Source: an uncultured Erysipelotrichaceae bacterium (GTDB lineage Bacteria; Bacillota_I; Bacilli_A; RFN20; CAG-826). From it: DNA of 64,000 bases. The stretch covers positions 1,457-65,456 of the forward strand of contig OMWW01000001.1 in the NCBI GenBank assembly GCA_900314865.1, in the 5' to 3' direction. The stretch's first letter is position 1; every line of letters begins with the position of its first letter. Both the position numbers and the translations under genes were made by a program. Below are positions 1 to 64,000 of the stretch, piece by piece. Below the pieces are notes generated by a model. The model worked only from the letters and a program-made list of their open reading frames with translations. It ran no database searches and was not told the DNA's origin.

Positions 1-799
1 CGGCCACAACCACGATTCCTGAAATGCCAAGAATAACAGACAAGATTCTTCCAAATGTTGTAGTGACAGAGACATCACCAAAACCAATCGTTGTGATAAC
101 GGAGAAAGAATACCATAAAGAATCAACATAACTTGTGATATTTGGTTCTACTTCCGTGAAATATACAGAACATAAAACAACAAGAATCAATAAGGTAAGA
201 ATGATTTCATAGACCATTGATTTCCTAATGATCTTCGAGACGACATTAAGTTTAAGAGCTTTGTGATATGTAAATAGAATGTTCTTACTACTTGAAACAA
301 TAATCACGATTGAAAAGCAAAGAACTATGAAGTTTGAGTTACTTACAGAAGTCGCGTGCTTCGCGTAGATTGATGGGAAAAAGAATAAGAATGAGAACAA
401 GAAGCAAAACACCATGCATAAGACGTTAAAGATAATTGACTGAACGGACTTGTCTTCTCTTATTTTTAATAAGCGTGAAATGATGATTGTAACAGAATAC
501 GCGAACATGGATGAGATTAAGAAATAGATGCCATATTTCGTTAACGACACTAAGACCGCTAAAACGAAAACAAATGCAGTCATTACTATGTTTTCAATCA
601 TGTTCTCTTTGAAGTTACTAAGATGTAAACCAATACGGTTAAGACCAAGTAAAATTAAAGCGACTGATAAAGTATAGACAGAAACATAGCTATCACTTAC
701 CGATAGGCCAATAGTGGCAAAACAAAAACCAATCGCCAAGATACCACATATGAATCCAGCGATATAAAACGGATTTTTCTTAGAAGCGTCTTCTTTCAT
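1..799 (-). CDS. Potassium channel family protein, partial (start codon at 797-799; C-terminal part lies beyond the window edge)
   Basis: Own translation of the minus strand gives several TM helices followed by a pore helix and the K+ selectivity-filter motif TTIGFGD (TxGYGD class). Not in the ORF track because it runs off the window. Confidence 0.7.
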   Translation of the reverse strand, partial: MKEDASKKNPFYIAGFICGILAIGFCFATIGLSVSDSYVSVYTLSVALILLGLNRIGLHLSNFKENMIENIVMTAFVFVLAVLVSLTKYGIYFLISSMFAYSVTIIISRLLKIREDKSVQSIIFNVLCMVFCFLFSFLFFFPSIYAKHATSVSNSNFIVLCFSIVIIVSSSKNILFTYHKALKLNVVSKIIRKSMVYEIILTLLILVVLCSVYFTEVEPNITSYVDSLWYSFSVITTIGFGDVSVTTTFGRILSVILGISGIVVVA

Positions 800-858
800 A
801 TTCTATTGCTACTATTATAACAAAATAAAAGCACCTATAAATATAAGTGCTAATAATT

Positions 859-1782
859 TCAATTATTTTTTGATTTTAAGAAGACTTCTATCTCTTCTAG
901 TGAAGGGGCAACATCAATCGCGCCCTTCTTTGAAGTAGCGATACCACCGACAACATTCGCTCTTTTAAGCGCGCTATATATATCTTCTTTATTTGATAAA
1001 TCTAATCCTTTATCTAATGAATATAAGAAATAGGAATAGAAGGCATCTCCTGCTCCAGTTGTGTCCATAGGTTTAAGAGGATAAGTAGGAACTTTGATAA
1101 ATAAATCCTTGCTATAGAAGATTGATCCTTCTTTTCCTAAGGTCACCACTGCAACTTGTTTATCATTTAAGAGGCTTTTTAAGCCTTTTAAGATGTCTTT
1201 CTCTCCAGTTAATAATTCTAACTCTTCTTCGGTGAATTTGAGGATATCAGCCTCTTTAATAGCAGAAATAAAGATTTCTTTTGCTTTCTCTTCGCTTTCA
1301 AAGATATCGTCACGGTAGTTGACATCAAAAGAGACCTTCGCATTAGTGTTTCTCTTTACAAATTCAACCGCATTAAAGAAGAATTCTTTTCCTTCTTCAT
1401 AGGAAAGCATTAAAGAACCAATATGGACAATCTTGATATCTTTATAATCAAGTTCTTTGACTTGCTCCAAGTCCAAGAGATAGTCTGATCCATTTGAACG
1501 ATTAAACTTGAACGATCTTTCCCCATTATGTAAAGAGACAATCGCTTGTGATGTTTCTCTATCATCAAGCACTTTGATATAAGAATTGGTGACTCTCTTT
1601 TTAGCGAATTCCACTAGGAAAGCACCATAGTTGTCATTTCCAACTGAACCGATAAAAGATATGTCACCTTTAAAATGTGCAATGTTTGCAGCGATGTTGA
1701 AAGGCGCGCCACCAGCGAACACTTGTTCTTCTTGTTCGCTCTTAAAAATATCGACAAGGATTTCTCCAATAGATAAGACCAT
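859..1782 (-). CDS. scrK: PfkB-family carbohydrate kinase, probable fructokinase
   Basis: N-terminal GGAPFN(I)A box and C-terminal DTTGAGDAF motif typical of PfkB/ribokinase-family fructokinases; sits next to GH32 genes. Confidence 0.8.
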   Translation of the reverse strand: MVLSIGEILVDIFKSEQEEQVFAGGAPFNIAANIAHFKGDISFIGSVGNDNYGAFLVEFAKKRVTNSYIKVLDDRETSQAIVSLHNGERSFKFNRSNGSDYLLDLEQVKELDYKDIKIVHIGSLMLSYEEGKEFFFNAVEFVKRNTNAKVSFDVNYRDDIFESEEKAKEIFISAIKEADILKFTEEELELLTGEKDILKGLKSLLNDKQVAVVTLGKEGSIFYSKDLFIKVPTYPLKPMDTTGAGDAFYSYFLYSLDKGLDLSNKEDIYSALKRANVVGGIATSKKGAIDVAPSLEEIEVFLKSKNN

Positions 1783-1794
1783 ATATTTAATCTC

Positions 1795-3651
1795 TTATTT
1801 TCTATTTGCTTTACGTCTATTTTTAACGATAATCATTGAGCCTAAGCCAATAACAATTGCGGTTACAAAGATAATCATGATGATTGTGAAACGAGTAGAG
1901 GTTTCACTACTAAATCCTAATAAGGAACGAACATTAGGTTCAGTATAACCAAACTTGTTATCAATATATTGGATAACTTGTCCAACAGTGTATTCTTGAT
2001 TCATTCTCTTTTCATACCAGTTACCAGTTCTATCAAGACCACGGTCGTAATCTAAAGATAAATCAACAATCGCTAAAGCGTCATTGCTTAAACCTTTATA
2101 TTGAGAAAGTAATTCGTTTTTTATTTCACTAGAAACATTACAGAAAGAATAGAAGCTTTCAGAAGTACGGAAGTTATTAAAGTAGTAATTTAAGAAATCG
2201 TAAGCCTCTTTTTGCGCGCTTGTGTCTTCAGCAGGAAGTACTTCGTTACTTGCCGAGTTATATTTGATTCCGTTTTGATCATTTTCAATATGAGCGGAGT
2301 TGACATAAATATCACGATAAACGGCATAGGTTGTACCAGCTTCGTTACCACTATTTTGTTCAACTTCTTCAACACCATAAAAGTATGGTGAATCGTAGTT
2401 AACCACCAAGTCATCAAAATAGGCAGATTCCCAACTCCAATCGGCATTTGCTTCATCATGGATATCCGCGATAGCGAGTTGAATGGTCTTACCAACATAT
2501 TGTTCTAAGTTGATGACATGTTTCACCATTGTTACTGTATTGAAGCCAGTAGCAACAATATTCATGTCACCTTCAAAATTAGTGCATCTATTGTCAATCC
2601 AGGCTAAGTCTTTACGGGTTTCTGGATCAATAACGTGTAAGGCTGCACCTTTTCCTGCCATTTTGATACTGATTAAGCCATTACCAGAAAGGACAAACGG
2701 GCGAGAAACAAAACGGTAAACCGCTCTATCGTTAGCGACATAGCCACTTCCATCTTGATGCCATCCTTTGAAGAAACCATTACCAGTTTTGTTATATGGC
2801 ATGTTGGTGTTATCATCAGGACGATATTCAGAATCAGAAATCACATTATCAACGTGTCTTTCTGTGTCGTTGTTATTGTCATAGCTGTGATCGAGGTACC
2901 AATGGTCTAAGAAGCTATCATTGCTTTCAAAACCATCACTAATATCTTCTACAGGAGATAAGAATACGTCTCTAAGATAAGCGTTAGTGTAATAATGTCC
3001 TAAGATGTTTTTATATAAATCACCATATTCCCTGTGATTTAAATCTAGGTGATTGAGATAGTATCTCATTGCATTCGCGCAGTCTTCTTTTGTCTGATTG
3101 ATATGTAAATAGCCAAAGTTATTGAATGCATAGTCACTACTAGAGTGGTCATGCAAGATAACTTTCATTTTGAAACTCTTGCCGTCAAAGGTTTCAAATT
3201 GTTCATCAGGTATTTTGAAATGATGGAGCATCATTGTGTTGCCAACGAAAGTGTCATTCTTTAATGTTGCGTGAAAATCTCCATACACAAATTCGATGTT
3301 AACAAAGTCAGAATTATTTTGAGCAGACCAAGTGAAATAAACATATTGTTTGACTTGATCCCATTCGTTAGAGACCAAGTCTCCTTCCCATCCTTCATTG
3401 GATTCACCTCTAAAGAACGAACCCATAGAATTGAATGAGTGGGTATTGTCCCAATATTTAGCATCTTTTCCTTCAAATGATCCAGGATTTTGGCTTTGAT
3501 CGTAGTCATAGAAGAAAAATGGATTAATAGTGAGTTCACTGTGTGGGGTTGCTTCTACTTTAGCAATACTTTCTTTTTTGCCGCTATTTAAAAGAGCAGG
3601 TAACGCGATAGCGGTAGCAAACAAAGGGATTAATAACACTGACTTTTTCAT
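1795..3651 (-). CDS. Secreted surface protein with C-terminal TM anchor; paralogue of 3727-5652; function unknown (possibly glycan-binding)
   Basis: Signal peptide MKKSVLLIPLFATAIALPALL, C-terminal hydrophobic helix followed by KNRRKANRK, shared motifs with the neighbouring paralogue (MPYNKTGNGF.., LSGNGLISIKMAGKG). Confidence 0.45.
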   Translation of the reverse strand: MKKSVLLIPLFATAIALPALLNSGKKESIAKVEATPHSELTINPFFFYDYDQSQNPGSFEGKDAKYWDNTHSFNSMGSFFRGESNEGWEGDLVSNEWDQVKQYVYFTWSAQNNSDFVNIEFVYGDFHATLKNDTFVGNTMMLHHFKIPDEQFETFDGKSFKMKVILHDHSSSDYAFNNFGYLHINQTKEDCANAMRYYLNHLDLNHREYGDLYKNILGHYYTNAYLRDVFLSPVEDISDGFESNDSFLDHWYLDHSYDNNNDTERHVDNVISDSEYRPDDNTNMPYNKTGNGFFKGWHQDGSGYVANDRAVYRFVSRPFVLSGNGLISIKMAGKGAALHVIDPETRKDLAWIDNRCTNFEGDMNIVATGFNTVTMVKHVINLEQYVGKTIQLAIADIHDEANADWSWESAYFDDLVVNYDSPYFYGVEEVEQNSGNEAGTTYAVYRDIYVNSAHIENDQNGIKYNSASNEVLPAEDTSAQKEAYDFLNYYFNNFRTSESFYSFCNVSSEIKNELLSQYKGLSNDALAIVDLSLDYDRGLDRTGNWYEKRMNQEYTVGQVIQYIDNKFGYTEPNVRSLLGFSSETSTRFTIIMIIFVTAIVIGLGSMIIVKNRRKANRK

Positions 3652-3726
3652 AACAATGCCTCCAAGTAATAAAGGTTTATTTATGTAAAAATTAAAAGGT
3701 TGAGAGTCAACTCAACCGATTAAATA

Positions 3727-5652
3727 TTATTTATGTAATTTTTTGCGGCGATAAACTGCAACCACAAACACACAAGATACTACTGCAATAGCGGAGATAA
3801 CGATAATCATTGTAATGTTGCTATCACTGTTAATTGAATCAAGTAATCTGAATGAATTTGAAGTAGAAGCGCTGAATTGGCTTAAGTAAGCAACGTTTTG
3901 ACCAACGGTACCAACATAGTTATTACCTTCACCTTCACCAGTAATTGTGGATTTTGTTTCATACCAATTGCCTTCTGTAATGTGGTTATAGTCAACAGAC
4001 GCATTAACTACTGCAAGCGCATTAGCAGATAATTCAGAATATCTTGTATATAAAGCTTTCATTGCGTTACTATTTGCGACTGAACATGCATTTGTGTCAC
4101 CACTTCTAGCGGTTTCTAAATAGTCATGCACAAAATTAAATGCAACACCAAAATCTGTTTCATCACTACCAACATAGAAGTTTGGAACTTCACAGTAGTA
4201 AGTAGGATTCTCGCCATATTGTTGTTCAACACGATCAATTGGTAATCCTGGTAATGTGTCATATCTTGTGATTAATTCATCAAAATAGGATAAGCCCCAG
4301 TCACCACCAACACGGTAATCAGAAAGAGCAATTCTAACTTGATAACCAACGGTGCTATATAAGTAAGCAGACCAATCAATATAAGTTCTGGCCATTGTAT
4401 TACATCTGCAGCCACTTGTAGCAATATTGCTAACACCACCAGATGGATCGTTAAATCCCGGGTTATCAACGTGTGCTAATTCTGCTAATGTATCAGCTCT
4501 TAAAAGACTAATTCTTGTGGATTTTCCACCCATCTTGACAGAGACAAGACCTGTGCCACTTAATTTGAACGCGCTAGAAACGATTTTGTATCTGCAATCT
4601 TCGGCAACACCACTAGTGTCACCATTAAGGAACATATTGCCAGTTTTGTTCATAGGCATTCTTTCAGTGAAGTTTGCCTTAACGTCAGCACTCGAATAAA
4701 TGTTGCTGTAATCAATTGAAATTAAATCAACATCATTGCCAGCACGAGATTCGTTTTGATCATATGCCCAATCAGCAAGACGATAATTTGTTTCAAAGCC
4801 TGTATCAGCATCAGCTAATTCAACTTCTTTTGCTCTAACGGCATCATAGTAGCTATCAGCATATATAGTATTAATAACATATTCGTTAGCGTTTCTATTC
4901 CAATCAGAAGTGAATTCGTTTAATTTCATTTGAGCTTTATGAGCGGAGAAGTGTCTAGCGACATCTTCTAATTTTTGATTAACAAATAAACTACCAAAAG
5001 TGAATCCACCAAAGCTTGATGTTTTTTCATCTTTAACATAGACAGCGTATGTATCGTTTAATTTTAGTTCTTCTGGTAATTCAAGATAGAAGAACACCAT
5101 GTTACATGTAACAGGGGCATTAAATTTAGCATCCTTATCATCAAATGTTCCACTTCCATCAAATTTAGGACGTAAATCTACGACAACATCTTTATTTAAT
5201 GATGGTGACCAAATATTGATAAAAATCTTTCCTTTTCCAGCTTCTTCAGCTCCACCACCAAACAAGAACGAAATGTACCTACGACTATTATCAGTCACTG
5301 TTTGAGTTGGGCTTTGAATAGCACCAGTCCAGCCTTCTCCACCAGCCTTATGAATGGTGTCAGCAAAAGAATCCATGCCATTAAATGTTCTTTCTTGGCT
5401 ATCCCAGTTATTTGGATCAGGATTGCCCCACCAGAATCTTTCGTTTCTGCCTCTTAACAAATCACCGATGTTTTTTCCTTCAGAAGCATGAAGAACACTA
5501 AAAGTATCAGTAGGAACGTATCTTTCTTCTGTATCAGCAGCAGTTGTTGCTTTTACTTCACTAACAGCTTGCTTTTTAGTTGCCAAAGCACCACCTAAGC
5601 AAGCAGCACCAAGAAAAGCAGCGATGCTTAAAGAAAATAGTAATTTTTTCAT
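3727..5652 (-). CDS. Secreted surface protein with C-terminal TM anchor; paralogue of 1795-3651
   Basis: Real start probably ATG at 5652 (MKKLLFSLSIAAFLGAAC..) with a GGAGG RBS; the track ORF begins at an upstream TTG. C-terminal TM helix followed by YRRKKLHK; motif FKLSGTGLVSVKMGGKS resembles the SxKxGG motif of the CBM-like repeats in 7055-9568. Confidence 0.45.
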   Translation of the reverse strand: MKKLLFSLSIAAFLGAACLGGALATKKQAVSEVKATTAADTEERYVPTDTFSVLHASEGKNIGDLLRGRNERFWWGNPDPNNWDSQERTFNGMDSFADTIHKAGGEGWTGAIQSPTQTVTDNSRRYISFLFGGGAEEAGKGKIFINIWSPSLNKDVVVDLRPKFDGSGTFDDKDAKFNAPVTCNMVFFYLELPEELKLNDTYAVYVKDEKTSSFGGFTFGSLFVNQKLEDVARHFSAHKAQMKLNEFTSDWNRNANEYVINTIYADSYYDAVRAKEVELADADTGFETNYRLADWAYDQNESRAGNDVDLISIDYSNIYSSADVKANFTERMPMNKTGNMFLNGDTSGVAEDCRYKIVSSAFKLSGTGLVSVKMGGKSTRISLLRADTLAELAHVDNPGFNDPSGGVSNIATSGCRCNTMARTYIDWSAYLYSTVGYQVRIALSDYRVGGDWGLSYFDELITRYDTLPGLPIDRVEQQYGENPTYYCEVPNFYVGSDETDFGVAFNFVHDYLETARSGDTNACSVANSNAMKALYTRYSELSANALAVVNASVDYNHITEGNWYETKSTITGEGEGNNYVGTVGQNVAYLSQFSASTSNSFRLLDSINSDSNITMIIVISAIAVVSCVFVVAVYRRKKLHK

Positions 5653-5668
5653 GTGTGTAACCTCCAAA

Positions 5669-5684
5669 TTGGAAACGTTTCCAA
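5669..5684. promoter_or_regulatory. Perfect 16-bp palindrome TTGGAAACGTTTCCAA; LacI/CcpA-type operator candidate
   Basis: Seen directly; lies 17 bp upstream of the start of the 3727-5652 gene, just beyond its RBS. The same core TGGAAACGTTTCCA recurs at 21396-21409. Confidence 0.6.
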
Positions 5685-5730
5685 TGTCAAGTTGCGTTTA
5701 TTATATCATGCGCATACATATGATGTAAAA

Positions 5731-7065
5731 CTAAAATTTAAATCTCGTCATCAAATTTAAATTTGATTGGATCTTAAGTTGTAGTAAATCTTCATCTTCA
5801 TTTGGGTAAATCAAAGATGTCATACTTACTCCATCAACAAAGAGTTCAACCGAAAATTTATCTAAAACAACATACAAAGTATGTTTTTCTAGCTTTTTAA
5901 GAGGCATTCTTCTAATTCCTTTAACGGAATCTGAATCTTTTTCTTTGCCAGCAATTTCGTCTCCTGAACGACTACGATTAAAGACCCATTCATCTTCAAA
6001 TAAAACGAAAGAAGTTTCGTGTTTATCTCCTTTTCTTAATTTTAAAGAGAACGATTTCAATCCTTCAATTTCGAGTCTATAGAAACCTGTCACCACGTGA
6101 TCCGTGAGGTTTGTGACGTTCTTGAGTTCGTATAAAACATTCTGAGGCATCACTGGAGTTTGAAGGAGTTCATTATTCACCACTTCTACTTTTCTAGGGA
6201 TGGTCATACTACCAGTAAAACCATATTTCTTACTTGGATTATTTCTATCCCACATATTCATCCAGGCAATGAGAATACCTTTATCCATAAAGAATTGAGG
6301 CGCATAGAAATCAAAGCCATAGTCAATCATGCCTTTTTTAAAGGACATGAACTTCTTATCTACAAACTCTCCAACCTCATAAATATTCGTATGTAAATTG
6401 TGATGTAAATAGCCTTCCACTGGTTGGAACTGTTCACAATATGTTAAAAGATTTAAATCTTTAATATAATCTGGGCATTCAATCATCGTGCCTTTGCTAT
6501 CTTCTTTTAAAATCGCAGTGACAAATTCCCAGTGTAATAAATCAAAGGATTCATATCTTAAGATGTTACCTCTTCCGTTTATTCTGCGAGCCGCCACTAG
6601 CATCACATATCGATCATTTTCAACAAAAACACATGGATCTCTAAAGTCATTTGGAGCAAATTCTTTTGGTAGTTTGTCTTCTCCAATTACGAGTCCCCCT
6701 TTAGTGAAATGGATTCCATCATCACTATAGGCAATGCATTGTTGTTGTCTAATCTTTTCTGGATCTTCATTATTAATGAAACCAGTATAGAAGATATATA
6801 GACGATCATTTACCACGATTGAAGAGCCAGAAAAACAACCATCCTTGTCAAACGAGTTTCCTGGAGTCAACGCAAAAGGAAGATGTTCCCAATGTAAAAG
6901 ATCTTTACTTACTTGGTGTCCCCAATGCATTGGTCCCCAATCTAAGCCAAATGGATGATGCTGGTAAAAAACGTGATAAAAGCCCTTATAGAAGATTAGT
7001 CCATTTGGGTCATTTATCCAGTTCTTGTCAGCGGTTAAATGATACAAAGGCCTATTATTCGACAT
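5731..7065 (-). CDS. GH32 beta-fructofuranosidase, cytoplasmic (sucrose-6-phosphate hydrolase / fructo-oligosaccharide hydrolase)
   Basis: No signal peptide; GH32 sequence blocks NDPNG, FYQHHP, RDP and EC; 444 aa. Confidence 0.85.
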   Translation of the reverse strand: MSNNRPLYHLTADKNWINDPNGLIFYKGFYHVFYQHHPFGLDWGPMHWGHQVSKDLLHWEHLPFALTPGNSFDKDGCFSGSSIVVNDRLYIFYTGFINNEDPEKIRQQQCIAYSDDGIHFTKGGLVIGEDKLPKEFAPNDFRDPCVFVENDRYVMLVAARRINGRGNILRYESFDLLHWEFVTAILKEDSKGTMIECPDYIKDLNLLTYCEQFQPVEGYLHHNLHTNIYEVGEFVDKKFMSFKKGMIDYGFDFYAPQFFMDKGILIAWMNMWDRNNPSKKYGFTGSMTIPRKVEVVNNELLQTPVMPQNVLYELKNVTNLTDHVVTGFYRLEIEGLKSFSLKLRKGDKHETSFVLFEDEWVFNRSRSGDEIAGKEKDSDSVKGIRRMPLKKLEKHTLYVVLDKFSVELFVDGVSMTSLIYPNEDEDLLQLKIQSNLNLMTRFKF

Positions 7066-9568
7066 CTTCTATTTCTTCTTCTGGATCCTTAAATATATCA
7101 AATCCTTCTGGGAGATCTTTTGCGTCTTCGTAGTAAGTGACAAAGTCATCAGCGAAGAATAATCCCCAGTTACCTGCGTGAGCGTGATCCACTAAGCGGA
7201 TTTTCACTTTACGTCCTGCAAATTCGCTTAAATCTGCAGTGTATTGCACCATGTTAGCCATATAAACACCCATGCTACCCAAGAGGATAGGTGCACCACT
7301 ATAGTAGTATTTATAGGACATGTAATCGTTAAATTTGCGGTTACCAAACACTAGTAGTTCTTCTTCGGTTTCACTATCGATAAGAGCGACATAACATTCA
7401 TCCATGTTCTTACCGCCACCGAGTTTGAAGGAAATCATGTTGATGCCACCAACGGTGAATTCGCTACTAGTTAAAGTACCCATATCATCTTCGTTGCCTT
7501 TGAAGCCATCGAAGAAATATAAGCCTTCTTTTTCAAAGCTATACCATTCATGCCACCAAACTTCTTCATAACCGACGTTACCGATGTTACCGTCTAAGGT
7601 CCAACCAGTTAAATCACCAGTTTCAAAGTTACCATTTCTGATTTGATATTCATCGCCCAATTCAATATCAGGAGAAAGAATATTGATCGCTTCATAGTAA
7701 TCGCTTGGTAAGGAAGCATAATTATCATAATATGTGACCACACTATCAACGGAGATTAAACCCCAATCTCTTGTGGAGTAATCTGAGAATCTGATATAGA
7801 GGTTTCTGTCCATATATGCGCTTAAATCAGCGACATATTGGACCATGTTGAGAAGGTTACTACCACGATTGATGAGTTCAGTACCAATATCGTGGAAATA
7901 ACGGTTGTAGTATCTTTCAAGTTCTTCGTTTGTCTCACTGTCATAGATAGAAACATAGCATAGTCTTGGGTCGTTTCCAGCGCCTAAAAGGAAGGAAATC
8001 TTTCCGACACCACCAACTTTGAAGGATGAAGATTGGATATAACCAGTGTTACCTTCGAATTGTTCGCCAGAGAAGAGATATGTACCTTTCTTATTGAATG
8101 GGAAGTTTTCATTCCACCATCCAGATTTATCAGTAACAACACCAATACGATCATTTTGGTCGCTCCAGCTAGTTGTCCAACCCGCTAAAGAACCTTCTTC
8201 AAATGAACCGTTTTCAATTTGATATTCGCTTGGAATAATAACGTCACTAGAGATCATGGAGTACGCCATAAAGTAGACATTATTGAAATATGTAGGAACT
8301 TCTTTCCAGTATGTTTTAATGCTATCAATAGTCATACAACCTAAATCATCAGAAGATGTGTTGTTATCAACTACTTCGATATACATTGTTTTTCCAACAT
8401 ACGCGCTTAAATCAGCGACGTATTGAACGAGGTTAAGTAATCTCATTCCGTTAGGAACAAATGGGAATTGGAAATTCCAGAATTTACGATTTGAGTATCT
8501 CGCTGCTTCAAAGACTTCATCTCCATCAACAACATAGAAGGAGATATAAGTTAAGTCGTTATTCTCACAGCCACCAAGTTTGAAGGAAACATATCCTGTT
8601 CCTCCAAGAACAAATCTCGAAGATCTCATTCTTCCAGTTGCGCTTGGTTTATAGTAACCATAATGGTAATGGCCTTCTCGTTCATAGGAAATATATTCAT
8701 TCCACCAACCGGCTTCTTTGTTAACACCTTCATTAGAGAATGCTTGTCCTTCTAAGACTTCCCATCCCGCTAAAGAGCCACATTCAAAGTCACCGTTTTT
8801 GATTTCATACATACTAGGAGCGTCTACGTCTTCTTCATATTGATGAGTTTTGACGTAATAGTCGCCTTCGGCTTGAGGTAATTCACCACCAATACGGATA
8901 TCATCAACAGAAAGATAACCGTAATAGACATCTTTGTCGTTATCAACGATACGGATATACATTTCATAACCAATATATTTCTTTAAGTTGATTTCATAGT
9001 CCACAAAGTTATCAGTGGAATAGACGTTAGCCTCATATTTTCTTAAATCGACATAATCACCAGTATGTTCGATGAAATAGTCGTTATGTTGAATAGCGAC
9101 GAGTTTATCATCATAAGCGGTATAAATACCTAAATAACATGTAGCTTGTTCGTTTTTATATTCCGCACCTACACCTTTACCTTTGGTCAAAGCACCACCG
9201 GCGAGTTTAAAGGTGATTCTTCCATTTCCACTTAAATAGAAATTTGAGGAACGGATTGCACCAGTCCTACCAGCGGAATAAGTGCCGTCAAATCCTTTTC
9301 CACTTAAATACCAATTACCTTCTTGCATGACTGGGATTTGTACGTGTTCTGCATCATATGAATAGGAGAAATAATCAACATTAGAGACAGAGTCGTCATC
9401 ATATGCATCTCCATATTCGACAGTCCAACCAGAAAGGTTAGAAGATTCAAATCCACCATTAAGAATTGAAATTGGATGAGTTTCTGTTGTCTTATTGGTT
9501 ACTTGTCCACCACAACTAGGAATTAAAAGGGTGAAAGGTAATAGAGTTAATAAAAGTTTCTTTTTCAT
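7055..9568 (-). CDS. Lipoprotein with four tandem CBM-like (CBM4/9-type) repeats, putative fructan-binding surface protein
   Basis: Probable start MKKKLLLTLLPFTLLIPSCGG (lipobox IPSC) at 9568. Four ~200-aa repeats each open with NG(G/D/S/N)FE.G.L.GW and contain GGTGY(V/I)SFKLGG plus a VQYVADLSAY block. Confidence 0.6.
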   Translation of the reverse strand: MKKKLLLTLLPFTLLIPSCGGQVTNKTTETHPISILNGGFESSNLSGWTVEYGDAYDDDSVSNVDYFSYSYDAEHVQIPVMQEGNWYLSGKGFDGTYSAGRTGAIRSSNFYLSGNGRITFKLAGGALTKGKGVGAEYKNEQATCYLGIYTAYDDKLVAIQHNDYFIEHTGDYVDLRKYEANVYSTDNFVDYEINLKKYIGYEMYIRIVDNDKDVYYGYLSVDDIRIGGELPQAEGDYYVKTHQYEEDVDAPSMYEIKNGDFECGSLAGWEVLEGQAFSNEGVNKEAGWWNEYISYEREGHYHYGYYKPSATGRMRSSRFVLGGTGYVSFKLGGCENNDLTYISFYVVDGDEVFEAARYSNRKFWNFQFPFVPNGMRLLNLVQYVADLSAYVGKTMYIEVVDNNTSSDDLGCMTIDSIKTYWKEVPTYFNNVYFMAYSMISSDVIIPSEYQIENGSFEEGSLAGWTTSWSDQNDRIGVVTDKSGWWNENFPFNKKGTYLFSGEQFEGNTGYIQSSSFKVGGVGKISFLLGAGNDPRLCYVSIYDSETNEELERYYNRYFHDIGTELINRGSNLLNMVQYVADLSAYMDRNLYIRFSDYSTRDWGLISVDSVVTYYDNYASLPSDYYEAINILSPDIELGDEYQIRNGNFETGDLTGWTLDGNIGNVGYEEVWWHEWYSFEKEGLYFFDGFKGNEDDMGTLTSSEFTVGGINMISFKLGGGKNMDECYVALIDSETEEELLVFGNRKFNDYMSYKYYYSGAPILLGSMGVYMANMVQYTADLSEFAGRKVKIRLVDHAHAGNWGLFFADDFVTYYEDAKDLPEGFDIFKDPEEEIEDVE

Positions 9569-9572
9569 AATC

Positions 9573-12107
9573 TTACTCCCCATAATTTCCAGTATTGCCG
9601 TAATAGCTTGGAGTGGTTTCATTGAAGTACACACTTCCAAGAGATTTGATGGAGACGTCAGAAATGGTCATTCCATCAGTGCCATTAGTAAAGAATTTAA
9701 GATAGTCACTATTTCCATACAATGGGTACACACGAGTGGTAATCGTGATCTTGCCATTCACATAAACTTCTATGAGTGAATGGTCGATGAGAATCGTGAC
9801 ATCATATTCACTTGTGTTTAATGGAGCGAAGTTAGAAGGAGTACGGATGACGTAAGAAAGTTCAGAAGAACTCAAACGATCCACAACCACACCACCATCT
9901 TTAAAGAAAATAGGAGTCTTTTCTACTTCAGCTTTGTTATATCTAACATTGAGACCAGATTCGATGTTATCTTTAATTTTTGCTTTGAATTTGATTTCTA
10001 AAGAATCGCCTCTGATATCTTTGATTAAGGAGTTCATAGCATCAACACCTAAAGGTTCACCATTATATTCAAATAAGGTTTCATCATAAGCACTAGAAAG
10101 TTCTGGGATTGCTTCACGTAAGACAGTGCATCCATCAGTGTCTAAATAAACGTTAACAGGCATCGCTAAATTGTGTGCCCAGCCAGCGTTAATGTTATGA
10201 CCAGTAGAACCAGCTTTACCTTGCGCTAAAGCGATAATTACAGTTCTACCATCTTCATATTTGGTTTTGCCGTTTGCCTTATCTTCTTCGGTTAAATAGC
10301 AGAAACCTGTTTGACCGGTGTATAAACCATCACCATAGTCAAATAAACGTGGTTCATTTCCATCATGCCAATTGCCGTAGCAATCTTTGTAGTCTTCAGG
10401 AATGAATCTACAGTTCTTTTTATCGAATTGACCAACCCAGTAAATACAGTCAACAGTGAATCCATCAACTGTGTATTGTGGACAGTCAAATAATATCCAT
10501 CTTTTAATGCTTCCATCTTTTGAGGAAATTGGGAACATAACTACACATTCCCAGTGCGCACCTTGAATAGGGTAACGGTCAAATGGGCATTCATATAAGT
10601 AGCCATGATGCACCCAATCTCTCATATTTGGAGAAGTGTAAATATTTGCGGATCCACCTCTACAAGGAATAGAAGTAGACACCATCATGTAATAAAGTCC
10701 ATCGTCATACCAAACGAAAGGATCTCTGAATTGTTCTCTTTCACCCATGGAATCATCCGCTGGTTGAGTGAGAACGACTTTATCTTCAACAACCCAATCA
10801 GTTAAATATGGGTCATCAGGGTCAACACAGTGCGCATAGGCAATATTTTGTCCAGTCCAAGTTGATTGGTTGGTGCCGGCAGTAATAGCAAGCCAAGGGG
10901 TGCCATCTGGACCAATGACTGATCCACCAGTCCAAACACCTTCAGGACAAATACCTGCAGTTGGAACGACAGCGTCTTTAACACCAACCCAGTGAATCAT
11001 ATCAGTGGACACCCAATGGGCCCATCTAATTTGAGACCAATATGGTCCAATTGGATTATGTTGATAGAAGAGGTGATACATACCCTTGTAATAAATAGGC
11101 GCGTGAGGTTCGTTCATCCACACAGCGCTAGGAATACCGTGAAAAATTGGACGATATCTATCACCTTCATATTGAGCGCGATCTTCTTTAACATCGTCAA
11201 AGTCAAGTTCAGGATGCGCACCACCAAAGCGGCAACCTAAGCGATATTCGTTTTGAACATCTTTTGGAGTTAAGACATCGCGATACATTTTGAAATTATC
11301 GATTAATCCAGCAGGAAGTTGACGTTCACAGCTAAATTCAATCATTGGGGAGCAATATGCTCCAAAGAGTAAATCTTCACCAGTGGAAATAATTGAGGTA
11401 TTCATGAGTTTTTCAGAATAATCTCCATATACGGTAACACCGTTATAGAATAAGCCAATATAACCAGCTTCTCCGTCGTAAGTAACGGCGATATGATTCC
11501 ATTGATATAACTCTAAATTGTTGATTGGGTCATAATAACCAACCATGTAGTCTTCACCAGTGACGCTATTAGAAAGGCACATTTGAAGACCCCATTTTCC
11601 TAACCTTCCATAACCAAAGACAAAGCCTTCACCATCTTCGATGTGGCCTTTGTTTAAAATGGAAGTAAGTCTTGTATGACCTCTAGCGATGCCATTCCAA
11701 TCATAGTCAAAGACATTCTCAAAACCACGAGGAGCAATCCAACAAGAAATTGAGAGTTTATTTTTAGGTTCTCTAACGTTTTTAAATCTCATACGTGTAG
11801 AGTGACCATCTAAATATAAAGAGGTGCCACTTTCTCCAACACCAGTTTTGAATAATGGATCACTTGGAGCTTTGAAGATATTCTTCGCATTAGATTCGTT
11901 GAATAAATAGTTAACCTTTTCTTCTTCACCAGTAGCCTTGTTAATGATGTATTCCTTGTTATGAGAATCAAAACCAAAATCAATAACTGGCGTTACTTCT
12001 TTTAACTCTGGATCTTTTTTACTAGAAGATGAAGAAGGTTGAGTGTTTTCTGAGCATGAGAAAACCATGAACGGTAATAGAAATAACGTGAGTGTTTTCT
12101 TTGTCAT
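9573..12107 (-). CDS. Extracellular GH32 fructan hydrolase lipoprotein with N-terminal LamG/ConA-like domain
   Basis: Lipobox MVFSCSENT; LamG-like block (LSISCWIAP...WNHIAVTYDG); GH32 blocks WMNEPHAPIYYKGMYHLFYQHNP, RDP, EC. Confidence 0.8.
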   Translation of the reverse strand: MTKKTLTLFLLPFMVFSCSENTQPSSSSSKKDPELKEVTPVIDFGFDSHNKEYIINKATGEEEKVNYLFNESNAKNIFKAPSDPLFKTGVGESGTSLYLDGHSTRMRFKNVREPKNKLSISCWIAPRGFENVFDYDWNGIARGHTRLTSILNKGHIEDGEGFVFGYGRLGKWGLQMCLSNSVTGEDYMVGYYDPINNLELYQWNHIAVTYDGEAGYIGLFYNGVTVYGDYSEKLMNTSIISTGEDLLFGAYCSPMIEFSCERQLPAGLIDNFKMYRDVLTPKDVQNEYRLGCRFGGAHPELDFDDVKEDRAQYEGDRYRPIFHGIPSAVWMNEPHAPIYYKGMYHLFYQHNPIGPYWSQIRWAHWVSTDMIHWVGVKDAVVPTAGICPEGVWTGGSVIGPDGTPWLAITAGTNQSTWTGQNIAYAHCVDPDDPYLTDWVVEDKVVLTQPADDSMGEREQFRDPFVWYDDGLYYMMVSTSIPCRGGSANIYTSPNMRDWVHHGYLYECPFDRYPIQGAHWECVVMFPISSKDGSIKRWILFDCPQYTVDGFTVDCIYWVGQFDKKNCRFIPEDYKDCYGNWHDGNEPRLFDYGDGLYTGQTGFCYLTEEDKANGKTKYEDGRTVIIALAQGKAGSTGHNINAGWAHNLAMPVNVYLDTDGCTVLREAIPELSSAYDETLFEYNGEPLGVDAMNSLIKDIRGDSLEIKFKAKIKDNIESGLNVRYNKAEVEKTPIFFKDGGVVVDRLSSSELSYVIRTPSNFAPLNTSEYDVTILIDHSLIEVYVNGKITITTRVYPLYGNSDYLKFFTNGTDGMTISDVSIKSLGSVYFNETTPSYYGNTGNYGE

Positions 12108-13192
12108 AGTTTAAGTCCTCCTGCGCCGAAGCCTTTGACGATATATTTTTGTGCTGCGACATAAATGATGAAGATTGGAAGTGATGTTAATACGAGTGAG
12201 GCCATGATTTGACCGGTTTCAACACCCGTATGTTTCTTAATAGACATCAGGGCAGCCTGAATCGGGTATTGCGAGCTGTCTAAGACCATAATCGGCCATA
12301 GATAATCGTTCCACACACCAATAAAGCAGAACACTGCTACAGTGGCGAGAATTGGCTTACTTAATGGGAGAATAACCCTAAAGAACACGCCTAAAGTGCT
12401 CGAACCATCCATTCTTGCTGCTTCTTCAAATTCTTTTGGAATCGAAGAGAAGAATTGAATAAATAAGAAGATATTAAATATCGATATCGAGGCTGGTAGA
12501 ATTACCGCTAAGACGGAGAGACTCTTCTTTAAGCCAAGCATCGTTTTACATACTGTGTATAAAGGAATGATTGACGTCTCAACTGGGACAACAATTAAGA
12601 ACATAATGATGAAATTAAAGAATTTCTTACCTGGGAAGCGAAGTTTACTAATCGCATAGCCCGCTAAACCGTTGATGAGAATATTCAAAACAATAACAAT
12701 CGCCGCGTATATAAACGAATTAAGTGCGTATCTACCAACGTTATATTCTTCAGAGAACAAGATTTTGTAGTTATCAAATGCATGTCCGCTAGAGAAATTA
12801 GGAATAAACATCAAGATAGAACCTGCTTGATGAGCAAGCATATCGTCAGTTTTCGTGGACGCTGCAAACATGTATAAAATTGGGAAGATAAAGGTTAAGG
12901 CAAGACAAATGCCCACTAAGTAGTAAATGAATTTGCCGTATATACCTCTTGAACTCTTCTTAACTTTTGTTGCGTCATTGATTGTCTTTTTAACTTCACG
13001 TTTTTGACTATTTCTAGCGATATAATTTAAAAGTTTGATGTGATCTTCTTCTTTGTAGGTACATTCTTCAACATAACCTTTAAAAGGAACGTTAGATTCA
13101 CTAACTAACCAAGTTTCTTCATTATGTCCATTCACATTCGAACTATTAGAAGCATTCAAATAATAGAAAGAAGTCTTATGTTTGAATTCCAT
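12104..13192 (-). CDS. ABC sugar transporter permease (MalG/UgpE-like) with unusual ~80-aa N-terminal extension
   Basis: EAA-loop EEAARMDGSSTLGVFFRVILP, six TM helices; translationally coupled to the upstream permease gene. Confidence 0.8.
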   Translation of the reverse strand: MEFKHKTSFYYLNASNSSNVNGHNEETWLVSESNVPFKGYVEECTYKEEDHIKLLNYIARNSQKREVKKTINDATKVKKSSRGIYGKFIYYLVGICLALTFIFPILYMFAASTKTDDMLAHQAGSILMFIPNFSSGHAFDNYKILFSEEYNVGRYALNSFIYAAIVIVLNILINGLAGYAISKLRFPGKKFFNFIIMFLIVVPVETSIIPLYTVCKTMLGLKKSLSVLAVILPASISIFNIFLFIQFFSSIPKEFEEAARMDGSSTLGVFFRVILPLSKPILATVAVFCFIGVWNDYLWPIMVLDSSQYPIQAALMSIKKHTGVETGQIMASLVLTSLPIFIIYVAAQKYIVKGFGAGGLKL

Positions 13193-13193
13193 A

Positions 13194-14183
13194 TTAATTC
13201 TTTGAACCTCCTAAAAGTTTTCTTTGAATGAAAGTGATCGTACCAATGATGAGAGTCATAAGTAATGCAATCGCAGAAGAATAGCCGATTAAGCCATACT
13301 CTTTACCTTCGATATACATGTAATAACTAATGGTAATCGCGTTGTCTTGTGGACCAACCATGATCCAAGGTTGAATTATGATTCGACAAGCACCAACGAA
13401 AACAGTAATCAAAACATAAATCATCGTTGGTTTTAATCCTGGAAGAGTGACTCTAAAGAATCTTTGAATCGCGTTACAACCATCCATTCTAGCAGCCTCA
13501 TATAAATCTTTTCTAATTCCACTTAAGGCGGAGATGAAGATTAACATCTGGAAGCCACAACCTTGCCATGCAGAAACAATAACAATGGAGACCATGGTGA
13601 CACCTTGATCACGTAAATATTCTTTAGGTGCGATTCCAAATAAACCAAGTAAGGAGTTCACCATACCGGTGGAGCTAGAATCAAGAAGGTATAACCATAA
13701 GTAAGCAGTAACGGATAAAGAAACCGCGACCGGAACGAAGAAACATACTTTAAAGAATGTCCTTCCTTTGAGTTTAACGCTACAGAAGAGGGCTAAACCA
13801 AGGGCTAAACCGATTTGAATTGGAACAACAAGGACCACAAACAAAGCGGTATTCTTCACTGCATACATCAAAGGACTCTTGCCCTTAGAGAGTTCTTTGA
13901 ACACGTCTTCAAATTGCTTAAAACCAACAAAGTTAAATCCTTTATCTAACTTAAGTAAATAGGCATCAGTAAAGGCGTAACCTAAGGAGAATAAGATTGG
14001 TAAAAGAATAAAGAAGAACGCTAGTATGACAGCAGGCAAAAGAAATAGGAACGCAGTGATAGTTTTTCTAACGTGATATTTTTGGTTATGTTTTCTAGCT
14101 TTAAGGACATCGAAAAGAACCACTAATGCAAAAATTAGGAAGAACGCTCCGAAAAATATGTACGCCGCTATTTCAAGAATCAT
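13194..14183 (-). CDS. ABC sugar transporter permease (MalF/UgpA-like)
   Basis: EAA-loop YEAARMDGCNAIQRFFRVTLP; polytopic membrane protein. Confidence 0.8.
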   Translation of the reverse strand: MILEIAAYIFFGAFFLIFALVVLFDVLKARKHNQKYHVRKTITAFLFLLPAVILAFFFILLPILFSLGYAFTDAYLLKLDKGFNFVGFKQFEDVFKELSKGKSPLMYAVKNTALFVVLVVPIQIGLALGLALFCSVKLKGRTFFKVCFFVPVAVSLSVTAYLWLYLLDSSSTGMVNSLLGLFGIAPKEYLRDQGVTMVSIVIVSAWQGCGFQMLIFISALSGIRKDLYEAARMDGCNAIQRFFRVTLPGLKPTMIYVLITVFVGACRIIIQPWIMVGPQDNAITISYYMYIEGKEYGLIGYSSAIALLMTLIIGTITFIQRKLLGGSKN

Positions 14184-14190
14184 AAATCAA

Positions 14191-15501
14191 TTAATGTGGG
14201 AGTCTATCTAACTCGCCTTGTAATTCCTCAGCAACTTCATCAACTACAGAAGAAACACTCATAGAAGCGATTTTGTAAATAACTTTATTAAATGCTTTGG
14301 AGAATGCAGGATAACCAACAGTGGCTGGTCTTTCTTTACCAGTCTTGGCTAATTGTTCATATAAAAGTCTTTCTGGAGAACCTTCTTCAAAACTTGGGTT
14401 GCAAGATCTTCTGGCAGGAATCATACCAGTTGCCGCGGTAATCGCATTAGATGATTCAGCACTGGCTAAGAATTTAAGTAATTCATAAGTGGCACTCTTA
14501 TCACCAACGCCATTATCGGTAACACCATATGACCAGCTACCAGTTGCGCTAGCAGCAATCAAATCTTTTGGATATGGAAGAAGTCCCCAAGAATCACGAT
14601 TTGGGAAAACGGTTGCATATTTCTTCATTTCTGGAATTGTCCAACCACTTGAAAGAAGCATTGGAATGTTGCCATTGTAGAAGTCTTCAGTTTTGACGTT
14701 ATAATCACTATAACCAGCGTCAATTAAATCTTTGAGGAATTGGAATCCTTTCTTTGAAGCGGAAGAATTGAAATATCCACTTGCAGTCCATCCATCATCA
14801 GAAAGGAATTTTCCACCCGTCGCGTGGATGAATGAATAAAGAAGATATGGACCCATTTCATCAGTGGTTTCATTTAAGTTCATATAGGCAACTTTCTTGT
14901 TTTTGTCGCCGCCTTGTAATCTAGAACAGACATCTTTAAATTGTTCAAATGTCCATGGGTTATCAACGGTGTACATGCCGACATCAATACCAGCGTCTCT
15001 AAACAAATTCTTGTTATAGAAAATACCAGCACTACTTTCTTGAATTGGAAGTCCATACACTTTTCCACCGTATGTATTTAATGAAAGGAAATCTTTCTTT
15101 TCATCCGCAGATAAAACGTTAGAGATATCGACAAGAATCTCATTATGCGCATAGGAAGCACATCTAGGTGCATCAAAAGTAATGATGTCTGGTAAATCGC
15201 CATCGATTTTCTTAGCGATTAATTCACTTTCGTAGTCGGCAGCACTTGCAGCGTCTCTAGCGATATATTTTGCAGAAGCAACAATTTTCTTTTCGGCGTA
15301 AGCGTTATTGAAGGCATCGATTCTTTTCTTATAGGCTTTGCCTTCATCACTTTTACTATCAACGTGGAACCAAATCTTGACGATTGTGTTACCTTGTTCA
15401 TCTTTTTCTGGTTCAGTAGTGCCGCCGTCTCCGCCTCCACCACCACAAGATGCTAATGCCATCGCGGCTAATAATGGGAATAATAGGAATTTTCTTTTCA
15501 T
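14191..15501 (-). CDS. ABC sugar-binding lipoprotein (family 1 SBP)
   Basis: Lipobox LASCGGGGG, size and composition of oligosaccharide-binding proteins, position in operon. Confidence 0.75.
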   Translation of the reverse strand: MKRKFLLFPLLAAMALASCGGGGGDGGTTEPEKDEQGNTIVKIWFHVDSKSDEGKAYKKRIDAFNNAYAEKKIVASAKYIARDAASAADYESELIAKKIDGDLPDIITFDAPRCASYAHNEILVDISNVLSADEKKDFLSLNTYGGKVYGLPIQESSAGIFYNKNLFRDAGIDVGMYTVDNPWTFEQFKDVCSRLQGGDKNKKVAYMNLNETTDEMGPYLLYSFIHATGGKFLSDDGWTASGYFNSSASKKGFQFLKDLIDAGYSDYNVKTEDFYNGNIPMLLSSGWTIPEMKKYATVFPNRDSWGLLPYPKDLIAASATGSWSYGVTDNGVGDKSATYELLKFLASAESSNAITAATGMIPARRSCNPSFEEGSPERLLYEQLAKTGKERPATVGYPAFSKAFNKVIYKIASMSVSSVVDEVAEELQGELDRLPH

Positions 15502-15515
15502 AACTTTTTTTCTCC

Positions 15516-16496
15516 TTATTTTGTTGTATTTCCTTTTATAAATGTTGAGGTATAAATGTTTCTAATTTGTGTCTCTTTTCCGTTAATCACGTCAATTAAG
15601 AGATTGAACGCTCCTTCGGCCATTTCTTTAATTGGCTGTTGGATTGACGATATTGTTATTTCGTGATCATCCCAGAGTTTTGGCTCACCATCATATCCGA
15701 TGAGTTGAACATCTTCTGGGAAACGAATACCTTTCTTTTTAAGTTTTTGATAGACGATTTGTGCGGTTGTCATACCTGAGGCAAACACTGCGTCAAGATC
15801 TGGATAGGATGAGAGGAACTTGTCCACCATCTTCTCTTCATCACCATGTTCCACCACTTCGTTAGTGATATAACTTTTTAGGTGATGACCACTGACCACA
15901 TCTTGGTAAGCTTTTTCTCTAAATGAGACCTCACTATCAACAAATGGTTTGGTGCCGATATATCCAATTTTCTTCGCGCCCGTGGAAACGAGATATTCCA
16001 CAGCTTTTTTACTCGCGTCGTAGTTATCGCTGCTCACATACGGAACTGAATGATTGAGGTGACGGTCAACACTCACAAGAGGAAGACCATGTATTTCTTC
16101 ATCTTCATGCTCGTAGTGGGTAACGAATATCGCCCCATCGACTTCTTTTTGGCGAATCTTTCTTAAGATTTCTTTCTCTTTGTCGACATTCATTCTCGAT
16201 ACAACAAGTAATGTTGAATATCCTTTCGTAGAAGCGATGTTATTCACATGTTCCACGAATTCTGCGAAGAATGGGTGATTGATAATTGGAACGAGAATCG
16301 CAATTACTTTGTTATGTTTTTTTCTTAATCTTGCTCCGTTAACATTCGGAGAGAAGTTGAGTTCTTCAATGACTTTAAGAATCGTCTTTCTGGTTGATTC
16401 TTTGACGTATTTGTCTCCCGAGATAACTCTACTGACAGTTCCAACTCCAAATCCACTTTTTTTAGCGACATCAAGAATTGTCACTTTATCGCTCAT
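15516..16496 (-). CDS. LacI-family transcriptional regulator
   Basis: N-terminal HTH TILDVAKKSGFGVGTVSRVISG followed by a periplasmic-binding-protein-like sugar-binding domain. Confidence 0.85.
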   Translation of the reverse strand: MSDKVTILDVAKKSGFGVGTVSRVISGDKYVKESTRKTILKVIEELNFSPNVNGARLRKKHNKVIAILVPIINHPFFAEFVEHVNNIASTKGYSTLLVVSRMNVDKEKEILRKIRQKEVDGAIFVTHYEHEDEEIHGLPLVSVDRHLNHSVPYVSSDNYDASKKAVEYLVSTGAKKIGYIGTKPFVDSEVSFREKAYQDVVSGHHLKSYITNEVVEHGDEEKMVDKFLSSYPDLDAVFASGMTTAQIVYQKLKKKGIRFPEDVQLIGYDGEPKLWDDHEITISSIQQPIKEMAEGAFNLLIDVINGKETQIRNIYTSTFIKGNTTK

Positions 16497-19400
16497 TTTT
16501 CTTTCCTTTCTTACTGACTAACAATAATGAGACACCTGCTATTGATAAAACTGAAAGAATGACGCTTGTAGTCATAACAGATCCACCACAACCACTACTG
16601 GTGGTAGTTTCACCTGTTGTGACGGTTTCAGTCTTGTTTTCTAATACTTTGACGTTAAGAGTGTATTCATCATTGATAACGACTTTGTTGTTACCAACTT
16701 TGAAAGCGTTACTATAGATAGTTAAGGTGTAATCTTTAACAACATAGGTGACTTCTTTCGCGTTAACGGAGACAGAAGTGACTTCTAACTTACCAACATA
16801 TAGGTTGAAATTGAGTCCTTCATTAATCTCTTCATCAAAGAAGACGGGGTCAAAAACGACGTCGTTAACTTGGACCTTAACAGTGAAGGAAGATAATTCT
16901 CCTTCGATATAGAATTCGTACAATGTATGCTCATCTAAGAGTTCGAAATAGGATTCTGAAATGATGATTCTATTTCCTTCAACTTTATAGAAGCTCTTAG
17001 AGATTAATTCATTGTTTTTATTGATGTTATAAACACCATAGATGTATTGTTCAACGTTACCGATAATCACTAAATCATCGTTATCGTATACATATTCTTC
17101 TTTAAGCATATTCACGTGTGTGAAAGTGACTTTACCAGAGAAGACATTTAAACCAAGATATCCACTTAATGGATCATTTTCTCCGATAGTCACATTAATC
17201 ACGTTGTTGCCATTAACAGAAAGAGAGATGTTTCTTCCTGTTGCTTTCGCTAATAAGACAACATTTGCTGGATTATCAACATAAGCTTCAGCGGTAGCAA
17301 TCATTCCACGAGGTGTCCACATTTTGCAGACATGTTCGTTTTTGTCGTAGTTCACCATGATGTAATCACTTAAATCACTACTAGCGCGTAATAATAGACC
17401 CGCTGCAGTAGCGCTAGTTAAATCAAAGGACGCTGAATAAGTGAAATCCCATCCTTCAACATCAGAGAGGATATATCCATCTCCATTAGGCTTATTACCC
17501 ACTAAACCTTTAGAGGTTGTTAACCATGTACCGGAGACAATATTTTCTTTCTTTAAAGTGAAGAAACAATCAACATTCGCATTATCAACAGTGACTTTGA
17601 CATCTTTTTCTTCGTTAGCGGTGGAAACCTTAATAAAGGCCACACCATTTCTTAAAGCATCAACTTTAGCGCCTTTGTTGGTTTTAGTAACCGAAACAAC
17701 ATCAGCACCACTAGTGATTTCGTAAGAAATATCTTCTCCATTAGATGAGAAGGCCATAAACTCTTCAGAACTATGAAGATTTAGGTCTAAAGCAATGTCG
17801 GTTTTATCAACATATAACTTACCTTCTTCAAGTTCGTCATACCAAATTGAAGAAATTGAATTAACAGTTAATGATTCAAATGTCACGTTTCCAGAGGCGG
17901 AGAATTCTGCGCCAATGGAAACTGGAGAAGGAAGGATTAAGTTATAGAAGTTATAACGAAAATCGCCGCAGAAAAGCTCTAAACCACCATTATCACAAAG
18001 GACGTAGAATGTTTTCCTTTTTGTTTCTAATGTTGGTCCAGTAGTAAATCTACCGTGGTAATGAAGTTTGAAATCAATACCAGCATCACTAGTATGAGCG
18101 CGGTCGATGAAATAACCTTCTTCTTTATTCCAACCAAATAGAGTGTATTCGTCATCGCTCATTGCAACTTTAAATTCCAAACTCTCTTCATTTGGATTAT
18201 CAATTGTAGCGTCTAGTTCAAAGATGTGAGTATTCACTGCGTCTAAGACATTTTCACTACCATCATATGTAATATCAGCTTTGCTGATGATATTTTCTTT
18301 TTCAAAATGAGTGTTACTAATGGTGATTGGTTTTTGAGTCAAAAGATATTGACCATCAACTTTATCAATACCGAGTTCCACAGGAATAGTCATACCTCCA
18401 CCATTCCATGGATCTCTAACATTTTGATAAATACCACTTTCAGCGTCGCTAGGAAGTCCAGAGAACCAGCTAACAGAAACACTCTTGCCGTAATATTCAC
18501 TTGTTTCATCATCGATATAGAAACATTGAGCAGCGTAGCTATCTTCACCATATTCCATTTTTACAAAATCAGATTGAGACACTAATTGTCCATCTGGTCT
18601 ATGGAAGGTGATGTTGTTACCGTCATAGGCAAAATCACCAATCGTGTAATGTCTAGAAGATACAGACATCACATAATGAGATTCTTCAGTACCACTTACT
18701 GGTAATTCTTTAACAGTGACACATTCTGGATAGATATAATCAAATCCACCCGCTAAATCCCAATGGAACATATCACTAGATTTTAAGAACCAAATCTTGT
18801 TATAGGTACCTCCTGAAAGGACCATGCCCCACTTAGTGACTTTGTCACCATCTTTTTGTAGTGGGAAAATGGATGGATCACGGCAATCCACTCTTCCACC
18901 AGGAACGATGATATATTGAGAGACAACGATGTCTCTTTTAATCCAAGTTAAACCTTCATCGGTACTTGTAATTAATAATTGATCTTGAGCATAGCTACTA
19001 TCACGAGTGAAATAACCGATTAAACCTTCACCAGTTGGGAACCAATCAGTGTTATCGATATAATCACTCATTCCTTGATGGTACACCATTGCGATACCAC
19101 TCCAGGCATAACCAACACCTAAACCCTTACCCATATTGCCATCATCTGGGAATAGAGCGATTGGGAGTTCTTGCCAGTGGACTAAGTCTTTACTTCTTGC
19201 GTGTCCCCAATACATATCACTCCAAGTCTTGGAGAATGGATGGGTTTGGAAGAACATATGGTAATAACCGTTATAGTAAACAAGTCCATTTGGGTCATTG
19301 TTCCAATGTGAGAACTGGGAAAAATGATATTGGTTACGATATAATTCGGAATAGTAAGAATAATCACTCTTACCATAGGTAATATCGCTAAATCTGACTT

Positions 19401-19974
19401 TTCCGTTAAAGACGTTAAAGCCAATATATCCACCTTCATAGTTATAATCACTAGATAAGGTGTTTAAATCGATTTCAGTATCAACACCAAAACGTTTGAT
19501 GTTGTCGACAAAAAATTCGACAAATGTCTTTTCTTCTTCCACAGTGACCACTAATTTTAAGTGGAAACGTGGGCTATCTTTAAGTTTTGAATTGATAACA
19601 TTAAATTCACTTTGAGTGGTCTTATCGTTACCAATGAAATAATCAGTGTAGTATTCTTTGGCTTTGATGCTGTCATTTTCGTTATAAAAATAAAGAAGTT
19701 TGGTTTTGTTTTCGATTCTATCAATGTTAAACGCCCAATAATGGTCGTTTTCACTTCCACCAATAACTAAAGCAGCAGCTTGACCATATTCAAAGTTTGC
19801 AACAGCAGTGTAAACAAAGCTTTCACTACTTTCATAGGAGACGTCGCTTAAATAGAAACCATCACCTTCGTTTTCCATAGTCACATCAGTGCCAGCAGTT
19901 TTAGTTACTGGTTTAGCTGGACTAGCGGCGAGAGATAACGCTAATAAAGGTAAAAGAAGATATTTGGCTAACAT
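16486..19974 (-). CDS. Large cell-surface GH32 fructanase (levanase/inulinase-like) with multiple beta-sandwich/Ig-like domains and C-terminal TM anchor
   Basis: Signal peptide; WNNDPNGLVYYNGYYHMFFQTHPF, RDP and EC blocks; 1162 aa; C-terminal hydrophobic helix followed by KKGKKNER. Confidence 0.8.
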   Translation of the reverse strand: MLAKYLLLPLLALSLAASPAKPVTKTAGTDVTMENEGDGFYLSDVSYESSESFVYTAVANFEYGQAAALVIGGSENDHYWAFNIDRIENKTKLLYFYNENDSIKAKEYYTDYFIGNDKTTQSEFNVINSKLKDSPRFHLKLVVTVEEEKTFVEFFVDNIKRFGVDTEIDLNTLSSDYNYEGGYIGFNVFNGKVRFSDITYGKSDYSYYSELYRNQYHFSQFSHWNNDPNGLVYYNGYYHMFFQTHPFSKTWSDMYWGHARSKDLVHWQELPIALFPDDGNMGKGLGVGYAWSGIAMVYHQGMSDYIDNTDWFPTGEGLIGYFTRDSSYAQDQLLITSTDEGLTWIKRDIVVSQYIIVPGGRVDCRDPSIFPLQKDGDKVTKWGMVLSGGTYNKIWFLKSSDMFHWDLAGGFDYIYPECVTVKELPVSGTEESHYVMSVSSRHYTIGDFAYDGNNITFHRPDGQLVSQSDFVKMEYGEDSYAAQCFYIDDETSEYYGKSVSVSWFSGLPSDAESGIYQNVRDPWNGGGMTIPVELGIDKVDGQYLLTQKPITISNTHFEKENIISKADITYDGSENVLDAVNTHIFELDATIDNPNEESLEFKVAMSDDEYTLFGWNKEEGYFIDRAHTSDAGIDFKLHYHGRFTTGPTLETKRKTFYVLCDNGGLELFCGDFRYNFYNLILPSPVSIGAEFSASGNVTFESLTVNSISSIWYDELEEGKLYVDKTDIALDLNLHSSEEFMAFSSNGEDISYEITSGADVVSVTKTNKGAKVDALRNGVAFIKVSTANEEKDVKVTVDNANVDCFFTLKKENIVSGTWLTTSKGLVGNKPNGDGYILSDVEGWDFTYSASFDLTSATAAGLLLRASSDLSDYIMVNYDKNEHVCKMWTPRGMIATAEAYVDNPANVVLLAKATGRNISLSVNGNNVINVTIGENDPLSGYLGLNVFSGKVTFTHVNMLKEEYVYDNDDLVIIGNVEQYIYGVYNINKNNELISKSFYKVEGNRIIISESYFELLDEHTLYEFYIEGELSSFTVKVQVNDVVFDPVFFDEEINEGLNFNLYVGKLEVTSVSVNAKEVTYVVKDYTLTIYSNAFKVGNNKVVINDEYTLNVKVLENKTETVTTGETTTSSGCGGSVMTTSVILSVLSIAGVSLLLVSKKGKKNER

Positions 19975-21371
19975 TATTCAATTTCCCTTTCTAGAATAGA
20001 AACTCCACTCTCTTTATCAAAAAGATGGACTTTCTGTTCGTTAAACGACAATTTGAATTGATCTCCAAGTCTCCAATTACCCACTTGATCAGTCGCGACG
20101 ATGAAGTCTTTGTCACTTCCCTGAACGTGCATAAATAAGTGAGTGGTTGTACCTAAGATTTCATATAAGGATAAGAAAGCAGTGAATCCTTTTTCAGTAA
20201 TATTAAGATGTTCAGCACGTACGCCTAATACACACTTATGCTTCGCGCCATCTAAATATAAAGGATTAATCTTTCTTAATTTCTTTCTATCTAATTTGAT
20301 TTCTTCTCCGTTTTCTAAAGTGAGAATGACATCTTTAAAGCCGTTACGACATTCAAAGGTAACGTCAAAGAAGTTCATTTGTGGGGTGCCGATGAATCCT
20401 GCAACAAAGGTGTTACATGGATAATTGAATAAATCGGTTGGTTTATCAACCTGTTGAATAACCCCATCTTTCATAACCACAATCTTAGTGCCCATGGTCA
20501 TAGCTTCTACTTGGTCATGGGTAACATATACGAAGGTTGTGTTTAGTCTTTGATGTAATTTAACGATTTCACTTCTCATCGAAGTTCTTAATTTTGCGTC
20601 TAAGTTTGATAATGGTTCATCTAATAGGAAGACTTTTGGTCCACGGACGATTGCTCTACCAAGAGCCACTCTTTGACATTGACCACCACTCATTTCTGAT
20701 GGTTTTCTTCCAAGTAACTCTTTGATACCTAAAATATCAGCGGCCCATTGAACCTTCTTATTGATTTCTTTTCTGTTATAGTGACGAACTTTGTAGAAAT
20801 CATTTCTTGTTAATGAGAGATTGTATTTCTTATTGAGTTCTTCTAATTGAGACTCAAAGTCTTTGTTTTCTAATAATTCTGATACTGATTCTAAGGATGA
20901 ATATTTTTCGACTTCACTTAATAAGGAAGGATCTTCTTTGGCCATTTCTTTGATCACATTAACGAGTTGATGGTTAACCACTGGTAATTTGGCTTTTCTA
21001 ATCTTCAAGCCAAAAGAGATATTACCGTAAGCGGTTAAATTTGGATAAAGCGCGTAGCTTTGAAACACCATTGCCATGTCTCTATTCATTGGATCGACAT
21101 TGTTAATGAGTTTGTCGTCCATGTAAAGTTCACCGGCGGTGATGTCTTCTAATCCTGCAATCATACGTAAAGTTGTTGATTTGCCGCATCCAGATGGGCC
21201 AACAAATACCACAAACTCACCATTATCGATTTCAAGATTAAAATCTTTAACCGCGGTAAAGTCTTTAGGTGCTTCTACTTTGTTTTTTGAAAATAGACGT
21301 TTAAAGATTGAAACTTTCTTGTCTCTAGATGGATAAATCTTATAAACATTCTTTAGCAATAATTTGGCCAT
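19974..21371 (-). CDS. msmK: ABC transporter ATPase, MsmK/MalK/UgpC-type, with ~85-aa insertion in the nucleotide-binding domain
   Basis: Walker A GPSGCGKST, Q-loop, signature LSGGQCQRVALGRA, Walker B FLLDEPLSNLD and a C-terminal regulatory domain. An extra segment lies between GLKIRK and the helical subdomain. Confidence 0.8.
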   Translation of the reverse strand: MAKLLLKNVYKIYPSRDKKVSIFKRLFSKNKVEAPKDFTAVKDFNLEIDNGEFVVFVGPSGCGKSTTLRMIAGLEDITAGELYMDDKLINNVDPMNRDMAMVFQSYALYPNLTAYGNISFGLKIRKAKLPVVNHQLVNVIKEMAKEDPSLLSEVEKYSSLESVSELLENKDFESQLEELNKKYNLSLTRNDFYKVRHYNRKEINKKVQWAADILGIKELLGRKPSEMSGGQCQRVALGRAIVRGPKVFLLDEPLSNLDAKLRTSMRSEIVKLHQRLNTTFVYVTHDQVEAMTMGTKIVVMKDGVIQQVDKPTDLFNYPCNTFVAGFIGTPQMNFFDVTFECRNGFKDVILTLENGEEIKLDRKKLRKINPLYLDGAKHKCVLGVRAEHLNITEKGFTAFLSLYEILGTTTHLFMHVQGSDKDFIVATDQVGNWRLGDQFKLSFNEQKVHLFDKESGVSILEREIE

Positions 21372-21395
21372 AAAAATAAGTCCTTAGAATGAATA

Positions 21396-21409
21396 TGGAA
21401 ACGTTTCCA
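21396..21409. promoter_or_regulatory. Perfect 14-bp palindrome TGGAAACGTTTCCA; LacI/CcpA-type operator candidate at the head of the fructan operon
   Basis: Seen directly, 25 bp upstream of the msmK-like start codon; same core as 5669-5684. Confidence 0.6.
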
Positions 21410-21861
21410 GATGTCTATATTCTATACACGTATAATACGCGTTGCAAGTACTAAATATTCAAAATAAAAAGGAAGGAAGTCAACTGAATTACTATTTCTT
21501 GTATAAATAGGAGCATGACACAATCACTTAACTATAATTAGAAATTCTCTCTAGACTTCAAAGAAGAATATCTCAAACATTTTAACTGTGGAGAATATAT
21601 AGATATTCCCCGTTCTGAGAAACAAGTTCCATATAACTATTCAATGAACAAGATTTAGGCGAACATATATCTGGGTATGTAAAAGTTAGAATTGATGTCA
21701 CGAAATATATCAAACAAAAAGAAATAGGCTCTTAGTCATTCTTGATTCTCATGAAGATGAACACATCCCACCTTTCGTTATGCGGTTGATTACCTCACTT
21801 TTAGTGGCATTTATCGTGAAGTATCGAAATTGAAAAGATGAATTATTTTAACGGAATAGGC

Positions 21862-21888
21862 AAAGAAAAAGTCCTGATTGTTAGGACT
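21862..21888 (-). terminator. Rho-independent terminator (AGTCCTaacaatcAGGACT followed by a T-run on the minus strand)
   Basis: Hairpin followed by a T-run immediately after the stop codon of the 21888-22094 gene. Confidence 0.6.
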
Positions 21889-22094
21889 TAATCATCGATT
21901 TTTCTTTTACGTTCTCTTGTACTGCTATCGTCGCAGCCACCACCAGAAATCGCGTTTAGTTGTTCATCGGTTAGTTCTACTCCCTCATCTTTGGCGAGTT
22001 GAATCAAATCCGATACATTATCAAATTTTTTAATCTTGGCGATTTGTTCTTTGGTTAAACCTTTTAATAATTCTTTTCTCATAACTAACCTCAC
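21888..22094 (-). CDS. Nif11-like double-glycine leader peptide precursor with short charged core (CDDSSTRERKRKIDD)
   Basis: Leader MRKELLKGLTKEQIAKIKKF...LAKDEGVELTDEQLNAISGGG matches the N11P/Nif11-type leader of the other copies and ends in GG. Has its own tandem box promoter and its own terminator. Confidence 0.65.
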   Translation of the reverse strand: MRLVMRKELLKGLTKEQIAKIKKFDNVSDLIQLAKDEGVELTDEQLNAISGGGCDDSSTRERKRKIDD

Positions 22095-22126
22095 TTTTTC
22101 TTTATCGATTATATTTTAGCAGCCAA

Positions 22127-22147
22127 GGTGCCACTAAAGTGCCACAC
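22127..22147 (-). promoter_or_regulatory. Tandem box promoter element (GTGGCAC-N4-GTGGCAC variant) upstream of 21888-22094
   Basis: Direct repeat seen in sequence. Variant of the TGTGRCAC-N3-TGTGACAA box found upstream of all the precursor genes. Confidence 0.5.
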
Positions 22148-22179
22148 TATTGTATTTTTTCATAATCTCTTACTTAATA

Positions 22180-23367
22180 TTAATTCTTTTTGCTAATTTC
22201 ATCTAACGCATCTTTTTGATGCTGATACACATCAATTATTCGTTCGATTAATTCAGGTGTATAGAAGTTGCTATTAGAAAGTATTTTTCTTATTTCTTCC
22301 TCAAAGCCATCTAATCTTGTTGGTTCATACCATGAATAGTCCCAACTTGATTCTAAAAAGCTAAATAAGAAATAAATAATAAAATATGATCCTTTATTAA
22401 GCTTTGTTATAAATTCTTTTCCAGTTTTACTCGTGCCAAAGGCTCCTGCTAAATCGTGTATTGGAGCGGGTTTAATCTTATTAGTTTTGGTGTTTCTAAT
22501 AACGCAGATATTATCAAAATGTAAATCGGAGATAAAACATAAAGATCTTAAACAAGATAATTTTACAAATAAATCATAGAGTTCAGGCATCCCAAATTCA
22601 GAAACCCTTTTAAAGAATTCTCTATTTTTTTCTTTATTATTATTCCTGCCTAAAAAAAGCTGATATAAGTCGTTAGGGAGAACTACGCTTAAAGGCACTA
22701 ATTCTTCATCTATATCTACTAAAGGTTTACAGATTGAACCGTATTTATCTCCGACTTTTACTAAATCATATTTTAAAACATCGTTTTCTTTTAAGATGCG
22801 GCAAGCAAGTCTAGAGGCTAATACTTCTCCTAAAGAGTCTTCATATTGATCTTTAACTATTCCTAACTTAATTAATTTAGGTCCGTTATCGTAAATCCAC
22901 CCTTTAACTGCCCAACCTTGAGTGACAATATCAGGGACATTTAAGTCGCATTTACTAAGTTCTTCGTATTTGCCGTTAAGGACCGCTCTAGCAAAAGAAT
23001 CATCCCATTTATTAGAGAAAAAATTAATATCTTCGTATTTTAAATCTTCTCCCTCTCTTTTAAACCAGTAATGATTACTTAAAGATAGTCCATGCCCTTT
23101 AAAGGCTAATTCAAAGGAATCTCTACAGCCGATATTTTTAATAATTAAATCGTAGTCCCAACGATTCTCACTAATTTTTCTAGAATTAAAAAACCTCAAT
23201 AGTCTCATGTTGTTACTATCATTATCTTTTTCAACTCCATAAGGGGCTAAATCAAAACGTTCTAATTCTTTAATAAGTCTAATTTTTGGTCTATTAACAT
23301 AATCCACAACAAAAGTTAAGACTTCATAGTCCTTATACATTAAAGTTAATGTTTCTTGATTATGCAT
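22180..23367 (-). CDS. HipA-like / protein-kinase-like fold protein (divergent)
   Basis: C-terminal catalytic-loop-like ISDLHFDNICVI followed by KPAPIHDL; compare HipA DDHAKNFS...LSPAYDL. Preceded directly by a tandem TGTGRCAC box at 23389-23410. Confidence 0.45.
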   Translation of the reverse strand: MHNQETLTLMYKDYEVLTFVVDYVNRPKIRLIKELERFDLAPYGVEKDNDSNNMRLLRFFNSRKISENRWDYDLIIKNIGCRDSFELAFKGHGLSLSNHYWFKREGEDLKYEDINFFSNKWDDSFARAVLNGKYEELSKCDLNVPDIVTQGWAVKGWIYDNGPKLIKLGIVKDQYEDSLGEVLASRLACRILKENDVLKYDLVKVGDKYGSICKPLVDIDEELVPLSVVLPNDLYQLFLGRNNNKEKNREFFKRVSEFGMPELYDLFVKLSCLRSLCFISDLHFDNICVIRNTKTNKIKPAPIHDLAGAFGTSKTGKEFITKLNKGSYFIIYFLFSFLESSWDYSWYEPTRLDGFEEEIRKILSNSNFYTPELIERIIDVYQHQKDALDEISKKN

Positions 23368-23388
23368 GTATTTATATTAATACATATG

Positions 23389-23410
23389 TTGTCACAGATG
23401 TGCCACAAAG
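23389..23410 (-). promoter_or_regulatory. Tandem box promoter element TTGTCACAgaTGTGCCACAA (plus strand) upstream of the HipA-like gene
   Basis: Same box as the precursor promoters; followed on the plus-strand side by a GGCC-aacaaag-GGCC hairpin. Confidence 0.5.
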
Positions 23411-23482
23411 AAAAAGGCCAACAAAGAGGCCTAATCTATTTAGATGAGCCATTTTGTCGTGTTTTTGCCTGTTCGCGAATAA

Positions 23483-23688
23483 GAAAAACCGAGCTTTACA
23501 CTCGGCTTACTTTGCATAAAGTGATTTGCTTTTCTTCCTTGATTTAATATTAGTTCATCAAAAACTATTTATTAACAATCCAGACAAAACCACAATCTTG
23601 ACAGGTGTTATTCCACCATTCAGCAATTGAATTTTCGTTATATTTAGTTTTAATTTTCTTAGAACCACATTTTGGGCAGGTAAAGTCT
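23483..23688. repeat. ~206-bp segment nearly identical to 28652-28858 (3' flank plus core of a decayed precursor copy)
   Basis: Direct comparison of the two stretches. Both contain the hairpin CCGAG-(6-8 nt loop)-CTCGG, the block TTACTTTGCATAAAGTGATTTGC and the out-of-frame core. Confidence 0.75.
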
Positions 23689-23790
23689 TTCTTTAGCGAC
23701 TTTTAATAATTCTTCTTGGTTTTTACACGCTTTAATTTTAGCGATTTGTTCTTCGCTTAATCCTTTAAGTAATTCATTTTTCATAATCAA
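23566..23790 (-). pseudogene. Decayed Nif11-like GG-leader precursor: leader intact (MKNELLKGLSEEQIAKIKACKNQEELLKVAKE), GG region deleted, zinc-ribbon core out of frame
   Basis: Own translation. In the +1 frame the 3' part reads TCPKCGSKKIKTKYNENSIAEWWNNTCQDCGFVWIVNK. Own box promoter at 23824-23846 and RBS AAAGGAG. Not in the ORF track (<60 aa). Confidence 0.6.
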
Positions 23791-23852
23791 AGTCTCCTTT
23801 GTTAACTTAACATTACCACACTACTTGTCACAGAAGTGCCACAAAGACAACA

Positions 23853-24341
23853 CTATTTCATTTCTTCTTTTTTAAGTTTGGCCATATTTATATGGCAATA
23901 CCCATTTGGGTTCTTATGTAGATAGTCTTGGTGATATTCTTCTGCAAGAAAAAATTTAGCGAGTGGAAGTATCTCAATTTTAAAATTATTATTCAAGTGA
24001 GTTGAAAAATAGTTCCTAATTATTTGTTCATCTTTGGAGTCTAGATAATAAACACCTGTACGATATTGTAAGCCTTCATCTTCTCCTTGTTTATTAAGAG
24101 AATACGGATCCACTACTCTTAGATATAATTCCAATAATTTTTCTAAAGAAATAATAGATTCATCATAATCAATTTTGACAGTCTCACTTGCAGTGTCTAA
24201 TCCCTTCTTTAAATCTTCATAACTAGGATTATCTAATTTACCGTTAGCGTACCCCACTTCAGTGGATTCCACCCCTTTTACCAAAGAAAAATACTTCTCT
24301 ACTCCCCAGAAACATCCACCTGCAAAATATATAGTTTTCAT
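23853..24341 (-). CDS. msrA: Peptide methionine sulfoxide reductase MsrA
   Basis: Active-site motif GGCFWG near the N-terminus, ~160 aa, conserved EYHQDY block. Confidence 0.9.
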   Translation of the reverse strand: MKTIYFAGGCFWGVEKYFSLVKGVESTEVGYANGKLDNPSYEDLKKGLDTASETVKIDYDESIISLEKLLELYLRVVDPYSLNKQGEDEGLQYRTGVYYLDSKDEQIIRNYFSTHLNNNFKIEILPLAKFFLAEEYHQDYLHKNPNGYCHINMAKLKKEEMK

Positions 24342-24376
24342 GCCCTTATTATATAAATTTTATATCCTATTTTGTA

Positions 24377-24400
24377 TGAAAAAGACCTCACAGTGAGGTC
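24377..24400 (-). terminator. Rho-independent terminator (GACCTCACtGTGAGGTC followed by TTTTT on the minus strand)
   Basis: Perfect 8-bp stem seen in sequence, followed by a T-run. Confidence 0.6.
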
Positions 24401-24419
24401 TTAACTAGTTTAGTTAACT

Positions 24420-24538
24420 CTATTCGTAATAAGTTGCTTTCCAAGTTTTGCCGCATGTTGGGCAAGTGAATTCGTAATATAATCCCTCGCCAAGTTCACG
24501 GTATAGATATTTGCCTTCAACAGAAGTGCCACAAAAGG
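24420..24538 (-). pseudogene. Leaderless remnant of a precursor core (..EGKYLYRELGEGLYYEFTCPTCGKTWKATYYE*) fused directly to a half box promoter
   Basis: Own translation of the minus strand; CPTCGKTW matches CPKCGKTW in the 28990 copy. Box fragment cagaagtgccacaa at 24521-24534 with no leader or ATG. Confidence 0.45.
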
Positions 24539-24543
24539 AAAAG

Positions 24544-25446
24544 CTATATTAATCCCGCTAAAGTGTTTAATATCATTCCAATAGAGACAAGAATAATTAT
24601 TAATAATAGTTGGAGTTTATTTTTGGATTTAAAGAATAACACTGTTGCTAAAGACACAATAATAAAGTCTAAACCAACGATCACATTAACAATCGCTGGA
24701 ATAGAATTTGAGTAAGAAAAGGCTGTGTATTTTAAGACAACCGTTAAAGCGTTAAATACCGCTCCGATAAAGATAAATAAAAGGACCTTCCATTTAATAG
24801 TGACCACTTCTTTAATTGATTTGGTAAATAAAGAAGAAAGTAACATCGCCCCAAATAGGAAAAATGTTTGATGAAATGAAACTACGTCAGAAGGTAAGTC
24901 ACTTAATTTTGTTTTCACAATTAATAAAACAAAGGCAAAAGCAATAACAGAGACTAGGGCAAACATCACCCAAAGAGTCTTAGCTTTAGGATTAATTTTT
25001 TTATTTAAAACAATATAAATTAGGGCCGCTAATAATAAAGCTAAACCAATATAATATAAGGCAACATTAATTGGCTTACCACCATTAGTGACTAAAGAAT
25101 ACGTAAAAATAACAAACAAAGTATTAGCAAAGAACAATGTTCCTGCACTACAAAATGGAGCAAAAGCTTCCAAGTGAGATCTTTTAATAGCGAGAAAATA
25201 AAATAGCCAATTTATGGCCATTAAAACTCCCACCAAAGAGAGCCAAAGCCACTGTTCAGTTGACAAACTATATAAAATAGGAACATGGCCACGAGCTAAA
25301 CAAATAAAAAAGCAGGCGATAACCATAAATAATGATTTAAGGACTGCATTAGTAATCGCTGAGGCTTTGTTAGCGCCAAGCTTATTAAATACGGTGTTGC
25401 CACTAGAGGCAAATAAAGCTAGGAAAGCAAATAAAATATATTCCAC
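24544..25446 (-). CDS. Polytopic membrane protein (~10 TM), possibly DMT/EamA-like transporter
   Basis: Hydrophobicity pattern only. Confidence 0.35.
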   Translation of the reverse strand: MEYILFAFLALFASSGNTVFNKLGANKASAITNAVLKSLFMVIACFFICLARGHVPILYSLSTEQWLWLSLVGVLMAINWLFYFLAIKRSHLEAFAPFCSAGTLFFANTLFVIFTYSLVTNGGKPINVALYYIGLALLLAALIYIVLNKKINPKAKTLWVMFALVSVIAFAFVLLIVKTKLSDLPSDVVSFHQTFFLFGAMLLSSLFTKSIKEVVTIKWKVLLFIFIGAVFNALTVVLKYTAFSYSNSIPAIVNVIVGLDFIIVSLATVLFFKSKNKLQLLLIIILVSIGMILNTLAGLI

Positions 25447-25493
25447 GATTATTAGAATACTCTTTTCTATAGAAAATAATAACTAGATAAATA

Positions 25494-26582
25494 TTATTGG
25501 TAGATGCTTGGTGGAATTACTTGTTCACGAACATCTTCCAAGAAGTCAATAACTTCAGTATAGACAGTTGGATCTTCTGGTAACCACATATCTCCTATGG
25601 GAGCACGAGCAGATTGGCCAGAACATTCAAAAGCCATGTTTGCGGTTTTAACACTTCCAGATTCTTCATCATATATCTCATTAAGATATTTAATTGTGTA
25701 TTTAAACTCTAAGAATTCACCAGTCTCTTTATCATATGTTAATTTTCCTTTAATATCGCCAGGAAAAATAACATCGATATATTCTTCTTTGATTTCATCA
25801 TTTTTATATACAAAGCTTAATTCAATTTTATCGTCTACTTCTTCTATTAATATATTGTGTCTAGTAATGAAGTTACTAATTTCTTGATCATTCATCTTCA
25901 CTAATTCTTTACAAGAAGAGAAATATAATCTATCTAAATATTCAATATTGCTTGGCGCGTCAAATAAATGAACGTTAGAAAAGATTTCTCTAAATGATCT
26001 AGTAGAAATAGAATCAAACAATAATTCTTTATCGATTTTAGCATTTAATTTTTGTCTAGATTCATAATCATAAGAATCACCATCAGTGACATCTAAAATG
26101 TTATAAACAAAAACATCTTCTTCATTGCTTTTTAAAGTCATTTGTTGATTTATACCTAAATTTTGATTAGTGGCGTAATCTCCACCAACCCTGGAAAAAG
26201 AAGACATCTTTGCGTTTTGAGTAATACGATATCCACCTTCGCCTTCTTTAATCGCATCAAAAACATTGACGTTACCATTTTCATCAACAACAGATTTATA
26301 TTCTTCACTAGATAAATCATAGTAAAAATCAAGGAATCCAAGACCAATATAATTAAAGTAACTTGATGATTTATCATCTTCATCTTTATAAACATCTAAA
26401 ACATCAAATTCTTGGGTGAACGTTGTTCCAATTGCCTTGGAGTGGAATTCAGATAAATCTTGTTTATTCAATAAAGTTTTTAGTTTATTAACTGCTTCAG
26501 TGTTAATAGTGTTAGGAACGGAATCATTACAAGACGCTAATCCGATAACAAGAGGCAATAATAAGAAAATATATTTTTTCAT
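25494..26582 (-). CDS. Lipoprotein of unknown function
   Basis: Signal peptide with lipobox GLASC; acidic extracellular domain. Confidence 0.5.
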   Translation of the reverse strand: MKKYIFLLLPLVIGLASCNDSVPNTINTEAVNKLKTLLNKQDLSEFHSKAIGTTFTQEFDVLDVYKDEDDKSSSYFNYIGLGFLDFYYDLSSEEYKSVVDENGNVNVFDAIKEGEGGYRITQNAKMSSFSRVGGDYATNQNLGINQQMTLKSNEEDVFVYNILDVTDGDSYDYESRQKLNAKIDKELLFDSISTRSFREIFSNVHLFDAPSNIEYLDRLYFSSCKELVKMNDQEISNFITRHNILIEEVDDKIELSFVYKNDEIKEEYIDVIFPGDIKGKLTYDKETGEFLEFKYTIKYLNEIYDEESGSVKTANMAFECSGQSARAPIGDMWLPEDPTVYTEVIDFLEDVREQVIPPSIYQ

Positions 26583-26592
26583 CTTTTACCTC

Positions 26593-28587
26593 CTAAACCA
26601 TGATTGTAACATCGCGTTTAAAACGATCTGAATTGAAATAGGCAGTATCTTTTTTATGGTCTAGTTCAATCTTTTTCTTACCACGATTATCTAAAGATAT
26701 AAATTGATAATACGCCCAATACTCACATCTATGACGTGGTTTTTTGGAATAAGATTTCATGGAGATGTTGTATTTTCTATTAATGGGCATAAATAGCTCC
26801 ATTTTTTCTTCAGTAGCATAGCTATAATAGCCAACCGCAAATCCTTGTTCGCAGTCTTCAATATCACTCTTACCTAAAATATGTCCTTCAACATTTACTA
26901 CACGTTTACCTTTTTTGTTATCTAATCTTAAGCCTAAATCATTAAAGCCAAAGAAATGCATTCTACCAAAATCAGCGTTATTTCTAAGTGGCACTACACT
27001 AATTTGATCACTATGAGAAGAATTATAGTTATCAATATAGTAACTATCCTGAGCTTGCATATGGGCTAAAGCCGTCTCGGCATAATGATTTTGAAAAATA
27101 TCACCCATATGAATAAAGATAGAAATTAATTCATTAGGTCTTTCCCAATAAGCACTACAAAGTGGTCCAAGTAATGCATTAACACAATTTTTAATTGCAC
27201 TAGCGTGTGGTCCAGCGAATTGTTGAATACATTTATCAAAATCTTTAAAATTACCAATAATTGAAGAAGACAAAATTGCTGCTCCTAGCATTTTAACGAT
27301 TAACAAAGGCGTAGAAGGCATGGAGCTTATTTTTTCATCTTTCATAACAAGCATCAATTCTTCTAATGGGCTTTGATATTTTTTAACAAAATCATTTCTT
27401 GAACCTAGATTAGAAGTTAGCTCTTCTAAAAACAGAGTTGTAGCAATATTAGAGTCATAATTTGCTTTTGTATTATCTTTAAGGTCACCAAAATCACCCT
27501 CAAACACATCAATAATCGCCGGAACAATTGTAATCATTTTGAGAAAGTCTTCTATTTTTAGACCATACATCCCAAAATTATCTGCAGTATATTTCACTTC
27601 ATCAGTTTGATTTACGATGTCAAATAAAGCTTTAAACACACGTCTATTACTTTCATAGTTAGAAGGGTCAAAGAATTTGGTGGTAATATATTTATCAACA
27701 CCAAAACGAGTAAACCCATATTCCGACATCCCAACTTTTGTTACGACATCATTAGGGTTAATAATATTAAAAATATTGCCATATAAAGCGTCTTTAGGGA
27801 GCTTAATGGTTTTAGAATTTACGTTTGCTCCCTGAGGGGCTTCAAAAGTATAAGTATAAATATCATCTTTATATAGTTGAACATTATCAAATACCTTTTC
27901 TCCCTTATCTAGATAAGAATCAAGTAACCCTGCGGTAATATTTATCACCGCTCCTCCTCGAGAAAACCCGGTTAACCATAATTTAATATGTCCACTGACT
28001 TGATTAGTTTCAATATAGTTTTTAATAAAGTTAATAGCTTTTATAGAAGCATTGTACCAACCTTCATGCATATAATCAGATTTGCTACCATCTCCTAAAT
28101 GCATATTATTGGCCCATTCACTGTAATATCCTCCAGATCTAGGAGCAACAGCAATTACTGTATAATCCGAAAATTCTTTTTTAGCTGCTGCTAAACCTAA
28201 AGAATCAAATCTCGCTGTTTGCTTATAGTCATCATTAGTAACAAATGAATTAAAACCTATAGTCTCTAATACTTCTTCAATATATTTTGGTTGAGAAAGA
28301 TACCACTGCTCAGTAAATGGAGGATAATCTGTATAAGTTGAAATTGATAGGCACAAAGAAGTAGTTGCTAAATGAGGATCATATTCATAGGCAGAATGTT
28401 CAAAATATGACTGGGAAAAATAAATATCACTTGTAAAAATTGATTTGCCTATTGGGCGTTCATTAGAAACATAAGAAAAAGTATATTTCTCAATCGGATA
28501 TGAGACATTCGCTCTTCGAGGTTCTACTCCACTAACTACACTAGCGGTTAACCCGGTTATCAGAAACAATAATCCAAATGCTTTCAT
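26593..28587 (-). CDS. Secreted alpha/beta-hydrolase, lipase/esterase-like (GxSxG)
   Basis: Signal peptide; nucleophile elbow LWLTGFSRGGAVINI (GFSRG); 664 aa. Preceded by a tandem TGTCACA box at 28628-28649. Confidence 0.5.
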   Translation of the reverse strand: MKAFGLLFLITGLTASVVSGVEPRRANVSYPIEKYTFSYVSNERPIGKSIFTSDIYFSQSYFEHSAYEYDPHLATTSLCLSISTYTDYPPFTEQWYLSQPKYIEEVLETIGFNSFVTNDDYKQTARFDSLGLAAAKKEFSDYTVIAVAPRSGGYYSEWANNMHLGDGSKSDYMHEGWYNASIKAINFIKNYIETNQVSGHIKLWLTGFSRGGAVINITAGLLDSYLDKGEKVFDNVQLYKDDIYTYTFEAPQGANVNSKTIKLPKDALYGNIFNIINPNDVVTKVGMSEYGFTRFGVDKYITTKFFDPSNYESNRRVFKALFDIVNQTDEVKYTADNFGMYGLKIEDFLKMITIVPAIIDVFEGDFGDLKDNTKANYDSNIATTLFLEELTSNLGSRNDFVKKYQSPLEELMLVMKDEKISSMPSTPLLIVKMLGAAILSSSIIGNFKDFDKCIQQFAGPHASAIKNCVNALLGPLCSAYWERPNELISIFIHMGDIFQNHYAETALAHMQAQDSYYIDNYNSSHSDQISVVPLRNNADFGRMHFFGFNDLGLRLDNKKGKRVVNVEGHILGKSDIEDCEQGFAVGYYSYATEEKMELFMPINRKYNISMKSYSKKPRHRCEYWAYYQFISLDNRGKKKIELDHKKDTAYFNSDRFKRDVTIMV

Positions 28588-28627
28588 TTCAAATATTCGC
28601 CTTAATAATTGTATTTTACATTATTAG

Positions 28628-28649
28628 GTGTCACAAATGTGTCACAAAA
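28628..28649 (-). promoter_or_regulatory. Tandem box promoter element GTGTCACAAATGTGTCACAA upstream of the lipase-like gene
   Basis: Same box as the precursor promoters; immediately preceded (on the minus strand) by the hairpin GCCGAGTGAAATATCTCGG plus a T-run. Confidence 0.5.
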
Positions 28650-28651
28650 AA

Positions 28652-28858
28652 GAAAAACCGAGATATTTCACTCGGCTTACTTTGCATAAAGTGATTTGCT
28701 TTTCTTCCTTGATTTAATATTAGTTCATCAAAAACTATTTATTAACAATCCAGACAAAGCCACAATCTTGACAGGTGTTATTCCACCATTCAGCAATTGA
28801 ATTTTCGTTATATTTAGTTTTAATTTTCTTAGAACCACATTTTGGGCAGGTAAAGTCT
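28652..28858. repeat. ~207-bp segment nearly identical to 23483-23688
   Basis: Direct comparison. Confidence 0.75.
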
Positions 28859-28973
28859 CGGTTAATTCAATGCCTTCTTGTTTAGCTAAAGCCAAAAGTT
28901 CCTCTTGGTTTTTGCAAGCTTTTACTTTTGTAATTTGTTCTTCAGTTAAACCTTTTAATAAATCTTTTTTCAT
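28728..28973 (-). pseudogene. Decayed Nif11-like GG-leader precursor: leader MKKDLLKGLTEEQITKVKACKNQEELLALAKQEGIELTE intact, GG region deleted, zinc-ribbon core in another frame
   Basis: ORF-track protein lacks the EQL..ISGGG segment. Its 3' half is identical at DNA level to the 23566-23790 copy, where the alternative frame encodes CPKCG...CQDCG. Confidence 0.55.
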
Positions 28974-28989
28974 ACGGAAAACTTATATT

Positions 28990-29274
28990 CTAGTTATCCC
29001 TCCAAGTTTTTCCACATTTTGGACAGGTAACTTCATTACCGTCTTTATCAAATTTACCGTTATATCCACAGAATGGACAATCAAATGGATTGAGTTTATC
29101 GCCAATATCGGAAACAACACTGCAGGCACCCCCGCCACTAATAACAGCTAATTGTTCGCTTGTTAATTCAACGCCTTCTTGTTTGGCTAAAGCTAAAAGT
29201 TCATCATGACTTTTACATGCTTTAACTCTCGCGATTTGTTCTTCAGATAATCCTTTTAAAAGTTCTTTTTTCAT
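28990..29274 (-). CDS. Nif11-like double-glycine leader peptide precursor with zinc-ribbon-type core (ACSVVSDIGDKLNPFDCPFCG...TCPKCGKTWRDN)
   Basis: Leader MKKELLKGLSEEQIARVKACKSHDELLALAKQEGVELTSEQLAVISGGG, then a core with CPxCG/CxxCG knuckles; RBS AAAAGGAG; box promoter 29314-29335. Confidence 0.75.
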   Translation of the reverse strand: MKKELLKGLSEEQIARVKACKSHDELLALAKQEGVELTSEQLAVISGGGACSVVSDIGDKLNPFDCPFCGYNGKFDKDGNEVTCPKCGKTWRDN

Positions 29275-29313
29275 GATTCGATCTCCTTTTCTAGATATAT
29301 CTTATCATATAGT

Positions 29314-29335
29314 TTGTCACAAAAGTGTCACAAAA
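29314..29335 (-). promoter_or_regulatory. Tandem box promoter: TTGTGACAcTTTTGTGACAAA (minus-strand sense) with -10 TATGAT
   Basis: Seen in sequence. On the minus strand it is preceded by the hairpin GGCCTCCTTGGAGGTC plus TTTTTTT (terminator of the upstream gene). Confidence 0.55.
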
Positions 29336-29418
29336 AAAGACCTCCAAGGAGGCCTAATCTATACTGAAAAGTTTTTTGTCAAATTTGTGATAAGTAACTT
29401 TGGATAACAGTGTCTATA

Positions 29419-29694
29419 TTATAAAGACCACTCATGGCCGCAGCTATTACATTTATAAGTACTACATCCACTTATTTGATAATCTGGCAATTTTCTAAAG
29501 TCTTTTGAACCGCAATTTGGGCATTTCATGGATGAAAAACATCCTCCACCACTAACAGCTTCAATTTGTTCACTAGTTAATTCAACGCCTTCTTCTTTTG
29601 CAAGTTTTAATAATTCTTCTTGGCTTTTACATGATTTTGCTTTGGCAATTTGTTCTTCGTTTAATCCCTTCAATAATTCTTTTTTCATATTCAA
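29419..29694 (-). CDS. Nif11-like double-glycine leader peptide precursor with 6-Cys core (CFSSMKCPNCGSKDFRKLPDYQISGCSTYKCNSCGHEWSL)
   Basis: Leader ...EGVELTSEQIEAVSGGG; own box promoter at 29729-29750. Confidence 0.75.
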   Translation of the reverse strand: MNMKKELLKGLNEEQIAKAKSCKSQEELLKLAKEEGVELTSEQIEAVSGGGCFSSMKCPNCGSKDFRKLPDYQISGCSTYKCNSCGHEWSL

Positions 29695-29728
29695 AGTTCT
29701 CCTCTGTTAATAGCATATTAGCACAGAG

Positions 29729-29750
29729 TTTGTCACAAATGTGTCACAAG
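29729..29750 (-). promoter_or_regulatory. Tandem box promoter TTGTGACAcaTTTGTGACAAA with extended -10 TGcTAATAT
   Basis: Seen in sequence. Confidence 0.55.
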
Positions 29751-29836
29751 AAAAGACCTCGCAAGAGGCCTAATCTAAGCTGGATAAGTCATTTTGTCGT
29801 GTTTTTACACTCGGCTTTTTTTATATGGCAATTAGT

Positions 29837-30124
29837 TTATTTGCTGGTATAACCTGTTTCGAACTCTTTACCACAATCATTACACTTGTATTTTTTCAAA
29901 ACTTTACCAGATTCTCTTAATTTAACATTAGTGCTTCTACATGATGGGCATGGCGGACAATTATCTGTGTTAGAACACGCTCCACCATTAACAGCTTCTA
30001 GTTGTTCACTAGTGAGTTCCAAATCTTCTTTTTTAGCTAAAGCCAAAATTTCATCAGTATTATTACACGCTCTTACTTTAGCGATTTGTTCTTCACTTAA
30101 TCCTTTTAATAAATCTTTTTTCAT
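29837..30124 (-). CDS. Nif11-like double-glycine leader peptide precursor with 6-Cys core (ACSNTDNCPPCPSCRS...KCNDCGKEFETGYTSK)
   Basis: Probable start MKKDLLKGL at 30124 (RBS AAAGGAGAAC); track ORF extends further upstream. Leader ends EQLEAVNGG; box promoter 30166-30187. Confidence 0.7.
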   Translation of the reverse strand: MKKDLLKGLSEEQIAKVRACNNTDEILALAKKEDLELTSEQLEAVNGGACSNTDNCPPCPSCRSTNVKLRESGKVLKKYKCNDCGKEFETGYTSK

Positions 30125-30165
30125 ATTCAAAGTTCTCCTTTGTTGGTTATATGTTAGCAAACTCT

Positions 30166-30187
30166 TTGTCACAGAAGTGCCACAAGA
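30166..30187 (-). promoter_or_regulatory. Tandem box promoter TTGTGGCACttcTGTGACAAA
   Basis: Seen in sequence. Confidence 0.55.
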
Positions 30188-30211
30188 AAAGACCGAGTTT
30201 TTACACCCGTC

Positions 30212-31048
30212 TTATAAACGTTTGATTGTTTTAATGATTTTTCTTTTTCTTCCTTGATATAATCCAGTGCCTTCATACATCAATTCAAATCCACATTTCT
30301 CCAACACTCTTCTGCTGGCTTTATTAGCCGCTAAAGCGATGCCGATTATTTGTTTGAGATTCGTGTTGTTTTTGATGTAATCCAAAAATAGATTACTAGC
30401 TTCAGTAGCGTAACCATTGCCGGTATAAATCTCAGCGATGTGATAACCAATTTCCCATCCTTCTTCTATTTTTACCAGTTGAACATAGCCGAGATTAGCG
30501 TTATCTTTCTTTCTTAAAACCGCGTAAACAAATGGGCCGCCCTCACTATCATAACAATTGATAATTTGGTTAACCACCTCACTAGCTTCTTCTAGTGAAT
30601 TAAATACTTCATCGGGAACAAATTTACGATTATTATCATCTTGCGAGTTTTTATAAACATCGTAGTACATAGATTGATTCATTCTGGCAATTTGCAATCT
30701 ATCGTTTTCAATAATGATTTGTTTATTACAAAGAATACATTTGTTAACGATATTTTTCCAATCTTGATAACGAGATAAGACTCTTAAAATATAAACACAT
30801 TTTGCAAGTTCGTTGACTTGATAAATAGCAACGTGATTTACGCAGATTAAATAGTGTGCATTCGTATAATCAAAAAAAGAATTAGCTATTTTAAGCCCAC
30901 CATAAGGGAAAGTTTCTAATTGTTCGAATCTATCAAATATTTTAAGGATGTATTGTTTAGCAATTTCTAAATTATCTTTGGCAATAAAAGGTTTGATGCT
31001 TTCAAGATCAGAAAAAGCACTATTGGTGATAATGATTTTATACGTCAT
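30212..31048 (-). CDS. ParE/RelE-family toxin domain fused in frame to a GNAT N-acetyltransferase domain
   Basis: Residues 1-~100 resemble ParE/RelE toxins (YKIIITNSAFSDL...YQVNELAKCVYILRVLSRYQDW). Residues ~110-278 are GNAT (acetyl-CoA motif IGIALAANKASRRVLEKCGFEL). ATGA start/stop overlap with the upstream Phd antitoxin gene. Confidence 0.7.
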   Translation of the reverse strand: MTYKIIITNSAFSDLESIKPFIAKDNLEIAKQYILKIFDRFEQLETFPYGGLKIANSFFDYTNAHYLICVNHVAIYQVNELAKCVYILRVLSRYQDWKNIVNKCILCNKQIIIENDRLQIARMNQSMYYDVYKNSQDDNNRKFVPDEVFNSLEEASEVVNQIINCYDSEGGPFVYAVLRKKDNANLGYVQLVKIEEGWEIGYHIAEIYTGNGYATEASNLFLDYIKNNTNLKQIIGIALAANKASRRVLEKCGFELMYEGTGLYQGRKRKIIKTIKRL

Positions 31049-31293
31049 AGTAATTTCTTTTTAGCGTCTTCCAAGGACATAACTCTTCCAGAATTAACGT
31101 CCGCAATTCCTTGATTGATTTCTTGCATTAATTTGATTGTTTTATAAAGTTCATCTAAAACATTTGAATCTATGATTGCGGTATCTTCTCTACCATTAAC
31201 TGTTATATAAACTGGTTGGCCAGTAGTTTTACATAGTTCACTTATTTCTTTATATCTATTTCTTAAATCTGCACTAGGTCTAATAATTGCCAT
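31045..31293 (-). CDS. Phd/YefM-family type II antitoxin
   Basis: MAIIRPSADLRNRYKEISELCKTTGQPVYITVNGREDTAIIDSNVLDELYKTIKL is the classic YefM/Phd N-terminal fold sequence; overlaps the toxin gene by 4 nt. Confidence 0.85.
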   Translation of the reverse strand: MAIIRPSADLRNRYKEISELCKTTGQPVYITVNGREDTAIIDSNVLDELYKTIKLMQEINQGIADVNSGRVMSLEDAKKKLL

Positions 31294-31478
31294 AAAAATA
31301 CCTCGTTATATCATAATTATATCATATGCAGATGTTTTTAAAGATTTAAAAAGCCGCTTTTTTACGGCTCTTGTATATAAGTCAATTTGATCTATAATTC
31401 TCCATCCACAATTATGTCATGTTTAAGCCTGCTCGCGAATAAGAAAAAACTGAGCGTTGCTCAGTTATACTCGTTTGT

Positions 31479-31769
31479 TTAATCGTAATTCTCAATTTTG
31501 TAGCCACAGCTTTGGCAGATATAATAGGTGCCTTTGTCTTTTAAGTTGTTGCTACCACATCTTGGACAGTCATATGGATTAATGTAATCTCCGATATCTG
31601 AAATAACGCTACAAGCGCCACCACCACTAGCAACAGCTAATTGTTCTTCAGTAAGTTCAACACCTTCTTTTTTAGCGAGTTTTAAAAGTTCTTCATGGCT
31701 TTTGCATGCTTTAACTTTAGCGATTTGTTCTTTAGTTAAACCTTTTAATAATTCTTTATTCATATTCAA
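31479..31769 (-). CDS. Nif11-like double-glycine leader peptide precursor with zinc-ribbon core (ACSVISDIGDYINPYDCPRCG...ICQSCGYKIENYD)
   Basis: Leader ...EGVELTEEQLAVASGGG; RBS AAAGGAGAAC; box promoter 31804-31825. Confidence 0.75.
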   Translation of the reverse strand: MNMNKELLKGLTKEQIAKVKACKSHEELLKLAKKEGVELTEEQLAVASGGGACSVISDIGDYINPYDCPRCGSNNLKDKGTYYICQSCGYKIENYD

Positions 31770-31803
31770 AGTTCTCCTTTATTAGTTAGATGCTATCACA
31801 ACA

Positions 31804-31825
31804 TTTGTCACAGATGTGCCACAAA
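31804..31825 (-). promoter_or_regulatory. Tandem box promoter TTGTGGCACatcTGTGACAAA
   Basis: Seen in sequence. Confidence 0.55.
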
Positions 31826-31990
31826 AAAACCTTGTAAGAGGCCTAATCTATGCTGGATGACGCTAGATCAAGCGTGGTTTCTATAGTTGTTTAACCAATC
31901 CCGTCCTGAGTTGTCCAAAACCCTTCGTCCTTTGAAGGCAAAAGAAAAACCGAGATATTTCACTCGGTCACGATAGAATGATTAATGATT

Positions 31991-32305
31991 TTACACTGGT
32001 GAACTATTGTCCGTCCATGTGTAGCCACACTTCTCGCAAGTGTACTTCTTGCCATCTTTTACAGGTCTGTTCGCACCACATTTTGGGCAATCAAACGGAT
32101 TGATTTTATCGCCAATATCAGAAACAACACTGCAGGCACCCCCGCCGCTAATAGTGGTTAGTTGCTCGTCGGTAAGTTCAATCCCTTCTTCTTTCGCTAA
32201 TGCTAATAATTCATCACTATTCTTACATGCTTTTGCTTTAGCGACTTGTTCTTCGGTTAAACCTTTTAGTAATTCTTTTTTCATAGAGTTTTTTACTCTC
32301 TCCAT
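31991..32305 (-). CDS. Nif11-like double-glycine leader peptide precursor with zinc-ribbon core (ACSVVSDIGDKINPFDCPKCG...TCEKCGYTWTDNSSPV)
   Basis: Likely start MKKELLKGL at 32284 (track ORF starts 7 codons upstream and overlaps the preceding gene). Leader ends LTTISGGG. No own box promoter, so probably co-transcribed with 32293-32580. Confidence 0.7.
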   Translation of the reverse strand: MERVKNSMKKELLKGLTEEQVAKAKACKNSDELLALAKEEGIELTDEQLTTISGGGACSVVSDIGDKINPFDCPKCGANRPVKDGKKYTCEKCGYTWTDNSSPV

Positions 32306-32580
32306 TTAAATCCGCAGCTTTGGCATTGGAATAGATTACCTTTGCCTTTCACTGCTTCAACTTTGTTGCTGCCACATTCTGGGCAATCAAACGGATTTAA
32401 AAAATCTCCAACATCTGAAACAACGCTACAAGCACCGCCACCACTAATAGCGGATAGTTGCTCATCAGTAAGTTCGATTCCTTCTTCTTTAGCTAAAGCT
32501 AAAAGCTCTTCATGGTTTTTGCAAGCTTTTACTTTTGCAATTTGTTCTTCAGTTAAACCTTTTAATAATTCTTTTTTCAT
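32293..32580 (-). CDS. Nif11-like double-glycine leader peptide precursor with zinc-ribbon core (ACSVVSDVGDFLNPFDCPECG...QCQSCGFKWRE)
   Basis: Probable start MKKELLKGL at 32580 (RBS AAAGGGG); the 47-codon N-terminal extension in the track ORF overlaps the box promoter at 32618-32640 and is unlikely to be coding. Confidence 0.7.
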   Translation of the reverse strand: MKKELLKGLTEEQIAKVKACKNHEELLALAKEEGIELTDEQLSAISGGGACSVVSDVGDFLNPFDCPECGSNKVEAVKGKGNLFQCQSCGFKWRE

Positions 32581-32617
32581 ATCAAAGCCCCTTTGTTGAA
32601 CATATCTTACCATATAG

Positions 32618-32640
32618 TTTGTCACAAATGTGCCACAAAG
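32618..32640 (-). promoter_or_regulatory. Tandem box promoter TTGTGGCACatTTGTGACAAA
   Basis: Seen in sequence; followed on the plus-strand side by GGCC-aacaaag-GGCC TAATCTA, as at 23410-23440. Confidence 0.55.
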
Positions 32641-32749
32641 AAAAAGGCCAACAAAGAGGCCTAATCTATTTAGATGAGTCATATTGTCCAATATTGAATA
32701 ATTCTCACAAAAACGGGACACAGGACTTATTTATTAAAAGAATAAAAAG

Positions 32750-33334
32750 TTATTGTTTAACTTCGATTCTAGTAATTCTCACATTATAAGTTAAAGCAAA
32801 AGTACTAGACATAATAGTAGGAATAAAAATTGATAAATACATCGCTAAATATGTATACCATCCAGAAGACATCATATGACCTAAAAAATCAAGTTTAGCG
32901 GTAATAGAGGAATAAATAGAAAATGCTAACGCCACTACTACCATTAATATAGATACAAAGCTATTAATTTTTTTGTCTTTTTGTTTTACTAAGAAAATAG
33001 ATACTAAGGCAAATAAAACAGTAAGTAGAGCAATTTGAACCGCATTTCTTTGAGGCAATAAGATATTTACCAATATCGCTCCTAAAAAAGGAATAATTGC
33101 TAATAAATAAGCAAATTCTTTTTTCTTATAACCAATAATTCCATACGTCATAATTGCTAAAACTGATAAAGTGATAAAGATATAAGAAGATATCATCCAT
33201 CCCCCAAGATCATTAATACTAATAAATACCAATAGATAAATAGAAGCCGCTAATAAGATGACCGATAAAATCATCTGCACAAATAACATTATTGCTTTAT
33301 CTTTTTTAATACCTAGTGTTTTAAGTGTATCCAT
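32750..33334 (-). CDS. Small polytopic membrane protein (5-6 TM) immediately upstream of the precursor array
   Basis: Hydrophobicity only; position makes an immunity- or export-accessory role conceivable. Confidence 0.35.
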   Translation of the reverse strand: MDTLKTLGIKKDKAIMLFVQMILSVILLAASIYLLVFISINDLGGWMISSYIFITLSVLAIMTYGIIGYKKKEFAYLLAIIPFLGAILVNILLPQRNAVQIALLTVLFALVSIFLVKQKDKKINSFVSILMVVVALAFSIYSSITAKLDFLGHMMSSGWYTYLAMYLSIFIPTIMSSTFALTYNVRITRIEVKQ

Positions 33335-33423
33335 AAATCCCCCTACATAATAATTTCTAGCGTTTTAATCTTAATATATTTTTTCACCGCCACAATTGAC
33401 TATGTTAATAATATTATAGACAA

Positions 33424-35570
33424 CTATAAACCAGCAGGCTCTTCGATGTGAATTGTGTTATTTTGAGTATCTAAAGTAGCTTCCAATCTAAGATTCAATG
33501 TTGTTACAAACATAATAGGATAAGGCACATTAAACGAAATTCTTGTTTTTTCTTCATTCAGATAAATGCATGTTGTTCTAAATATAAGATCGTTATATTC
33601 AATTTTCATCTCGTTGTTTTCGCTTGAATAGAAGTAAATTGGATTATCCTCCGTGTATAGGAATGAATTTTCGTCAGGAGTGAAAACAGTGTCAGCGTAA
33701 GGATGATCATTTTCTATTTCGGAATGAGAAACAAGATTAAAATGTTTGCTATCGCTTCCATTTTCAAATAGGAGTCTACTGCACCATAATTGACCAAAAA
33801 GAATAATCTCGTGGTCATTATTTTCATCAAACTTATATGTACCAAAACGATTGAATGTATCGTTCGGATCATCAAAATAACAAATTGCGTGATATTTATT
33901 ATCTTTTGCTGCAATAGATTTAATATGGAATGTGTTTATTGCTCCAAACTTATCAAATCCACAGACTGTAACATTTTCCTTATTTGCTCTTCTGGCACCG
34001 AATATATTGTAGCGTCCGTTTCATCTCCGATGTCAGTCAAAACAACGGAAACAAATTGCTTAATTTTTCCATATGCTTCAATGTTTACATAGTATGGGTA
34101 AGTACCTTCAATCTTTGTGTCCACATAAGAAAGATCAACATCTGAAGCAGTTATACCTACATCTTTAGATGTGCCATCTTGATATTTAAAGGTAACATAG
34201 GCGTCACCACTATTGAAGTAACTTGCAAGATCAAATCCTGGTTCAATTTCTTCTTTGAATCCTTTATATTCAACAGACTTAATGTAATTAGATTCATTAA
34301 AAACTAGATATGTTCCAAATAGACGATATCTTGAATCTAATTTGAAAGATAATTCATGTTTCCCGACCGTAGTAAAAGGATTTGAATCTAACTGTAAGTC
34401 ACAGCTTTGTAATTCTTCAAACGTCATCGTTCTATAAAAGGAAGCGCGTCCAAATTGTCTTTGAGGATGACTGAGACTAAATTGGTCTATTGTTCCAAAA
34501 GCAATAATCTCAACAAATGACCAAATTAACACTGTATTGTCTTTTGGTAGAGTATTATCACTTTGTTGTCTAACGTTATCAACTGAGACCACATTATGAT
34601 GCGTGTCTAGTCTATAGTAACCAAATAATGTAAATTGATTGCTAATAGTTACAGTGTTTTTGTATGTAAAGGACAAGCACATAGATTGTTCGCCCTCGAT
34701 TGTAGTGCTTTGGTTATTATCAACAAATTCAATTGATAAATCAGTGACAAATCGATCATCCAATCTCACATTATCAAAGTGTGTTTGCCCAGCCACTTTT
34801 TTATCTAAATCAAACGACATAACCATATTGTGCAAATCTAAGGCGTTTTCAATAGATTCATTTCGCTTTCCGTAAATATAGTTGCCCGTCGATAAGTGAG
34901 CGGCTAAAGAAGCATCAGGATTATCAACAATATAGAGTTCGCAAGGATCTTCACCATAGAACGATTGATTGACAACGATATTTGACGCTGAAGGATTGCT
35001 ACCAGGTGCATCTGCAGCTACACAGTCATAATAAATTTCACAGCAAGAAAATGTAGCAATGTCGTTGTTATTAGTTGTTACTTGGAAGAAAGATGGCTTT
35101 AGTCCATCAAAATAAACATCACCGTTTGCGTCAGGTATTTCTTCACGTGCCGAATCAGTTGTCATAGACCAAGCATATTTAACTTTAAGATTATTGCCGT
35201 TTTCAAAATGAATTCTGGTTAAGCCATTAATTGGATCTCTAACAACACCCGATTTATCCATAAGGTTGCCAAACCAGCCATCTAAGCCTAATTTTACTTT
35301 TTCTTCATTTTTTAAATTTGTAATACCATTTTGAAGTAGTCTAACTGTGTTATTTCGATATGTTTTTACATCGACATAATAATATCCACCTACATCATGA
35401 GGTTCTTTGGTGAGTTGCTCATTTTCATAAGATAAATCAATTCTCATTGGGGTGTCGTAGGCATTATTTAGGACAAAATTAAGATTTTGGCTAAGCACAG
35501 AAGAAAAAGTGATTGTTCCAAGAGCTAAAACAAACGCTGATAGAAATACCACTAGTTTTTTCTTTTTCAT
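33424..35570 (-). pseudogene. Large secreted protein gene apparently disrupted near 33914-33936 (intact N-terminal 544-aa ORF 33936-35570, then the same domain continues in two other frames down to 33424)
   Basis: Own translation: sequence past the stop at 33936 still reads as a coherent domain in other frames (..NKYHAICYFDDPNDTFNRFGTYKFDENNDHEIILF.. then ..IENDHPYADTVFTPDENSFLYTEDNPIYFYSSENNEMKIEYNDLIFRTT..). Confidence 0.45.
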
Positions 35571-35756
35571 GTCTTCACCTCAATAATTTATTATTATAAT
35601 GTCCGCGGGTTGTATTGAAAATTACTTTATATTTCAAACCATTTTTTTATAACATAATTGAAAAGAAAAATGATCGCTTTCATAAATAATTTTCATTTCT
35701 GCCATTCAAGACACCACTATTATGTATTTTTTAAATCTTTAAAGGTCGCTGCTGGA

Positions 35757-35816
35757 GGGGCATTAACTCGGTTGGGAGAAGCTTCGTTCGCACGAGGAGG
35801 TTGGGAGGTTCGAGAC
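35757..35816 (+). pseudogene. tRNA-Ala-like remnant (5' ~55 nt: acceptor 5' strand, D-arm, anticodon-arm-like TTCGCAC, T-arm GGGAGGTTCGAGAC; no 3' acceptor)
   Basis: Aligns to the intact tRNA at 37211-37286 (TAACTCGGTTGGGAGAAGCTTCGTTCGCACGAGGAGGTTGGGAGGTTCGAG vs TAGCTCACCTGGGAGAGCGCATCGTTCGCAACGATGAGGTAGGGAGTTCGAG); opposite orientation. Confidence 0.4.
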
Positions 35817-36004
35817 ATAAAACAAAAGCCCTCTTACGAGGACTTGTTTGGATAAGTCATTCGTGAACAAGAAAAACCGAGTTTTTACACTCGGCTATTA
35901 TCTATTTTGGTATCACTTTCTTTTGGTATGCTCTTTTGCCACAATGTAGGCATTTCATATATCTAGTTCTATTAACAAAATCAACGAAGAGTAGAATGCA
36001 AATA

Positions 36005-37039
36005 CTATTTCTTTTTTTCGACAACTGGTATTTCTTCTATTTTTGAATGTTCAATAAATAAATCGTAATCAGACACGAGTCTTTCTTCTTGTATAATTTG
36101 ATATTTCTCAAATTCACTTAACGCAAATTTTTCTGCCACTTCTCTCGAAACTTTCCCAGGGTTGTCCAACACTTCCCTACCACTTAATTGAAGCAAAATA
36201 TTAAGTCTCTTGATGTAATCATCCATCGTAAGTGGAATATGTCTTCTTGCCATATCCTCTCCAAAGTCTAAAAACATACTTACCAACAACGATAGAGAAG
36301 TTAATTCTTCTTTTTCTAAATAGTTCTTTGCGATAACAACATCACTTCTATGAATTCTTCCTTGCGGCGCACTATTCCAAGTTTTTAATCCCATATGATC
36401 TTTTGTTGCATCTGCACGATTCTTTATAATTTCAGGAGCGGTATTTCCTGAAACAGCATAATGCAATTTATTTTGTACCGTTTTAAAAAACTCAAATGTT
36501 CTATCGTCTTGGTTGTCATAGTCAATTGCGGTAGCGAATAAATCGGTTACTTTTTGATACATTCTTCTTTCACTTAAACGAATCAGTCTTATTTCTTCCA
36601 GAAGCTCATCATAATAATCCTTTGTTAAATAAGCTCCATTGGCTAATCTTACGTTATCCAAGGCATAGCCCTTTATTGTGTACTTTTTAAGAATATTAAT
36701 TGCCCAGCTTCTAAACTCTGTTGCTTTGGCGGAATTAACCCTAAAACCAACCGCAATAATCACTTCTAATGAGTAAAAGTTAATGTTTCTTTCAATTTGT
36801 CTATTGCCTTCGTTTTGAACTAATCTAAAAATTTGATGAGTTGCCTTGTCATCTAATTCATTAGATGAATAGATTTGATTAATATGGTAACTGACGTTAT
36901 TAGGCTCACAATCAAATAAATCTGCAATTGATTTTTGTGTAAGCCATAAATTGTCATCTTCTATAACTGAAGCAACAGTATTTTCTTTTGATTGATATGT
37001 AAATATAAGTGATTCAACTAATGCAATTTTATTTTTCAT
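36005..37039 (-). CDS. RhuM-family (virulence-associated, Fic/DOC-related) protein
   Basis: N-terminal block WLTQKSIADLF...YSLEVIIAVGFRVNSAKATEFRSWAINILKKYTIKGYALD is the RhuM family signature region. Confidence 0.75.
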   Translation of the reverse strand: MKNKIALVESLIFTYQSKENTVASVIEDDNLWLTQKSIADLFDCEPNNVSYHINQIYSSNELDDKATHQIFRLVQNEGNRQIERNINFYSLEVIIAVGFRVNSAKATEFRSWAINILKKYTIKGYALDNVRLANGAYLTKDYYDELLEEIRLIRLSERRMYQKVTDLFATAIDYDNQDDRTFEFFKTVQNKLHYAVSGNTAPEIIKNRADATKDHMGLKTWNSAPQGRIHRSDVVIAKNYLEKEELTSLSLLVSMFLDFGEDMARRHIPLTMDDYIKRLNILLQLSGREVLDNPGKVSREVAEKFALSEFEKYQIIQEERLVSDYDLFIEHSKIEEIPVVEKKK

Positions 37040-37210
37040 AATAGTTCTCCTTCATATATATTATATAATAATATAATTGAACTATCAATATATTTGAAAG
37101 TTGAATTGCTCACAAGAAAAGACCTCACATGGAGGCCTCATCTATGTTGGATAAGTCGTTTTGTGCAAAACCGGATTAGGGACTTTGGCCGACGACAATT
37201 TTCATATTTA

Positions 37211-37286
37211 TGGTGGATCTGAGGAGGCTCGAACTCCCTACCTCATCGTTGCGAACGATGCGCTCTCCCAGGTGAGCTACAGACCC
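37211..37286 (-). tRNA. tRNA-Ala (G3:U70 identity pair; anticodon loop TTCGCAA gives anticodon CGC), CCA encoded
   Basis: Hand-folded cloverleaf: acceptor GGGTCTG/CAGATCC with G3:U70, D-arm TAGCTCACCTGGGAGAGC, anticodon stem CATCG/CGATG, T-arm GGGAG-TTCGAGC-CTCCT, 3' ACCA. Confidence 0.8.
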
Positions 37287-37333
37287 AGTGCTTAATATCA
37301 TAATCAATTGAGGTTATATTTTCAATATCAACT

Positions 37334-39478
37334 CTATCTTAATACAGGAATAATATAACTTGGCTCTTCAATCGCATTAAAGAGGTTCCAGTTCACACTT
37401 CGATATCCACAAGTGTTGTAGAAGGTTTTGTCCACTTCTAAAGGAAGGAGGATACCATCTTTTTCTTCTCTACTGAGTTCATAATTAAATACGTTGTCAC
37501 TTGAATAATAGCAACTACGTAAATCAGTTAACGCAGTGGACATGATGCCTTTATTACCATCGATATAATCAAAGTTAACTTTGTTCTTAAGAAACATCAC
37601 TCCTTCTATTTCTTTCCCGTCTTCAATAATCACACCCGCAAAATAGACGTGCTTATTCGCTACACATTCAATATCGTTGTTATATAGGATTACTCTTTTG
37701 ATTGATTTCACAAAGGTATTCGCCACTAAAGATATGGAGGAGTAATATTGTGTTCCACTTAAATACACATTCGTGTCACTCATGTATGAATCTCGAATTG
37801 AGTAGTTATTAGATTGTGAACTTCTCGCTAAAAAACAAGAGAGATGACATTCTGATTTATCTCCATTAACAATCAAAGAACTGTTTTTGATTTCAACCTT
37901 TTCCATCGAGGCTCTAACACCACACGCAACCACAATACTTGCAAATGTGTCATTAGTCTTGGCATTTGCCTTCACATGAACGTTATTAAATCTCACGTTT
38001 GAAAGCACAAAATCTTCACCACTTCCAAATAAAGAGGCAACATGTGTTGCGTTATCGGCCTCAATTTTCGTTTCAACAGTGAAATCAACAACATCTAAAT
38101 CATAGATAACTCCGAAGAAGAAAGAGAAGATACCATAATCATAATTACCTTCAACCTTATCGACTTTAGTAATAGAAGCGTGACCAATTGAGTGGCCATT
38201 CCCATCAATCACTCCTTTGACACATAAAAGATAATCTAAGGATGTAACTTCAATGTCCTCGTTCAAAACATAATATAAATATTCATCTTGATGATTAAAG
38301 AAATCGGAGTAGCTATTAACGTAAGTGATATGATTACTACTAACCACTCCAAAAAGGAACATATCGTTATTAGTGAACGCATAATCAATTTGATTGTTAC
38401 TATCAAGATATCGAATCTTGGTTAATTGAATAAAGGAACTAAATCCATAACTCGTATAGATAGAAGTGAACACCGATTTATCAATCGTCACTACTTCTTT
38501 TTCTTGAGTAAGCTTAGTGTCATCAATTTCATAACTTGTTTCGTCAATCTTGAGAAACACTTTTTCAACTTTCAAATCATCATTGTTATTAAGGATGATT
38601 GATAAACCTTCGGGGTTATTGACATCATAAATATGATCTTGATTAACCTCATCAATCATATAGTCGATAGTGAGGCTACCATCTCCTCCGATATATTCCC
38701 CACCATTTTCTTGATACGTCGCTATATAAGTAACATCACTACTAACATTAACAATGTCTTTGTCCCAACCAACGAAATCATAGCTATAAATTAGAGTGGA
38801 TGGCTTAGTAGGAATTTCTCCTTTATATGTAGGAAGTTCGTTATATAGGTAGCTTTCTTTATATATCACAGTCCCATCATAGTTAGCCCAAGCGACTTCA
38901 TATCTTTGATTGTTAGTCTTGTTTCGATTAACAAGTAATACAGTAGTCATCACTCCCGCGATAGCGATAACCGTGGCGATAGAGGAAAACAATATCCATT
39001 TATGTTTCTTCTTACCTACATCTTCCTCAACAACTTCATCTTTGATAACAAAATATAATTCATCAACTTTGAGTTTATATATTTCACATAACTTTAAATA
39101 ACTAGCGAGGTTAGGGTATGAACTTCCTTTTTCCCACGCGCTTATGGTTTTCGTGTTTACATTTAAGATATCCGCTAAATCGGATAAGGTGTAGCCAGCT
39201 TTCTTTCTTAAATACTTCAAGTTTTTAGCGAACTTGTCCGCATCAAAGTCACTCTTCTCACACCTATCATTCTTTTTAGTGGCTTTCTTATTGATAAAAC
39301 CTTCTAGATCAACTTCAAGTAAAGAAGCATATTTAGACCATACACTTAAATCTGGAAAGCTTCTTCCACTTTCCCACGCAGAAACACTTTGAGAAGAATA
39401 ACCTAATATCTCTCCAATCTTGTTTTGAGATAAGTTAACTGTATTTCTTCGTTCCAGAAAAAAATCAGAATGGTCCAT
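37334..39478 (-). CDS. Membrane-anchored regulator: two N-terminal XRE-type HTH domains, one TM helix, large extracellular domain with Listeria-Bacteroides-type repeat and beta-helix-like repeats
   Basis: HTH1 LSQNKIGEILGYSSQSVSAWESGRSFPD; HTH2 AGYTLSDLADILNVNTKTISAWEKGSSYPN; TM WILFSSIATVIAIAGVMTTVLLV; YxFxGWDKD repeat; repetitive V/N/S-rich C-terminal segments. Confidence 0.6.
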   Translation of the reverse strand: MDHSDFFLERRNTVNLSQNKIGEILGYSSQSVSAWESGRSFPDLSVWSKYASLLEVDLEGFINKKATKKNDRCEKSDFDADKFAKNLKYLRKKAGYTLSDLADILNVNTKTISAWEKGSSYPNLASYLKLCEIYKLKVDELYFVIKDEVVEEDVGKKKHKWILFSSIATVIAIAGVMTTVLLVNRNKTNNQRYEVAWANYDGTVIYKESYLYNELPTYKGEIPTKPSTLIYSYDFVGWDKDIVNVSSDVTYIATYQENGGEYIGGDGSLTIDYMIDEVNQDHIYDVNNPEGLSIILNNNDDLKVEKVFLKIDETSYEIDDTKLTQEKEVVTIDKSVFTSIYTSYGFSSFIQLTKIRYLDSNNQIDYAFTNNDMFLFGVVSSNHITYVNSYSDFFNHQDEYLYYVLNEDIEVTSLDYLLCVKGVIDGNGHSIGHASITKVDKVEGNYDYGIFSFFFGVIYDLDVVDFTVETKIEADNATHVASLFGSGEDFVLSNVRFNNVHVKANAKTNDTFASIVVACGVRASMEKVEIKNSSLIVNGDKSECHLSCFLARSSQSNNYSIRDSYMSDTNVYLSGTQYYSSISLVANTFVKSIKRVILYNNDIECVANKHVYFAGVIIEDGKEIEGVMFLKNKVNFDYIDGNKGIMSTALTDLRSCYYSSDNVFNYELSREEKDGILLPLEVDKTFYNTCGYRSVNWNLFNAIEEPSYIIPVLR

Positions 39479-39519
39479 ACATCACATATTGTACATCATT
39501 CTGATTAATTCTTTATGCT

Positions 39520-39738
39520 CTACTTCTCTACTAAGAAATAAGTGTCATCTTTTTTGTTATATTCAATATCGTAATCAAGATAGAAGTTATAGAAGAATGC
39601 GCGTAGCTCCTGTATATATCTCGCGAATGTGAGGTTATTAATCATCAATTCCGATTGAATTTCACTTTTAATAAGATGTCCTTTCTTCATTAAAGTAACA
39701 TACATATACAAAAGTGCCTGTGTCTTGTTTACTTTCAT
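39520..39738 (-). CDS. Small (72 aa) hypothetical protein, possibly a DNA-binding regulator
   Basis: ORF only; faint HTH-like segment LTFARYIQELR; immediately upstream of the HTH-membrane regulator. Confidence 0.25.
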   Translation of the reverse strand: MKVNKTQALLYMYVTLMKKGHLIKSEIQSELMINNLTFARYIQELRAFFYNFYLDYDIEYNKKDDTYFLVEK

Positions 39739-40027
39739 CTTATTTTTCTCCTTTACATGTGAAAGTAGACAATAACGTTATTGTGGCATCTCTGCCTCGT
39801 GTCGACATCATCATTATTCGATATGGATGGCATTTGTTGATAGTTAACATCTTGGATTTTTCTATAAAAAATTGGATAAAGATAGAAATTAGAAAAATAG
39901 TAATAGATGTCTATATCAATATTTGATACGCAATTGGTAAACACTATATGTATAGATTAGAGATTATCAGTTTTTGATAGAAGCTCTTAGTAACATTGAG
40001 ATGAATTGTTAGAAAGAGGAAGTTTTT

Positions 40028-40480
40028 ATGAAAAAAATGTTGTTTTCACTCATTTTTACTCCACTACTTTTGCTGTCCTTAACCAGATGTAAGAAGAATA
40101 GTCAAAGCAGCCAAAGTGGTCAAAGCATAGTTGCCTATGGTGCGGATATGCTTAATTACGTGGATTTCAATGTCTCGTATAGGATAGATGAGAAATACAA
40201 ATTAGACAGTGTATATGTTGTTGCCGAAGTAAAGGCAAAGGCAGGATATAGAATCACTAAAATAATCACTTATATCGAATGTGGTATTTCATATTCCGCA
40301 ACTGATATGTATGGCGAAGATAAGAGTGGTTTTAAAACTAAAGATATATATATCTACTCAACCGATAAAAAATTTGAAGAACATGTTGTATCAGAAACAG
40401 ATGTGACATATGTTAGGGCATATTTTCAAAGAACGGTCTCCAAAAGCGGCGGATCACAATGTAATTTAGAAAAACTATAG
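40028..40480 (+). CDS. Small secreted/lipoprotein of unknown function
   Basis: Signal peptide MKKMLFSLIFTPLLLLSLTRC; RBS GAGGAAG. Confidence 0.45.
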   Translation: MKKMLFSLIFTPLLLLSLTRCKKNSQSSQSGQSIVAYGADMLNYVDFNVSYRIDEKYKLDSVYVVAEVKAKAGYRITKIITYIECGISYSATDMYGEDKSGFKTKDIYIYSTDKKFEEHVVSETDVTYVRAYFQRTVSKSGGSQCNLEKL

Positions 40481-40491
40481 GATAGTAACTT

Positions 40492-41523
40492 ATGAAGAAA
40501 ACATTATTTATAGTATTTGGTTTATTGCTTAGTGTGGTCTCTTGCTCATCAGAAAACGAAACTGAGGAATATCGTCATCCTGACTGCACTATTAATTTCG
40601 TCAATTATAATGGTGACCATTTATATGAAACAACCGTGCCATATCACGGCACCGCAGTGTATAAAGGTAAAACTCCAACTAGACCAACTGTAGGATATAC
40701 ATCGTATAAATTTAAAGGGTGGGATAGAGATTTGACCTATGTTGAATATAGTTTTACAACTCAAGCCCAATATGAAGTCATACATGATAAAAGCGATCCA
40801 GAATACACGAATATAACTACCATCCATATGAATGGCGAAAACGATATATCAAGCATCTCATATTCTGGTTTGAATGAGGAAGAACTCATATTTCCTGATT
40901 ATTATAACGGATTTCCTATTTGGAGCCTCGGAAAAGACAGAAACGATAACACAACACGCGAATTCGTATCCGGCAGTATCTTATCTAAAAAAATAAAATT
41001 CCCAACTGGCGCTCAAATTATAGGAAATCGAGCTTTTTGGGGATACAAAAGAGGCTTTGCATTTGAAAGCGTTGAACTTCCAAAAGAATGTAAAGAAGTA
41101 AGAAAATGGGCTTTCAGAAATAACAGCAAACTTAAATCAATCACACTAAATGAAAAATTAGAAACCATTGAAGAACTTGCGTTTGCAGAAATCGGTGGAA
41201 TTAAATCGTTAGTGCTTAACAAAAACTTAAAAACAATTGGAGACAGTGCTTTCTTCGCCGCATTCAATAATGAAGTATCAATTTCAATTTATGTTCCTAA
41301 ATCAGTTCAAAATATAGGAGAATATGCGTTTAAAGACACAGACTATGTAAGAGTTGGTTATGGAGAATATGAAGAACAACCAGCCAATATAACCTTCTAT
41401 TGTGAAGCAGAATCAAAACCATATGGTTGGAGTGATAAATGGAATTGGTACGACACAAAACAAGGATACAATAAGCCTGCCCCAGCGTATGAGACATACT
41501 GGGGCGAATCTTATCCATATTAA
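40492..41523 (+). CDS. Surface lipoprotein with BspA-type leucine-rich repeats
   Basis: Lipobox LSVVSCSS; repeats of IGNRAFWG...LKSITLNEKLETIEELAF...IKSLVLNKNLKTIGDSAF (LRR_5/BspA pattern); N-terminal YKFKGWDRD repeat shared with 37334-39478. Confidence 0.6.
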   Translation: MKKTLFIVFGLLLSVVSCSSENETEEYRHPDCTINFVNYNGDHLYETTVPYHGTAVYKGKTPTRPTVGYTSYKFKGWDRDLTYVEYSFTTQAQYEVIHDKSDPEYTNITTIHMNGENDISSISYSGLNEEELIFPDYYNGFPIWSLGKDRNDNTTREFVSGSILSKKIKFPTGAQIIGNRAFWGYKRGFAFESVELPKECKEVRKWAFRNNSKLKSITLNEKLETIEELAFAEIGGIKSLVLNKNLKTIGDSAFFAAFNNEVSISIYVPKSVQNIGEYAFKDTDYVRVGYGEYEEQPANITFYCEAESKPYGWSDKWNWYDTKQGYNKPAPAYETYWGESYPY

Positions 41524-41547
41524 TAAGAAAAATAAAGGAGATTATTT

Positions 41548-42546
41548 GTGGATTTAGAAAAAGAAAAAGTCGCAAGAGTGTTGGTGTTTATATGCCTTAT
41601 AGGCGTATTAGTTCACTTCTTCTCATATTTTGCAAAGATAGATTATCCAGTCTATAAATTAGTTGAAACTGTATTTAGCAAGCATTATGAATGGGTAATG
41701 GAAGATTCCAATTTATTCTCTATCACCGCTGCAGAAAACAAATATTATCAAATAATAAGTCCATTCTTTTTAACAATTGGAAGTCTAGTTCTCGCTGTGC
41801 TAATAACATTCTTTGTCATTATCAAAATGACCGAACTCGAAAAGTGTGGCAAAGGAATTGCAATTTCCTGTTTAATTCTTGGTGTTATGTTGTTAGTTTC
41901 ATTCGCATTAGAAAATATGCTTTTCCAAAGACAATTCAATGTGAGGGATTCATTAATCGAGTTAACAAAAGGTAAAGTAGAAGTAGAACAAAAAACGAAT
42001 GCTTCGCTTTGGTATATGTATTTAGGCGGTTTCATAGGTGGTTTTTCCGCTATATTAGCAGGATTAATTTGTTTCATTGGTGACGTAGCACCATCTAGAC
42101 CAGCTGTTGTTAAATCACCAAAACAAGTTGTTAGAAAATCTTATTCAACCACTGTTTCTTCTCAACCAAAACCATCACAACCAGTGGCAAAACCTGGTTC
42201 TACAATGATCATTAGAGAAAAGGAAACACCTAAGCCTGTAACAGAAACAAGAACTCCAATCATTGAGAAACCAACAGAAGTATTTAACGAAAGTGATGTT
42301 GTGGAATTAATTAGAGACACGACGGGATTTAAGCAAGGCACTAAGTTAATTGTGGTTGATGATTCAGGAACATCAAAAATCATTGTCAAACAAATGCTTG
42401 GCAACGCTAATTACAGCATTAGTAGAGATGCTCTTAAATTGTCTAAAGCCGATTTGAGTGAAGAAGAAAAAAATGAAGATGGTTCAGTAAATAAGACTTA
42501 TTCCAATGGGCTTAAAATCAAAATCACAGACCACACTAAAAAATAA
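41548..42546 (+). CDS. Membrane protein with Pro/Thr/Lys-rich linker; unknown function (GTG start)
   Basis: RBS AAGGAG 8 nt upstream of GTG; four predicted TM helices followed by a low-complexity cytoplasmic/extracellular tail. Confidence 0.45.
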   Translation: MDLEKEKVARVLVFICLIGVLVHFFSYFAKIDYPVYKLVETVFSKHYEWVMEDSNLFSITAAENKYYQIISPFFLTIGSLVLAVLITFFVIIKMTELEKCGKGIAISCLILGVMLLVSFALENMLFQRQFNVRDSLIELTKGKVEVEQKTNASLWYMYLGGFIGGFSAILAGLICFIGDVAPSRPAVVKSPKQVVRKSYSTTVSSQPKPSQPVAKPGSTMIIREKETPKPVTETRTPIIEKPTEVFNESDVVELIRDTTGFKQGTKLIVVDDSGTSKIIVKQMLGNANYSISRDALKLSKADLSEEEKNEDGSVNKTYSNGLKIKITDHTKK

Positions 42547-42584
42547 AGAATAAGGACTACTTTAATTGGTAGCCCTTTTAATAC

Positions 42585-42740
42585 TTATTCCTTATTTAAA
42601 TCCTCAATGAGTTCATCAACACTTTTATATTTCTTGACCCCATTAGGATTCTTTTCCATTTCTTCAACTTCTTTAAAAGCCGCTAGAGTGGTTTCGTTAG
42701 GAATGTCTATCTTTCGTTTGTTATCAGTTCTTGTATTCAT
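42585..42740 (-). CDS. 51-aa ORF resembling the C-terminal half of a RelB/DinJ-family antitoxin (truncated/orphan)
   Basis: Own translation MNTRTDNKRKIDIPNETTLAAFKEVEEMEKNPNGVKKYKSVDELIEDLNKE; the IPNETTLAA...KS(F/V)DELIEDL pattern matches the DinJ/RelB C-terminus. No RHH N-terminus and no toxin gene nearby. Below the ORF-track size cutoff. Confidence 0.35.
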   Translation of the reverse strand: MNTRTDNKRKIDIPNETTLAAFKEVEEMEKNPNGVKKYKSVDELIEDLNKE

Positions 42741-42844
42741 AATTCTACTATAACCAAATTTATTTTATCACTCAGTCTAATCTTAAAATCAACATAAAAA
42801 GGAAGCACATTGTGCTCCCTCTTCGTTCAGTTATTAGATAACCA

Positions 42845-43387
42845 CTATTTTTGTTCAATAACTTTGTCGTCTTTTTTGTTAGCTTTTGTGAATAAGGTAA
42901 CAAGGAGTAAGTATAAACCACTAAGAGCGGTTAATACACCAACGACGATCCAGAAGACAGTTCTGAAGTCTGGGACTTTGATGTAAAGAACACCGAATAA
43001 GACGAATAAAGCGCCAACAATGATTTCACCAACACCGACAAAAGCGCTGATTTTAATCGCGGAATAAACGCCGTAGAGCACTAAAGCTGAACCAGCAGCG
43101 ATCAATAATAAGACAAAGACAGCAACGATCCATCCAAAGTGTAAGTAGCTAATTAATAAACCAATACCAATAGCGAGTAAGGCTGCTCCAGAAATTAATC
43201 CTGCTGGGGTCATAACTCTAAGTTTGATAAGAGCAAATAATTCTACTAAAAGTAAGACAGAGCCACTGACAACGAAGATAATGCCAAAGTATGTGCCCAT
43301 TGCGCCTTCTTTATAGATAGCAATAAGAACACCAACAACGATTGTGGCAACAGCCTCTAAAATTGTAAGTAATTTTTTACCATTCAT
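42845..43387 (-). CDS. HdeD/DUF308-like small membrane protein
   Basis: Probable start MNGKKLL at 43387 (RBS GAAAGGA); repeated G/A/V/I-rich TM pairs typical of DUF308. Confidence 0.4.
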   Translation of the reverse strand: MNGKKLLTILEAVATIVVGVLIAIYKEGAMGTYFGIIFVVSGSVLLLVELFALIKLRVMTPAGLISGAALLAIGIGLLISYLHFGWIVAVFVLLLIAAGSALVLYGVYSAIKISAFVGVGEIIVGALFVLFGVLYIKVPDFRTVFWIVVGVLTALSGLYLLLVTLFTKANKKDDKVIEQK

Positions 43388-43439
43388 AATTTTATTTATC
43401 CTTTCTACGTGATTATTATAAACAAAAAAAGAGAAAATG

Positions 43440-43955
43440 CTATTCATTTCTCTTTCTATTTAATAACTCTTTCAGTACTGGTATAAATGATGTAATAATG
43501 AGCTCCACTATCAATAGATAGATGTGTGTCTTAGCGTGATGCTCACCAGGAGTGATAATCAATAATACCGAGAATACAATCGCAACAGCGGATTCAATTC
43601 CGCTTATTATTGCGGGAATACCTTTAATTTCTCCAGAAGTGATTTCGTATATTTCTAGTGATTCTCTAAGTATTGACCATACACCCCACATCACACATAC
43701 AGCGACATAGTTTCTAATAGCGATTAAAGTCACAAGACCCAACAGAACCTCACTATATCCGAATATAAACCATATGCTTTTTCTTGCTTGAGTACGTTCT
43801 TTAATAGAAATAAGAATCACATTTTCTAATCCATAAAGAAGCATCAAAGAACCCACTAAATATTGAAGGTTCATTAAAAGCTCTTCTCTTAAAACAAAGA
43901 CGAGAACCGCAAAGGCGATAAAGACTACAAGTTTGAAGTAATGATAAATTTTCAT
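43440..43955 (-). CDS. Polytopic membrane protein, unknown function
   Basis: Hydrophobicity; translationally adjacent to the 42845-43387 gene. Confidence 0.4.
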   Translation of the reverse strand: MKIYHYFKLVVFIAFAVLVFVLREELLMNLQYLVGSLMLLYGLENVILISIKERTQARKSIWFIFGYSEVLLGLVTLIAIRNYVAVCVMWGVWSILRESLEIYEITSGEIKGIPAIISGIESAVAIVFSVLLIITPGEHHAKTHIYLLIVELIITSFIPVLKELLNRKRNE

Positions 43956-43957
43956 AT

Positions 43958-44908
43958 TTATTTAAATAAGATGAGACACGCTGCTCCAATTTTACCAGAA
44001 TCGTATCCTAAAGAAGAAACAATAACATCAACACTAGGAGATCCTTTCATTCCATAGTGTTCTTTTTCTAGATAATTTCTAACTCTAGAAAGTAAATATT
44101 CTCCTTCGTTAGCGACACCACCAGAAAGGATGATTGCTTCTGGTCTAAAGATATTACAATAATTGATTAAACCTTCACTAAGATACATGACATAGTCATC
44201 AACAAGCTTTTTACCATATTTATCGCCTCTTCTAGCAGCGATAAAGGCGTTTCTTGCATCAACTCCCGCTAATTCCTTTTCAACCGCAAATAAGAGCGAT
44301 TCTGGGTGTTTAGACATCATCATTCTTGTATCTTTGATTAATGCGGTCGCAGAAGCATAAGCTTCAAAGCACCCTTTTCTTCCGCATCCACATTTCTTGC
44401 CGTTTAATCTAATAACCATATGACCAAGTTCTGCACCTTGATGGAGATGTCCGTCAAAGAGTTTACCACCGATGATGATACCTCCTCCAACACCAGTGCC
44501 AAGAGTGATCATGATTAAGTCTTGATATTTATTGCCACTACCAAATTTGGCTTCACCTAAAGCTGCAACATTCGCATCATTATTGATTTTTACTTCGATA
44601 CCGACATGTTCTTCGATGAATTTCTTTAAGTTGTGGCCATTCCATTCAGGAAGATTTGGTGATTCGATAATCATCCCTTCATCCATGTCCATGATACCAG
44701 GCATACCAATACCGATACCCTTGACTTTTCCTTTTAATCCATTCTTTTCAATTTCTTCATTTAATAAGTCAGTGAGTTTTTTCACTTCTTTTTCAAACGG
44801 AGATTCTTTAACAACTTTCAAAGAAAAACGATGTAAGATTTCTCCCTTTTCATTGACGAATGCACCTTTGATTGATGTGCCACCAATATCAATACCAATT
44901 GCAATCAT
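43958..44908 (-). CDS. ROK-family sugar kinase (glucokinase-like)
   Basis: N-terminal IGIDIGGTSIKGA ATP-binding motif; ROK zinc motif CGCGRKGCFEAYAS; start taken at MIAIGIDIGG (44908, RBS AAAGG); track ORF extends upstream. Confidence 0.8.
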   Translation of the reverse strand: MIAIGIDIGGTSIKGAFVNEKGEILHRFSLKVVKESPFEKEVKKLTDLLNEEIEKNGLKGKVKGIGIGMPGIMDMDEGMIIESPNLPEWNGHNLKKFIEEHVGIEVKINNDANVAALGEAKFGSGNKYQDLIMITLGTGVGGGIIIGGKLFDGHLHQGAELGHMVIRLNGKKCGCGRKGCFEAYASATALIKDTRMMMSKHPESLLFAVEKELAGVDARNAFIAARRGDKYGKKLVDDYVMYLSEGLINYCNIFRPEAIILSGGVANEGEYLLSRVRNYLEKEHYGMKGSPSVDVIVSSLGYDSGKIGAACLILFK

Positions 44909-45023
44909 GTGTATGTTTGACCTTTCTATAAAATTATAGTTTATGAAGTGTCTATTTTCAATATAGACACAAGCGTAAAAAGAAAGGACGGTTTTCCGTC
45001 CCTTCACTATTTAATAGAAATAC

Positions 45024-47675
45024 TTATTTAAGAGTTTCGTAGTGGTATCCATCGTAGTCAAACTCTGCAGATATGTAATATTCGTAACTAGATTCTTCAT
45101 CTACATATTTACTAACACGGAGATTACTCACTGTAACTGTTTCAGTGTCATTCATACTAATTGAAGTATTCCAACTACTTCCCAAAACATTGAATTCAAC
45201 TGTCGCGTAGTAAGTATAAGATGCTCTACAAGTGAATGTTTCTGCTTCAAAGATTCCGTCTTCATCAAATTCTGCATTGCTTAAATCCATGTTTAATGCG
45301 ATATAAGAAAGTTTAAGTTCTTCTTCAGCAATGGCAATGTAATGGTATACTTCTCCGTTATATGTAAATGTACCGGTTCCAGCTACGCTAGCAACAAATT
45401 CTGGAAGAGCTTCTTCGTTGAAATAATTCATGCCACTGTTGAAGAAGGATAATTGATAAACACCATAATCGACATCCGATCTACGGGCAGTGATATATTG
45501 TTTGAATTGTTTGCCAACAACACCAAAAGCCCATTTTTCCATTTGAAATGAAAGAGCTTCATCTGGATTATCAATGTCATAAGCAAAGCAAGGAACATAA
45601 ACTTCTCTAACTAATTCTTCTTTGGTGGTGTATCTGGCTTTAAAGAGGTTCCAACCTTTATGTGCTTCACCACTTACGGAGACATAACGGCTTTCTGCAC
45701 CGAAGTAAGCACCCATATCAAGAGATAAATTTACTTCTCCGGCAGGATAAATGGCTTCAGTTAAGTCATATGTGGAGATAAATCCACTGGAGTAGTAATA
45801 ACTTAAATTAGTGCCAATGGCATCACCAGTGATAATCTTTTTAATCGCAACTGGAGATGACGCTGTATATTTTGTGTTAATACCTTCGACAGTGTATTCA
45901 AATGTCATCATAGTAAGACCAGCGTACCTAGCGTCAACACTTACGTTGAAATTAATGTTTTCTGGTAATGACTTAAATGAGAAGGATTCATTGATTTCGT
46001 TACTCGTATCATAGATATAACCATAACCTTCAATTTCACCACTGAGTAATTTTGATTTTAATTCATCACCAGTGATACCTGCTGGAAGGTAACTGCTGTA
46101 TAAATAACCATTCACATGTACATATGGTTGGGAGCCAGAACCACTGCCACCATCAAGAGTGTCAAAGGCTTGACCAATTTTTTCTTCATATTTCTCTGGG
46201 ACATCTGCTACTACTTGCATGATATTTGAGATGGCTTGTGCGCTGGTTGGATCAGTCATAGATGTAATATTGACGATATTTTCAGCAACTGTATCTAAAA
46301 TCTTAAGGACATCAATACCAAAGAGATTACCAACATCCGCTAATAATCCTCTTTCAGTCGCGCCGATAGCTTTAATGACATCAGCAATACCTTGTTTCTT
46401 ACTAATTAATAAGGATAAGAGGTAACTAATATCGCTATAATTTTCAAGGATATTCTTGTAATCTTCTTCAGTGAATAAACCTAATAAGTTATTTAATAAG
46501 TTACCAACAGCGATAACGTGATCTGCGGTAAGAACTTTAAGAGATTCTTCAAATTTGAGAAGGTCTGCTCTTTGTTCTTCATTTTGATTTAATGTTTTCT
46601 TTAAGATTGGGAAAACGGCATCTTTTACTGTAGAAACGATGAGTTCCGCGTTCTTTCTATCTTGTAAAAGAACATAAACAATATTTTTGAAATCTTCTAA
46701 TTTTAATAATTCAAGAGGATTAAATGATTTGAGTGCAGTTCTTTTTAATGAATAGAACATTTGACTGCCAACAATAAGAGTTTCGATAGGATTACTAGTG
46801 TTAATACTTCCGTAAATGGCGTCCACCATTTCAACGAGTCTTTCTTCACCAATCGCGCCTCTTAATTGCTCAAGCATTCTCACAAAACCTAATTGAGTTT
46901 TGCCATCAATCATTTCCGCGATTTCTAATGTTTCTTCAGATGCGATAACGCCAAATGAAATACTTCTATTTTGATAGTCTTTGTATTCTTCAGAAACAAC
47001 GAGGTTATCAAATTCATTCTTATATGTATTCACTAAAGATGTGAAATTAGAATCGTTAACAGTGCTAGCAATCTTTTCTAAGCGTTCAAGATCACTATAT
47101 TTAACTCCACCGATATCATAAGAACCTAAATATTCTTTTTCATAAACAGTAAAGAACTTATCGCTTATTTCACCTAAGAATTTAATCAAGTTTACAAATC
47201 TGATTTCTTTAAGAAGTTGTAATTCTTCATCAAGAAATCCAACAACAAAATGAGCGTCATAGCCTCTAGTGCTTCTTGCTTCATTCATGATTTTGAATAA
47301 AAGAATAATAACGTTATTAGAAACACCATATTTCTTTGCGGAAGCTTCTAATTCTTCGTAAGCGCTTTCAAGAACTCTTCCACCCCATTTTGTGATGAAT
47401 TCATCAAGAGCGGCTTTCGCTTCATCGCTAAGACCTTCTTCATCAATATCAGTAGGAGTGTCTTCGCTTGGAAGTTCTTCTGGAATATCCTCTGGCTCTG
47501 GTACATCCTCTGGTTTATCAGGATCTGGAATTACAGGAGTAGGAACATCAGGTTCAACAGGTGTTGGATTATTTCCTCCACCGCCTCCTCCACTTACTCC
47601 GCCACCACAGCTAGAGAAAAGTAAAGATGCTGCCAATATTAAACCAGCAACAAGATTTTTGGATTTCTTTTTCAT
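45024..47675 (-). CDS. Large lipoprotein (883 aa) with Gly-rich and Pro/Glu/Asp-rich linker after the lipobox; unknown function
   Basis: Lipobox LLFSSCGGG; low-complexity linker PTPVEPDVPTPVIPDPDKPEDVPEPEDIPEE; no recognisable catalytic motif. Confidence 0.5.
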   Translation of the reverse strand: MKKKSKNLVAGLILAASLLFSSCGGGVSGGGGGGNNPTPVEPDVPTPVIPDPDKPEDVPEPEDIPEELPSEDTPTDIDEEGLSDEAKAALDEFITKWGGRVLESAYEELEASAKKYGVSNNVIILLFKIMNEARSTRGYDAHFVVGFLDEELQLLKEIRFVNLIKFLGEISDKFFTVYEKEYLGSYDIGGVKYSDLERLEKIASTVNDSNFTSLVNTYKNEFDNLVVSEEYKDYQNRSISFGVIASEETLEIAEMIDGKTQLGFVRMLEQLRGAIGEERLVEMVDAIYGSINTSNPIETLIVGSQMFYSLKRTALKSFNPLELLKLEDFKNIVYVLLQDRKNAELIVSTVKDAVFPILKKTLNQNEEQRADLLKFEESLKVLTADHVIAVGNLLNNLLGLFTEEDYKNILENYSDISYLLSLLISKKQGIADVIKAIGATERGLLADVGNLFGIDVLKILDTVAENIVNITSMTDPTSAQAISNIMQVVADVPEKYEEKIGQAFDTLDGGSGSGSQPYVHVNGYLYSSYLPAGITGDELKSKLLSGEIEGYGYIYDTSNEINESFSFKSLPENINFNVSVDARYAGLTMMTFEYTVEGINTKYTASSPVAIKKIITGDAIGTNLSYYYSSGFISTYDLTEAIYPAGEVNLSLDMGAYFGAESRYVSVSGEAHKGWNLFKARYTTKEELVREVYVPCFAYDIDNPDEALSFQMEKWAFGVVGKQFKQYITARRSDVDYGVYQLSFFNSGMNYFNEEALPEFVASVAGTGTFTYNGEVYHYIAIAEEELKLSYIALNMDLSNAEFDEDGIFEAETFTCRASYTYYATVEFNVLGSSWNTSISMNDTETVTVSNLRVSKYVDEESSYEYYISAEFDYDGYHYETLK

Positions 47676-47845
47676 ATCAATTTATACCTCGATAACTATT
47701 TTAATAATATTACTTGATAATTAATTATTCAAGTATAGCTATAAGAAAAGTACCCCTTCTCCTATCTAGGGTTTGGGGTACTTCTTTTCTATGTTTTATA
47801 AAATAAAGGACATCCCTAATTAATATTTTTTAAATATTATGACGA

Positions 47846-50554
47846 TTAATTGTGCTTTTTCTTCTTAAGAATAAGTAACACGCTTAAGGATAAGACGGCA
47901 ACAGAAGAGATAGCAATAATGACAACGATATAACTGTTGTTGGATTCAATAGTTAAGTTATTGTAATGGATAGACATTGGTGTTCTACCATTAATGAAAT
48001 TGCTTAAACCATATTTACCAGTTAAGAAGTCGTATCTCGCCATTGCTTGTTCAACAACATTGCCTCCTTCGTCTCTAGCAGCTTCAGCTAAAAGTTCTTT
48101 TTGGTCTGAAGAAAGTGATGGGTATTTATCAGCACTTGCTAAATCTGACCAAATAGCAACTAAAGCAGCTTTATAAGCATTGTAGTTGTATGAAGGATCT
48201 TTATCACCAGGATATGCGCTACAAGCATCGTCTGTTTGATCAAGTAAGTCTTGAGCAAAATCAGAAGCTAAATAATCAGTTTTAGCCTCAATTAAGCCAA
48301 CCATTGTAAGTTGGAAATTGTTGTACCAAGAAGTAAAGCCATTAAGAGTAATTTCAGTGCCGTTATCTAAAGAATCTTTTAAGGATGCAAGAACTTCTGA
48401 AGTTTGACTCGCTTTTTTATAATAAACAGTGAATGTATTAGCACCAACGGTGAATGTGAATTGAACATCACTTGCAGCTGGTTCTTGTTCGAAACTACCC
48501 TTTGTAGGTTCCGCCGCAACGACGCCACTAGCGTTTGTGGATCTATTAGCTTCAGCCGCTGTTTCACTACCAGTTGTAATATGAACGATTGGTTCATCAA
48601 TATCAGCGCTTGCTACAGTTTCACATGTATATGATTTAACTTCATATAAACCATTATAAATATCAATAGTTCCTGCTGTAACATGGATAATTGTTTTTCC
48701 AACAGTCCATCCTGAAACATCTTGAGATGAATTGTATAACATAATACCATATTCACCATCCATAATGATTGGGCCACTACCAGTTGCAAATCCAACATAA
48801 TATCCATAGAATTCGCCAGTAGCTGCTCCTTTTGCTTTGGAATATAAAGCTTGGATTGGGTTGACTCTTGTAACAGAGACTGATTGTGCTGGGCTAGAAT
48901 CTGATTTTCCACCAAATGTTGCTGTAGCAACGACACTTTCAACATTAAGTGCTGGTGCCGCTGGTTCATAGCTCCATTCAATATTAGATGAAACTACTGC
49001 TTCGTATCCTGTTGAATATGAGGCAGTAACAACTAATCCTGCAGGAGACCATGAATCGCTGGTTGTGTATTCAGTTTTATCCATAGAACCAGAAACTTCA
49101 ATGCTATCAACGCTACCAACATTGATTGTTAGAACGAAAACACCATCATTAAAGCCGTCGGCAGAAGCGATAATATTCGCTGTTCCTGGGCCAACTGGTG
49201 TCACAACACCAACATTGTTGCCGTTTTTACTGACAGTAAAGACAGCTTCATTACTTGAAGACCATTCAGCATCAATATCATTTCCTTCGCTATCATTTGC
49301 ATAGAATAAACCAGTATTTGCATATGAAATTGTTGTAGGAGATGGAGTAGCATCATTTAATAAAATATTCAAAGTTTCTTTTGATGGATCAGATTCTTCG
49401 TAATTAATTGTAAGACCGAGAACTTGACCATTGTTGGCATTACCTAAAGTAATGCAGAAATATCTAGCGTTAACGACATCACAATTAAATACATGACTGT
49501 TCCCACCAGTAATATTGACAGCACCAACACCAGCAGTCGCAACTGTAAATTCAGAAGCTCCAAATGCAACATCATATGTTGTGGCACCCGCAGCACCCGA
49601 ATTAATAAAAACTTCAACACTGGTAATGTTGCCAGGAATTGCAGTGTGATTAGAAATGAGTGGATTAACGCTCTTTGTCATAAGCATTGCACTGCCTTGT
49701 TTTTTACATTGAATATAATTCAATGTGTATGTTTCAGAAGTTAAACTATCAACAACATCAACAGTTTGGAGATCCGCACTTGCTGTAGAGCCAATGCTTG
49801 ATCCAATATTAGTAAGAGTAACGCATGTTGGAGCATCCATCCAAATAGCAAACAAGTCTAAATCATCTTTTGGGGTGGCACCAACAGCATAATCATCACC
49901 ATTGCCATCGGCAGATGTGTTCCAACGTTCAAATACTTTTCCGTCTGGAGCAGTAAATGAGCATGCTGCAACAGCTGGATTCGCTGAAACGGTATCTTCC
50001 ATTTCACCAGAACCGCCATTTGCATCATAAGTAATGGTGTAATTAGTGACTTCTCCACCCGCTACATAAGTGATTGAGAAATCTGAAATTCTAGCTTGGT
50101 TCGATTTGGCTGTTAAAGTGAAGCTTGCTGCATCACCAGTCCAAGTGCCATCTTTAGCGTCGCCAGCCAAATAGCCAGTGCCAGTTAAACAACCAGGACC
50201 ATATTTTGTTGTGCCGTTAGCTGTACAAGTTAAAGTTGCGCTTGTAATATTTCCTGCGCTACAAGAAATGGTAACAGATGCACCCTTATAGACACGGACA
50301 GATTCAGAAGCATTAAAGCCACTAGGTGCAATACCATCTACAGTAATAGTAAAGACATCATAAGTACCACTAGTGCTAGCTGCAGCTGTAGTAGCCATGC
50401 TACTGATATCGGTATGACTAAATGTAACTGTTGTAGGATCAGCAGCTTTAACTTCTTCAACTTTTCTGGAACCTGAATTAGCAGCAACCCCAACTCCGAC
50501 TGCCATCGCTAGTCCAACGCTTAACGCGGCAATCTTTGAAAAAAGTTTGTTCAT
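47846..50554 (-). CDS. Large secreted surface protein (902 aa) with Ig-like beta-sandwich domains and C-terminal TM anchor; unknown function
   Basis: Signal peptide MNKLFSKIAALSVGLAMAVGVGVAA; T/S/G-rich beta-strand composition; C-terminal hydrophobic helix followed by KKKKHN. Confidence 0.5.
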   Translation of the reverse strand: MNKLFSKIAALSVGLAMAVGVGVAANSGSRKVEEVKAADPTTVTFSHTDISSMATTAAASTSGTYDVFTITVDGIAPSGFNASESVRVYKGASVTISCSAGNITSATLTCTANGTTKYGPGCLTGTGYLAGDAKDGTWTGDAASFTLTAKSNQARISDFSITYVAGGEVTNYTITYDANGGSGEMEDTVSANPAVAACSFTAPDGKVFERWNTSADGNGDDYAVGATPKDDLDLFAIWMDAPTCVTLTNIGSSIGSTASADLQTVDVVDSLTSETYTLNYIQCKKQGSAMLMTKSVNPLISNHTAIPGNITSVEVFINSGAAGATTYDVAFGASEFTVATAGVGAVNITGGNSHVFNCDVVNARYFCITLGNANNGQVLGLTINYEESDPSKETLNILLNDATPSPTTISYANTGLFYANDSEGNDIDAEWSSSNEAVFTVSKNGNNVGVVTPVGPGTANIIASADGFNDGVFVLTINVGSVDSIEVSGSMDKTEYTTSDSWSPAGLVVTASYSTGYEAVVSSNIEWSYEPAAPALNVESVVATATFGGKSDSSPAQSVSVTRVNPIQALYSKAKGAATGEFYGYYVGFATGSGPIIMDGEYGIMLYNSSQDVSGWTVGKTIIHVTAGTIDIYNGLYEVKSYTCETVASADIDEPIVHITTGSETAAEANRSTNASGVVAAEPTKGSFEQEPAASDVQFTFTVGANTFTVYYKKASQTSEVLASLKDSLDNGTEITLNGFTSWYNNFQLTMVGLIEAKTDYLASDFAQDLLDQTDDACSAYPGDKDPSYNYNAYKAALVAIWSDLASADKYPSLSSDQKELLAEAARDEGGNVVEQAMARYDFLTGKYGLSNFINGRTPMSIHYNNLTIESNNSYIVVIIAISSVAVLSLSVLLILKKKKHN

Positions 50555-50884
50555 TTTTTCTTTTCCTTTCCGCTCTTACGATAAAGAGCTAATTTGAACA
50601 AATGATACAAACCAAAGAAATATTCGATACATGCAAAGAAAATATTTTGCGCATTAATATTTAATTCACTTATTTTAGAATATTAGGTTTGTTCTCAAAT
50701 ATCTTACCTTTATATTGTAATATAGGCAACAAGAAAAAATAGTCATATCTATAGATGCAAAAAAGAAAGGGCGGAAACCCGCCCTCTCGTTGATTGATAA
50801 TGATTAATAATTATTTAAGATAATAATAGTGGTATTCACCATAGTCAAAACGAATCTGACCTAGTAATAATTGTATAGTAGAGG

Positions 50885-51937
50885 TTATTTCTTAACTTCG
50901 ATATCTTTAGAAAGTTCTTTTTGTTCTTCAGTGAACTCTTGAACTTTCTTTTCAGTTTTCTTACTAACTGTGTCAGGTTTATCATCTTCACCCATATGAA
51001 CAACGAGTTGATTGAATGGAATACCGATGTTGTTATCATCAAAAAGAATCTTAATTTCTCTATTCATATCACGTTGAACTTGGTAGATGTCATCTTCCTT
51101 ACATTTAGCAACAAAAAGCAAATTCACTGAACTTTCTGCAAGTTCTGAGACACCTTTATAGAATGGACCTTCCACGATTGCAGGGATTTTTTCTTTGAGT
51201 TTATCAATGTTATCCGCAATTACTGCTTCCACATTTTCAATACGTGTTCCATAACTAATTGCGACATAGCATTTCGCCACTGAGAGTTCTTTAGTTTGGT
51301 TAATGATAGTTTTGATTTCACTATTATTGATGATTTTGATGTTTCCACCAGCGTCAATTAGTTTTGTGGTTCTCACTCCAATAGAGATAACTTCACCTCT
51401 CCAACCATCGATGATGACGATATCGCCTACTTGGAAATCACCTTCAAAGACGATAAAGATACCCGCTAAAATGTCAGCGACAAGAGCTTGAGAACCAAGA
51501 CCAATGATAAGAGTGAAGACTCCAGCAGATGCTAACATCATTGTGGTATTTGCGCCCCAGGCTGCTAAAACAAAGAAGACGGTAGCAATTGCGATAACCC
51601 ATTTAAGAAAGTTAACGATTAACTTAGAAACGGTTTTGCCTTTTTTCGTATGGAATGTAATCTTTGCAAGATAATGAAGCGCGACCGCTAAACCAATTGC
51701 AATTGCGATGATTTGGATAGTCTTCAAACATGATGGAAGGATGTTACTCCAAATATAAAGGACTGTTCCATTAGAAATGTTTGGAGCGTGTTCCCTAATT
51801 CCATTAGAGATGTCGTTTTGGAATACATAGAATAGGATAGTTGCAATAACAATAAGACCAAATAAACACCAACCGACAATTAGTCTTACTCGGTTTTCGT
51901 CTTTAGTAACAACCTTTTCTTTCTTTTCTTTTGCCAT
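50885..51937 (-). CDS. Small-conductance mechanosensitive channel (MscS family)
   Basis: Three TM helices, then the MscS beta-domain block GDFQVGDIVIIDGWRGEVISIGVRTTKLIDAGGNIKIINNSEI. Confidence 0.8.
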   Translation of the reverse strand: MAKEKKEKVVTKDENRVRLIVGWCLFGLIVIATILFYVFQNDISNGIREHAPNISNGTVLYIWSNILPSCLKTIQIIAIAIGLAVALHYLAKITFHTKKGKTVSKLIVNFLKWVIAIATVFFVLAAWGANTTMMLASAGVFTLIIGLGSQALVADILAGIFIVFEGDFQVGDIVIIDGWRGEVISIGVRTTKLIDAGGNIKIINNSEIKTIINQTKELSVAKCYVAISYGTRIENVEAVIADNIDKLKEKIPAIVEGPFYKGVSELAESSVNLLFVAKCKEDDIYQVQRDMNREIKILFDDNNIGIPFNQLVVHMGEDDKPDTVSKKTEKKVQEFTEEQKELSKDIEVKK

Positions 51938-51961
51938 AAAAATAACCTCCTAGTTTATGGT

Positions 51962-53923
51962 TTATATGTTCGTAAACGTGATCGTGTTATTATCAGGAAC
52001 ATAACTATCTTCCCCTTCGTCCACGTCTACGTAACTAATGTAGTATGTATATTCGATGTTTTCATAGATTGGTGATTCATCAAAATCAAATGAAACAGTT
52101 TGTCTATCTGTAGTTTTACTTAGATCGTATGTGTATGACACTGTATCACTAGTGGCAGCGTCTTCGTAATATAACGTGATGGTTAATCCTTCCTCACTTA
52201 TAGCGTTGAAGTCATCAACATATCCTAAGGTGAGATAGAATAAACCAGTTTCAAAATCAGCGGCACTTTCAATATTCACTCCATTGAATTCAGTGACACG
52301 GTTATAGATATCTTCTAATTGGACTTCGCCACTGAAGGATTGGTCTTGAACAAGGTTTCCACAGTCATAATAAGATAAATCATAAGAAATAAGAGAATGT
52401 GTACGTAAAATTATTGGTGCACCTGTTCTATCCACTAAAGTAATTTGTTGGGTTTCTGTGGTCTTTTCTAATTCGTATTGAGAGAAGATGTTACCGGCAG
52501 TGATATTAAGATAGATACGATCAAAATGGTCTAATTCATCAACATAAGTTAAAGTGACATCAATAACGTTAGATGATAAATCAGCGGTTGGAGAGATATG
52601 CACTCCACCAAATTCGCTTGGAGAAGCACCGCTCGTGTCAGTGAATGTCACTTCTGCGTAATGATCAAACATGATTGGATCAGCTTGATTACTATCAGTG
52701 GCAAATAAGGAGATATCAAACATTTTGTTTGGATCAGAGAAATCAAAAAGCTTATTTCCGTCAACATAACCACTGATGGTTTGAACGGTGCTCACTTCAT
52801 TAATTGGATAATCATGTGTTTCAAGAGTGTCACTTATTTCAATATAGAAATTAGTGAACCTTCCGTTTGGATCATAATAATCAAGTTGAATATCAAAACT
52901 ATTGTTTAAGAAGTTAGCTTCTCTATTGAAATTATATAAACCTAAAACTTCACCATTTTTGTCGTAAAACTCAACAGAACCCGTCTGTTCTTCTATTCTT
53001 TCACCTTCATAATCATATGAGAAAACATAATTATATCTAAGGTGTTCATTAAATGATTGAAGAGGGTTATCTGTGTCATCAGGAATCTCATCACCACAGA
53101 TGGTTTGAATTCCGTCTATCTTTTCAAGTAGATAAGTTCTTGAGAAATCACCAAATTGATCAGTCATTGTTAACGCTAAATTATCAATGAGACCTTTTTC
53201 ATCGTAGTAATAAACTTCAAGGTCAAAGCTATTGTTATCAAAGTCAGCCTCTAGTGGCATGATGATACCAGCGTAAGAGCTTGATTCATAAGGTTTAGTC
53301 CTCACAGTAGTTGTATAGATTACTGTGTTTTCAATCTTCTCATTCACGAGAGGTTCTTTTTTAACTGTGATTGTGTATTCAGTATCAGGCATCAAATCAT
53401 AGAACTCACCAGTGTTAGTGCCTTCTTGCAAGTCATAATAAGAAAGATATCCATCAGGGAAATCACTATATTCCGGTCTATTTTCGTCATAAACAAAATT
53501 TCCTTCCACCCAAATCTTGTAATTGTCATTGAGTGAATTTGTTAATTCGAGTTCATAAACGATTGAATATTCAGTAACTTCTAAATTTTTAAATTCACAT
53601 TTTGCAACAAAAAGATTGATTCCCACTAAAGTTGAGATTGTAACAACTGTTACAACACTTGCAGCGGCAACAACACCAGTTGAAGCGGTTGTGATGGTTT
53701 TTATCTTATCGGAATCAACGATTTGATGAGATGTTTTTGGCTTCTTAATTTTGTTTTCACTAACATCATCATTAATTGTTTTTGTTTCGTTGAGATCTAA
53801 CTTAACTTTATCAGGGTTACCCGAAAAACGAGAATATTCAGTCTTCTGAGTCTTCCCATATTCGACCCCTCTAATCTGTTTATCGTTAGTTATTTCAACT
53901 TTGTTAAACTCGTCATTACGCAT
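51962..53923 (-). CDS. N-terminally anchored surface protein with four ~100-aa internal repeats; unknown function
   Basis: TM helix ITTASTGVVAAASVVTVVTISTLVGINLFVA; repeats share the pattern F(D/Y)(L/I)..(Y/L)YY(D/E)..G..(D/T)N(L/F). Confidence 0.45.
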   Translation of the reverse strand: MRNDEFNKVEITNDKQIRGVEYGKTQKTEYSRFSGNPDKVKLDLNETKTINDDVSENKIKKPKTSHQIVDSDKIKTITTASTGVVAAASVVTVVTISTLVGINLFVAKCEFKNLEVTEYSIVYELELTNSLNDNYKIWVEGNFVYDENRPEYSDFPDGYLSYYDLQEGTNTGEFYDLMPDTEYTITVKKEPLVNEKIENTVIYTTTVRTKPYESSSYAGIIMPLEADFDNNSFDLEVYYYDEKGLIDNLALTMTDQFGDFSRTYLLEKIDGIQTICGDEIPDDTDNPLQSFNEHLRYNYVFSYDYEGERIEEQTGSVEFYDKNGEVLGLYNFNREANFLNNSFDIQLDYYDPNGRFTNFYIEISDTLETHDYPINEVSTVQTISGYVDGNKLFDFSDPNKMFDISLFATDSNQADPIMFDHYAEVTFTDTSGASPSEFGGVHISPTADLSSNVIDVTLTYVDELDHFDRIYLNITAGNIFSQYELEKTTETQQITLVDRTGAPIILRTHSLISYDLSYYDCGNLVQDQSFSGEVQLEDIYNRVTEFNGVNIESAADFETGLFYLTLGYVDDFNAISEEGLTITLYYEDAATSDTVSYTYDLSKTTDRQTVSFDFDESPIYENIEYTYYISYVDVDEGEDSYVPDNNTITFTNI

Positions 53924-54005
53924 AATGATATATTCATTATTTATTTAATTAAACTTAAAGTCAAAAAGTATAGATATTTTTGGTTTAAATGATATGATTT
54001 AAATA

Positions 54006-55190
54006 ATGAAACACGGAAACAGAATAAAGCTGAAGGACCGTACTTTAGAAAACGACATTAAGTATCGTGGTTTTATTTCCTATCGATATTTAAGAATTAT
54101 CGCTTGGTTATTTTTGATATTCGCTCAATGTGCGGCCATCATTAAGTTCAACATGTCTGTCAATAAGGCTAGTGTTCCTTATGTACAAGGAGCATTTAAC
54201 TTCTTTGATTGGTTTGCTTATCTCCCACTTCCTTTATTCTTAGTGGCGAACTTTGCGTACATCCTTCAACATCGTAACAAAATCAAACACCTATTATTTT
54301 TCTATGGTGCAATTTGTTTACTGATTTACGCTGCGGCAAACTTTGTCACTCTCCACTATTTACATGGAATCGTTGCGACATTTAAACCAGATGTAACATA
54401 TTATCAATCATCAAAATTTGCTGGCCACTTATTCATAAATATGGGCCAAACCGGATATGTCTTTAATATCTTTATTGACTTATTTTTATGTACATTAATC
54501 ATTTTCTTTATTTTCTATACACCTAAAAAATTCTTTACTGGTAAGAAAATACACATCTTTAGATGGATGGTGCTTTTACCATTACTATACGAAATAGCGG
54601 GCGTCGCTATTAAGCTATGCTATTTCACTGGTGATATCACACAAGTCCCATCTTTCTTATTCTTCCTATTACCAAGTAAACCTCCACTAATGTTTTTATC
54701 ATTCTTCGTTTTGGTGTTACTTATGAAATACGCAGAATTCAGACGTAGAAAACATCAAGATCCAGAATTCTACAAAGAACACATTAAGACCAATGCGCAT
54801 TCGTTAAGAGTGTCCATTATCATGATGATTATCTTCATTCTCATGGGAATCATTGATATCGTCGCTTATATCATTACTACTGCGCTTATCATTACTAGAT
54901 TCAATGTTCCAGAAATGAACGAAACAGTTTTAATGGTAGGCATGTCTATCGCGCAAGAAACTGGATTTGGTAAAACCGCTGTATTTATTCTTATCGCTCC
55001 ATTTATGCTCTTATTCTCATATAACAAGTCGCATAAAAATCCAAAGATCGATACCTTTATCCCGATTGCCGCAATTGCTATTATCGTTATCGTGTACTTA
55101 GAAGGTTTCTTCCAAGTCTTCACACATAACGTACCTCAATTACTCGATAAAATACGCGAATTCTTCGACAATCTTTTAGGCGGAGAATAA
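54006..55190 (+). CDS. Polytopic membrane protein (~9-10 TM), unknown function
   Basis: Hydrophobicity only. Confidence 0.4.
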   Translation: MKHGNRIKLKDRTLENDIKYRGFISYRYLRIIAWLFLIFAQCAAIIKFNMSVNKASVPYVQGAFNFFDWFAYLPLPLFLVANFAYILQHRNKIKHLLFFYGAICLLIYAAANFVTLHYLHGIVATFKPDVTYYQSSKFAGHLFINMGQTGYVFNIFIDLFLCTLIIFFIFYTPKKFFTGKKIHIFRWMVLLPLLYEIAGVAIKLCYFTGDITQVPSFLFFLLPSKPPLMFLSFFVLVLLMKYAEFRRRKHQDPEFYKEHIKTNAHSLRVSIIMMIIFILMGIIDIVAYIITTALIITRFNVPEMNETVLMVGMSIAQETGFGKTAVFILIAPFMLLFSYNKSHKNPKIDTFIPIAAIAIIVIVYLEGFFQVFTHNVPQLLDKIREFFDNLLGGE

Positions 55191-55196
55191 TACTTA

Positions 55197-55922
55197 ATGA
55201 ATATTGAAATTGAAAGACTACAACATCTTATCAATACTTCTAAGAATGTAGTCTTTTTTGGTGGTGCGGGGGTGTCCACTGAAAGTGGTATTAAAGACTT
55301 TAGAAGCAAAGAGGGATTATATAATCTACAAAGCAAATATGGCCGTCCATATGAAGAAATGCTTTCACATACCTATTTCATGAATCATACAGAAACATTC
55401 TATAAGTTTTATCGTGAATTCATGATTAATCTTGACGCTAAACCTAATGAGGCTCATAAATACCTTGCAGAGCTCGAAAAGCGAAAGAACCTCACTATAA
55501 TCACTCAAAATATTGATGGATTGCATCAATTAGCAGGTTCTAAAAACGTCTTAGAATTACATGGTTCTATTCATCGTAATTATTGTATGAGATGTCATCG
55601 ATTATTTAACCTTGATGACATATTAAAAATGGATACAGTTCCTATTTGCCCTAACTGTAATGGCCTTATAAAGCCAGATGTTGTTTTATATGAAGAAGGG
55701 TTAGACCAAGACACTTTAGAAGCTTCTGTTAAAGCTTTATATAACGCAGATTTATTAATCGTAGCAGGGACATCGTTACGCGTTTATCCTGCAAGCGGAT
55801 TAATCCATTACTATAGAGGCACAAATATTGTCGTAATAAATAAAGAACACCTTTCCTTAGGTGAACATGTAACATTAGAAATTAATGAACCTGTTGGAAA
55901 AGTGTTCTCTCAGTTAAAGTAA
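55197..55922 (+). CDS. cobB: NAD-dependent protein deacylase, Sir2/CobB family
   Basis: GAGVSTESGI(K)DFRS NAD-binding motif; zinc tetrad CxxC...CxxC (CMRCH...CPNC); HGS catalytic His block. Confidence 0.85.
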   Translation: MNIEIERLQHLINTSKNVVFFGGAGVSTESGIKDFRSKEGLYNLQSKYGRPYEEMLSHTYFMNHTETFYKFYREFMINLDAKPNEAHKYLAELEKRKNLTIITQNIDGLHQLAGSKNVLELHGSIHRNYCMRCHRLFNLDDILKMDTVPICPNCNGLIKPDVVLYEEGLDQDTLEASVKALYNADLLIVAGTSLRVYPASGLIHYYRGTNIVVINKEHLSLGEHVTLEINEPVGKVFSQLK

Positions 55923-56146
55923 GTTGGAATGGAGTTGAACTCTTCTAAAGAGATATCAAATCCTTCCATTTCTTTTTTAGCAGCCCCAATTCTTTTGCTG
56001 TTTATATTAGAAACGCAATCCACTGGGGTAATTTTCAAAAGTGGCTTACCATCTTTATAAACGTAAACAACTTTTTCTTTACCATCAACTAAATCTTGGA
56101 CGATTGTTTCTAGATTGTTTTGAGCTTCAATTACACTAACATTCAT
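55910..56146 (-). CDS. Phd/YefM- or VapB-type antitoxin-like protein, orphan (no toxin gene downstream)
   Basis: MNVSVIEAQNNLETIVQDLVDGKEKVVYVYKDGKPLLKITPVD...SKRIGAAKKEMEGFDIS follows the antitoxin pattern (i.eAkt.Ls.l...v..GE.v.it..GKP.a.L.P.....krr.G.lkG...DFD); start at 56146 with RBS GAAGGTGGTGA. 3' end overlaps the convergent sirtuin gene by 13 nt. Confidence 0.5.
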   Translation of the reverse strand: MNVSVIEAQNNLETIVQDLVDGKEKVVYVYKDGKPLLKITPVDCVSNINSKRIGAAKKEMEGFDISLEEFNSIPTYFN

Positions 56147-56245
56147 AATTGTATCACCACCTTCCACATATCTATATTATAAATATTTATAATAAATGTA
56201 TACAAAAAGGAGAGCGAACTCTCCAATTTATGAGTTAATTTTCTC

Positions 56246-56701
56246 TTAATACAACTTATGAGTCATCGCTTCGTATTCAGCGTATAACTTTAAGCACGCT
56301 TTTCTATCTAATTCGATGACAAGTTTTTCTCTTTCACCAGGTTGTTGCATTTCATAGAATTTTGCATCTCTGAATCCAATCTTTTCGGTATCAAAGATAT
56401 TACATCCGTAATAAACCTTTTCAATATTAGCCCAAAGGATTGCACTCATACACATTGGACATGGGTCACCAGTTGTGTATAATTCACAACCACTTAAATC
56501 AAATGTACCAAGTTTCTTACACGCTTTATGAATTGCCATCATTTCACCGTGACAAGTTGGGTCATTGTTCTTAAGAACTTGATTGTGTCCCTTTCCTACA
56601 ACCACTCCATCTTTAACGATAACTGCGCCAAAAGGTCCACCATGTTGATTACGGATACCTTTTCTTGCTTCGGCAATTGCCATTCTCATGTATTTGTTCA
56701 T
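56246..56701 (-). CDS. CDA-fold nucleoside/nucleotide deaminase (TadA/guanine-deaminase-like)
   Basis: Zinc-binding motifs CHGEMMAI and PCPMCMSAI (HxE...PCxxC). Confidence 0.75.
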   Translation of the reverse strand: MNKYMRMAIAEARKGIRNQHGGPFGAVIVKDGVVVGKGHNQVLKNNDPTCHGEMMAIHKACKKLGTFDLSGCELYTTGDPCPMCMSAILWANIEKVYYGCNIFDTEKIGFRDAKFYEMQQPGEREKLVIELDRKACLKLYAEYEAMTHKLY

Positions 56702-56741
56702 TATCTATAACCTGCTTTCTTCTTAATTATACATTATAAAA

Positions 56742-57779
56742 TTATTTATGATTATGCTTTTCTTTCCACTTCAAATAAACGCGTTCATAATACTCTTTCC
56801 AAGTCTTCATTAAAACGTTCTCATTATAGAAATCAGAGATGAATTTTGAGTTATCACATTGTTCGTTATAGTAGGATAAATCATTAGCGAGTCTATTTAA
56901 CTCTTTACTATATTCTTCAACTGACTCTCCAGAAGCATATTTAGAAAATAGAATTGGTTTATATAAGCTTAAATTTTTAAGCAAAATTGGTTTATGAACA
57001 TTCGCCATTTCTAAGATTGTCATAGGGAAAAGTTCCATGTGTGAAGGCATAAAAAGAACATCGACTGTATTAAAAACCTCGTTCATGTATTTTCGATCAA
57101 TAATTTGAATATGCATCATGTTTTGAGGTAAGTTTTCTAATAATTTCTTATATTTTTTATACCCGTGCATGATTCTTCCAAATGAAAATCCACCAACCCA
57201 CACAAAGAATAAATCTTGGTTATATTTTGCGGTCTCCACAAATTCATCAAACCCTTTTCTAGTTTGAATTTGTCCGCATCCCAAAACAATGAATTTATCT
57301 ACTGGAAGATGATATTTCTCTTTCAGTTTAACGATTTCATCTTTAGGAAGAGGAGCGAATTTATCGTGATCAACAAAGTTAGGAATATAGGTTATTTTTT
57401 CTCTAGAAATTTTAAGCTTTTCCAAGTCTTCAATAAAGCAAGGATTGACCACCACTAATTCATCAGCTTTACGATAAAATCCTTCTACATATTTATCAAA
57501 GACCCACTCTGCAAAACGAGGGAGTTTAATACTCTCATGGTTTTTAGCAGGAATAAAATGAACATAAACAATATTGAGATGCTTTTTATTCATCCTCATC
57601 CTGTACGATGGATTTACACTATGGATATGATAAATATCAAAATCTCTCTTTTTAGAGTTAATGGAAATATCAAAATCTTCTATCTTATTTACTAGATTAA
57701 CTTGTTCACGATATGCGCTTCCAACACCTTGTCCTTTCGCGGATTCAGCCTTAGAAAGCATATTAATCTTTAACTTCAT
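56742..57779 (-). CDS. GT4-family glycosyltransferase (possibly glycolipid synthase)
   Basis: GT-B fold C-terminal block ...FMPSHMELFPMTILEMANVHKPILL (E-x7-E region) typical of GT4. Confidence 0.65.
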   Translation of the reverse strand: MKLKINMLSKAESAKGQGVGSAYREQVNLVNKIEDFDISINSKKRDFDIYHIHSVNPSYRMRMNKKHLNIVYVHFIPAKNHESIKLPRFAEWVFDKYVEGFYRKADELVVVNPCFIEDLEKLKISREKITYIPNFVDHDKFAPLPKDEIVKLKEKYHLPVDKFIVLGCGQIQTRKGFDEFVETAKYNQDLFFVWVGGFSFGRIMHGYKKYKKLLENLPQNMMHIQIIDRKYMNEVFNTVDVLFMPSHMELFPMTILEMANVHKPILLKNLSLYKPILFSKYASGESVEEYSKELNRLANDLSYYNEQCDNSKFISDFYNENVLMKTWKEYYERVYLKWKEKHNHK

Positions 57780-57879
57780 AAGTTAATTGTATATTAATAG
57801 CATAAAAAAGAAAGTGTTTATTTATTGTAAGCAAGTATCTTATAATTTAGATACTTTTGAGCATAAAGGAGGAAAAAGC

Positions 57880-59280
57880 ATGATTAGTAAAAAACTCGCG
57901 ATTGAAGTTCTTAATGAAATGCTATCCACCGGAAGTGATTATGCCGAAATATTTGTTGAATACACCACATCAAGTGGAGTTACCATTGAAAATGGTAAAG
58001 TATCTTCAAGTTCATTCAATATTACTTCTGGAGCAGGATTAAGATTATTAAAAGAGAATAGATGTGTATATGGTTACACTGCTGATTTAAGTAAGAAAAG
58101 TCTATTAACTTTAGCGTCATCTTTAAATAAATCATTTAATGATAAACGCTTATTAACTGTTGAAAAGTTGGACTTAATTAAATCTAAAAATAGAAACGTC
58201 ATCGTTAAGTCTTATGATGATGTTCCACTTGAAGACAAAATCAAATTAGTTAGAGAAGGTACTGACGAAATTGCGTCTATGAATGATCCACGTATTGTGA
58301 GATCAATCGGAAGCTTTGGAAGTACACATAGAAAAGTAGAAATCTATAACTCTAAAGGTAAATGGTTCACAAGAGACAGTGAATTCGCTAGATTAGCCTA
58401 TTCTGTAGTCGTCGCTGACGAAAATGGAATGGAAACTGGATTTGAAGGACCAGGATGCCAAATGGATATGTCTTACTTCAAAAACAACAAAGAACCAAGA
58501 AAAGTTGCATGTAAAGCTGCTGAAACCGCTCTACTTATGTTAACAGCCAAAGAATGTCCATCTGGAAAAATGCCAGTAGTTATTGGCAATGGTTGGGGTG
58601 GAGTCCTTTTCCATGAAGCATGTGGACATCCACTTGAAGCTAGTGCAGTTAGTAGAGGATTAAGCTGTTTCACTGGTAAAGAAGGGGAAATGATTGCCTC
58701 TCCAATCGTCACTGCGGTTGATGATTCCACTATTCCAAATGAATGGGGCTCAATTGATATTGATGATGAAGGTAATCTAGGAGAAAAGAGAGTCTTAATT
58801 AAAGACGGCAAACTCGTTAACTTTATGATTGATGACTTCAATGGAAGAAGAATGAACCGTCAAGGTAATGGTTCTTGCCGTAGACAAAACTATAAATACT
58901 GCCCAACAAGCCGTATGAGTAATACCTACATTGATAACGGTAAATCCACACCTGAAGAAATCATTGCTGCTACAAAATTAGGTTTATATGCAGTAGGTTT
59001 CAATGGAGGAAGCGTTGATCCAACCACTGGTGAATTCAACTTCGGTTGTTCAGAAGCTTACATTATTAGAGACGGAAAAATCTGTGAACCAGTTAAAGGC
59101 GCAACCTTAATTGGTAAGGGTGAAGAAATCCTTAAAAAGATTGATATGGTTGGAAATGATCTCGCCTTAGCTCAAGGTATGTGTGGCGCTGCTAGTGGTA
59201 GTATCCGCACGAATGTTGGTCAACCTACATTACGTATTAGTGAAATCACTGTTGGTGGTAGAGGAGGCGAGTTAAAATAA
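57880..59280 (+). CDS. tldD: Metalloprotease TldD
   Basis: Start at ATG 57880 (RBS AAAGGAGG); HEACGH zinc motif; TldD/PmbA fold length. Confidence 0.85.
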   Translation: MISKKLAIEVLNEMLSTGSDYAEIFVEYTTSSGVTIENGKVSSSSFNITSGAGLRLLKENRCVYGYTADLSKKSLLTLASSLNKSFNDKRLLTVEKLDLIKSKNRNVIVKSYDDVPLEDKIKLVREGTDEIASMNDPRIVRSIGSFGSTHRKVEIYNSKGKWFTRDSEFARLAYSVVVADENGMETGFEGPGCQMDMSYFKNNKEPRKVACKAAETALLMLTAKECPSGKMPVVIGNGWGGVLFHEACGHPLEASAVSRGLSCFTGKEGEMIASPIVTAVDDSTIPNEWGSIDIDDEGNLGEKRVLIKDGKLVNFMIDDFNGRRMNRQGNGSCRRQNYKYCPTSRMSNTYIDNGKSTPEEIIAATKLGLYAVGFNGGSVDPTTGEFNFGCSEAYIIRDGKICEPVKGATLIGKGEEILKKIDMVGNDLALAQGMCGAASGSIRTNVGQPTLRISEITVGGRGGELK

Positions 59281-60605
59281 TGAAATTTGATAAGTTTTTT
59301 GCCCTCTGCAAAGAAAAGGGTATTGAAGAAGCAGAAATCTCTGTTTATAACTCTTATTCATTATCATTCTCTTTATTCCATGGTGAAGTCGATTCCTATT
59401 CCAGTAGTGAATCTGCAACCTATTTAGCTAGAGGAATTTATAAGGGAAAATTAGGAGCAATTGTTTCTGACGTCTATAACAATAATCTCGCAGAAACATT
59501 TGTCGATAAAATTATTGAGAACGCTTCAGTGATTGAAAACGACGATCCTGTATTTATTTTCAAAGGAAGCGAAAAATACAGGAAAATCTCCACTTTTAAT
59601 AAAGAATTAGGAAAAATTTCCGCAGATACAAAACTTAATTTGCTCTATGATTTAGAAAAGAAAATCAAAGAAGCAGATCCTCGCGTTATCGAAGTTGAAT
59701 CTGTAGGCTATGAAGAAGGTAGCACTTCCTCTTTGATTTTAAATAGTCATGGATTAAAGCTCTCACAAAAGAACAACAATTTCATCTATTATGGCGGCGC
59801 AGTCGCTAAAGAAGGTGAACAAGTTAAAACAGGATTTGATATCTTCTTTGGAAACGATTTCTCCAAATTCAATGTTGACGAATTAGCAAAAAGTATTGTC
59901 AAGAAAGCAACAAGTAAATTAGGTGGATATCAATGTGAAAGTTCAACCTACAAAGCAGTTTTATCTCAAGACGTTGTTAAGTCACTTTTGTCAGCTTATG
60001 TTGCTAGCGCTATTGCAGAAGATGTCCAAAAGAACTCATCTTTGTTTGTGGGAAAATTAAATCAAAAAGTTGCTTCTAGAAAAGTAACAATTGAAGATAA
60101 ACCACTTGCTAAAACAGTGTTCGCCCGTTCCTTTGATGATGAAGGTGTTGCTACAAGTAATATGCCTGTTATCAAAAACGGCGTGCTTATGAATTATTTC
60201 TATAACTTAACAACTGCCGCTAAAGATGATGTTCAAAGTAATGGACACGGATCTGTTGGTGGAGGAAGCAAAGTCTATACCTCAACCTGGTATTTAGAAA
60301 TGAAACCAGGAAAGAAATCCTTAGATGAACTCTTCCAAGAAATTGGTAATGGTGTTTATATCACTGAAGTTCAAGGCTTACACGCTGGATTGAACCCAAG
60401 AAGTGGTAATTTCTCGCTTCAATCAACTGGATTCATGGTGGAAAATGGTAAAGTCACTCATGGATTAGATATCATCACTGTTTCAGGCAATTTAGTGGAT
60501 CTCTTCCATAACATCACTTCTGTTGGATCTGATTCTAAAGAATTCATGTCAGGAATTAAATGTCCATCAGTAATTGTAAAGAAAATCAAAGTTTCTGGTA
60601 AATAG
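59280..60605 (+). CDS. pmbA: Metalloprotease PmbA/TldE (TldD partner)
   Basis: Overlapping start with tldD (ATAATG); PmbA/TldD family C-terminal Gly-rich block. Confidence 0.8.
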   Translation: MKFDKFFALCKEKGIEEAEISVYNSYSLSFSLFHGEVDSYSSSESATYLARGIYKGKLGAIVSDVYNNNLAETFVDKIIENASVIENDDPVFIFKGSEKYRKISTFNKELGKISADTKLNLLYDLEKKIKEADPRVIEVESVGYEEGSTSSLILNSHGLKLSQKNNNFIYYGGAVAKEGEQVKTGFDIFFGNDFSKFNVDELAKSIVKKATSKLGGYQCESSTYKAVLSQDVVKSLLSAYVASAIAEDVQKNSSLFVGKLNQKVASRKVTIEDKPLAKTVFARSFDDEGVATSNMPVIKNGVLMNYFYNLTTAAKDDVQSNGHGSVGGGSKVYTSTWYLEMKPGKKSLDELFQEIGNGVYITEVQGLHAGLNPRSGNFSLQSTGFMVENGKVTHGLDIITVSGNLVDLFHNITSVGSDSKEFMSGIKCPSVIVKKIKVSGK

Positions 60606-60700
60606 TACATATGAAATGAAGAAGGTAGACCTTTGGTCTACTTTTTTCTTTTCTTTTTTTATTTATTTAGTTTATAGTTCCGTTATATAATAACGGCAAG

Positions 60701-62140
60701 ATGGAAGAAAACAAAAACATTCTAAAACAATGGGTAATCTCCGCGATTAACAATAGAAGTAGTAAGGAACTCAAAGAAATCTTTGAAACTATTCCTAATA
60801 TCGATATTGCTGAAGCGATTGCAGATGTAGAAGATCCAAAACAACTTCTATACATTTTTAGAGTGGTTGGAAGCGAATACTCTGCTGAATTCTTTGCGGA
60901 ACTTTCTCCAGAACAACAAGAAATCATCATTAACGCTTTCTCTGATAAAGAATTAATCGCTCTTATTTCTGATTCCTACGCTGATGATATCGTTGACACT
61001 ATTGAAGAAATGCCTGCAAACATTGTTAATAGAGTGTTAAAAGCTTGTCCAAAAGACTTAAGAGGCGACGTTAATCGCTTACTTAACTATAAAGAAAACA
61101 CTGCTGGTTCAATAATGACCACCGAATTTATCGAAATGAAAGATTCGATGAGTGTTAAAGAAGCTATTGAAACTATCAGAACCAAAGGAAAAGACGCAGA
61201 AACCGTCTATACCATCTTTGTTAGAGATAATAAAAGAACCCTTGTTGGCACTGTTGAATTATCTGACTTAATCTTTGCCAAAGAAGATGAACTCTTAGGA
61301 GAAATCATGGACAAAGACTTTGTTTCTTGTAATGTTAACGACGACCAAGAAGATGTTGCTAAAAAGTTCAAACGTTATGACTTAACTGCTATGGCAGTAG
61401 TAAATAGTGAAAATAAGATCGTTGGTATTATTACTATCGATGACGTTGTCGATATTATGGAACAAGAAGTCAGCGAAGATATCGCTCACATGGCGGCTAT
61501 TACCGACATGGAAGATCCATATCTTAAAACACCAACTTTAAAGCTTGTTCTTAAATGTGTGCCTTGGATTATCGCATTAATGATTCTTCAAGTCTTCACC
61601 ACTTTAGTCTTATCAAGATTCGAAACAGTTATCGCACAATTTGCAATTCTTGCGGTCTTCACTCCTCTTATCATGGACGCAGGAGGAAATTCTGGTGGAC
61701 AAACCACCACTATGATTGTTCGTTCTCTTTCTTTGGATGAATTCTCAAGAAAAGACTACGGTAAAGTCATTTGGAAAGAATTACGCGTTGCTTCAATTAT
61801 TGCAGTTATAGTTGCGTTATTTTCATTTGGCTGGTTAATGTTTGAAATGTCAGTTGGTATCGTAGATACAGAAAGTATAAAAGCATTAGGAAGAGACAGT
61901 ATTTATGCTGATATGGCATTTATTGCTATGCTTGTATCTTCAACCTTATTTGTCACTATGATCATTTCAAGACTTGTCGGCGCATCTCTTCCATTCCTTG
62001 CAAAGCTCATAAAACTTGATCCTGCAGTCATGTGTGGACCAATTACTACTACTGTTGTAGATATCGTTTCACTTTGTACTTACTTCATTATGTGGGTTTT
62101 CGTAATTGCTCCTCAATTAGGTATATTGGTTAATTTATGA
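60701..62140 (+). CDS. mgtE: Magnesium transporter MgtE
   Basis: MgtE N-domain, CBS pair and C-terminal TM domain with the conserved PLIMDAGGNSGGQ block. Confidence 0.9.
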   Translation: MEENKNILKQWVISAINNRSSKELKEIFETIPNIDIAEAIADVEDPKQLLYIFRVVGSEYSAEFFAELSPEQQEIIINAFSDKELIALISDSYADDIVDTIEEMPANIVNRVLKACPKDLRGDVNRLLNYKENTAGSIMTTEFIEMKDSMSVKEAIETIRTKGKDAETVYTIFVRDNKRTLVGTVELSDLIFAKEDELLGEIMDKDFVSCNVNDDQEDVAKKFKRYDLTAMAVVNSENKIVGIITIDDVVDIMEQEVSEDIAHMAAITDMEDPYLKTPTLKLVLKCVPWIIALMILQVFTTLVLSRFETVIAQFAILAVFTPLIMDAGGNSGGQTTTMIVRSLSLDEFSRKDYGKVIWKELRVASIIAVIVALFSFGWLMFEMSVGIVDTESIKALGRDSIYADMAFIAMLVSSTLFVTMIISRLVGASLPFLAKLIKLDPAVMCGPITTTVVDIVSLCTYFIMWVFVIAPQLGILVNL

Positions 62141-62646
62141 AATTAACTCCTGAAAGAAAAGAAAACTTAGAAAATATGTATCAAACCCTTCTTAACGATG
62201 AAAGAGTCAAGAAGATGAAAGATATACCAATGCATTTTGGTTCAAATTGTTATGAACATTCTTTTAAAGTTGCTAGACTCGCAATCAAAAGAGCGTTAAG
62301 ACATAAAGAAGTTAATATTGAAGCATTATTAATCGCTGCGATATTCCATGACTATTATCTCTATGATTGGAGGGTTGAAAAAGATAAGAAGAGATCTCAT
62401 GCTTCTAAACATCCATATATCGCTGCTGAACAAGCTGAAAGAGATTTCAAAATCTCTAAAGAATCAAAGAAAATCATTAATTCCCATATGTGGCCAATCA
62501 ATTTCAAAGATTTCCCAAATAGTAAGGAAGCTCGTATTCTCACTCTAGCGGATAAAGCAATCGCTACAGTGGAATTCATGTCCTCCACAAAAAGTAAGAA
62601 AAAACATCGTGAAGAGACATTAAAAGAAATAAGTACACTGTTTTAA
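62137..62646 (+). CDS. HD-domain phosphohydrolase
   Basis: H...HD motif (AAIFHDYYLYDW) and downstream His/Asp ligands; start overlaps the mgtE stop. Confidence 0.6.
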   Translation: MKLTPERKENLENMYQTLLNDERVKKMKDIPMHFGSNCYEHSFKVARLAIKRALRHKEVNIEALLIAAIFHDYYLYDWRVEKDKKRSHASKHPYIAAEQAERDFKISKESKKIINSHMWPINFKDFPNSKEARILTLADKAIATVEFMSSTKSKKKHREETLKEISTLF

Positions 62647-62677
62647 TAAAAACAAGTAATATAGTTATTGGTTTGTT

Positions 62678-63601
62678 ATGAACAAAAATAAGGTTATATC
62701 CCTTGTTGGATTAGTTATCGTTGTTTTTCTTTGGGGCATCGCCCCTGTCTTTTCAAAATATGTATTTGATAACGGTTACTATTCCCCTGCTTTATTAGTT
62801 ACTCTTAGAGGCGCCTTATCAATTGTGGTGATGGGAGTTTTCATCCTTATCACAAAAGGTTTCAAAGAAGTTAAAAAAGCATATTTAATCTGTATTCCCG
62901 CTGGAATAATCTTAGGAGCAGCGTATTTATTCCAATTCATTGGTTTAGAAACCACCACTCCTGCTAAAAATACATTCTTAGAATCATTATCTTGTATTGC
63001 GGTTCCTGTTTGTATGTTTTTACTAGTAAGAGAAAAACCAACTTTAGCCTCTATAGGTGCTGCTATTATATGTTTAGTTGGTTCATTTGTTTTATGCGGA
63101 AATGGTTTAGATTTCTCCGCTATGTTTACCGCTCCTACAACTGGAGATATTTTAAGCGCTATAGCGGGTATCCTTTTTGGTATCGATATTGCCTTTACTA
63201 AGGTGTTTGCCAAAGGAAAGAACCCACATGTATACGTCTTTTTCCAACTCATTATCTTGACAATAATGGCCTTAATCTATTCCTTATCATTTGAAAGACC
63301 GTTATTATTCTCTTATAGATGGGATAACTTACTTATCCTCGTCTTCTTAGGTGTTTTCTGCACCGCCTATTGTTGGGTTACTAGAACCATTTGTATTCGT
63401 AACGTCAGTGCGGTTACCTGTGCAGTCTTAATGCCTATGAGTGCAGTTATTTGTACTTTAGCAAGTATCATCTTTAGATTAGAATCATTTTCTTGGAATG
63501 TTGTGGTTGGAGGTGTGATTATCACCTTCGCGATCGTCCTAAGTGGAATATATGATGCGATAAATGAAAAGAAAAAGGAGACAGCAAATGAGCAAAATTA
63601 A
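62678..63601 (+). CDS. EamA/DMT-family transporter (10 TM)
   Basis: Two-fold repeated five-TM topology typical of EamA. Confidence 0.6.
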   Translation: MNKNKVISLVGLVIVVFLWGIAPVFSKYVFDNGYYSPALLVTLRGALSIVVMGVFILITKGFKEVKKAYLICIPAGIILGAAYLFQFIGLETTTPAKNTFLESLSCIAVPVCMFLLVREKPTLASIGAAIICLVGSFVLCGNGLDFSAMFTAPTTGDILSAIAGILFGIDIAFTKVFAKGKNPHVYVFFQLIILTIMALIYSLSFERPLLFSYRWDNLLILVFLGVFCTAYCWVTRTICIRNVSAVTCAVLMPMSAVICTLASIIFRLESFSWNVVVGGVIITFAIVLSGIYDAINEKKKETANEQN

Positions 63602-64000
63602 TGTTTATAGTGAAATTGGTAAACTCAAAACTGTTTTACTTCATGAGCCTGGAGATGAAATCCATAATCTGACTCCAAAAAGATTAGATGATTTACTCTT
63701 CGATGATATTCCTTGGCTTCCTTTAGCAAAAAAAGAACATCAACAATTTGCAAAAACCTTTATCGATAATGGTGTACACGTCGTGTACCTAGTTGATTTA
63801 GTAAGTGAAGCTATTGATGCATCTAAAGAAGTCAAAGAACAATTCATTCTTCAATTTGTCAAAGAGGCAAATATCAATTCAGATGCGATTAATAAGCTAG
63901 TAATTGAGTATTTACATAAATATGAAGACACGAAAGAGTTAGTAAAGAAAACAATCGCTGGAATCAAAAAGAAGGAACTTCCTACATGTGAAAAGTCCAC
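63588..64000 (+). CDS. arcA: Arginine deiminase, N-terminal part (continues beyond window)
   Basis: MSKINVYSEIGKLKTVLLHEPGDEIHNLTPKRLDDLLFDDIPWLPLAKKEHQQFA matches the arginine deiminase N-terminus; RBS AAGGAG. Confidence 0.8.
   Translation, partial: MSKINVYSEIGKLKTVLLHEPGDEIHNLTPKRLDDLLFDDIPWLPLAKKEHQQFAKTFIDNGVHVVYLVDLVSEAIDASKEVKEQFILQFVKEANINSDAINKLVIEYLHKYEDTKELVKKTIAGIKKKELPTCEKS

Follow-up and report, generated by a model that had tools for sequence, protein, structure and literature searches.

The window analysed here, a 64,000-nt stretch from an uncultured rumen bacterium of the Erysipelotrichaceae, contains an island that adjoins tRNA-Ala and is rich in repeats, deletions and strain polymorphism. 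The island carries an array of genes for precursors with Nif11 leaders and zinc ribbons, interrupted by a Phd/ParE-GNAT toxin-antitoxin pair (30212-31293), together with the gene of a shorter Nif11-leader peptide, a HipA-like gene and a lipase-like gene (Table 1). Two labels from an earlier note on this DNA have held up: the lipase-like protein matches Pfam Lipase_3, and the HipA-like protein is HipA-like at the level of its fold, since its AF2 model (pLDDT 90) has HipA 4pu5 (E 5e-9), CtkA and HipT as top Foldseek hits. In the alignment of the HipA-like protein, D281/H283/N286 and D305 are invariant. The lipase/lipoprotein/EamA stretch is missing in one other strain. In relatives, the short Nif11-leader peptide gene lies directly before a radical SAM gene.

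Table 1. Boxes, promoters and neighbouring features of the island (positions in the window)
Feature	Position	Strand	18-mer (motif scan)	Remarks
Promoter of short precursor 21888-22082	22113..22146	-	22129-22146	Box TGTGGCACTTTAGTGGCA; extended -10 TGCTAAAAT (hexamer 22113-22118)
Promoter of HipA-like gene	23374..23407	-	23390-23407	-10 TAATAT, ending 6 nt before ATG at 23367
Promoter of precursor 23553-23784	23810..23843	-	23826-23843	Extended -10 TGGTAATGT; precursor disrupted in this assembly
Promoter of lipase-like gene	28613..28646	-	28629-28646	-10 TAAAAT
Promoter of two-gene precursor operon 28990-29274 + 28723-28973	29299..29332	-	29315-29332	Extended -10 TGATAAGAT
Promoter of precursor 29419-29688	29715..29748	-	29731-29748	Extended -10 TGCTAATAT
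Promoter of precursor 29837-30124	30151..30184	-	30167-30184	Extended -10 TGCTAACAT
Promoter of precursor 31479-31763	31790..31823	-	31806-31823	Extended -10 TGATAGCAT
Promoter of two-gene precursor operon 32293-32583 + 31991-32284	32604..32637	-	32620-32637	Extended -10 TGGTAAGAT
Decayed box	24516-24533			3 mismatches, no -10 (relaxed 64-kb scan)
Same decayed box with the zinc-ribbon precursor C-terminal remnant fused to it	24410..24533	-		Heptad 1 intact, heptad 2 TGTTGAA, no -10
Short Nif11-leader peptide	21888..22082	-		64 aa, charged core, no zinc ribbon
HipA-fold kinase-like protein	22180..23367	-		395 aa (AF2, Foldseek, alignment)
Lipase_3-like secreted protein 26593-28587, lipoprotein 25494-26582, EamA transporter 24544-25446	24544..28587	-
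Array of Nif11-leader/zinc-ribbon precursor genes	28723..32583	-
Shortened trailer module	23408..23508	-		T-run, hairpin 23415-23432, tail, CCGAG terminator 23486-23508
Further trailer-module copies	29333-29418, 29749-29826, 31824-31975, 32638-32690
tRNA-Ala(CGC) 37211-37286 with full ~100-nt trailer/terminator module	37109..37286	-		Source type of the "tail"

A box is common to the promoters of the precursor, HipA-like and lipase-like genes, as the earlier note had proposed. The motif TGTGRCAC-N3-TGTGACA occurs nine times on the minus strand within 22.1-32.6 kb, against 0.14 copies expected by chance, and none of 100 shuffled sequences gave nine; all nine sites listed in that note are confirmed at their places. 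The 18-mer fits exactly in eight copies and with two mismatches in the ninth. It consists of two 7-base direct repeats about one helical turn apart, again as described before. When the whole 64 kb was scanned under relaxed conditions, a clear gap separated the nine boxes (0-2 mismatches plus a -10) from the single decayed copy and from all other matches, the latter having at least three mismatches and no -10 and lying within coding sequence. Across the nine copies information content peaks at the two heptads and the -10 and is low in the spacers and flanks; the G at heptad position 4 is without exception.

In gene sense the promoters read box, 7 nt, (TG)n, TAnnAT, the -10 being usually TG-extended. 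The end of the box lies exactly 10 nt from the TAnnAT hexamer in all nine copies, which places it at about -40 to -23 relative to a transcription start predicted from the -10 position, with heptads at about -40/-34 and -29/-23. To judge from the sequence, the two heptads stand where a -35 element would be, and no -35-like hexamer was found at 16-18 bp in seven of the nine copies. The idea that the first box itself serves as the -35, 17 bp from the -10, is not supported by these positions, and the TATGAT proposed as the -10 fits only two of the nine copies.

The sequences upstream of the boxes are less uniform than had been supposed. A GGCCTAATCTA hairpin with its tail, said to precede every copy, is found upstream of only five (23389, 29314, 29729, 31804 and 32618); copies 28628 and 30166 are preceded by a different terminator, CCGAG...CTCGG, and copies 22127 and 23824 directly follow a stop codon. 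The tail plus hairpin represents a conserved trailer/terminator of tRNA-Ala that has been co-duplicated as a passenger and lies outside the promoter; the view of the ~90-nt unit as one functional module is not supported. Likewise, what was taken for a half-copy of the box before the RhuM gene amounts to no more than the ...TCTTTTCTTGTG end of the tRNA trailer module, and a separate promoter, TTGATA-17-TATAAT, belongs to RhuM.

The box extends well beyond this island. When GTDB species genomes were scanned for box+7nt+TGnTA, at least 120 stretches matched, against about 9 expected from the database size and equal base frequencies. Among the 138 matches listed, nearly all are in rumen and gut Firmicutes; the box-bearing assemblies comprise about 28 labelled Bacilli and about 40 labelled Clostridia, mostly from rumen. 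The genes downstream among these listed matches include 52 Nif11-leader precursors, 17 other GG-leader peptides and 27 secreted proteins or lipoproteins, with a median of 28 nt from -10 to start codon. In the loci, 82 of 111 Nif11 precursor genes have an upstream box (up to 2 mismatches), the box ending 41-42 nt before the ATG in 64 cases; most of the 29 genes that lack one stand second in an operon. The box is also present at a lipase homologue in another species. The order HipA-like gene, box, short precursor is kept in two other loci, and a box lies at a place equivalent to that of the HipA promoter, after a regulator gene, in five. Because the box is kept with identical spacing before both homologous and unrelated genes elsewhere, it is not a private duplicated spacer of this island.

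The box-selected loci also point to a regulator. Their recurrent neighbours include a LytS-type histidine kinase (PF06580 + HATPase_c) and a 252-253-aa response regulator with a receiver domain and an OmpR/SARP-like winged helix (COG3947 "SAPR" type); one family member is named "two-component SAPR family response regulator" by JGI. The canonical order in relatives is kinase, regulator, [box], HipA-like kinase, [box], precursors, radical SAM/SPASM enzyme, an HlyD-like protein, an NHLP-type C39 exporter pair and STAS/SpoIIE partner-switch proteins. A box lies 5-230 nt after nine of ten regulator genes in these loci, and the regulators so followed include Clostridia homologues at only 35-43% identity. 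In loci selected by the regulator instead, two heptads, 7 nt and a -10 follow 18 of 27 rumen-type regulator genes, as counted by reading the listed downstream sites. No recognisable site was found just downstream of the other nine, nor of any of the 51 genes in a largely human-gut branch at ~50% identity, and adjacency is therefore not universal. Heptad pairs co-vary between these lineages (TGTGRCA/TGTGRCA, TGTTGCA/TGTTGCA, TGTAGCA/TGTAGCA), and differences in the recognition helix track the variants, in a manner confounded with phylogeny.

The fold of the regulator fits this picture. Its AF2 model (pLDDT 79) has full-length OmpR/PhoB regulators as its top 20 Foldseek PDB hits (208-241 aligned columns), and it contains a SARP-like FGNFEV...KxKELFAYL wHTH followed by a BTAD-like start. 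The C-terminal domain has no Pfam match; its profile weakly matches DrrB, AfsR and EmbR among PDB sequences at E 0.07-0.5, individually not significant. By tblastn neither regulator nor kinase has a match in the window, in keeping with the earlier remark that no regulator is visible there; the window likewise lacks the radical SAM enzyme and the exporter.

SARP sites are direct repeats of 11-bp periodicity, the afs box covering -40 to -19, and in each repeat AfsR makes contact with the first 8 bp, its two protomers lying side by side (PMC10936776, PMC10972967). The boxes described here share with those of AfsR, ActII-ORF4 and DnrI of Streptomyces the heptameric repeats, the 11-bp period and the overlap with or replacement of the -35, and the linked regulator shares the wHTH and BTAD-like start. 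They differ in that the regulator has an N-terminal receiver domain, only a BTAD stub and a LytS-type partner kinase, in the Firmicutes host and ribosomal peptide targets, in the heptad itself (TGTGRCA rather than TCGAGxx-like) and in the strong extended -10. The class II sites of OmpR/PhoB proteins in Firmicutes (CiaR, WalR, pho box) are also similar: CiaR binds TTTAAG-N5-TTTAAG, and the hexamer-N5-hexamer stands exactly 10 nt before the -10 with no -35 (PMC3091779). Those systems differ from the present one in the subfamily of the regulator, in the family of its partner kinase and in the targets. This geometry, equal to that of SARP, CiaR and PhoB activator sites, argues for a class-II-like activator site rather than a LytTR site, and we think it likely that the box is such a site for the COG3947-type regulator.

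The 18-bp box would then be the operator of an activator-dependent sigma-A promoter. It would comprise two units of 11 bp in which 7-8 conserved bases (TGTGRCAc) are followed by 3-4 free ones; the units would cover about -40 to -19, standing in for a -35 ahead of an extended -10 (TGnTAnnAT). A phosphorylatable regulator, with its receiver domain, winged helix and short BTAD-like tail, would occupy the box as a head-to-tail dimer in which each protomer takes one heptad, in partnership with the LytS-type membrane kinase. Once phosphorylated it would recruit RNA polymerase to these -35-less promoters, turning on many dispersed GG-leader peptide genes and accessory secreted proteins, here the lipase operon; the promoter of the lipase-like gene probably drives the lipoprotein and EamA genes too (28587 down to 24544). 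The window would hold target promoters only, and the regulator, maturation and export genes, provided that the organism possesses them, must lie in another part of its genome. Most likely, genes with this promoter belong to a regulon through which an uncharacterised two-component regulator controls secreted bacteriocin-like peptides.

Could something else bind the box? The essential OmpR-family regulator of the WalR type, a LytTR regulator or one of the membrane-anchored XRE/HTH_3 proteins whose genes lie next to several clusters (37334-39478 in the window) seems to us an unlikely candidate. TGTGAC-N5-TGTGAC is one position per hexamer off the WalR consensus TGTWAH-N5-TGTWAH (PMC9210968), but WalR needs A or T at position 4, where G is invariant in the window, and heptads that diversify by lineage with a dedicated adjacent regulator would be unexpected for a conserved housekeeping protein. 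There are XRE-type HTH genes on the flanks of the window's island and at three other loci; however, they occur in only four box-selected loci, and such proteins usually bind inverted repeats. The PF06580 kinase family usually partners LytTR regulators, and the receiver domain is closest to BtsR/LytR. LytTR sites, though, are 9-bp repeats with 12-13-bp spacers, a periodicity of about 21 bp. Since this differs from the 11-bp period of the box and the linked regulator has an OmpR/SARP-type winged helix, the LytTR type suggested before is not supported, and none of the box-linked loci yielded a LytTR domain. What stands of the earlier proposal of a dedicated activator or repressor is a dedicated direct-repeat binder; the explanation that fits best is one whose gene lies beyond the window.

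Two readings dispense with activation. A repressor at -40 to -23 might block polymerase at otherwise constitutive promoters, because an extended -10 can make both a -35 and an activator dispensable, and the box does overlap the stretch that polymerase has to cover. We nevertheless consider repression improbable, given that SARP, PhoB and CiaR activator sites, which make up for a missing -35, have exactly this position and phasing (PMC10936776, PMC3091779), that seven of nine copies lack a -35-like hexamer at 16-18 bp and that the linked regulator has an activator-type SARP/BTAD signature. The box might instead have no dedicated function, being left over from recent segmental duplication of precursor cassettes and spacers in a recombination-prone, tRNA-linked island. 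The abundant repeats and strain polymorphism, and the truly co-duplicated trailer and tail, would suit such a history, but genes as unrelated as those for the HipA-like protein and the lipase both keep the box upstream, with a 7-nt spacer and flanks that diverge, and its spacing is identical in distant species, in two bacterial classes and in unrelated contexts. These cross-species comparisons already contradict it, and we regard it as very improbable.

As presumed targets of an activator, the peptide genes resemble known bacteriocin regulons. ComDE/BlpRH of streptococci and PlnBCD of Lactobacillus plantarum likewise combine dispersed GG-leader operons, a C39 exporter, a two-component system and a direct-repeat promoter box; the winged helix, 11-bp period and LytS-type kinase seen here contrast with their LytTR regulators, HPK10 kinases and 9-bp repeats spaced by about 21 bp. 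A short GG-leader peptide of the core cluster could be the signal, a candidate pheromone by analogy. The precursors also resemble NHLP/Nif11 systems (exporters TIGR03796/TIGR03797, leaders TIGR03798), with Nif11-like leaders ending in GG, all of these leaders scoring under the curated cut-off. Matches of the exporter pair to the NHLP ABC1/ABC2 models are strong but fall slightly short of the cut-offs, and a 129-aa protein matches the HlyD-like secretion protein N-terminus. Unlike those systems, the cores here are zinc-ribbon-like (CxxC...CxxC) and the radical SAM enzyme falls into none of the curated families. The literature searched describes no regulator or operator for NHLP/Nif11 systems. 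In some Lachnospiraceae, the box also precedes predicted short ORF-less transcripts, much as CiaR drives csRNAs.

A pattern scan of the 64-kb window, with up to two mismatches allowed, recovered nine copies of the box TGTGRCAC-N3-TGTGACA, all on the minus strand, as are the genes of the box region. Only 0.14 copies are expected by chance, and none of 100 shuffles came near nine; the count of nine between 22.1 and 32.6 kb in the earlier note is therefore borne out. In gene sense, each 18-mer is followed by seven variable bases, (TG)n and a TAnnAT hexamer, so that exactly 10 nt separate the box from the -10 in all nine copies. Information content is highest over the two heptads and the -10, and is at background level in the 3-nt spacer between the heptads, the 7-nt gap and the flanks. 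A relaxed scan of the window set these nine sites, each with 0-2 mismatches and a -10, cleanly apart from the remainder, which consisted of a decayed box fused to a precursor remnant and of matches with at least three mismatches and no -10, lying within coding sequence. Downstream of the boxes are seven transcription units for Nif11-leader/zinc-ribbon peptides, a 395-aa HipA-like gene and a lipase-like gene, whose label is confirmed by a Lipase_3 match (see table).

With the -10 placed at -12 to -7, the box occupies about -40 to -23. The first heptad had been read as a -35 lying 17 bp from TATGAT, but that arrangement fits only two of the nine copies; in the other seven, no sigma-70 -35 hexamer is present at 16-18 bp. 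What is constant is the direct repeat TGTGRCA-N4-TGTGACA, with a period of ~11 bp (one helical turn), found in all nine window copies and in at least 138 matches in other genomes. The fixed phasing of this repeat to the -10, and its replacement or overlap of the -35, are those of OmpR/PhoB/SARP-type sites.

Coordinates of features in the window
Feature	Position	Strand	Remark
Nine boxes	22,129-32,637	minus	outer limits
HipA-like gene (395 aa)	22180-23367	minus	box upstream
-10 and start of HipA-like gene	23367-23379	minus	
193-nt perfect repeat, first copy	23496-23688		
Paralogous precursor	23553-23784		
Block missing from L001	23689-28860		
Decayed box	24516-24533		
Lipase_3-like gene	26593-28587	minus	box upstream
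193-nt perfect repeat, second copy	28666-28858		
Paralogous precursor	28723-28973		
Phd/YefM and ParE-GNAT genes	30212-31293		no box
tRNA-Ala-like pseudogene and variant trailer	35770-35900	plus/minus	inverted
tRNA-Ala(CGC) trailer	37210 down to 37109	minus	
tRNA-Ala(CGC)	37211-37286		
714-aa HTH_3 membrane protein and ~64-aa ORF	37334-39738		
TldD/PmbA pair	57787-60605		

We then asked how far the box extends beyond this species, using the box, the 7-nt gap and TGnTA as a query against one genome per GTDB species. At least 138 matches in at least 120 stretches were obtained, compared with ~9 expected from the size of the database if equal base frequencies are assumed. By record title, the matches listed come from about 28 Bacilli, 'Erysipelotrichaceae' or 'Bacillales' MAGs and about 40 Clostridia assemblies (among them Lachnospiraceae, Ruminococcaceae, Oscillospiraceae, Butyrivibrio, Pseudobutyrivibrio and Oribacterium); these are mostly rumen-derived and include cultured isolates, and only two or three of the matches listed are probable chance matches. 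Downstream of the matches listed are 52 Nif11-leader precursors (with several others wrongly placed in the 'small other' class), 17 other GG-leader peptides, many with LysM-like C-termini, 27 secreted proteins or lipoproteins, 23 small other ORFs, nine other proteins of more than 130 aa and, in ten cases, no ORF; the median distance from -10 to start codon is 28 nt. The lipase homologue of another species (L106) is also box-driven, and precursor homologues in three relatives (L007, L008 and L011) have the same box, gap and extended -10, also in unrelated genomic contexts.

Within the box-selected loci, a box with at most two mismatches lies upstream of 82 of the 111 Nif11 precursor genes, ending 41-42 nt from the ATG in 64 of those 82; the 29 without a box are mostly second genes of operons. 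Single genomes carry boxes on five or six contigs (RUG12224, 10 matches; RUG14810, 11). The scan of GTDB species genomes thus ties the matches to promoters and not to a random repeat. From this cross-species spread and promoter position we conclude that the box, rather than being a locally duplicated spacer, is a promoter element conserved in a dispersed regulon.

Other box-driven genes encode AbiEii-like nucleotidyltransferases, a STAS anti-sigma-antagonist-like protein and a ~495-aa secreted lipoprotein family (L121, L127, L063, L081, L069, L073, L083 and L096). Box and extended -10 also drive ORF-less stretches of 100-170 nt that end in intrinsic terminators, in Oribacterium and Lachnospiraceae isolates and MAGs (L015, L119, L120, L095, L086) and in L013/L087 and L085/L104. 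Some contain a C-rich hairpin, GCGGAGCCCACACCCCTTCCATCCCCACCGC, and none matches an Rfam family. By analogy with the CiaR-dependent csRNAs, they are candidate regulator-dependent small RNAs.

The earlier note took each copy to be preceded by a hairpin and tail, the whole ~90-nt unit resembling a duplicated intergenic module. In the window, the GGCCTAATCTA hairpin and tail stand ahead of only five boxes. Two others follow a different CCGAG...CTCGG terminator and two come directly after a stop codon, and in other genomes many boxes at promoters have no tail at all. Several other classes of site were considered and rejected. Sigma-54 promoters have the consensus TGGCAC-N5-TTGCW, with invariant GG at -24 and GC at -12; here the GG is not invariant (TGACAC in four of nine copies), the second element reads TGAC rather than TTGC, and a sigma-A extended -10 lies at a fixed distance. 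A CRP/FNR-like palindrome would account for the 12 of 18 positions at which the 18-mer matches its own reverse complement, but this follows from each heptad being internally palindromic (TGTnACA), and a direct repeat fits better, at seven of seven positions. An integron attC or cassette recombination site would require R'/R'' cores, which are missing, as is an integrase, and the box goes with promoters rather than with cassette ends. Finally, a LytTR-type binder had been suggested. LytTR sites are 9-bp direct repeats 12-13 bp apart, whereas the period here is 11 bp; no LytTR domain is encoded in the window or the box-linked loci, and the output domain of the candidate regulator described below has an OmpR-type winged-helix fold.

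The earlier note saw no regulator in the window, and we agree: neither a response regulator nor a histidine kinase is encoded in its 64 kb, and the same holds for a radical SAM enzyme and a C39 exporter. Four proteins of relatives (regulator, kinase, radical SAM and the 129-aa protein) gave no tblastn match, and in Pfam scans of the flanking genes the sole regulator candidates were LacI, ROK and a double-HTH_3 protein of 714 aa. The last, a membrane protein, has its two HTH_3 domains in the N-terminal part; its gene lies just upstream of the tRNA and is preceded by a ~64-aa ORF, and the two are possible island regulators.

All ORFs around the box matches were clustered. Besides precursors and ABC exporters, the recurrent neighbours were a 397-aa family homologous to the 395-aa protein of the window, a ~420-aa membrane histidine kinase (PF06580 His_kinase and HATPase_c) and a 252-253-aa response regulator. 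In a canonical cluster (L132-L134, L080, L011), the kinase and regulator genes are followed by a boxed HipA-like gene, a boxed precursor and short precursor, a radical SAM/SPASM enzyme, a 129-aa HlyD-like protein, an NHLP-type C39 exporter pair and, last, STAS, STAS-APH and SpoIIE/HATPase_c_2 proteins. The window holds the segment '[box] HipA-like [box] short precursor' of this cluster without the remainder; the candidate winged-helix regulator is found in relatives only. In box-selected loci, a box lies within 5-230 nt after nine of ten regulator genes, including those of Clostridia homologues with only 35-43% identity (L022, from Lachnospiraceae bacterium AC2029; L084; L074).

Because these loci had been chosen by their boxes, we removed this selection bias by fetching 80 metagenome loci with the C-terminal domain of the regulator alone. 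Among rumen-type regulators (at least 68% identity), 18 of 27 have, by our reading of the downstream sites listed, two heptads, 7 nt and a -10 within ~170 nt downstream. No two-heptad site follows any of the 51 regulators with 42-52% identity, many of which come from human gut metagenomes, and the link to the box is therefore confined to one branch of the family. In the regulator-selected loci the heptads differ by lineage but the two repeats are alike (TGTGRCA/TGTGRCA, TGTTGCA/TGTTGCA or TGTAGCA/TGTAGCA), with a few hybrids. The TGTTGCA dialect follows homologous regulator genes in L139, L142, L144, L149, L154 and L160, and the TGTAGCA dialect in L156 and L159, with spacing and -10 retained. 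Such concerted change is the pattern that would be expected if one protein read both repeats. The recognition helix also varies, HP...IQ(N/T/Q)TL occurring with TGTGRCA and HK...(E/D)TLKE with TGTTGCA; because this pairing is confounded with phylogeny, we do not count it as evidence.

What kind of protein is the regulator? Its receiver domain is certain and is its sole Pfam domain; the C-terminal domain has no Pfam match even at E = 10. Nevertheless, the C-terminal 135 residues carry a SARP-like signature, (K/Q)CFGNFEV...KSKE(L/A)FAYL...LW followed by CDAYEY...YRGEYMxQYSW, and JGI annotates one member as a 'two-component SAPR family response regulator'. A profile of this domain gave six weak matches in the PDB (E 0.07-0.5), among them DrrB, AfsR (three entries) and EmbR. 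The AlphaFold model (pLDDT 79) has a beta-beta, three-helix, beta-hairpin arrangement, and in Foldseek all of its top 20 matches, with alignments of 208-241 columns, are OmpR/PhoB-family regulators at full length. Because only ~40 residues lie beyond the wing, a BTAD would at best be truncated. Signature, weak profile matches and modelled fold together argue that the regulator joins a receiver domain to a winged helix of the OmpR/SARP type and is not a LytTR protein.

In SARP sites, direct repeats recur every 11 bp. The afs box extends from -40 to -19; there, one protomer sits on the first 8 bp of each 11-bp unit, and the dimer replaces a poor -35 (PMC10936776, PMC10972967). In CiaR promoters, TTTAAG-N5-TTTAAG is separated from the -10 by exactly 10 nt (PMC3091779), and the WalR site is TGTWAH-N5-TGTWAH (PMC9210968). 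In known activator systems the 3' repeat lies 8-10 bp upstream of the -10 (PMC10936776, PMC3091779). The box has the same layout, with two 11-bp units of 7-8 conserved bases each at about -40 to -19, 10 nt from the -10. This likeness leads us to propose that the phosphorylated regulator would bind the box head-to-tail and activate these -35-less, extended -10 promoters. We predict binding of the box by this regulator, activation rather than repression, transcription starts ~7 nt after the -10, and a gene for the regulator in the species of the window.

The overall working would resemble that of the ComE/BlpR/PlnC pheromone-bacteriocin regulons, although the regulator and kinase families differ. 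We speculate that the signal is the short charged GG-leader peptide encoded beside the radical SAM gene (core, for example, CDDSSTRERKRKIDD). Tentative, and in our estimate rather improbable, is the widest reading: a quorum-sensing-like circuit widespread among rumen Firmicutes, in which a LytS-type kinase, the receiver-SARP-like regulator, the HipA-fold kinase and a STAS/SpoIIE partner switch, acting through the operator dialects TGTGRCA, TGTTGCA and TGTAGCA, would co-ordinate large, dispersed arsenals made up of zinc-ribbon RiPPs and other GG-leader peptides, secreted enzymes and toxin-like proteins, and also small RNAs in some Lachnospiraceae, with the short GG-leader peptide as secreted signal.

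The HipA-like label of the earlier note is supported at the level of fold. The 395-aa protein has no Pfam or NCBIfam match and belongs to a small family (219 proteins), one homologue having PF07804; a family profile against the PDB found nothing, and fold search alone succeeded. The model (pLDDT 90) is closest in Foldseek to HipA 4pu5 (E 5e-9, TM about 0.5), CtkA and HipT, and D281, H283, N286 and D305, corresponding to the D-x-H-x-x-N loop and the Mg-binding Asp, are invariant in the family alignment. It is thus probably a HipA-like kinase in fold. No HipB partner is adjacent, and the fixed position between regulator and precursors hints at a function as part of the system, not at that of a classical HipBA toxin. 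Its -10 ends just 6 nt from the annotated ATG, suggesting a leaderless mRNA or a start at the conserved Met10. As for the precursors, five of seven peptides scanned match TIGR03798, all below its cut-off (17.8-22.9 bits versus 32.3), and the Pfam Nif11 score is 23.7 against a cut-off of 23.8; relatives have an exporter of the NHLP type.

Regulons of bacteriocin-like peptides that a two-component system controls through direct-repeat boxes are of a known kind. In the literature searched, we found no prior description of a receiver plus SARP-like winged-helix regulator with a LytS-type kinase, of the operator and its lineage dialects, of its association with NHLP/Nif11 zinc-ribbon peptides in rumen Bacilli and Clostridia, or of any binding site for COG3947 receiver-SARP-like regulators. 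The box therefore provides a first candidate operator and target set for those regulators, and ties NHLP/Nif11 peptide systems to a specific candidate. Two heptads, 7 nt and TGnTA also make a simple, highly specific genome-mining handle for a competition/secretion regulon, reaching uncultured rumen Bacilli, cultured Lachnospiraceae and Oribacterium, and peptides too small or divergent for gene callers. Concerted heptad change across lineages offers a natural series for the evolution of winged-helix specificity. Because cultured strains carry the regulator beside a box (Lachnospiraceae bacterium AC2029) or the box alone (Oribacterium C9, P6A1 and WCC10), EMSA and reporter tests are feasible. 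The regulator homologue of AC2029 is on JNLK01000001, around 2.570 Mb.

The hairpin and tail that precede some boxes have a separate origin. They are the sequence directly after tRNA-Ala(CGC), in the window and in L036 (2485-2582) and L057 (3715-3812), and also follow tRNA 3' fragments in L008 (8131-8228) and L101. In the precursor arrays of relatives the tail has a ~170-nt form, of which the window copies are deletion-shortened versions. A structured RNA was considered for the tail, but there is no Rfam match and none of 12 predicted pairs covaries among 16 sequences; its primary sequence is strongly conserved, and variable hairpin loops on fixed stems fit a terminator. Our reading is that the tail is a tRNA trailer/terminator segment carried with duplicated or recombined cassettes, insulating the units and lying outside the operator. 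A supposed half-copy of the box before RhuM proved to be the ...TCTTTTCTTGTG end of this module; RhuM has a separate promoter, TTGATA-17-TATAAT. Two direct repeats of ~20 nt, GTCCAAAGTCACTTATTC and GGACAAAACGACTTATCC, lie within the ~75-100-nt tRNA-Ala trailer. The trailer may have to do with recombination (arm-type sites), but no integrase was seen.

In the 21.5-37.3 kb region adjoining the tRNA, where G+C is slightly below that of the surroundings, lie RhuM, the precursor arrays and a toxin-antitoxin pair (Phd/ParE-GNAT). tRNA 3'-end att repeats were considered as island ends and rejected, a second copy of the tRNA 3' end being absent from the window. The region is polymorphic between strains: metagenome contig L001 lacks a block with lipase, lipoprotein, EamA, MsrA and one precursor, bounded by a 193-nt perfect repeat. 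Compared with strain L002, the two paralogous precursors at this repeat have internal deletions of 65 nt and 46 nt; because both deletions end exactly at the repeat edge, they may be an assembly artefact caused by the repeat. A truncated tRNA-Ala(CGC)-like pseudogene set inverted against a variant trailer module, uncalled by ARAGORN and Rfam, recurs in L061 (~6640) and L011 (~650). Within the precursor array, an unusual 278-aa fusion of a ParE toxin with a GNAT acetyltransferase is encoded after a Phd/YefM antitoxin gene, the pair having its own promoter. Lastly, ~25 kb away from the peptide array is a TldD/PmbA metallopeptidase pair, of a type that processes certain peptides such as microcin B17.

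What the first reader, a model, noticed from the sequence alone, without database searches (positions are those of the whole stretch)
28728..32721. Multi-copy cassette array of Nif11-type double-glycine leader peptides carrying zinc-ribbon (CPxCG...CxxCG) cores
At least six intact paralogues sit within about 4 kb: 28990, 29419, 29837, 31479, 31991 and 32293, plus 21888 with a short charged core. All share a leader ~MKKELLKGLTEEQIAKVKACKSHEELLALAKEEGVELTxEQLxxISGGG. This resembles the Nif11/N11P leader class (prochlorosin-type) and ends in a Gly-Gly cleavage motif. The cores are not lanthipeptide-like. They are 40-50 aa mini-domains with two rubredoxin/zinc-ribbon knuckles (C-P-x-C-G ... C-x-x-C-G) plus one or two extra Cys. 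Four copies share ACSVVSDIGDxxNPFDCPxCG immediately after the GG site. Each gene has its own RBS and most have their own promoter and terminator. Core sequences diverge much faster than the leaders, as expected for a diversifying secreted-peptide family. No C39-peptidase ABC exporter (PCAT), LanM/LanB, rSAM or other maturase lies in the 64 kb. The family could therefore be exported GG-cleaved zinc-ribbon peptides, such as a bacteriocin-like or signalling class. The processing machinery would then be encoded elsewhere. I am not aware of a described product class that matches this leader/core combination.
Basis: partly seen in the sequence, partly recalled or inferred. Interest (0 to 1): 0.85.

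Follow-up and report, generated by a model that had tools for sequence, protein, structure and literature searches.

The report
Leader-tagged zinc-ribbon mini-protein gene array
A rumen bacterium carries a co-regulated array of small genes, each joining a conserved cleavable export leader to a different zinc-ribbon mini-protein; close relatives encode the matching cleaving exporter and a radical-SAM enzyme beside such genes, so this looks like an undescribed family of secreted, possibly modified mini-proteins.

Summary
Six intact minus-strand genes (28990-32580), one short-core gene (21888-22082) and two decayed copies share a 47-aa Nif11-like leader ending in Gly-Gly, followed by diverse CPxCG...CxxCG cores.

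The window holds no exporter or maturase. In at least 13 related rumen loci, the syntenic partner of window 21888-23367 continues as short-core precursor, radical-SAM/SPASM enzyme, small HlyD-like protein, C39-peptidase ABC exporter and second ABC, with zinc-ribbon precursor arrays just upstream.

Three features were not in the finding:
- Every one of the 330 unique precursors that carry the GG has a Cys within five residues after the GG.
- A promoter motif, GTGRCA-N5-GTGRCA, occurs 9 times in the window (0.38 expected). It precedes the precursors, a HipA-fold kinase gene and a lipase-like gene. In relatives it also precedes the rSAM/exporter operon.
- Orthologous cores are under purifying selection (dN/dS 0.13), so they are not hypervariable.

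Best reading: leader-guided, GG-cleaved, exported zinc-ribbon mini-proteins, probably rSAM-modified at the conserved Cys. This species lacks the machinery at the syntenic site, and I could not test whether it lies elsewhere. Literature searches found no description. I class it as a new variant of the Nif11/NHLP-leader plus PCAT kind.

The parts
32293..32580 (-). Precursor 1 (95 aa): 47-aa Nif11-like GG leader followed by GACSVVSDVGDFLNPFDCPECG...CQSCG zinc-ribbon core
   Evidence: Pfam Nif11 23.7 bits. AF2 core pLDDT about 81. At least 1485 homologues.
31991..32284 (-). Precursor 2 (97 aa), ACSVVSD-type core. It starts 8 nt after precursor 1 and has no promoter motif of its own, so the two are probably co-transcribed.
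31479..31763 (-). Precursor 3 (94 aa), ACSVISD-type core
   Evidence: Pfam Nif11 25.4 bits, above the gathering score of 23.8.
29837..30124 (-). Precursor 4 (95 aa), core ACSNTDNCPPCPSC...CNDCG
29419..29688 (-). Precursor 5 (89 aa), core GCFSSMKCPNCG...CNSCG
28990..29274 (-). Precursor 6 (94 aa), ACSVVSD-type core
28728..28973 (-). Decayed precursor. A 46-bp deletion removes DEQLEAVNGGICTSTP and shifts the frame. The gene is an intact 94-aa copy in strains L079-L081.
23566..23784 (-). Decayed precursor of the same core type. A 65-bp deletion removes the leader end and the GG-Cys junction. The gene is intact in other strains.
21888..22082 (-). Short-core precursor (64 aa): same leader, then GCDDSSTRERKRKIDD. 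In relatives this gene directly precedes the rSAM-PCAT operon.
22180..23367 (-). HipA-fold kinase (395 aa), the conserved upstream neighbour of the short-core precursor, preceded by the same promoter motif
   Evidence: AF2 pLDDT 91. Foldseek HipA E 1.6e-9. HipA_C in 7 of 11 members. D-x-H-x-x-N and D305 invariant.
26593..28587 (-). Lipase_3-like protein (664 aa) with a hydrophobic N-terminus that looks like a signal peptide (by eye, not tested). It is preceded by the shared promoter motif and sits syntenically in L169.
32620..32636 (-). Promoter motif GTGGCACATTTGTGACA upstream of precursor 1
31806..31822 (-). Promoter motif upstream of precursor 3
30167..30183 (-). Promoter motif upstream of precursor 4
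29731..29747 (-). Promoter motif upstream of precursor 5
29315..29331 (-). Promoter motif upstream of precursor 6
28629..28645 (-). Promoter motif upstream of the lipase-like gene
23826..23842 (-). Promoter motif upstream of the decayed copy at 23784
23390..23406 (-). Promoter motif upstream of the HipA-like kinase gene
22129..22145 (-). Promoter motif (GTGGCACTTTAGTGGCA) upstream of the short-core precursor
31948..31969 (-). Terminator-like hairpin after precursor 2
31448..31466 (-). Terminator-like hairpin after precursor 3
29754..29771 (-). Terminator-like hairpin after precursor 4
29338..29355 (-). Terminator-like hairpin after precursor 5
28655..28678 (-). Terminator-like hairpin after the decayed copy at 28728
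30212..31293 (-). Phd antitoxin plus ParE-GNAT fusion toxin module embedded in the array. It is a recurrent neighbour, not part of the peptide system.

Best explanation
The region is an array of precursor genes for leader-guided, secreted mini-proteins. Each product has three parts:
- a 47-aa helical Nif11-like leader ending in the classic double-glycine site (ELTDEQLxxISGG);
- a short flexible junction that always contains a Cys at +1 to +5;
- a roughly 35-aa four-Cys zinc ribbon of one of several conserved types.

Proposed mechanism:
1. The genes are switched on together through a shared promoter/operator (GTGRCA-N5-GTGRCA with an extended -10). The same motif controls a HipA-fold kinase, a lipase-like protein that appears to be secreted and, in relatives, the processing operon.
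2. The leader is recognised by a radical-SAM/SPASM enzyme, which most likely modifies the junction Cys. It is also recognised by an NHLM-type ABC exporter pair whose C39 peptidase domain cuts after GG during export.
3. The zinc ribbon folds outside the cell. The rumen is reducing, so the thiolates could stay zinc-competent.
4. The short-core peptide encoded next to the rSAM gene is probably the enzyme's dedicated small substrate, possibly an inducing pheromone by analogy with class II bacteriocin loci.

Shown: gene structure, leader and core homology, the invariant Cys, the shared promoter motif, and operon linkage in relatives.
Inferred: cleavage, export, the rSAM target, zinc binding, and the biological role (competition or signalling).
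For: Leader:
- PF07862 Nif11 matches at E 1e-5 to 1e-2 and in 43 of 62 family members at E<=1e-3.
- The last 13 leader residues fit the NHLP/N11P logo: acidic at positions 1, 4 and 6; Leu at 2 and 7; Ser/Thr at 3; Val/Leu/Ile at 10; GG at 12-13 (PMC2887384).

Core:
- Zn_Ribbon_TF matches 41 of 62 members, best E 7e-8.
- The PDB profile hit is the RpoM/TFS zinc ribbon, E 4.7e-5.
- AF2 gives a three-strand core at pLDDT about 81, joined to a three-helix leader by a disordered junction at residues 47-60.

Machinery in relatives:
- L017, L040, L042, L086, L090, L092, L093, L102, L109, L113, L153 and L169 show the order u397, short-core precursor, rSAM/SPASM, small HlyD-like protein, PCAT, ABC2. 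Zinc-ribbon precursors lie immediately upstream.
- The PCAT has PF03412 at E 4e-31, TIGR03796 at 828.5 bits, and the Q...ECG catalytic motif.
- L017 is 89% nt-identical to the window across u395 and continues directly into the rSAM.
- In L108 and in the human-gut loci, a domain-type precursor directly precedes the rSAM.

Shared features across the family:
- 330 of 330 unique GG-bearing precursors have a Cys within five residues of the GG, including single-Cys cores.
- The promoter motif occurs 9 times in the window against 0.38 expected. Of 192 hits in the loci, 156 lie 40-110 nt upstream of a precursor start. It also precedes u397 and the rSAM-PCAT operon.
- Purifying selection acts on leader and core (dN/dS 0.11 and 0.13).
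- A PCAT system has been shown to export diverse small proteins, limited only by length (PMC10231218).
Against: - The window has no exporter or rSAM. The syntenic site in all strains of this species runs from the short-core precursor straight into a MalK/GH32 sugar locus.
- Two of the nine copies are inactivated in this strain.
- The leaders score below the TIGR03798 cut-off, and the PCAT and ABC2 of relatives score slightly below their equivalog cut-offs.
- Only 3 of the 77 precursor-centred genome loci show the exporter within 10 kb.
- The Foldseek matches of the small core are not significant (best E 0.044).
- Cleavage, export, modification and metal binding have not been observed.
Confidence: 0.55

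Rival explanations
1. Orphan array. The family is what the best explanation says, but this species has lost the rSAM/exporter module. In that case the window genes are unprocessed relics on their way to decay, or they depend on neighbours' machinery.
For: - The breakpoint falls exactly after the short-core precursor (window about 21931), with no rSAM or PCAT remnant in the window.
- The arrangement is the same in all 8 displayed contigs of the species.
- Two copies carry frameshifting deletions.
Against: - Six copies, the kinase and all nine promoter motifs are intact.
- dN/dS against orthologues is about 0.1, including against the closest relatives.
- The decayed copies are intact in sister strains.
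- In relatives most precursor arrays lie far from the exporter (74 of 77 loci), so absence from 64 kb is expected.
Confidence: 0.2
2. Thioether RiPPs rather than zinc proteins. The CxxC cysteines would be donors for rSAM-made sactionine or ranthionine bridges, and the mature products would be cross-linked peptides that bind no metal.
For: - A SPASM-type rSAM lies in the conserved operon. Its best NCBIfam similarities include the peptide maturases DynA, WgkB, PapB, StsB and AlbA.
- The cores are Cys-rich.
Against: - The CPxCG...CxxCG knuckle spacing and the profile hits are those of zinc ribbons.
- AF2 folds the core confidently as a beta-ribbon.
- The homologous rSAM in human-gut loci serves precursors whose cores lack the four Cys and keep only the junction Cys.
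- The short cores have a single Cys.
Confidence: 0.12
3. Cytoplasmic two-domain proteins. A Nif11-like helical domain would stay attached to a nucleic-acid- or protein-binding zinc ribbon, and the GGG would be only a linker.
For: - Zinc ribbons are normally intracellular.
- JGI annotates some members as an 'RNA-binding Zn-ribbon protein'.
- No exporter lies in the window.
Against: - Family-wide similarity ends exactly at a GG that fits the bacteriocin/NHLP cleavage logo.
- One leader is attached to unrelated cores: zinc ribbons, 12-17-aa tails, and 80-aa beta domains.
- The genes are linked in operons to a C39-peptidase exporter, and the promoter is shared with that operon.
Confidence: 0.08

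Closest known systems
Nif11-derived precursor peptides (N11P, TIGR03798/PF07862) with the NHLM three-gene exporter (TIGR03794/03796/03797), Haft et al. 2010
   Same: - Helical Nif11-like leader.
- Family similarity ends at a GG with the same logo.
- Large paralogous families, often far from the machinery.
- A paired ABC exporter, one subunit of which carries a C39 peptidase.
   Different: - The leader is shorter and matches only the C-terminal half of the Nif11 model. It scores below the TIGR03798 cut-off.
- The host is a rumen Bacilli/Erysipelotrichaceae lineage, not cyanobacteria or nitrogen fixers.
- The core is a folded zinc ribbon under purifying selection, not a short low-complexity hypervariable peptide.
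- The maturase is an rSAM/SPASM, not a TOMM or LanM enzyme.
- The HlyD component is reduced to about 130 aa.
Prochlorosin-type systems (many ProcA precursors, one enzyme)
   Same: Many precursor genes share one conserved Nif11-type leader, carry different cores, are scattered in the genome, and are served by a single processing locus.
   Different: - There is no LanM.
- The cores are conserved between species (dN/dS 0.13) and are structured.
- The only universally conserved core residue is one Cys next to the cleavage site.
Class II double-glycine bacteriocins and class II microcins exported by PCATs (for example the microcin V system)
   Same: - A GG leader is cleaved by the C39 domain during ABC export.
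- The cargo can be a small protein (PMC10231218).
- Such loci often include a GG-leader pheromone peptide and a dedicated regulator.
   Different: - The leader is much longer, at 47 aa and three helices.
- No immunity gene was identified.
- An rSAM enzyme and a HipA-fold kinase belong to the conserved set.
- A zinc-ribbon cargo has not been described.
rSAM/SPASM-modified RiPPs (sactipeptides, ranthipeptides/SCIFF)
   Same: A SPASM-domain rSAM is encoded next to Cys-containing GG-leader precursors and a PCAT, in anaerobic Firmicutes.
   Different: - The rSAM reaches no curated family cut-off. Its best hit is 100 bits, against cut-offs of 340 or more.
- Only one Cys is conserved, with no fixed acceptor spacing.
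- The cargo can be an 80-aa domain.
HipA/HipT/CtkA Ser/Thr kinases
   Same: The predicted fold and the catalytic D-x-H-x-x-N and DxG-like motifs of window 22180-23367 match.
   Different: - No HipB-like partner is seen.
- The gene is co-regulated and syntenic with a peptide-processing operon.
- The family is narrow, with 219 homologues.
- The substrate is unknown.

Membership tests
N11P / Nif11 leader family (TIGR03798, PF07862) | Leader scores above the curated HMM cut-off | tested here: not met
   TIGR03798 gives 13-23 bits against a cut-off of 32.3 for all 8 window copies. PF07862 gives 16.6-25.4 bits against 23.8, so only 1 of 8 passes. 43 of 62 family members match at E<=1e-3. The leader is therefore a related, divergent form rather than a curated member.
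N11P / Nif11 leader family (TIGR03798, PF07862) | [quoted passage not shown] | tested here: met
   330 of 331 unique precursors carry the GG at that position. ELTDEQLSAISGG fits the logo described in PMC2887384.
N11P / Nif11 leader family (TIGR03798, PF07862) | Paralogous expansion within a genome | tested here: met
   There are 9 copies in the window and up to 13 per 20-kb locus in relatives.
N11P / Nif11 leader family (TIGR03798, PF07862) | Association with the TIGR03794/03796/03797 export cluster | tested here: inconclusive
   The cluster is present next to family members in at least 13 related loci. Scores are just under the equivalog cut-offs: 828.5 against 853.3, and 652 against 709.4. 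The HlyD component is only a 130-aa fragment. The cluster is absent from the window.
N11P / Nif11 leader family (TIGR03798, PF07862) | Short, hypervariable, low-complexity core modified by TOMM or LanM enzymes | tested here: not met
   The cores are 35-55-aa zinc ribbons under purifying selection (dN/dS 0.13). No YcaO or LanM is seen in the window or in the annotated rSAM-PCAT operons of relatives.
PCAT-exported double-glycine peptides | A C39-peptidase ABC transporter with catalytic Gln/Cys, encoded with the precursors | tested here: inconclusive
   This is met in relatives: PF03412 at E 4e-31 and the MQLEALECG motif. It is not met in the window. The rest of this genome could not be searched.
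PCAT-exported double-glycine peptides | Cleavage after GG and appearance of the core outside the cell | not testable with these tools
   This needs an in vitro protease assay or peptidomics.
rSAM/SPASM-modified RiPPs (sacti-/ranthipeptide-like) | An rSAM with a SPASM domain adjacent to the precursor | tested here: inconclusive
   PF04055 plus PF13186 lie directly after the short-core precursor in relatives. The window has no rSAM homologue.
rSAM/SPASM-modified RiPPs (sacti-/ranthipeptide-like) | A Cys-derived thioether or other rSAM modification in the product | not testable with these tools
   The only support is indirect: a Cys at +1 to +5 in 330 of 330 precursors.
Zinc-ribbon fold | Two CxxC knuckles on beta-hairpins | tested here: met
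   292 of 330 cores have at least two CxxC. C66, P67, C69, C86, C89 and G90 are invariant in A1. Zn_Ribbon_TF matches 41 of 62 members. The PDB profile hit has E 4.7e-5. The AF2 core has three strands at pLDDT about 81. The Foldseek top hits are zinc ribbons, but with E>=0.04.
Zinc-ribbon fold | Binds one Zn(II) through four Cys | not testable with these tools
   This needs metal analysis of purified peptide.
HipA-family kinase (window 22180-23367) | HipA fold and catalytic-loop residues | tested here: met
   AF2 gives pLDDT 91 and pTM 0.90. The top 24 Foldseek hits are HipA, CtkA or HipT, best E 1.6e-9. D281, H283, N286 and D305 are invariant. HipA_C is weak, matching 7 of 11 members at best E 3e-4, below the cut-off.

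The most novel reading that the evidence does not exclude
This may be an undescribed secretion and maturation route for folded mini-proteins in anaerobic gut Firmicutes. In it, a Nif11-like GG leader delivers diverse small domains to a dedicated radical-SAM enzyme and a PCAT pair. The domains are zinc ribbons in rumen Bacilli and roughly 80-aa beta domains in human-gut bacteria. The enzyme would install a modification on the single invariant Cys next to the cleavage site. The whole set would form one regulon with a HipA-fold kinase and a secreted lipase, and the short-core peptide would act as the inducing signal.
Probability: 0.3. Interest if true: 0.8.

Novelty: new variant of a known kind. 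Interest (0 to 1): 0.62.

Why it matters
If the reading is right, PCAT-type exporters in gut anaerobes secrete whole families of metal-binding mini-proteins, not just short bacteriocins.

- **Scale.** The family has at least 1485 clusters at 90% identity. It appears in 35 rumen MAGs representing 35 species, and related systems occur in human-gut metagenomes.
- **Testable chemistry.** The invariant Cys beside the cleavage site gives a concrete target for an uncharacterised rSAM/SPASM family.
- **Entry points for experiments.** The shared promoter motif, the HipA-fold kinase and the short-core peptide offer handles on how rumen bacteria regulate interference or signalling.
- **Annotation.** These genes are currently labelled hypothetical, or as an 'RNA-binding Zn-ribbon' protein.

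Tried and rejected
- **Exporter or maturase remnants in the window.** tblastn with the relatives' rSAM, HlyD-like protein, PCAT and ABC2 found only the generic MalK ATPase. Pfam annotation of the rest of the window and its flanks found none.
- **Neighbour clustering around 77 genome loci.** No universally linked gene emerged, only island-type genes: AbiEii, ParE-GNAT, RhuM, KilA-N and hybrid histidine kinases. The exporter was found only after a C39-motif regex.
- **Sigma-54 promoter.** The motif resembles TGGCAC-N5-TTGC but has TGAC at -12, and the G of GG varies to A. I rejected this by inspection in favour of a direct-repeat operator plus an extended -10.
- **Lipobox.** I rejected a lipobox reading of GG-x-C, also by inspection, because the leader is hydrophilic and helical, not a signal peptide.
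- **Diversifying selection on the cores.** Rejected: dN/dS is 0.13.
- **Fold search of the precursor model.** Only non-significant zinc-ribbon hits.
- **PDB profile search for the rSAM.** Nothing at E<=1e-10.
- **Rfam on 21-34 kb.** No hits.
- **Literature.** Eight searches found no description of this leader/core combination.
- **Linking an exporter to this species.** I could not do this.

Full report
**1. Observation**

A leader HMM built from them finds nine leader-bearing ORFs in the window.

- Six are intact array genes: 32293-32580, 31991-32284, 31479-31763, 29837-30124, 29419-29688 and 28990-29274.
- One is the short-core gene, 21888-22082.
- Two are decayed copies, at 28728-28973 and 23659-23784.

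Several ORFs in the mechanical list are over-extended from upstream GTG or TTG codons. The aligned ATG sits 7-10 nt after an AAAGGAGA ribosome-binding site and is the consistent start.

Among the seven intact window paralogues, leaders are 71% identical on average and cores 37%. Terminator-like hairpins are strongly enriched, at 16 against 1.8 +/- 1.4 expected, and follow five of the seven array genes.

**2. What the parts are**

*Leader.* Pfam Nif11 (PF07862) matches residues 15-40 of every copy at E 1e-5 to 1e-2. Only one copy exceeds the gathering score. TIGR03798 is always below its cut-off. Across 62 family members, 43 match Nif11 at E<=1e-3. The last 13 leader residues, ELTDEQLSAISGG, match the cleavage-site logo that Haft et al. 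describe for NHLP/N11P and class II bacteriocin leaders (PMC2887384). That places cleavage after the first GG.

*Core.* C66, P67, C69, C86, C89 and G90 are invariant. Generic zinc-ribbon models hit below threshold. Zn_Ribbon_TF matches 41 of 62 members, with a best E of 7e-8. A family profile finds the RpoM/TFS zinc ribbon in the PDB at E 4.7e-5.

*Structure.* AlphaFold2 gives three parts:

- a three-helix leader, pLDDT 55-66;
- a disordered junction at residues 47-60;
- a three-strand core, pLDDT about 81.

The Foldseek top hits are zinc ribbons (eL43, TFS4, ZifS), but none is significant.

**3. Family and hosts**

The protein database holds at least 1485 homologous clusters. Almost all come from metagenomes and are unnamed or labelled 'hypothetical'.

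A scan of one genome per species returned 77 loci from 35 assemblies. All are rumen MAGs labelled Erysipelotrichaceae, Bacilli or Bacillales, plus two Lachnospiraceae and one Pseudobutyrivibrio. These loci carry up to 13 precursors each.

Of 330 unique GG-bearing precursors:

- 292 have two CxxC knuckles;
- 30 have short hydrophilic cores;
- all 330 have a Cys within five residues after the GG, and 314 have it within three. An S/T-rich stretch usually follows.

This GG-x(0-2)-C junction is the only core feature conserved across every core type.

**4. The machinery, found in relatives**

Clustering all neighbours gave only island-type genes. A search for the C39 motif then found about 722-aa proteins with MQLEALECGAASL in L017, L040 and L042.

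Annotation showed a conserved operon, in this order:

- a 397-aa unknown protein, homologous to window 22180-23367;
- a short-core precursor;
- an rSAM/SPASM enzyme (PF04055 plus PF13186);
- a 128-137-aa protein resembling the HlyD N-terminus;
- a PCAT (PF03412 at E 4e-31; TIGR03796 at 828.5 bits against a cut-off of 853.3);
- a second ABC subunit (TIGR03797 at 652 bits against 709.4).

A metagenome scan with the rSAM recovered 80 more loci. Every sufficiently long rumen locus repeats this order, often with 8-9 zinc-ribbon precursors directly upstream, as in L102 and L113. A 921-kb scaffold (L169) shows the same order, followed by STAS and SpoIIE/anti-sigma-kinase genes and a hybrid histidine kinase.

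Human-gut relatives of the rSAM (46% identity) sit beside PCAT/ABC2 and arrays of about 135-aa precursors. These precursors have a longer Nif11-like leader...DNVAGG-C, a linker, and an 80-aa beta-rich domain or occasionally a zinc ribbon. There, and in L108, a domain-type precursor directly precedes the rSAM. The enzyme is therefore not reserved for the short peptides.

**5. The situation in this window**

The window keeps the kinase-like gene and the short-core precursor. L017, L086 and L113 align to it at 85-89% nucleotide identity only as far as about 21931. After that point they continue into the rSAM, while the window continues into a MalK/GH32 fructan locus.

All eight displayed contigs of the same species share this arrangement. 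No remnant of the rSAM, PCAT or ABC2 is present. Precomputed Pfam for the remaining genes and the flanks shows no PCAT, rSAM, LanM or YcaO.

Whether the module lies elsewhere in this genome could not be tested. In relatives, 74 of 77 precursor loci also lack it within 10 kb.

**6. Co-regulation**

Aligning the upstream regions revealed a conserved block about 55 nt before the ATG. It consists of a terminator, then TTTGTGGCACATTTGTGACAAA, then TGnTAAnAT.

The pattern GTGRCA-N5-GTGRCA occurs nine times in the window, all on the minus strand, against 0.38 expected. The nine sites precede:

- five intact array precursors;
- the short-core precursor;
- the decayed copy at 23784;
- the kinase-like gene;
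- the Lipase_3-like gene at 26593-28587.

In the fetched loci, 156 of 192 hits lie 40-110 nt upstream of a precursor start. Others precede u397, the short-core/rSAM/PCAT operon and the lipase gene. This is an independent link between the window's array and the processing operon. The motif is absent from the human-gut loci.

**7. The kinase-like gene**

Sequence models barely see it. HipA_C matches 7 of 11 members, with a best E of 3e-4. The AlphaFold2 model is confident, at pLDDT 91 and pTM 0.90. Its top 24 PDB matches are HipA, CtkA or HipT kinases, with a best E of 1.6e-9. D-x-H-x-x-N and a downstream Asp are invariant in 41 homologues. The family is narrow, with 219 homologues. Its substrate is unknown.

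**8. Selection**

Window copies were compared with 2-19 orthologues each. This gave dN/dS 0.11 for leaders and 0.13 for cores, at pS of about 0.45-0.53.

Cores differ between paralogue types, but each type is conserved across species. That argues for specific folded functions and against prochlorosin-like hypervariability. It also argues against long-standing loss of function in this lineage.

**9. Interpretation**

The best-supported reading is leader-guided, GG-cleaved, PCAT-exported zinc-ribbon mini-proteins. They are probably modified by the rSAM at the junction Cys and expressed as one regulon. Export of diverse small proteins by a PCAT system has experimental precedent (PMC10231218).

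Three rivals remain, and each is scored in the rivals section:

- an orphan array in this species;
- thioether RiPPs without zinc;
- uncleaved cytoplasmic proteins.

The pheromone role for the short-core peptide and the antagonistic or signalling role for the ribbons are analogies to class II bacteriocin loci. They are not results.

**10. Novelty**

Eight literature searches found no description of a Nif11/GG leader on a zinc-ribbon core, or of this rSAM/kinase/PCAT set. The curated libraries give no family name.

The architecture is that of the known N11P/NHLM kind. It differs in four ways:

- a new cargo class;
- a universally conserved junction Cys;
- an unassigned SPASM enzyme;
- a HipA-fold kinase.

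I therefore class it as a new variant of a known kind.

Noticed in passing
window 28728-28973 and 23566-23784: The two decayed precursors are the same core type (ICTSTPDFTCPKCG...IVNK) and are 99% identical over 193 nt. Each has an internal deletion, of 46 bp and 65 bp, that removes the GG-Cys junction, and both deletions end at the same 3' base. Both genes are intact in sister strains L079-L081. This could reflect repeated inactivation of one peptide type, gene conversion, or an assembly artefact.
   Followed up: partly
window 30212-31293: A Phd antitoxin plus a ParE-GNAT fusion toxin module sits inside the array. The same 278-aa fusion lies a median 233 bp from precursors in 8 loci. AbiEii toxins lie a median 64 bp from precursors in 9 loci. 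Toxin-antitoxin modules therefore recurrently interleave with these arrays.
   Followed up: partly
window 26593-28587 and 25494-26582: A 664-aa Lipase_3-like protein with a hydrophobic, signal-peptide-like N-terminus (by eye) and an adjacent 362-aa protein with no Pfam hit are syntenic with the system in L169. The lipase gene carries the shared promoter motif. Its role in the regulon is unknown.
   Followed up: partly
L169:17659-21188 and L042:9058-10899: Directly downstream of ABC2, relatives encode a STAS protein and a SpoIIE-phosphatase/HATPase_c_2 fusion. This looks like a partner-switching module. L169 adds a hybrid histidine kinase. These are candidate regulators of the conserved promoter, and none is present in the window.
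   Followed up: no
L129-L158 (human-gut metagenome loci): These loci carry arrays of about 135-aa precursors. Each has a 60-aa Nif11-like leader, ...DNVAGG-C, a Gly/Pro/Ser/acidic-rich linker, and an 80-aa beta-rich domain (KFxVGD...). They lie next to a 46%-identical rSAM and PCAT/ABC2. This sister system has protein-domain cargo.
   Followed up: partly
window 57787-60605: A TldD/PmbA protease pair is encoded here. The family is known from my own background knowledge for microcin B17 leader processing. Here it is probably housekeeping and shows no link to the array.
   Followed up: no
window 22000-34000: The G+C content is 0.31-0.33, against 0.34-0.40 in the flanks. RhuM and HTH genes are present, and strain L078 lacks the lipase-EamA-MsrA block. 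The array lies in a variable, island-like segment next to a GH32 fructan-utilisation locus (5.7-21.4 kb).
   Followed up: partly
window 32750-33334: A 194-aa multi-pass membrane protein with no family hit lies immediately upstream of the array. It has no homologue in the other loci, so it is not a conserved immunity candidate.
   Followed up: partly

Follow-up and report, generated by a model that had tools for sequence, protein, structure and literature searches.

The 64,000-nucleotide stretch of DNA analysed here (the window) carries on its minus strand a short toxin-antitoxin (TA) module, phd-parE::gnat, in which a phd antitoxin gene is followed by a single gene that joins a ParE-fold domain in frame to a complete GNAT acetyltransferase domain. 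The fusion is conserved far beyond this genome, and its GNAT half has close relatives encoded as stand-alone genes. We hold, with a little better than even confidence, that a mobile phd-parE operon captured a resident acetyltransferase by end-to-end fusion, the ParE part being toxic and the GNAT part an ordinary passenger.

The module consists of an 82-aa ORF (31045-31293, minus strand) and a 278-aa ORF (30212-31048, minus strand) which overlap in the ATGA at 31045-31048. The coordinates, strand, overlap and peptide strings given for this ORF pair in the first-pass annotation were all found again, and its assignments of an 82-aa Phd/YefM antitoxin, a ParE-family N-terminal domain and a complete in-frame GNAT domain hold up against the profile scores, fold matches and intact motifs described below. 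In detail, the 278-aa protein comprises a ParE-fold toxin domain (residues 1-104; 30737-31048), a linker of about six residues, CILCNK (residues 105-110; 30719-30736), and a GNAT domain of the Acetyltransf_3 type (residues 111-278; 30212-30718 including the stop codon), the linker boundaries being set by alignment to homologues in which ParE or GNAT stands alone. On its upstream side the conserved module is bounded by a G+C terminator-like hairpin at 31352-31369 (minus strand), AGCCGTAAAAAAGCGGCT followed by a T-run, which lies about 75 nt upstream of phd and is kept at the same place in aligned loci with unrelated flanks. A second terminator-like hairpin (30194-30209, minus strand) directly follows the stop codon and forms the downstream edge; it is kept in close relatives, and homology in the alignment ends beyond it. 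A composition check revealed no GC anomaly at the module, neither Phd nor the fusion protein matched a PADLOC defence model, and the sole RNA that Rfam returned for the window was one tRNA at 37214-37286.

The antitoxin scores above the cut-offs of both PhdYeFM_antitox (PF02604; 33.2 bits, cut-off 29.8) and the NCBIfam model phd_fam (TIGR01552; 23.8 bits, cut-off 20.8), and its C-terminus (residues 54-81) gives a weak RelB/ParD-type match. Its N-terminal half is nearly invariant between clades, and the C-terminal ~28 aa co-vary with the ParE domain. The phd gene with its 4-nt overlap is present in every clade, in all fused-gene loci with enough room to contain it, and the ribosome-binding site GAGG (31301-31304, minus strand), placed 7 nt ahead of the ATG start codon of phd, is likewise kept in the locus alignment. 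Further upstream lies a 17-nt core, TGATATAATTATGATAT (31308-31324, minus strand), made up of two copies of TGATAT 11 nt apart and including a TATAAT -10 box; a promoter-like site is predicted at 31350-31321 (minus strand). This element occurs once in the window, with 0.02 occurrences expected for the 21-mer. A total of 15 loci carry an exact copy at a distance of 14-31 nt from phd on its upstream side, among them loci of clades with a fusion protein of only 33-65% identity. No clade lacks the element, the copy of locus L003 having one mismatch, and it is missing from every locus without phd, suggesting that it is probably the promoter/operator of the phd operon and would be bound by Phd. By analogy with known TA systems, Phd dimers would repress the operon at this element, which overlaps the -10 box, and the variable C-terminal segment of Phd would wrap around and neutralise the ParE domain. 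Depletion of Phd would then allow the ParE domain to arrest growth, most likely with DNA gyrase as its target, as with other ParE toxins.

Comparison of related loci indicates that the ParE and GNAT halves are separable. The GNAT half of the window protein is 60-88% identical to stand-alone GNATs of ~170 aa without antitoxin from related rumen Firmicutes, many of these being 60-70% identical to the fused GNAT, and in a neighbour-joining tree without support values stand-alone GNATs are nested within the fused clade. Fused and unfused states also occur as alleles of one site. Locus L015, with a stand-alone GNAT, and loci L019 and L020, with Phd and the fusion, show collinearity at ~83% nucleotide identity, a ~640-nt phd-parE segment being their sole difference. 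Their GNATs share 88% identity, the homology starting at residue 4, and in L019 the TA promoter region takes the place of the upstream region that the stand-alone GNAT owns in L015. A 93%-conserved intergenic stretch in L015 and L019 is a COG3943 RNA; it goes with the adjacent RhuM gene and has nothing to do with the module. The stand-alone orthologues L015 (syntenic), L016 and L012 maintain the GNAT with no antitoxin-like gene upstream of it; an 88-aa gene at that place in L016, considered as an unfused ParE or antitoxin, encodes a K/G/D-rich protein with no match to such families. In a distant clade, P0145/P0382, it is in turn Phd and ParE that have been preserved and the GNAT motifs that are decayed.

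According to the capture scenario, a resident stand-alone gnat gene would have been joined to parE by loss of the parE stop and read-through of a spacer of ~6-9 codons, and the linker at residues 105-110 probably derives from this former intergenic spacer between parE and the GNAT gene. The GNAT would be a catalytically intact, ordinary acetyl-CoA-dependent N-acetyltransferase carried as a co-expressed and co-regulated passenger, which may in addition stabilise the ParE domain or weaken its action.

Pfam, fold comparison and profile search all place the N-terminal domain in the ParE fold and not in its RelE/YoeB variant. ParE_toxin (PF05016) matches residues 5-97 (44.2 bits, cut-off 23, E 3e-11), and an AF2 model of the N-domain (pLDDT 83, helices 9-22 and 27-46) finds as its best Foldseek matches the solved ParE toxins 5ceg, 6x0a, 8c24, 3kxe, 5czf, 7r5a and 6xrw, with target-normalised TM-scores of 0.76-0.81 and lower scores for RelE, YoeB and HigB. 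A profile search with the domain also matches 6x0a, 3kxe and 7r5a; its top PDB sequence match is 7etr, labelled RelE/StbE by the depositors. Stand-alone ParE homologues have 103-105 aa and stop 3-5 residues past the W97 helix, so that the fused ParE domain is of full length. It retains all positions conserved in these homologues, among them D14 of helix 1 and the C-terminal helix with W97; in one fused clade (P0122/P0270-P0282) R89 and H93 of the RVLSH motif are substituted.

Little is understood of ParE toxins, for whose toxicity a free C-terminal tail is regarded as necessary. The protein described here is no small single-domain toxin of ~90-110 aa with such a tail, since it has 278 aa and the C-terminus of its ParE domain is joined to the GNAT. 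A conserved ParE family in which a 170-aa enzyme is permanently attached to this tail thus constitutes a natural test of the free-tail idea, for which the syntenic GNAT without phd-parE, the clade with Phd, ParE and an apparently dead GNAT, and the stand-alone ParE homologues serve as natural controls. According to a review, ParE toxicity needs the last ~10 C-terminal residues (PMC10886550), and the ParE part may therefore be attenuated or inactive where this toxicity-determining C-terminus runs into a 170-aa domain.

It is hence possible, if on balance unlikely, that the system has been domesticated, a non-toxic ParE serving as a docking or adaptor domain for Phd, which would control the amount or the activity of the acetyltransferase. 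The binding of the ParE C-terminus in a peptide link to the GNAT would fit such a role, as would the substitutions at R89 and H93 in one clade and the TA promoter region that replaces the GNAT's own upstream region in L019. The full-length AF2 model (pLDDT 92, about 82-85 in the linker) has a pTM of 0.86, a high value which suggests that the two domains may form a rigid unit. Purifying selection acts on all three coding parts of the module, with a median omega of 0.17 for ParE, 0.12 for GNAT and 0.085 for Phd; the ParE value is somewhat above that of the GNAT, but the domain is still constrained and preserves the positions conserved among its stand-alone homologues. Moreover, the toxin-binding C-terminal segment of Phd is retained and co-varies with ParE, and the P0145 clade keeps Phd and ParE despite a GNAT that appears catalytically dead. 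A sole role in regulating the GNAT makes no sense given this persistence. We also think it unlikely, and slightly more so, that the fusion is a functional unit which couples acetyl-CoA-dependent chemistry to a ParE/Phd switch; the GNAT might for instance acetylate Phd, ParE or the ParE target, which would tune toxicity by acetyl-CoA, or Phd binding might gate the GNAT. If true, the GNAT-coupled ParE/Phd switch would represent a previously undescribed TA-derived allosteric enzyme switch.

The GNAT half is a member of the RimJ/RimL/SpeG/MccE class (Acetyltransf_3) and not of the TacT/AtaT class. Acetyltransf_3 (PF13302) matches residues 122-255 (77.9 bits, cut-off 25.4, E 1.6e-21). The best PDB sequence match is 3fbu, an uncharacterised protein of Bacillus anthracis (E 1e-6), which also fits the full-length model with a target-normalised TM-score of 0.85 in Foldseek; no close characterised homologue was found among the PDB sequence matches. 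The neighbours returned by Foldseek and phmmer are 3fbu, PA3944, MccE, RimJ, RimL, BlmB, SpeG and a lasso-peptide acetyltransferase (9iy3). In a set of 55 sequences, fused as well as stand-alone, the acetyl-CoA loop G212-Y213-A214 and the positions N242, A244 and S245 of the N242-K-A-S245 motif do not vary, and E199, G201, Y202 and H203 vary little or not at all among fused and stand-alone relatives; the acetyl-CoA loop and motif B are lost solely in the P0145 clade. Elsewhere the same GNAT clade is fused to APH, NUDIX, HAD, Mor-HTH or a second GNAT, a range of partners typical for small-molecule enzymes.

These properties bear on the suggestion, also made in the first-pass annotation with AtaT, TacT and ItaT as models, that the protein is a bifunctional toxin; its ParE would then poison gyrase and its GNAT acetylate aminoacyl-tRNA or another essential target, one Phd neutralising both. 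Both domains are indeed intact and under purifying selection, and a class of GNAT toxins does exist (PMC9561280, PMC5449658). However, TacT, AtaT, ItaT and KacT chains are absent from the 36 PDB sequence matches at E<=1 as well as from the best 50 Foldseek matches, and no RHH/DUF1778 antitoxin lies beside the GNAT, the sole partner in the module being Phd. The diverse fusions of the GNAT clade argue in the same direction. The annotation itself had named stand-alone RimJ/RimL-like counterparts as evidence against its reading, and such counterparts exist without antitoxin, at 60-88% identity, one of them at the syntenic site and others nested in the fused clade. A GNAT toxin of the TacT/AtaT type was rejected in view of sequence, structure, partner gene and synteny, and a bifunctional toxin of any kind is improbable. 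To judge from the sequence comparisons, the fused acetyltransferase is probably not a second toxin, and the fusion proteins should not be counted as GNAT-type toxins.

In the window, the pair is flanked by Nif11-leader peptide genes, with four of them on the downstream side (28728-30172) and three on the upstream side (31479-32721), and the array units are ordinary genes that carry a terminator apiece. Besides the window, 4 of 10 full-length related loci of the genome collection (L001, L003, L005 and L008) are array-linked, so that the link to the array is not a defining property; none of the deeper-clade loci shows it. In nine loci (L002, L004, L006, L007, L010, L017, L019, L021 and L022) the module lies elsewhere, with no such peptide genes in the fetched flanks, and related loci carry it between housekeeping genes, beside a tRNA or in various other contexts. 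The ~1.2-kb module is mobile, judging by its own hairpin boundaries, its differing neighbourhoods, the 48-nt direct repeat that brackets it in L004 and the tRNA-Ala that it adjoins in L006. The motif TTAAACAYGACATAAT, seen in some flanks, brackets the module only in L004, where it lies within the 48-nt repeat, and shows no enrichment, its 4 matches in the window comparing with 3.9 expected.

The proposal that the pair is an addiction module stabilising the array thus finds no echo in most related loci, which carry the module outside arrays, nor do the ordinary genes of the array point to a TA cassette in an integron-like array, and a tempting but unsupported functional tie between module and peptide array is thereby removed. 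More improbable still than a bifunctional toxin is a role as array accessory, in which the GNAT would acetylate the Nif11-leader or zinc-ribbon peptides or confer immunity to them, with the TA part anchoring this function. The lasso-peptide acetyltransferase 9iy3 and the microcin C immunity enzyme MccE among the structural neighbours would agree with such a role, as would the five array-linked positions, the window included; the latter are, however, close relatives (88-92% identity) which may share one ancestral insertion, the nine other loci lie in unrelated contexts, and the stand-alone orthologues are found outside arrays.

The same domain architecture occurs in more than 140 distinct fused clusters from ENA, NCBI, JGI and Logan assemblies. 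More than 120 of these protein clusters lie at 82-92% identity, have 275-280 aa and contain both Pfam domains, and at least 21 further fused clusters show 45-54% identity to P0122, a fused relative that is itself 48% identical to the window protein. The annotation had singled out a stop or frameshift at the ParE-GNAT junction as the possible flaw; none was found in the window, nor in any of 10 further assemblies, and the open junction is common to these 11 independent assemblies of rumen Erysipelotrichaceae/Bacilli MAGs. Its proposal of a two-gene origin has stood, and the comparisons support an end-to-end fusion, one that is old and fixed and hence no sequencing error. That a missing stop or frameshift merged two separate genes during sequencing or assembly has nothing in its favour beyond the a priori possibility with MAG data, and the identical frame in clusters from four sources and the conserved junction with purifying selection on either side leave it practically no probability. 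The fused state is retained down to 33% identity, apparently even with a catalytically dead GNAT, and this retention together with the pTM of the model suggests that the C-terminal domain is doing more than riding along.

The NCBI label "GNAT family N-acetyltransferase" alone conceals the TA module, and in the literature nothing relevant on a ParE-GNAT fusion was found. With the Phd/YefM-ParE type II TA systems (ParD-ParE, PaaA2-ParE2, YefM-YoeB) the module shares the antitoxin gene in first position, the 4-nt overlap, the Phd/YefM family, the ParE fold, the conserved repeat element, here at the probable promoter, and the character of a small self-contained unit in many genomic places; it differs in that the toxin has 278 instead of about 100 aa and continues C-terminally into a GNAT. 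A GNAT-fold acetyltransferase in a type II TA operon is also the hallmark of the GNAT-RHH systems (TacAT, AtaRT, ItaRT, KacAT, PacTA), but phd-parE::gnat is not a member of that family, its enzyme being of the Acetyltransf_3 class, with no RHH/DUF1778 antitoxin and with antitoxin-free orthologues. Fold, acetyl-CoA motifs and the size of ~170 aa are those of the RimJ/RimL/SpeG/MccE/PA3944-class GNATs, from which this enzyme is set apart by being tied to a ParE domain and a TA promoter. Cami1 (CARF-RelE) is a ribosome-dependent RNase that carries its sensor at the N-terminus and is activated by cyclic oligoadenylate. Like Cami1 (PDB 8phb, a Foldseek match), the protein described here fuses a domain of RelE/ParE fold to another functional domain; unlike in Cami1, the added domain lies C-terminally and is an enzyme, and the classical antitoxin has been kept.

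Two overlapping genes on the minus strand make up the module. An 82-aa ORF (31045-31293) matches Pfam PhdYeFM_antitox and NCBIfam phd_fam and shares the four nucleotides ATGA with a 278-aa ORF (30212-31048), which matches Pfam ParE_toxin at residues 5-97 and Acetyltransf_3 at residues 122-255. Every one of these matches exceeds its curated cut-off, and the first-pass annotation of this gene pair is correct as written. We propose a Phd-ParE type II toxin-antitoxin (TA) operon whose toxin would have acquired a resident RimJ/RimL-class acetyltransferase (GNAT) as a C-terminal passenger.

The same domain architecture, which had been recommended as a database query, was indeed recovered. More than 120 distinct clusters (90% identity; 275-280 aa; ENA, NCBI, JGI and Logan assemblies) were found in a protein search; they are 82-92% identical and each contain both Pfam domains. 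When P0122, a fused relative with 48% identity to the protein of the window, served as the seed, at least 21 further and more divergent fused clusters (276-279 aa) came up. Public databases already list these proteins, with generic names; one cluster is labelled "GNAT family N-acetyltransferase" by NCBI and carries a double name, RimJ/RimL plus ParE, at JGI. In the genome collection ten loci from rumen Erysipelotrichaceae/Bacilli MAGs (cattle, reindeer, water deer and other ruminants) contain the full-length fused gene, and the junction (...DWKNIVNK-x-x-L-x-N-K-x-I-I...) is open and conserved in the window and these ten assemblies. Median omega values (Nei-Gojobori) of 0.17 for ParE, 0.12 for GNAT and 0.085 for Phd indicate purifying selection on every part. 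An assembly artefact is ruled out by the many independent clusters, the open junction in 11 assemblies and this selection. Among the best 150 matches in a 50%-identity library, only 3 representatives matched both domains and the majority were stand-alone GNATs of ~170 aa, beginning at query residue ~110.

The AlphaFold2 model of residues 1-108 (pLDDT 83) shows the long helical hairpin and sheet typical of ParE. Its top Foldseek matches are solved ParE toxins with target-normalised TM-scores of 0.76-0.81 (Mesorhizobium 5ceg/6x0a, M. tuberculosis ParE1, Caulobacter ParE1, E. coli O157 ParE2, V. cholerae ParE2 and P. aeruginosa ParE), RelE, YoeB and HigB rank below them, and the sequence profile agrees. 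Stand-alone ParE homologues in a library of 1.84 billion proteins are 103-105 aa long and end 3-5 residues past the conserved W97 helix, so that the ParE domain of the fusion protein is complete; the fusion protein keeps this helix, and the GNAT follows C-terminal to it. Residue 93 (codon 30770-30772), within the RVLSHYQDW motif, is His in most relatives and Arg in the window, as also in L006, P0014 and P0027, while the P0270/P0122 clade has Gln or Thr there and Gly in place of R89.

The full-length protein is modelled with a pLDDT of 92 and a pTM of 0.86. By sequence and fold, the solved relatives closest to the GNAT half are 3fbu (an uncharacterised GNAT from Bacillus anthracis), PA3944, MccE (the microcin C immunity enzyme), RimJ, RimL, bleomycin acetyltransferase, SpeG and a lasso-peptide acetyltransferase; TacT, AtaT, ItaT or KacT chains appeared neither at E<=1 in the PDB sequence search nor in the Foldseek top 50. 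As the acetyl-CoA loop G212-Y213-A214, the motif N242-K-A-S and E199/G201/Y202/H203 are invariant or nearly so in 55 fused and stand-alone sequences, the enzyme looks active. Elsewhere in Firmicutes this GNAT clade is joined to an APH-type kinase, NUDIX, HAD phosphatase, Mor-like HTH or second GNAT (P0135, P0130, P0140, P0136, P0126, P0131; L011 5473-6591), and such varied partners, being typical of small-molecule-modifying enzymes, suggest a small-molecule substrate, possibly antibiotic- or nucleotide-related.

Fused and unfused forms are two states of one gene, which is concluded from two loci that share their neighbouring genes (Rce1-like, TraX, thioredoxin, RhuM/Fic, X, SHOCT, 456-aa ORF, DUF6652, Ham1p). 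L019 and L020 carry Phd and the fused gene P0270, whereas L015 carries a stand-alone GNAT of 168 aa (P0294). L015 and L019 are collinear at ~83% nucleotide identity and differ in structure at a single place, where L019 has 740 nt, comprising the promoter region, both phd and parE, and the linker, against 97 nt in L015. The two GNATs are 88% identical, with homology from residue 4 of the stand-alone enzyme, and the linker of ~6-9 residues is as long as a former spacer between the two genes would be. At both loci a COG3943 RNA (Rfam RF02941; L015 3574-3675, L019 3256-3356, minus strand) upstream of the RhuM/Fic gene accounts for an intergenic block with 93% conservation. The RhuM-family gene of the window (36005-37039) adjoins a tRNA (37214-37286), and no COG3943 RNA matched at the gathering threshold.

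No antitoxin-like neighbours were found among the genes examined at stand-alone GNAT loci. Among fused proteins the identities of both halves co-vary, ParE evolving faster (when P0270 is compared with the window protein, ParE is 42% and the GNAT 69% identical). Neighbour joining on the GNAT domain, calculated without support values, unites the fused proteins in a single broad clade within which 2-3 stand-alone forms are nested, a pattern consistent with a single ancient fusion and later, sporadic losses of phd-parE. With 33% identity to the protein of the window, one fused clade is the most distant; it retains an 82-aa Phd upstream and an intact ParE; its two members (P0145, L022 1917-2726; P0382, L023 1732-2541) are both 269 aa long and 64% identical. 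Their C-terminal domain is of full length and keeps the fold-core residues, with the PDEVF, EIGYH, GNGYATEA and NKAS motifs decayed, and looks like a pseudo-enzyme domain on ParE. From the allelic states, the antitoxin-free GNATs and this clade it follows that the GNAT can exist in the absence of the TA half, and that Phd-ParE can likewise persist when GNAT catalysis is lost.

The module also carries a conserved cis element. Located 14-31 nt ahead of phd, its 17-nt core, TGATATAATTATGATAT, contains TGATAT twice, 11 nt apart, with TATAAT within. It is exact in 15 loci from every clade, including genomes with unalignable flanks, has one mismatch in L003 and is absent from all examined loci without phd; we infer a -10 box overlapped by a putative Phd operator. 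Hairpins delimit the conserved unit at both ends, one upstream (31352-31369) and a terminator-like one directly after the stop codon (30194-30209).

This unit is mobile. In the window, L001, L003, L005 and L008 it lies within or beside Nif11 peptide arrays, in L004 between flotillin and glnA/glmS/pyrG, in L006 directly after tRNA-Ala(cgc) (5523-5598, ~150 nt upstream of phd), in L010 next to cardiolipin-synthase-like and lipoprotein genes, and in L017 and L022 next to LRR proteins. A 48-nt direct repeat brackets the whole module in L004 (5515-5562 and 6847-6894, 85% identical, spacing 1332 nt) and may be an insertion or duplication scar defining the mobile unit. A terminator hairpin precedes each copy, and L004, L006 and L007 share a further conserved stretch of ~130 nt with internal 24-nt repeats between flank and module hairpin.

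In the window, seven tandem Nif11 genes flank the module on both sides (28728-30172 and 31479-32721, minus strand), encoding ~95-aa peptides with a Nif11-type leader (MKKELLKGLxEEQIAKxKAC...ELTxEQLxxxSGG), a GG motif and a CxxC...CxxC zinc-ribbon-like core; a 43-aa fragment lies at 23659-23790. Every array gene is followed by a terminator of its own (terminator-like sites: 16 observed, 1.8 expected). Comparable arrays occur in L003, L005 and L008. Directly downstream are encoded a 664-aa protein that weakly matches Lipase_3 (26593-28587, minus strand) and then a 362-aa protein without Pfam family (25494-26582, minus strand), and upstream two ORFs without family (194 aa, 32750-33334; 544 aa, 33936-35570); the window ORFs scanned include neither a C39-peptidase ABC exporter nor a modification enzyme. 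Stabilisation of the array had been suggested as a possible role of the module, which does not hold as a defining role given its many non-array contexts. As the array-linked loci are close relatives, some sharing an insertion site, the association reflects chance location or, at most, a trait of one lineage, although the module, like any TA locus, could still stabilise the DNA around it.

By analogy with their families, Phd would repress the operon and neutralise the toxin, and the ParE domain, once released, would poison gyrase. Truncation or mutation of the last ~10 residues is reported to lower ParE toxicity (review PMC10886550), and in the fusion this C-terminus continues into the GNAT, so that the ParE part may be less toxic or inactive. 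That fusion has persisted for so long, also where the GNAT is dead, together with the confident inter-domain model hints that the C-terminal domain is also structural or attenuating; we therefore give some weight to a domesticated regulator that is no longer toxic, unlikely as it is, and slightly less to a coupling of acetyl-CoA chemistry to the ParE/Phd switch, which would be the novel case. That the GNAT is a second, AtaT/TacT/ItaT-type toxin requiring neutralisation by Phd, as first considered, is very unlikely, given the stand-alone RimJ/RimL-class enzymes without antitoxin in relatives, including the 88% identical one at the syntenic L015 site, and the absence of TacT/AtaT chains from the PDB sequence hits at E<=1 and the Foldseek top 50.

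With an acetyltransferase joined to a ParE domain, the fusion is a natural experiment on the function of the ParE C-terminus and on the capture of neighbouring genes by TA systems; no description of a ParE-GNAT fusion was found in the searchable literature. The module does not belong to the GNAT-RHH toxin family, three of whose defining features were looked for and are absent, and its GNAT half falls into the Acetyltransf_3 class. In sequence, fold and operon structure it agrees with the Phd/YefM-ParE modules, the difference being that their toxin has a single domain whereas the one described here has two.
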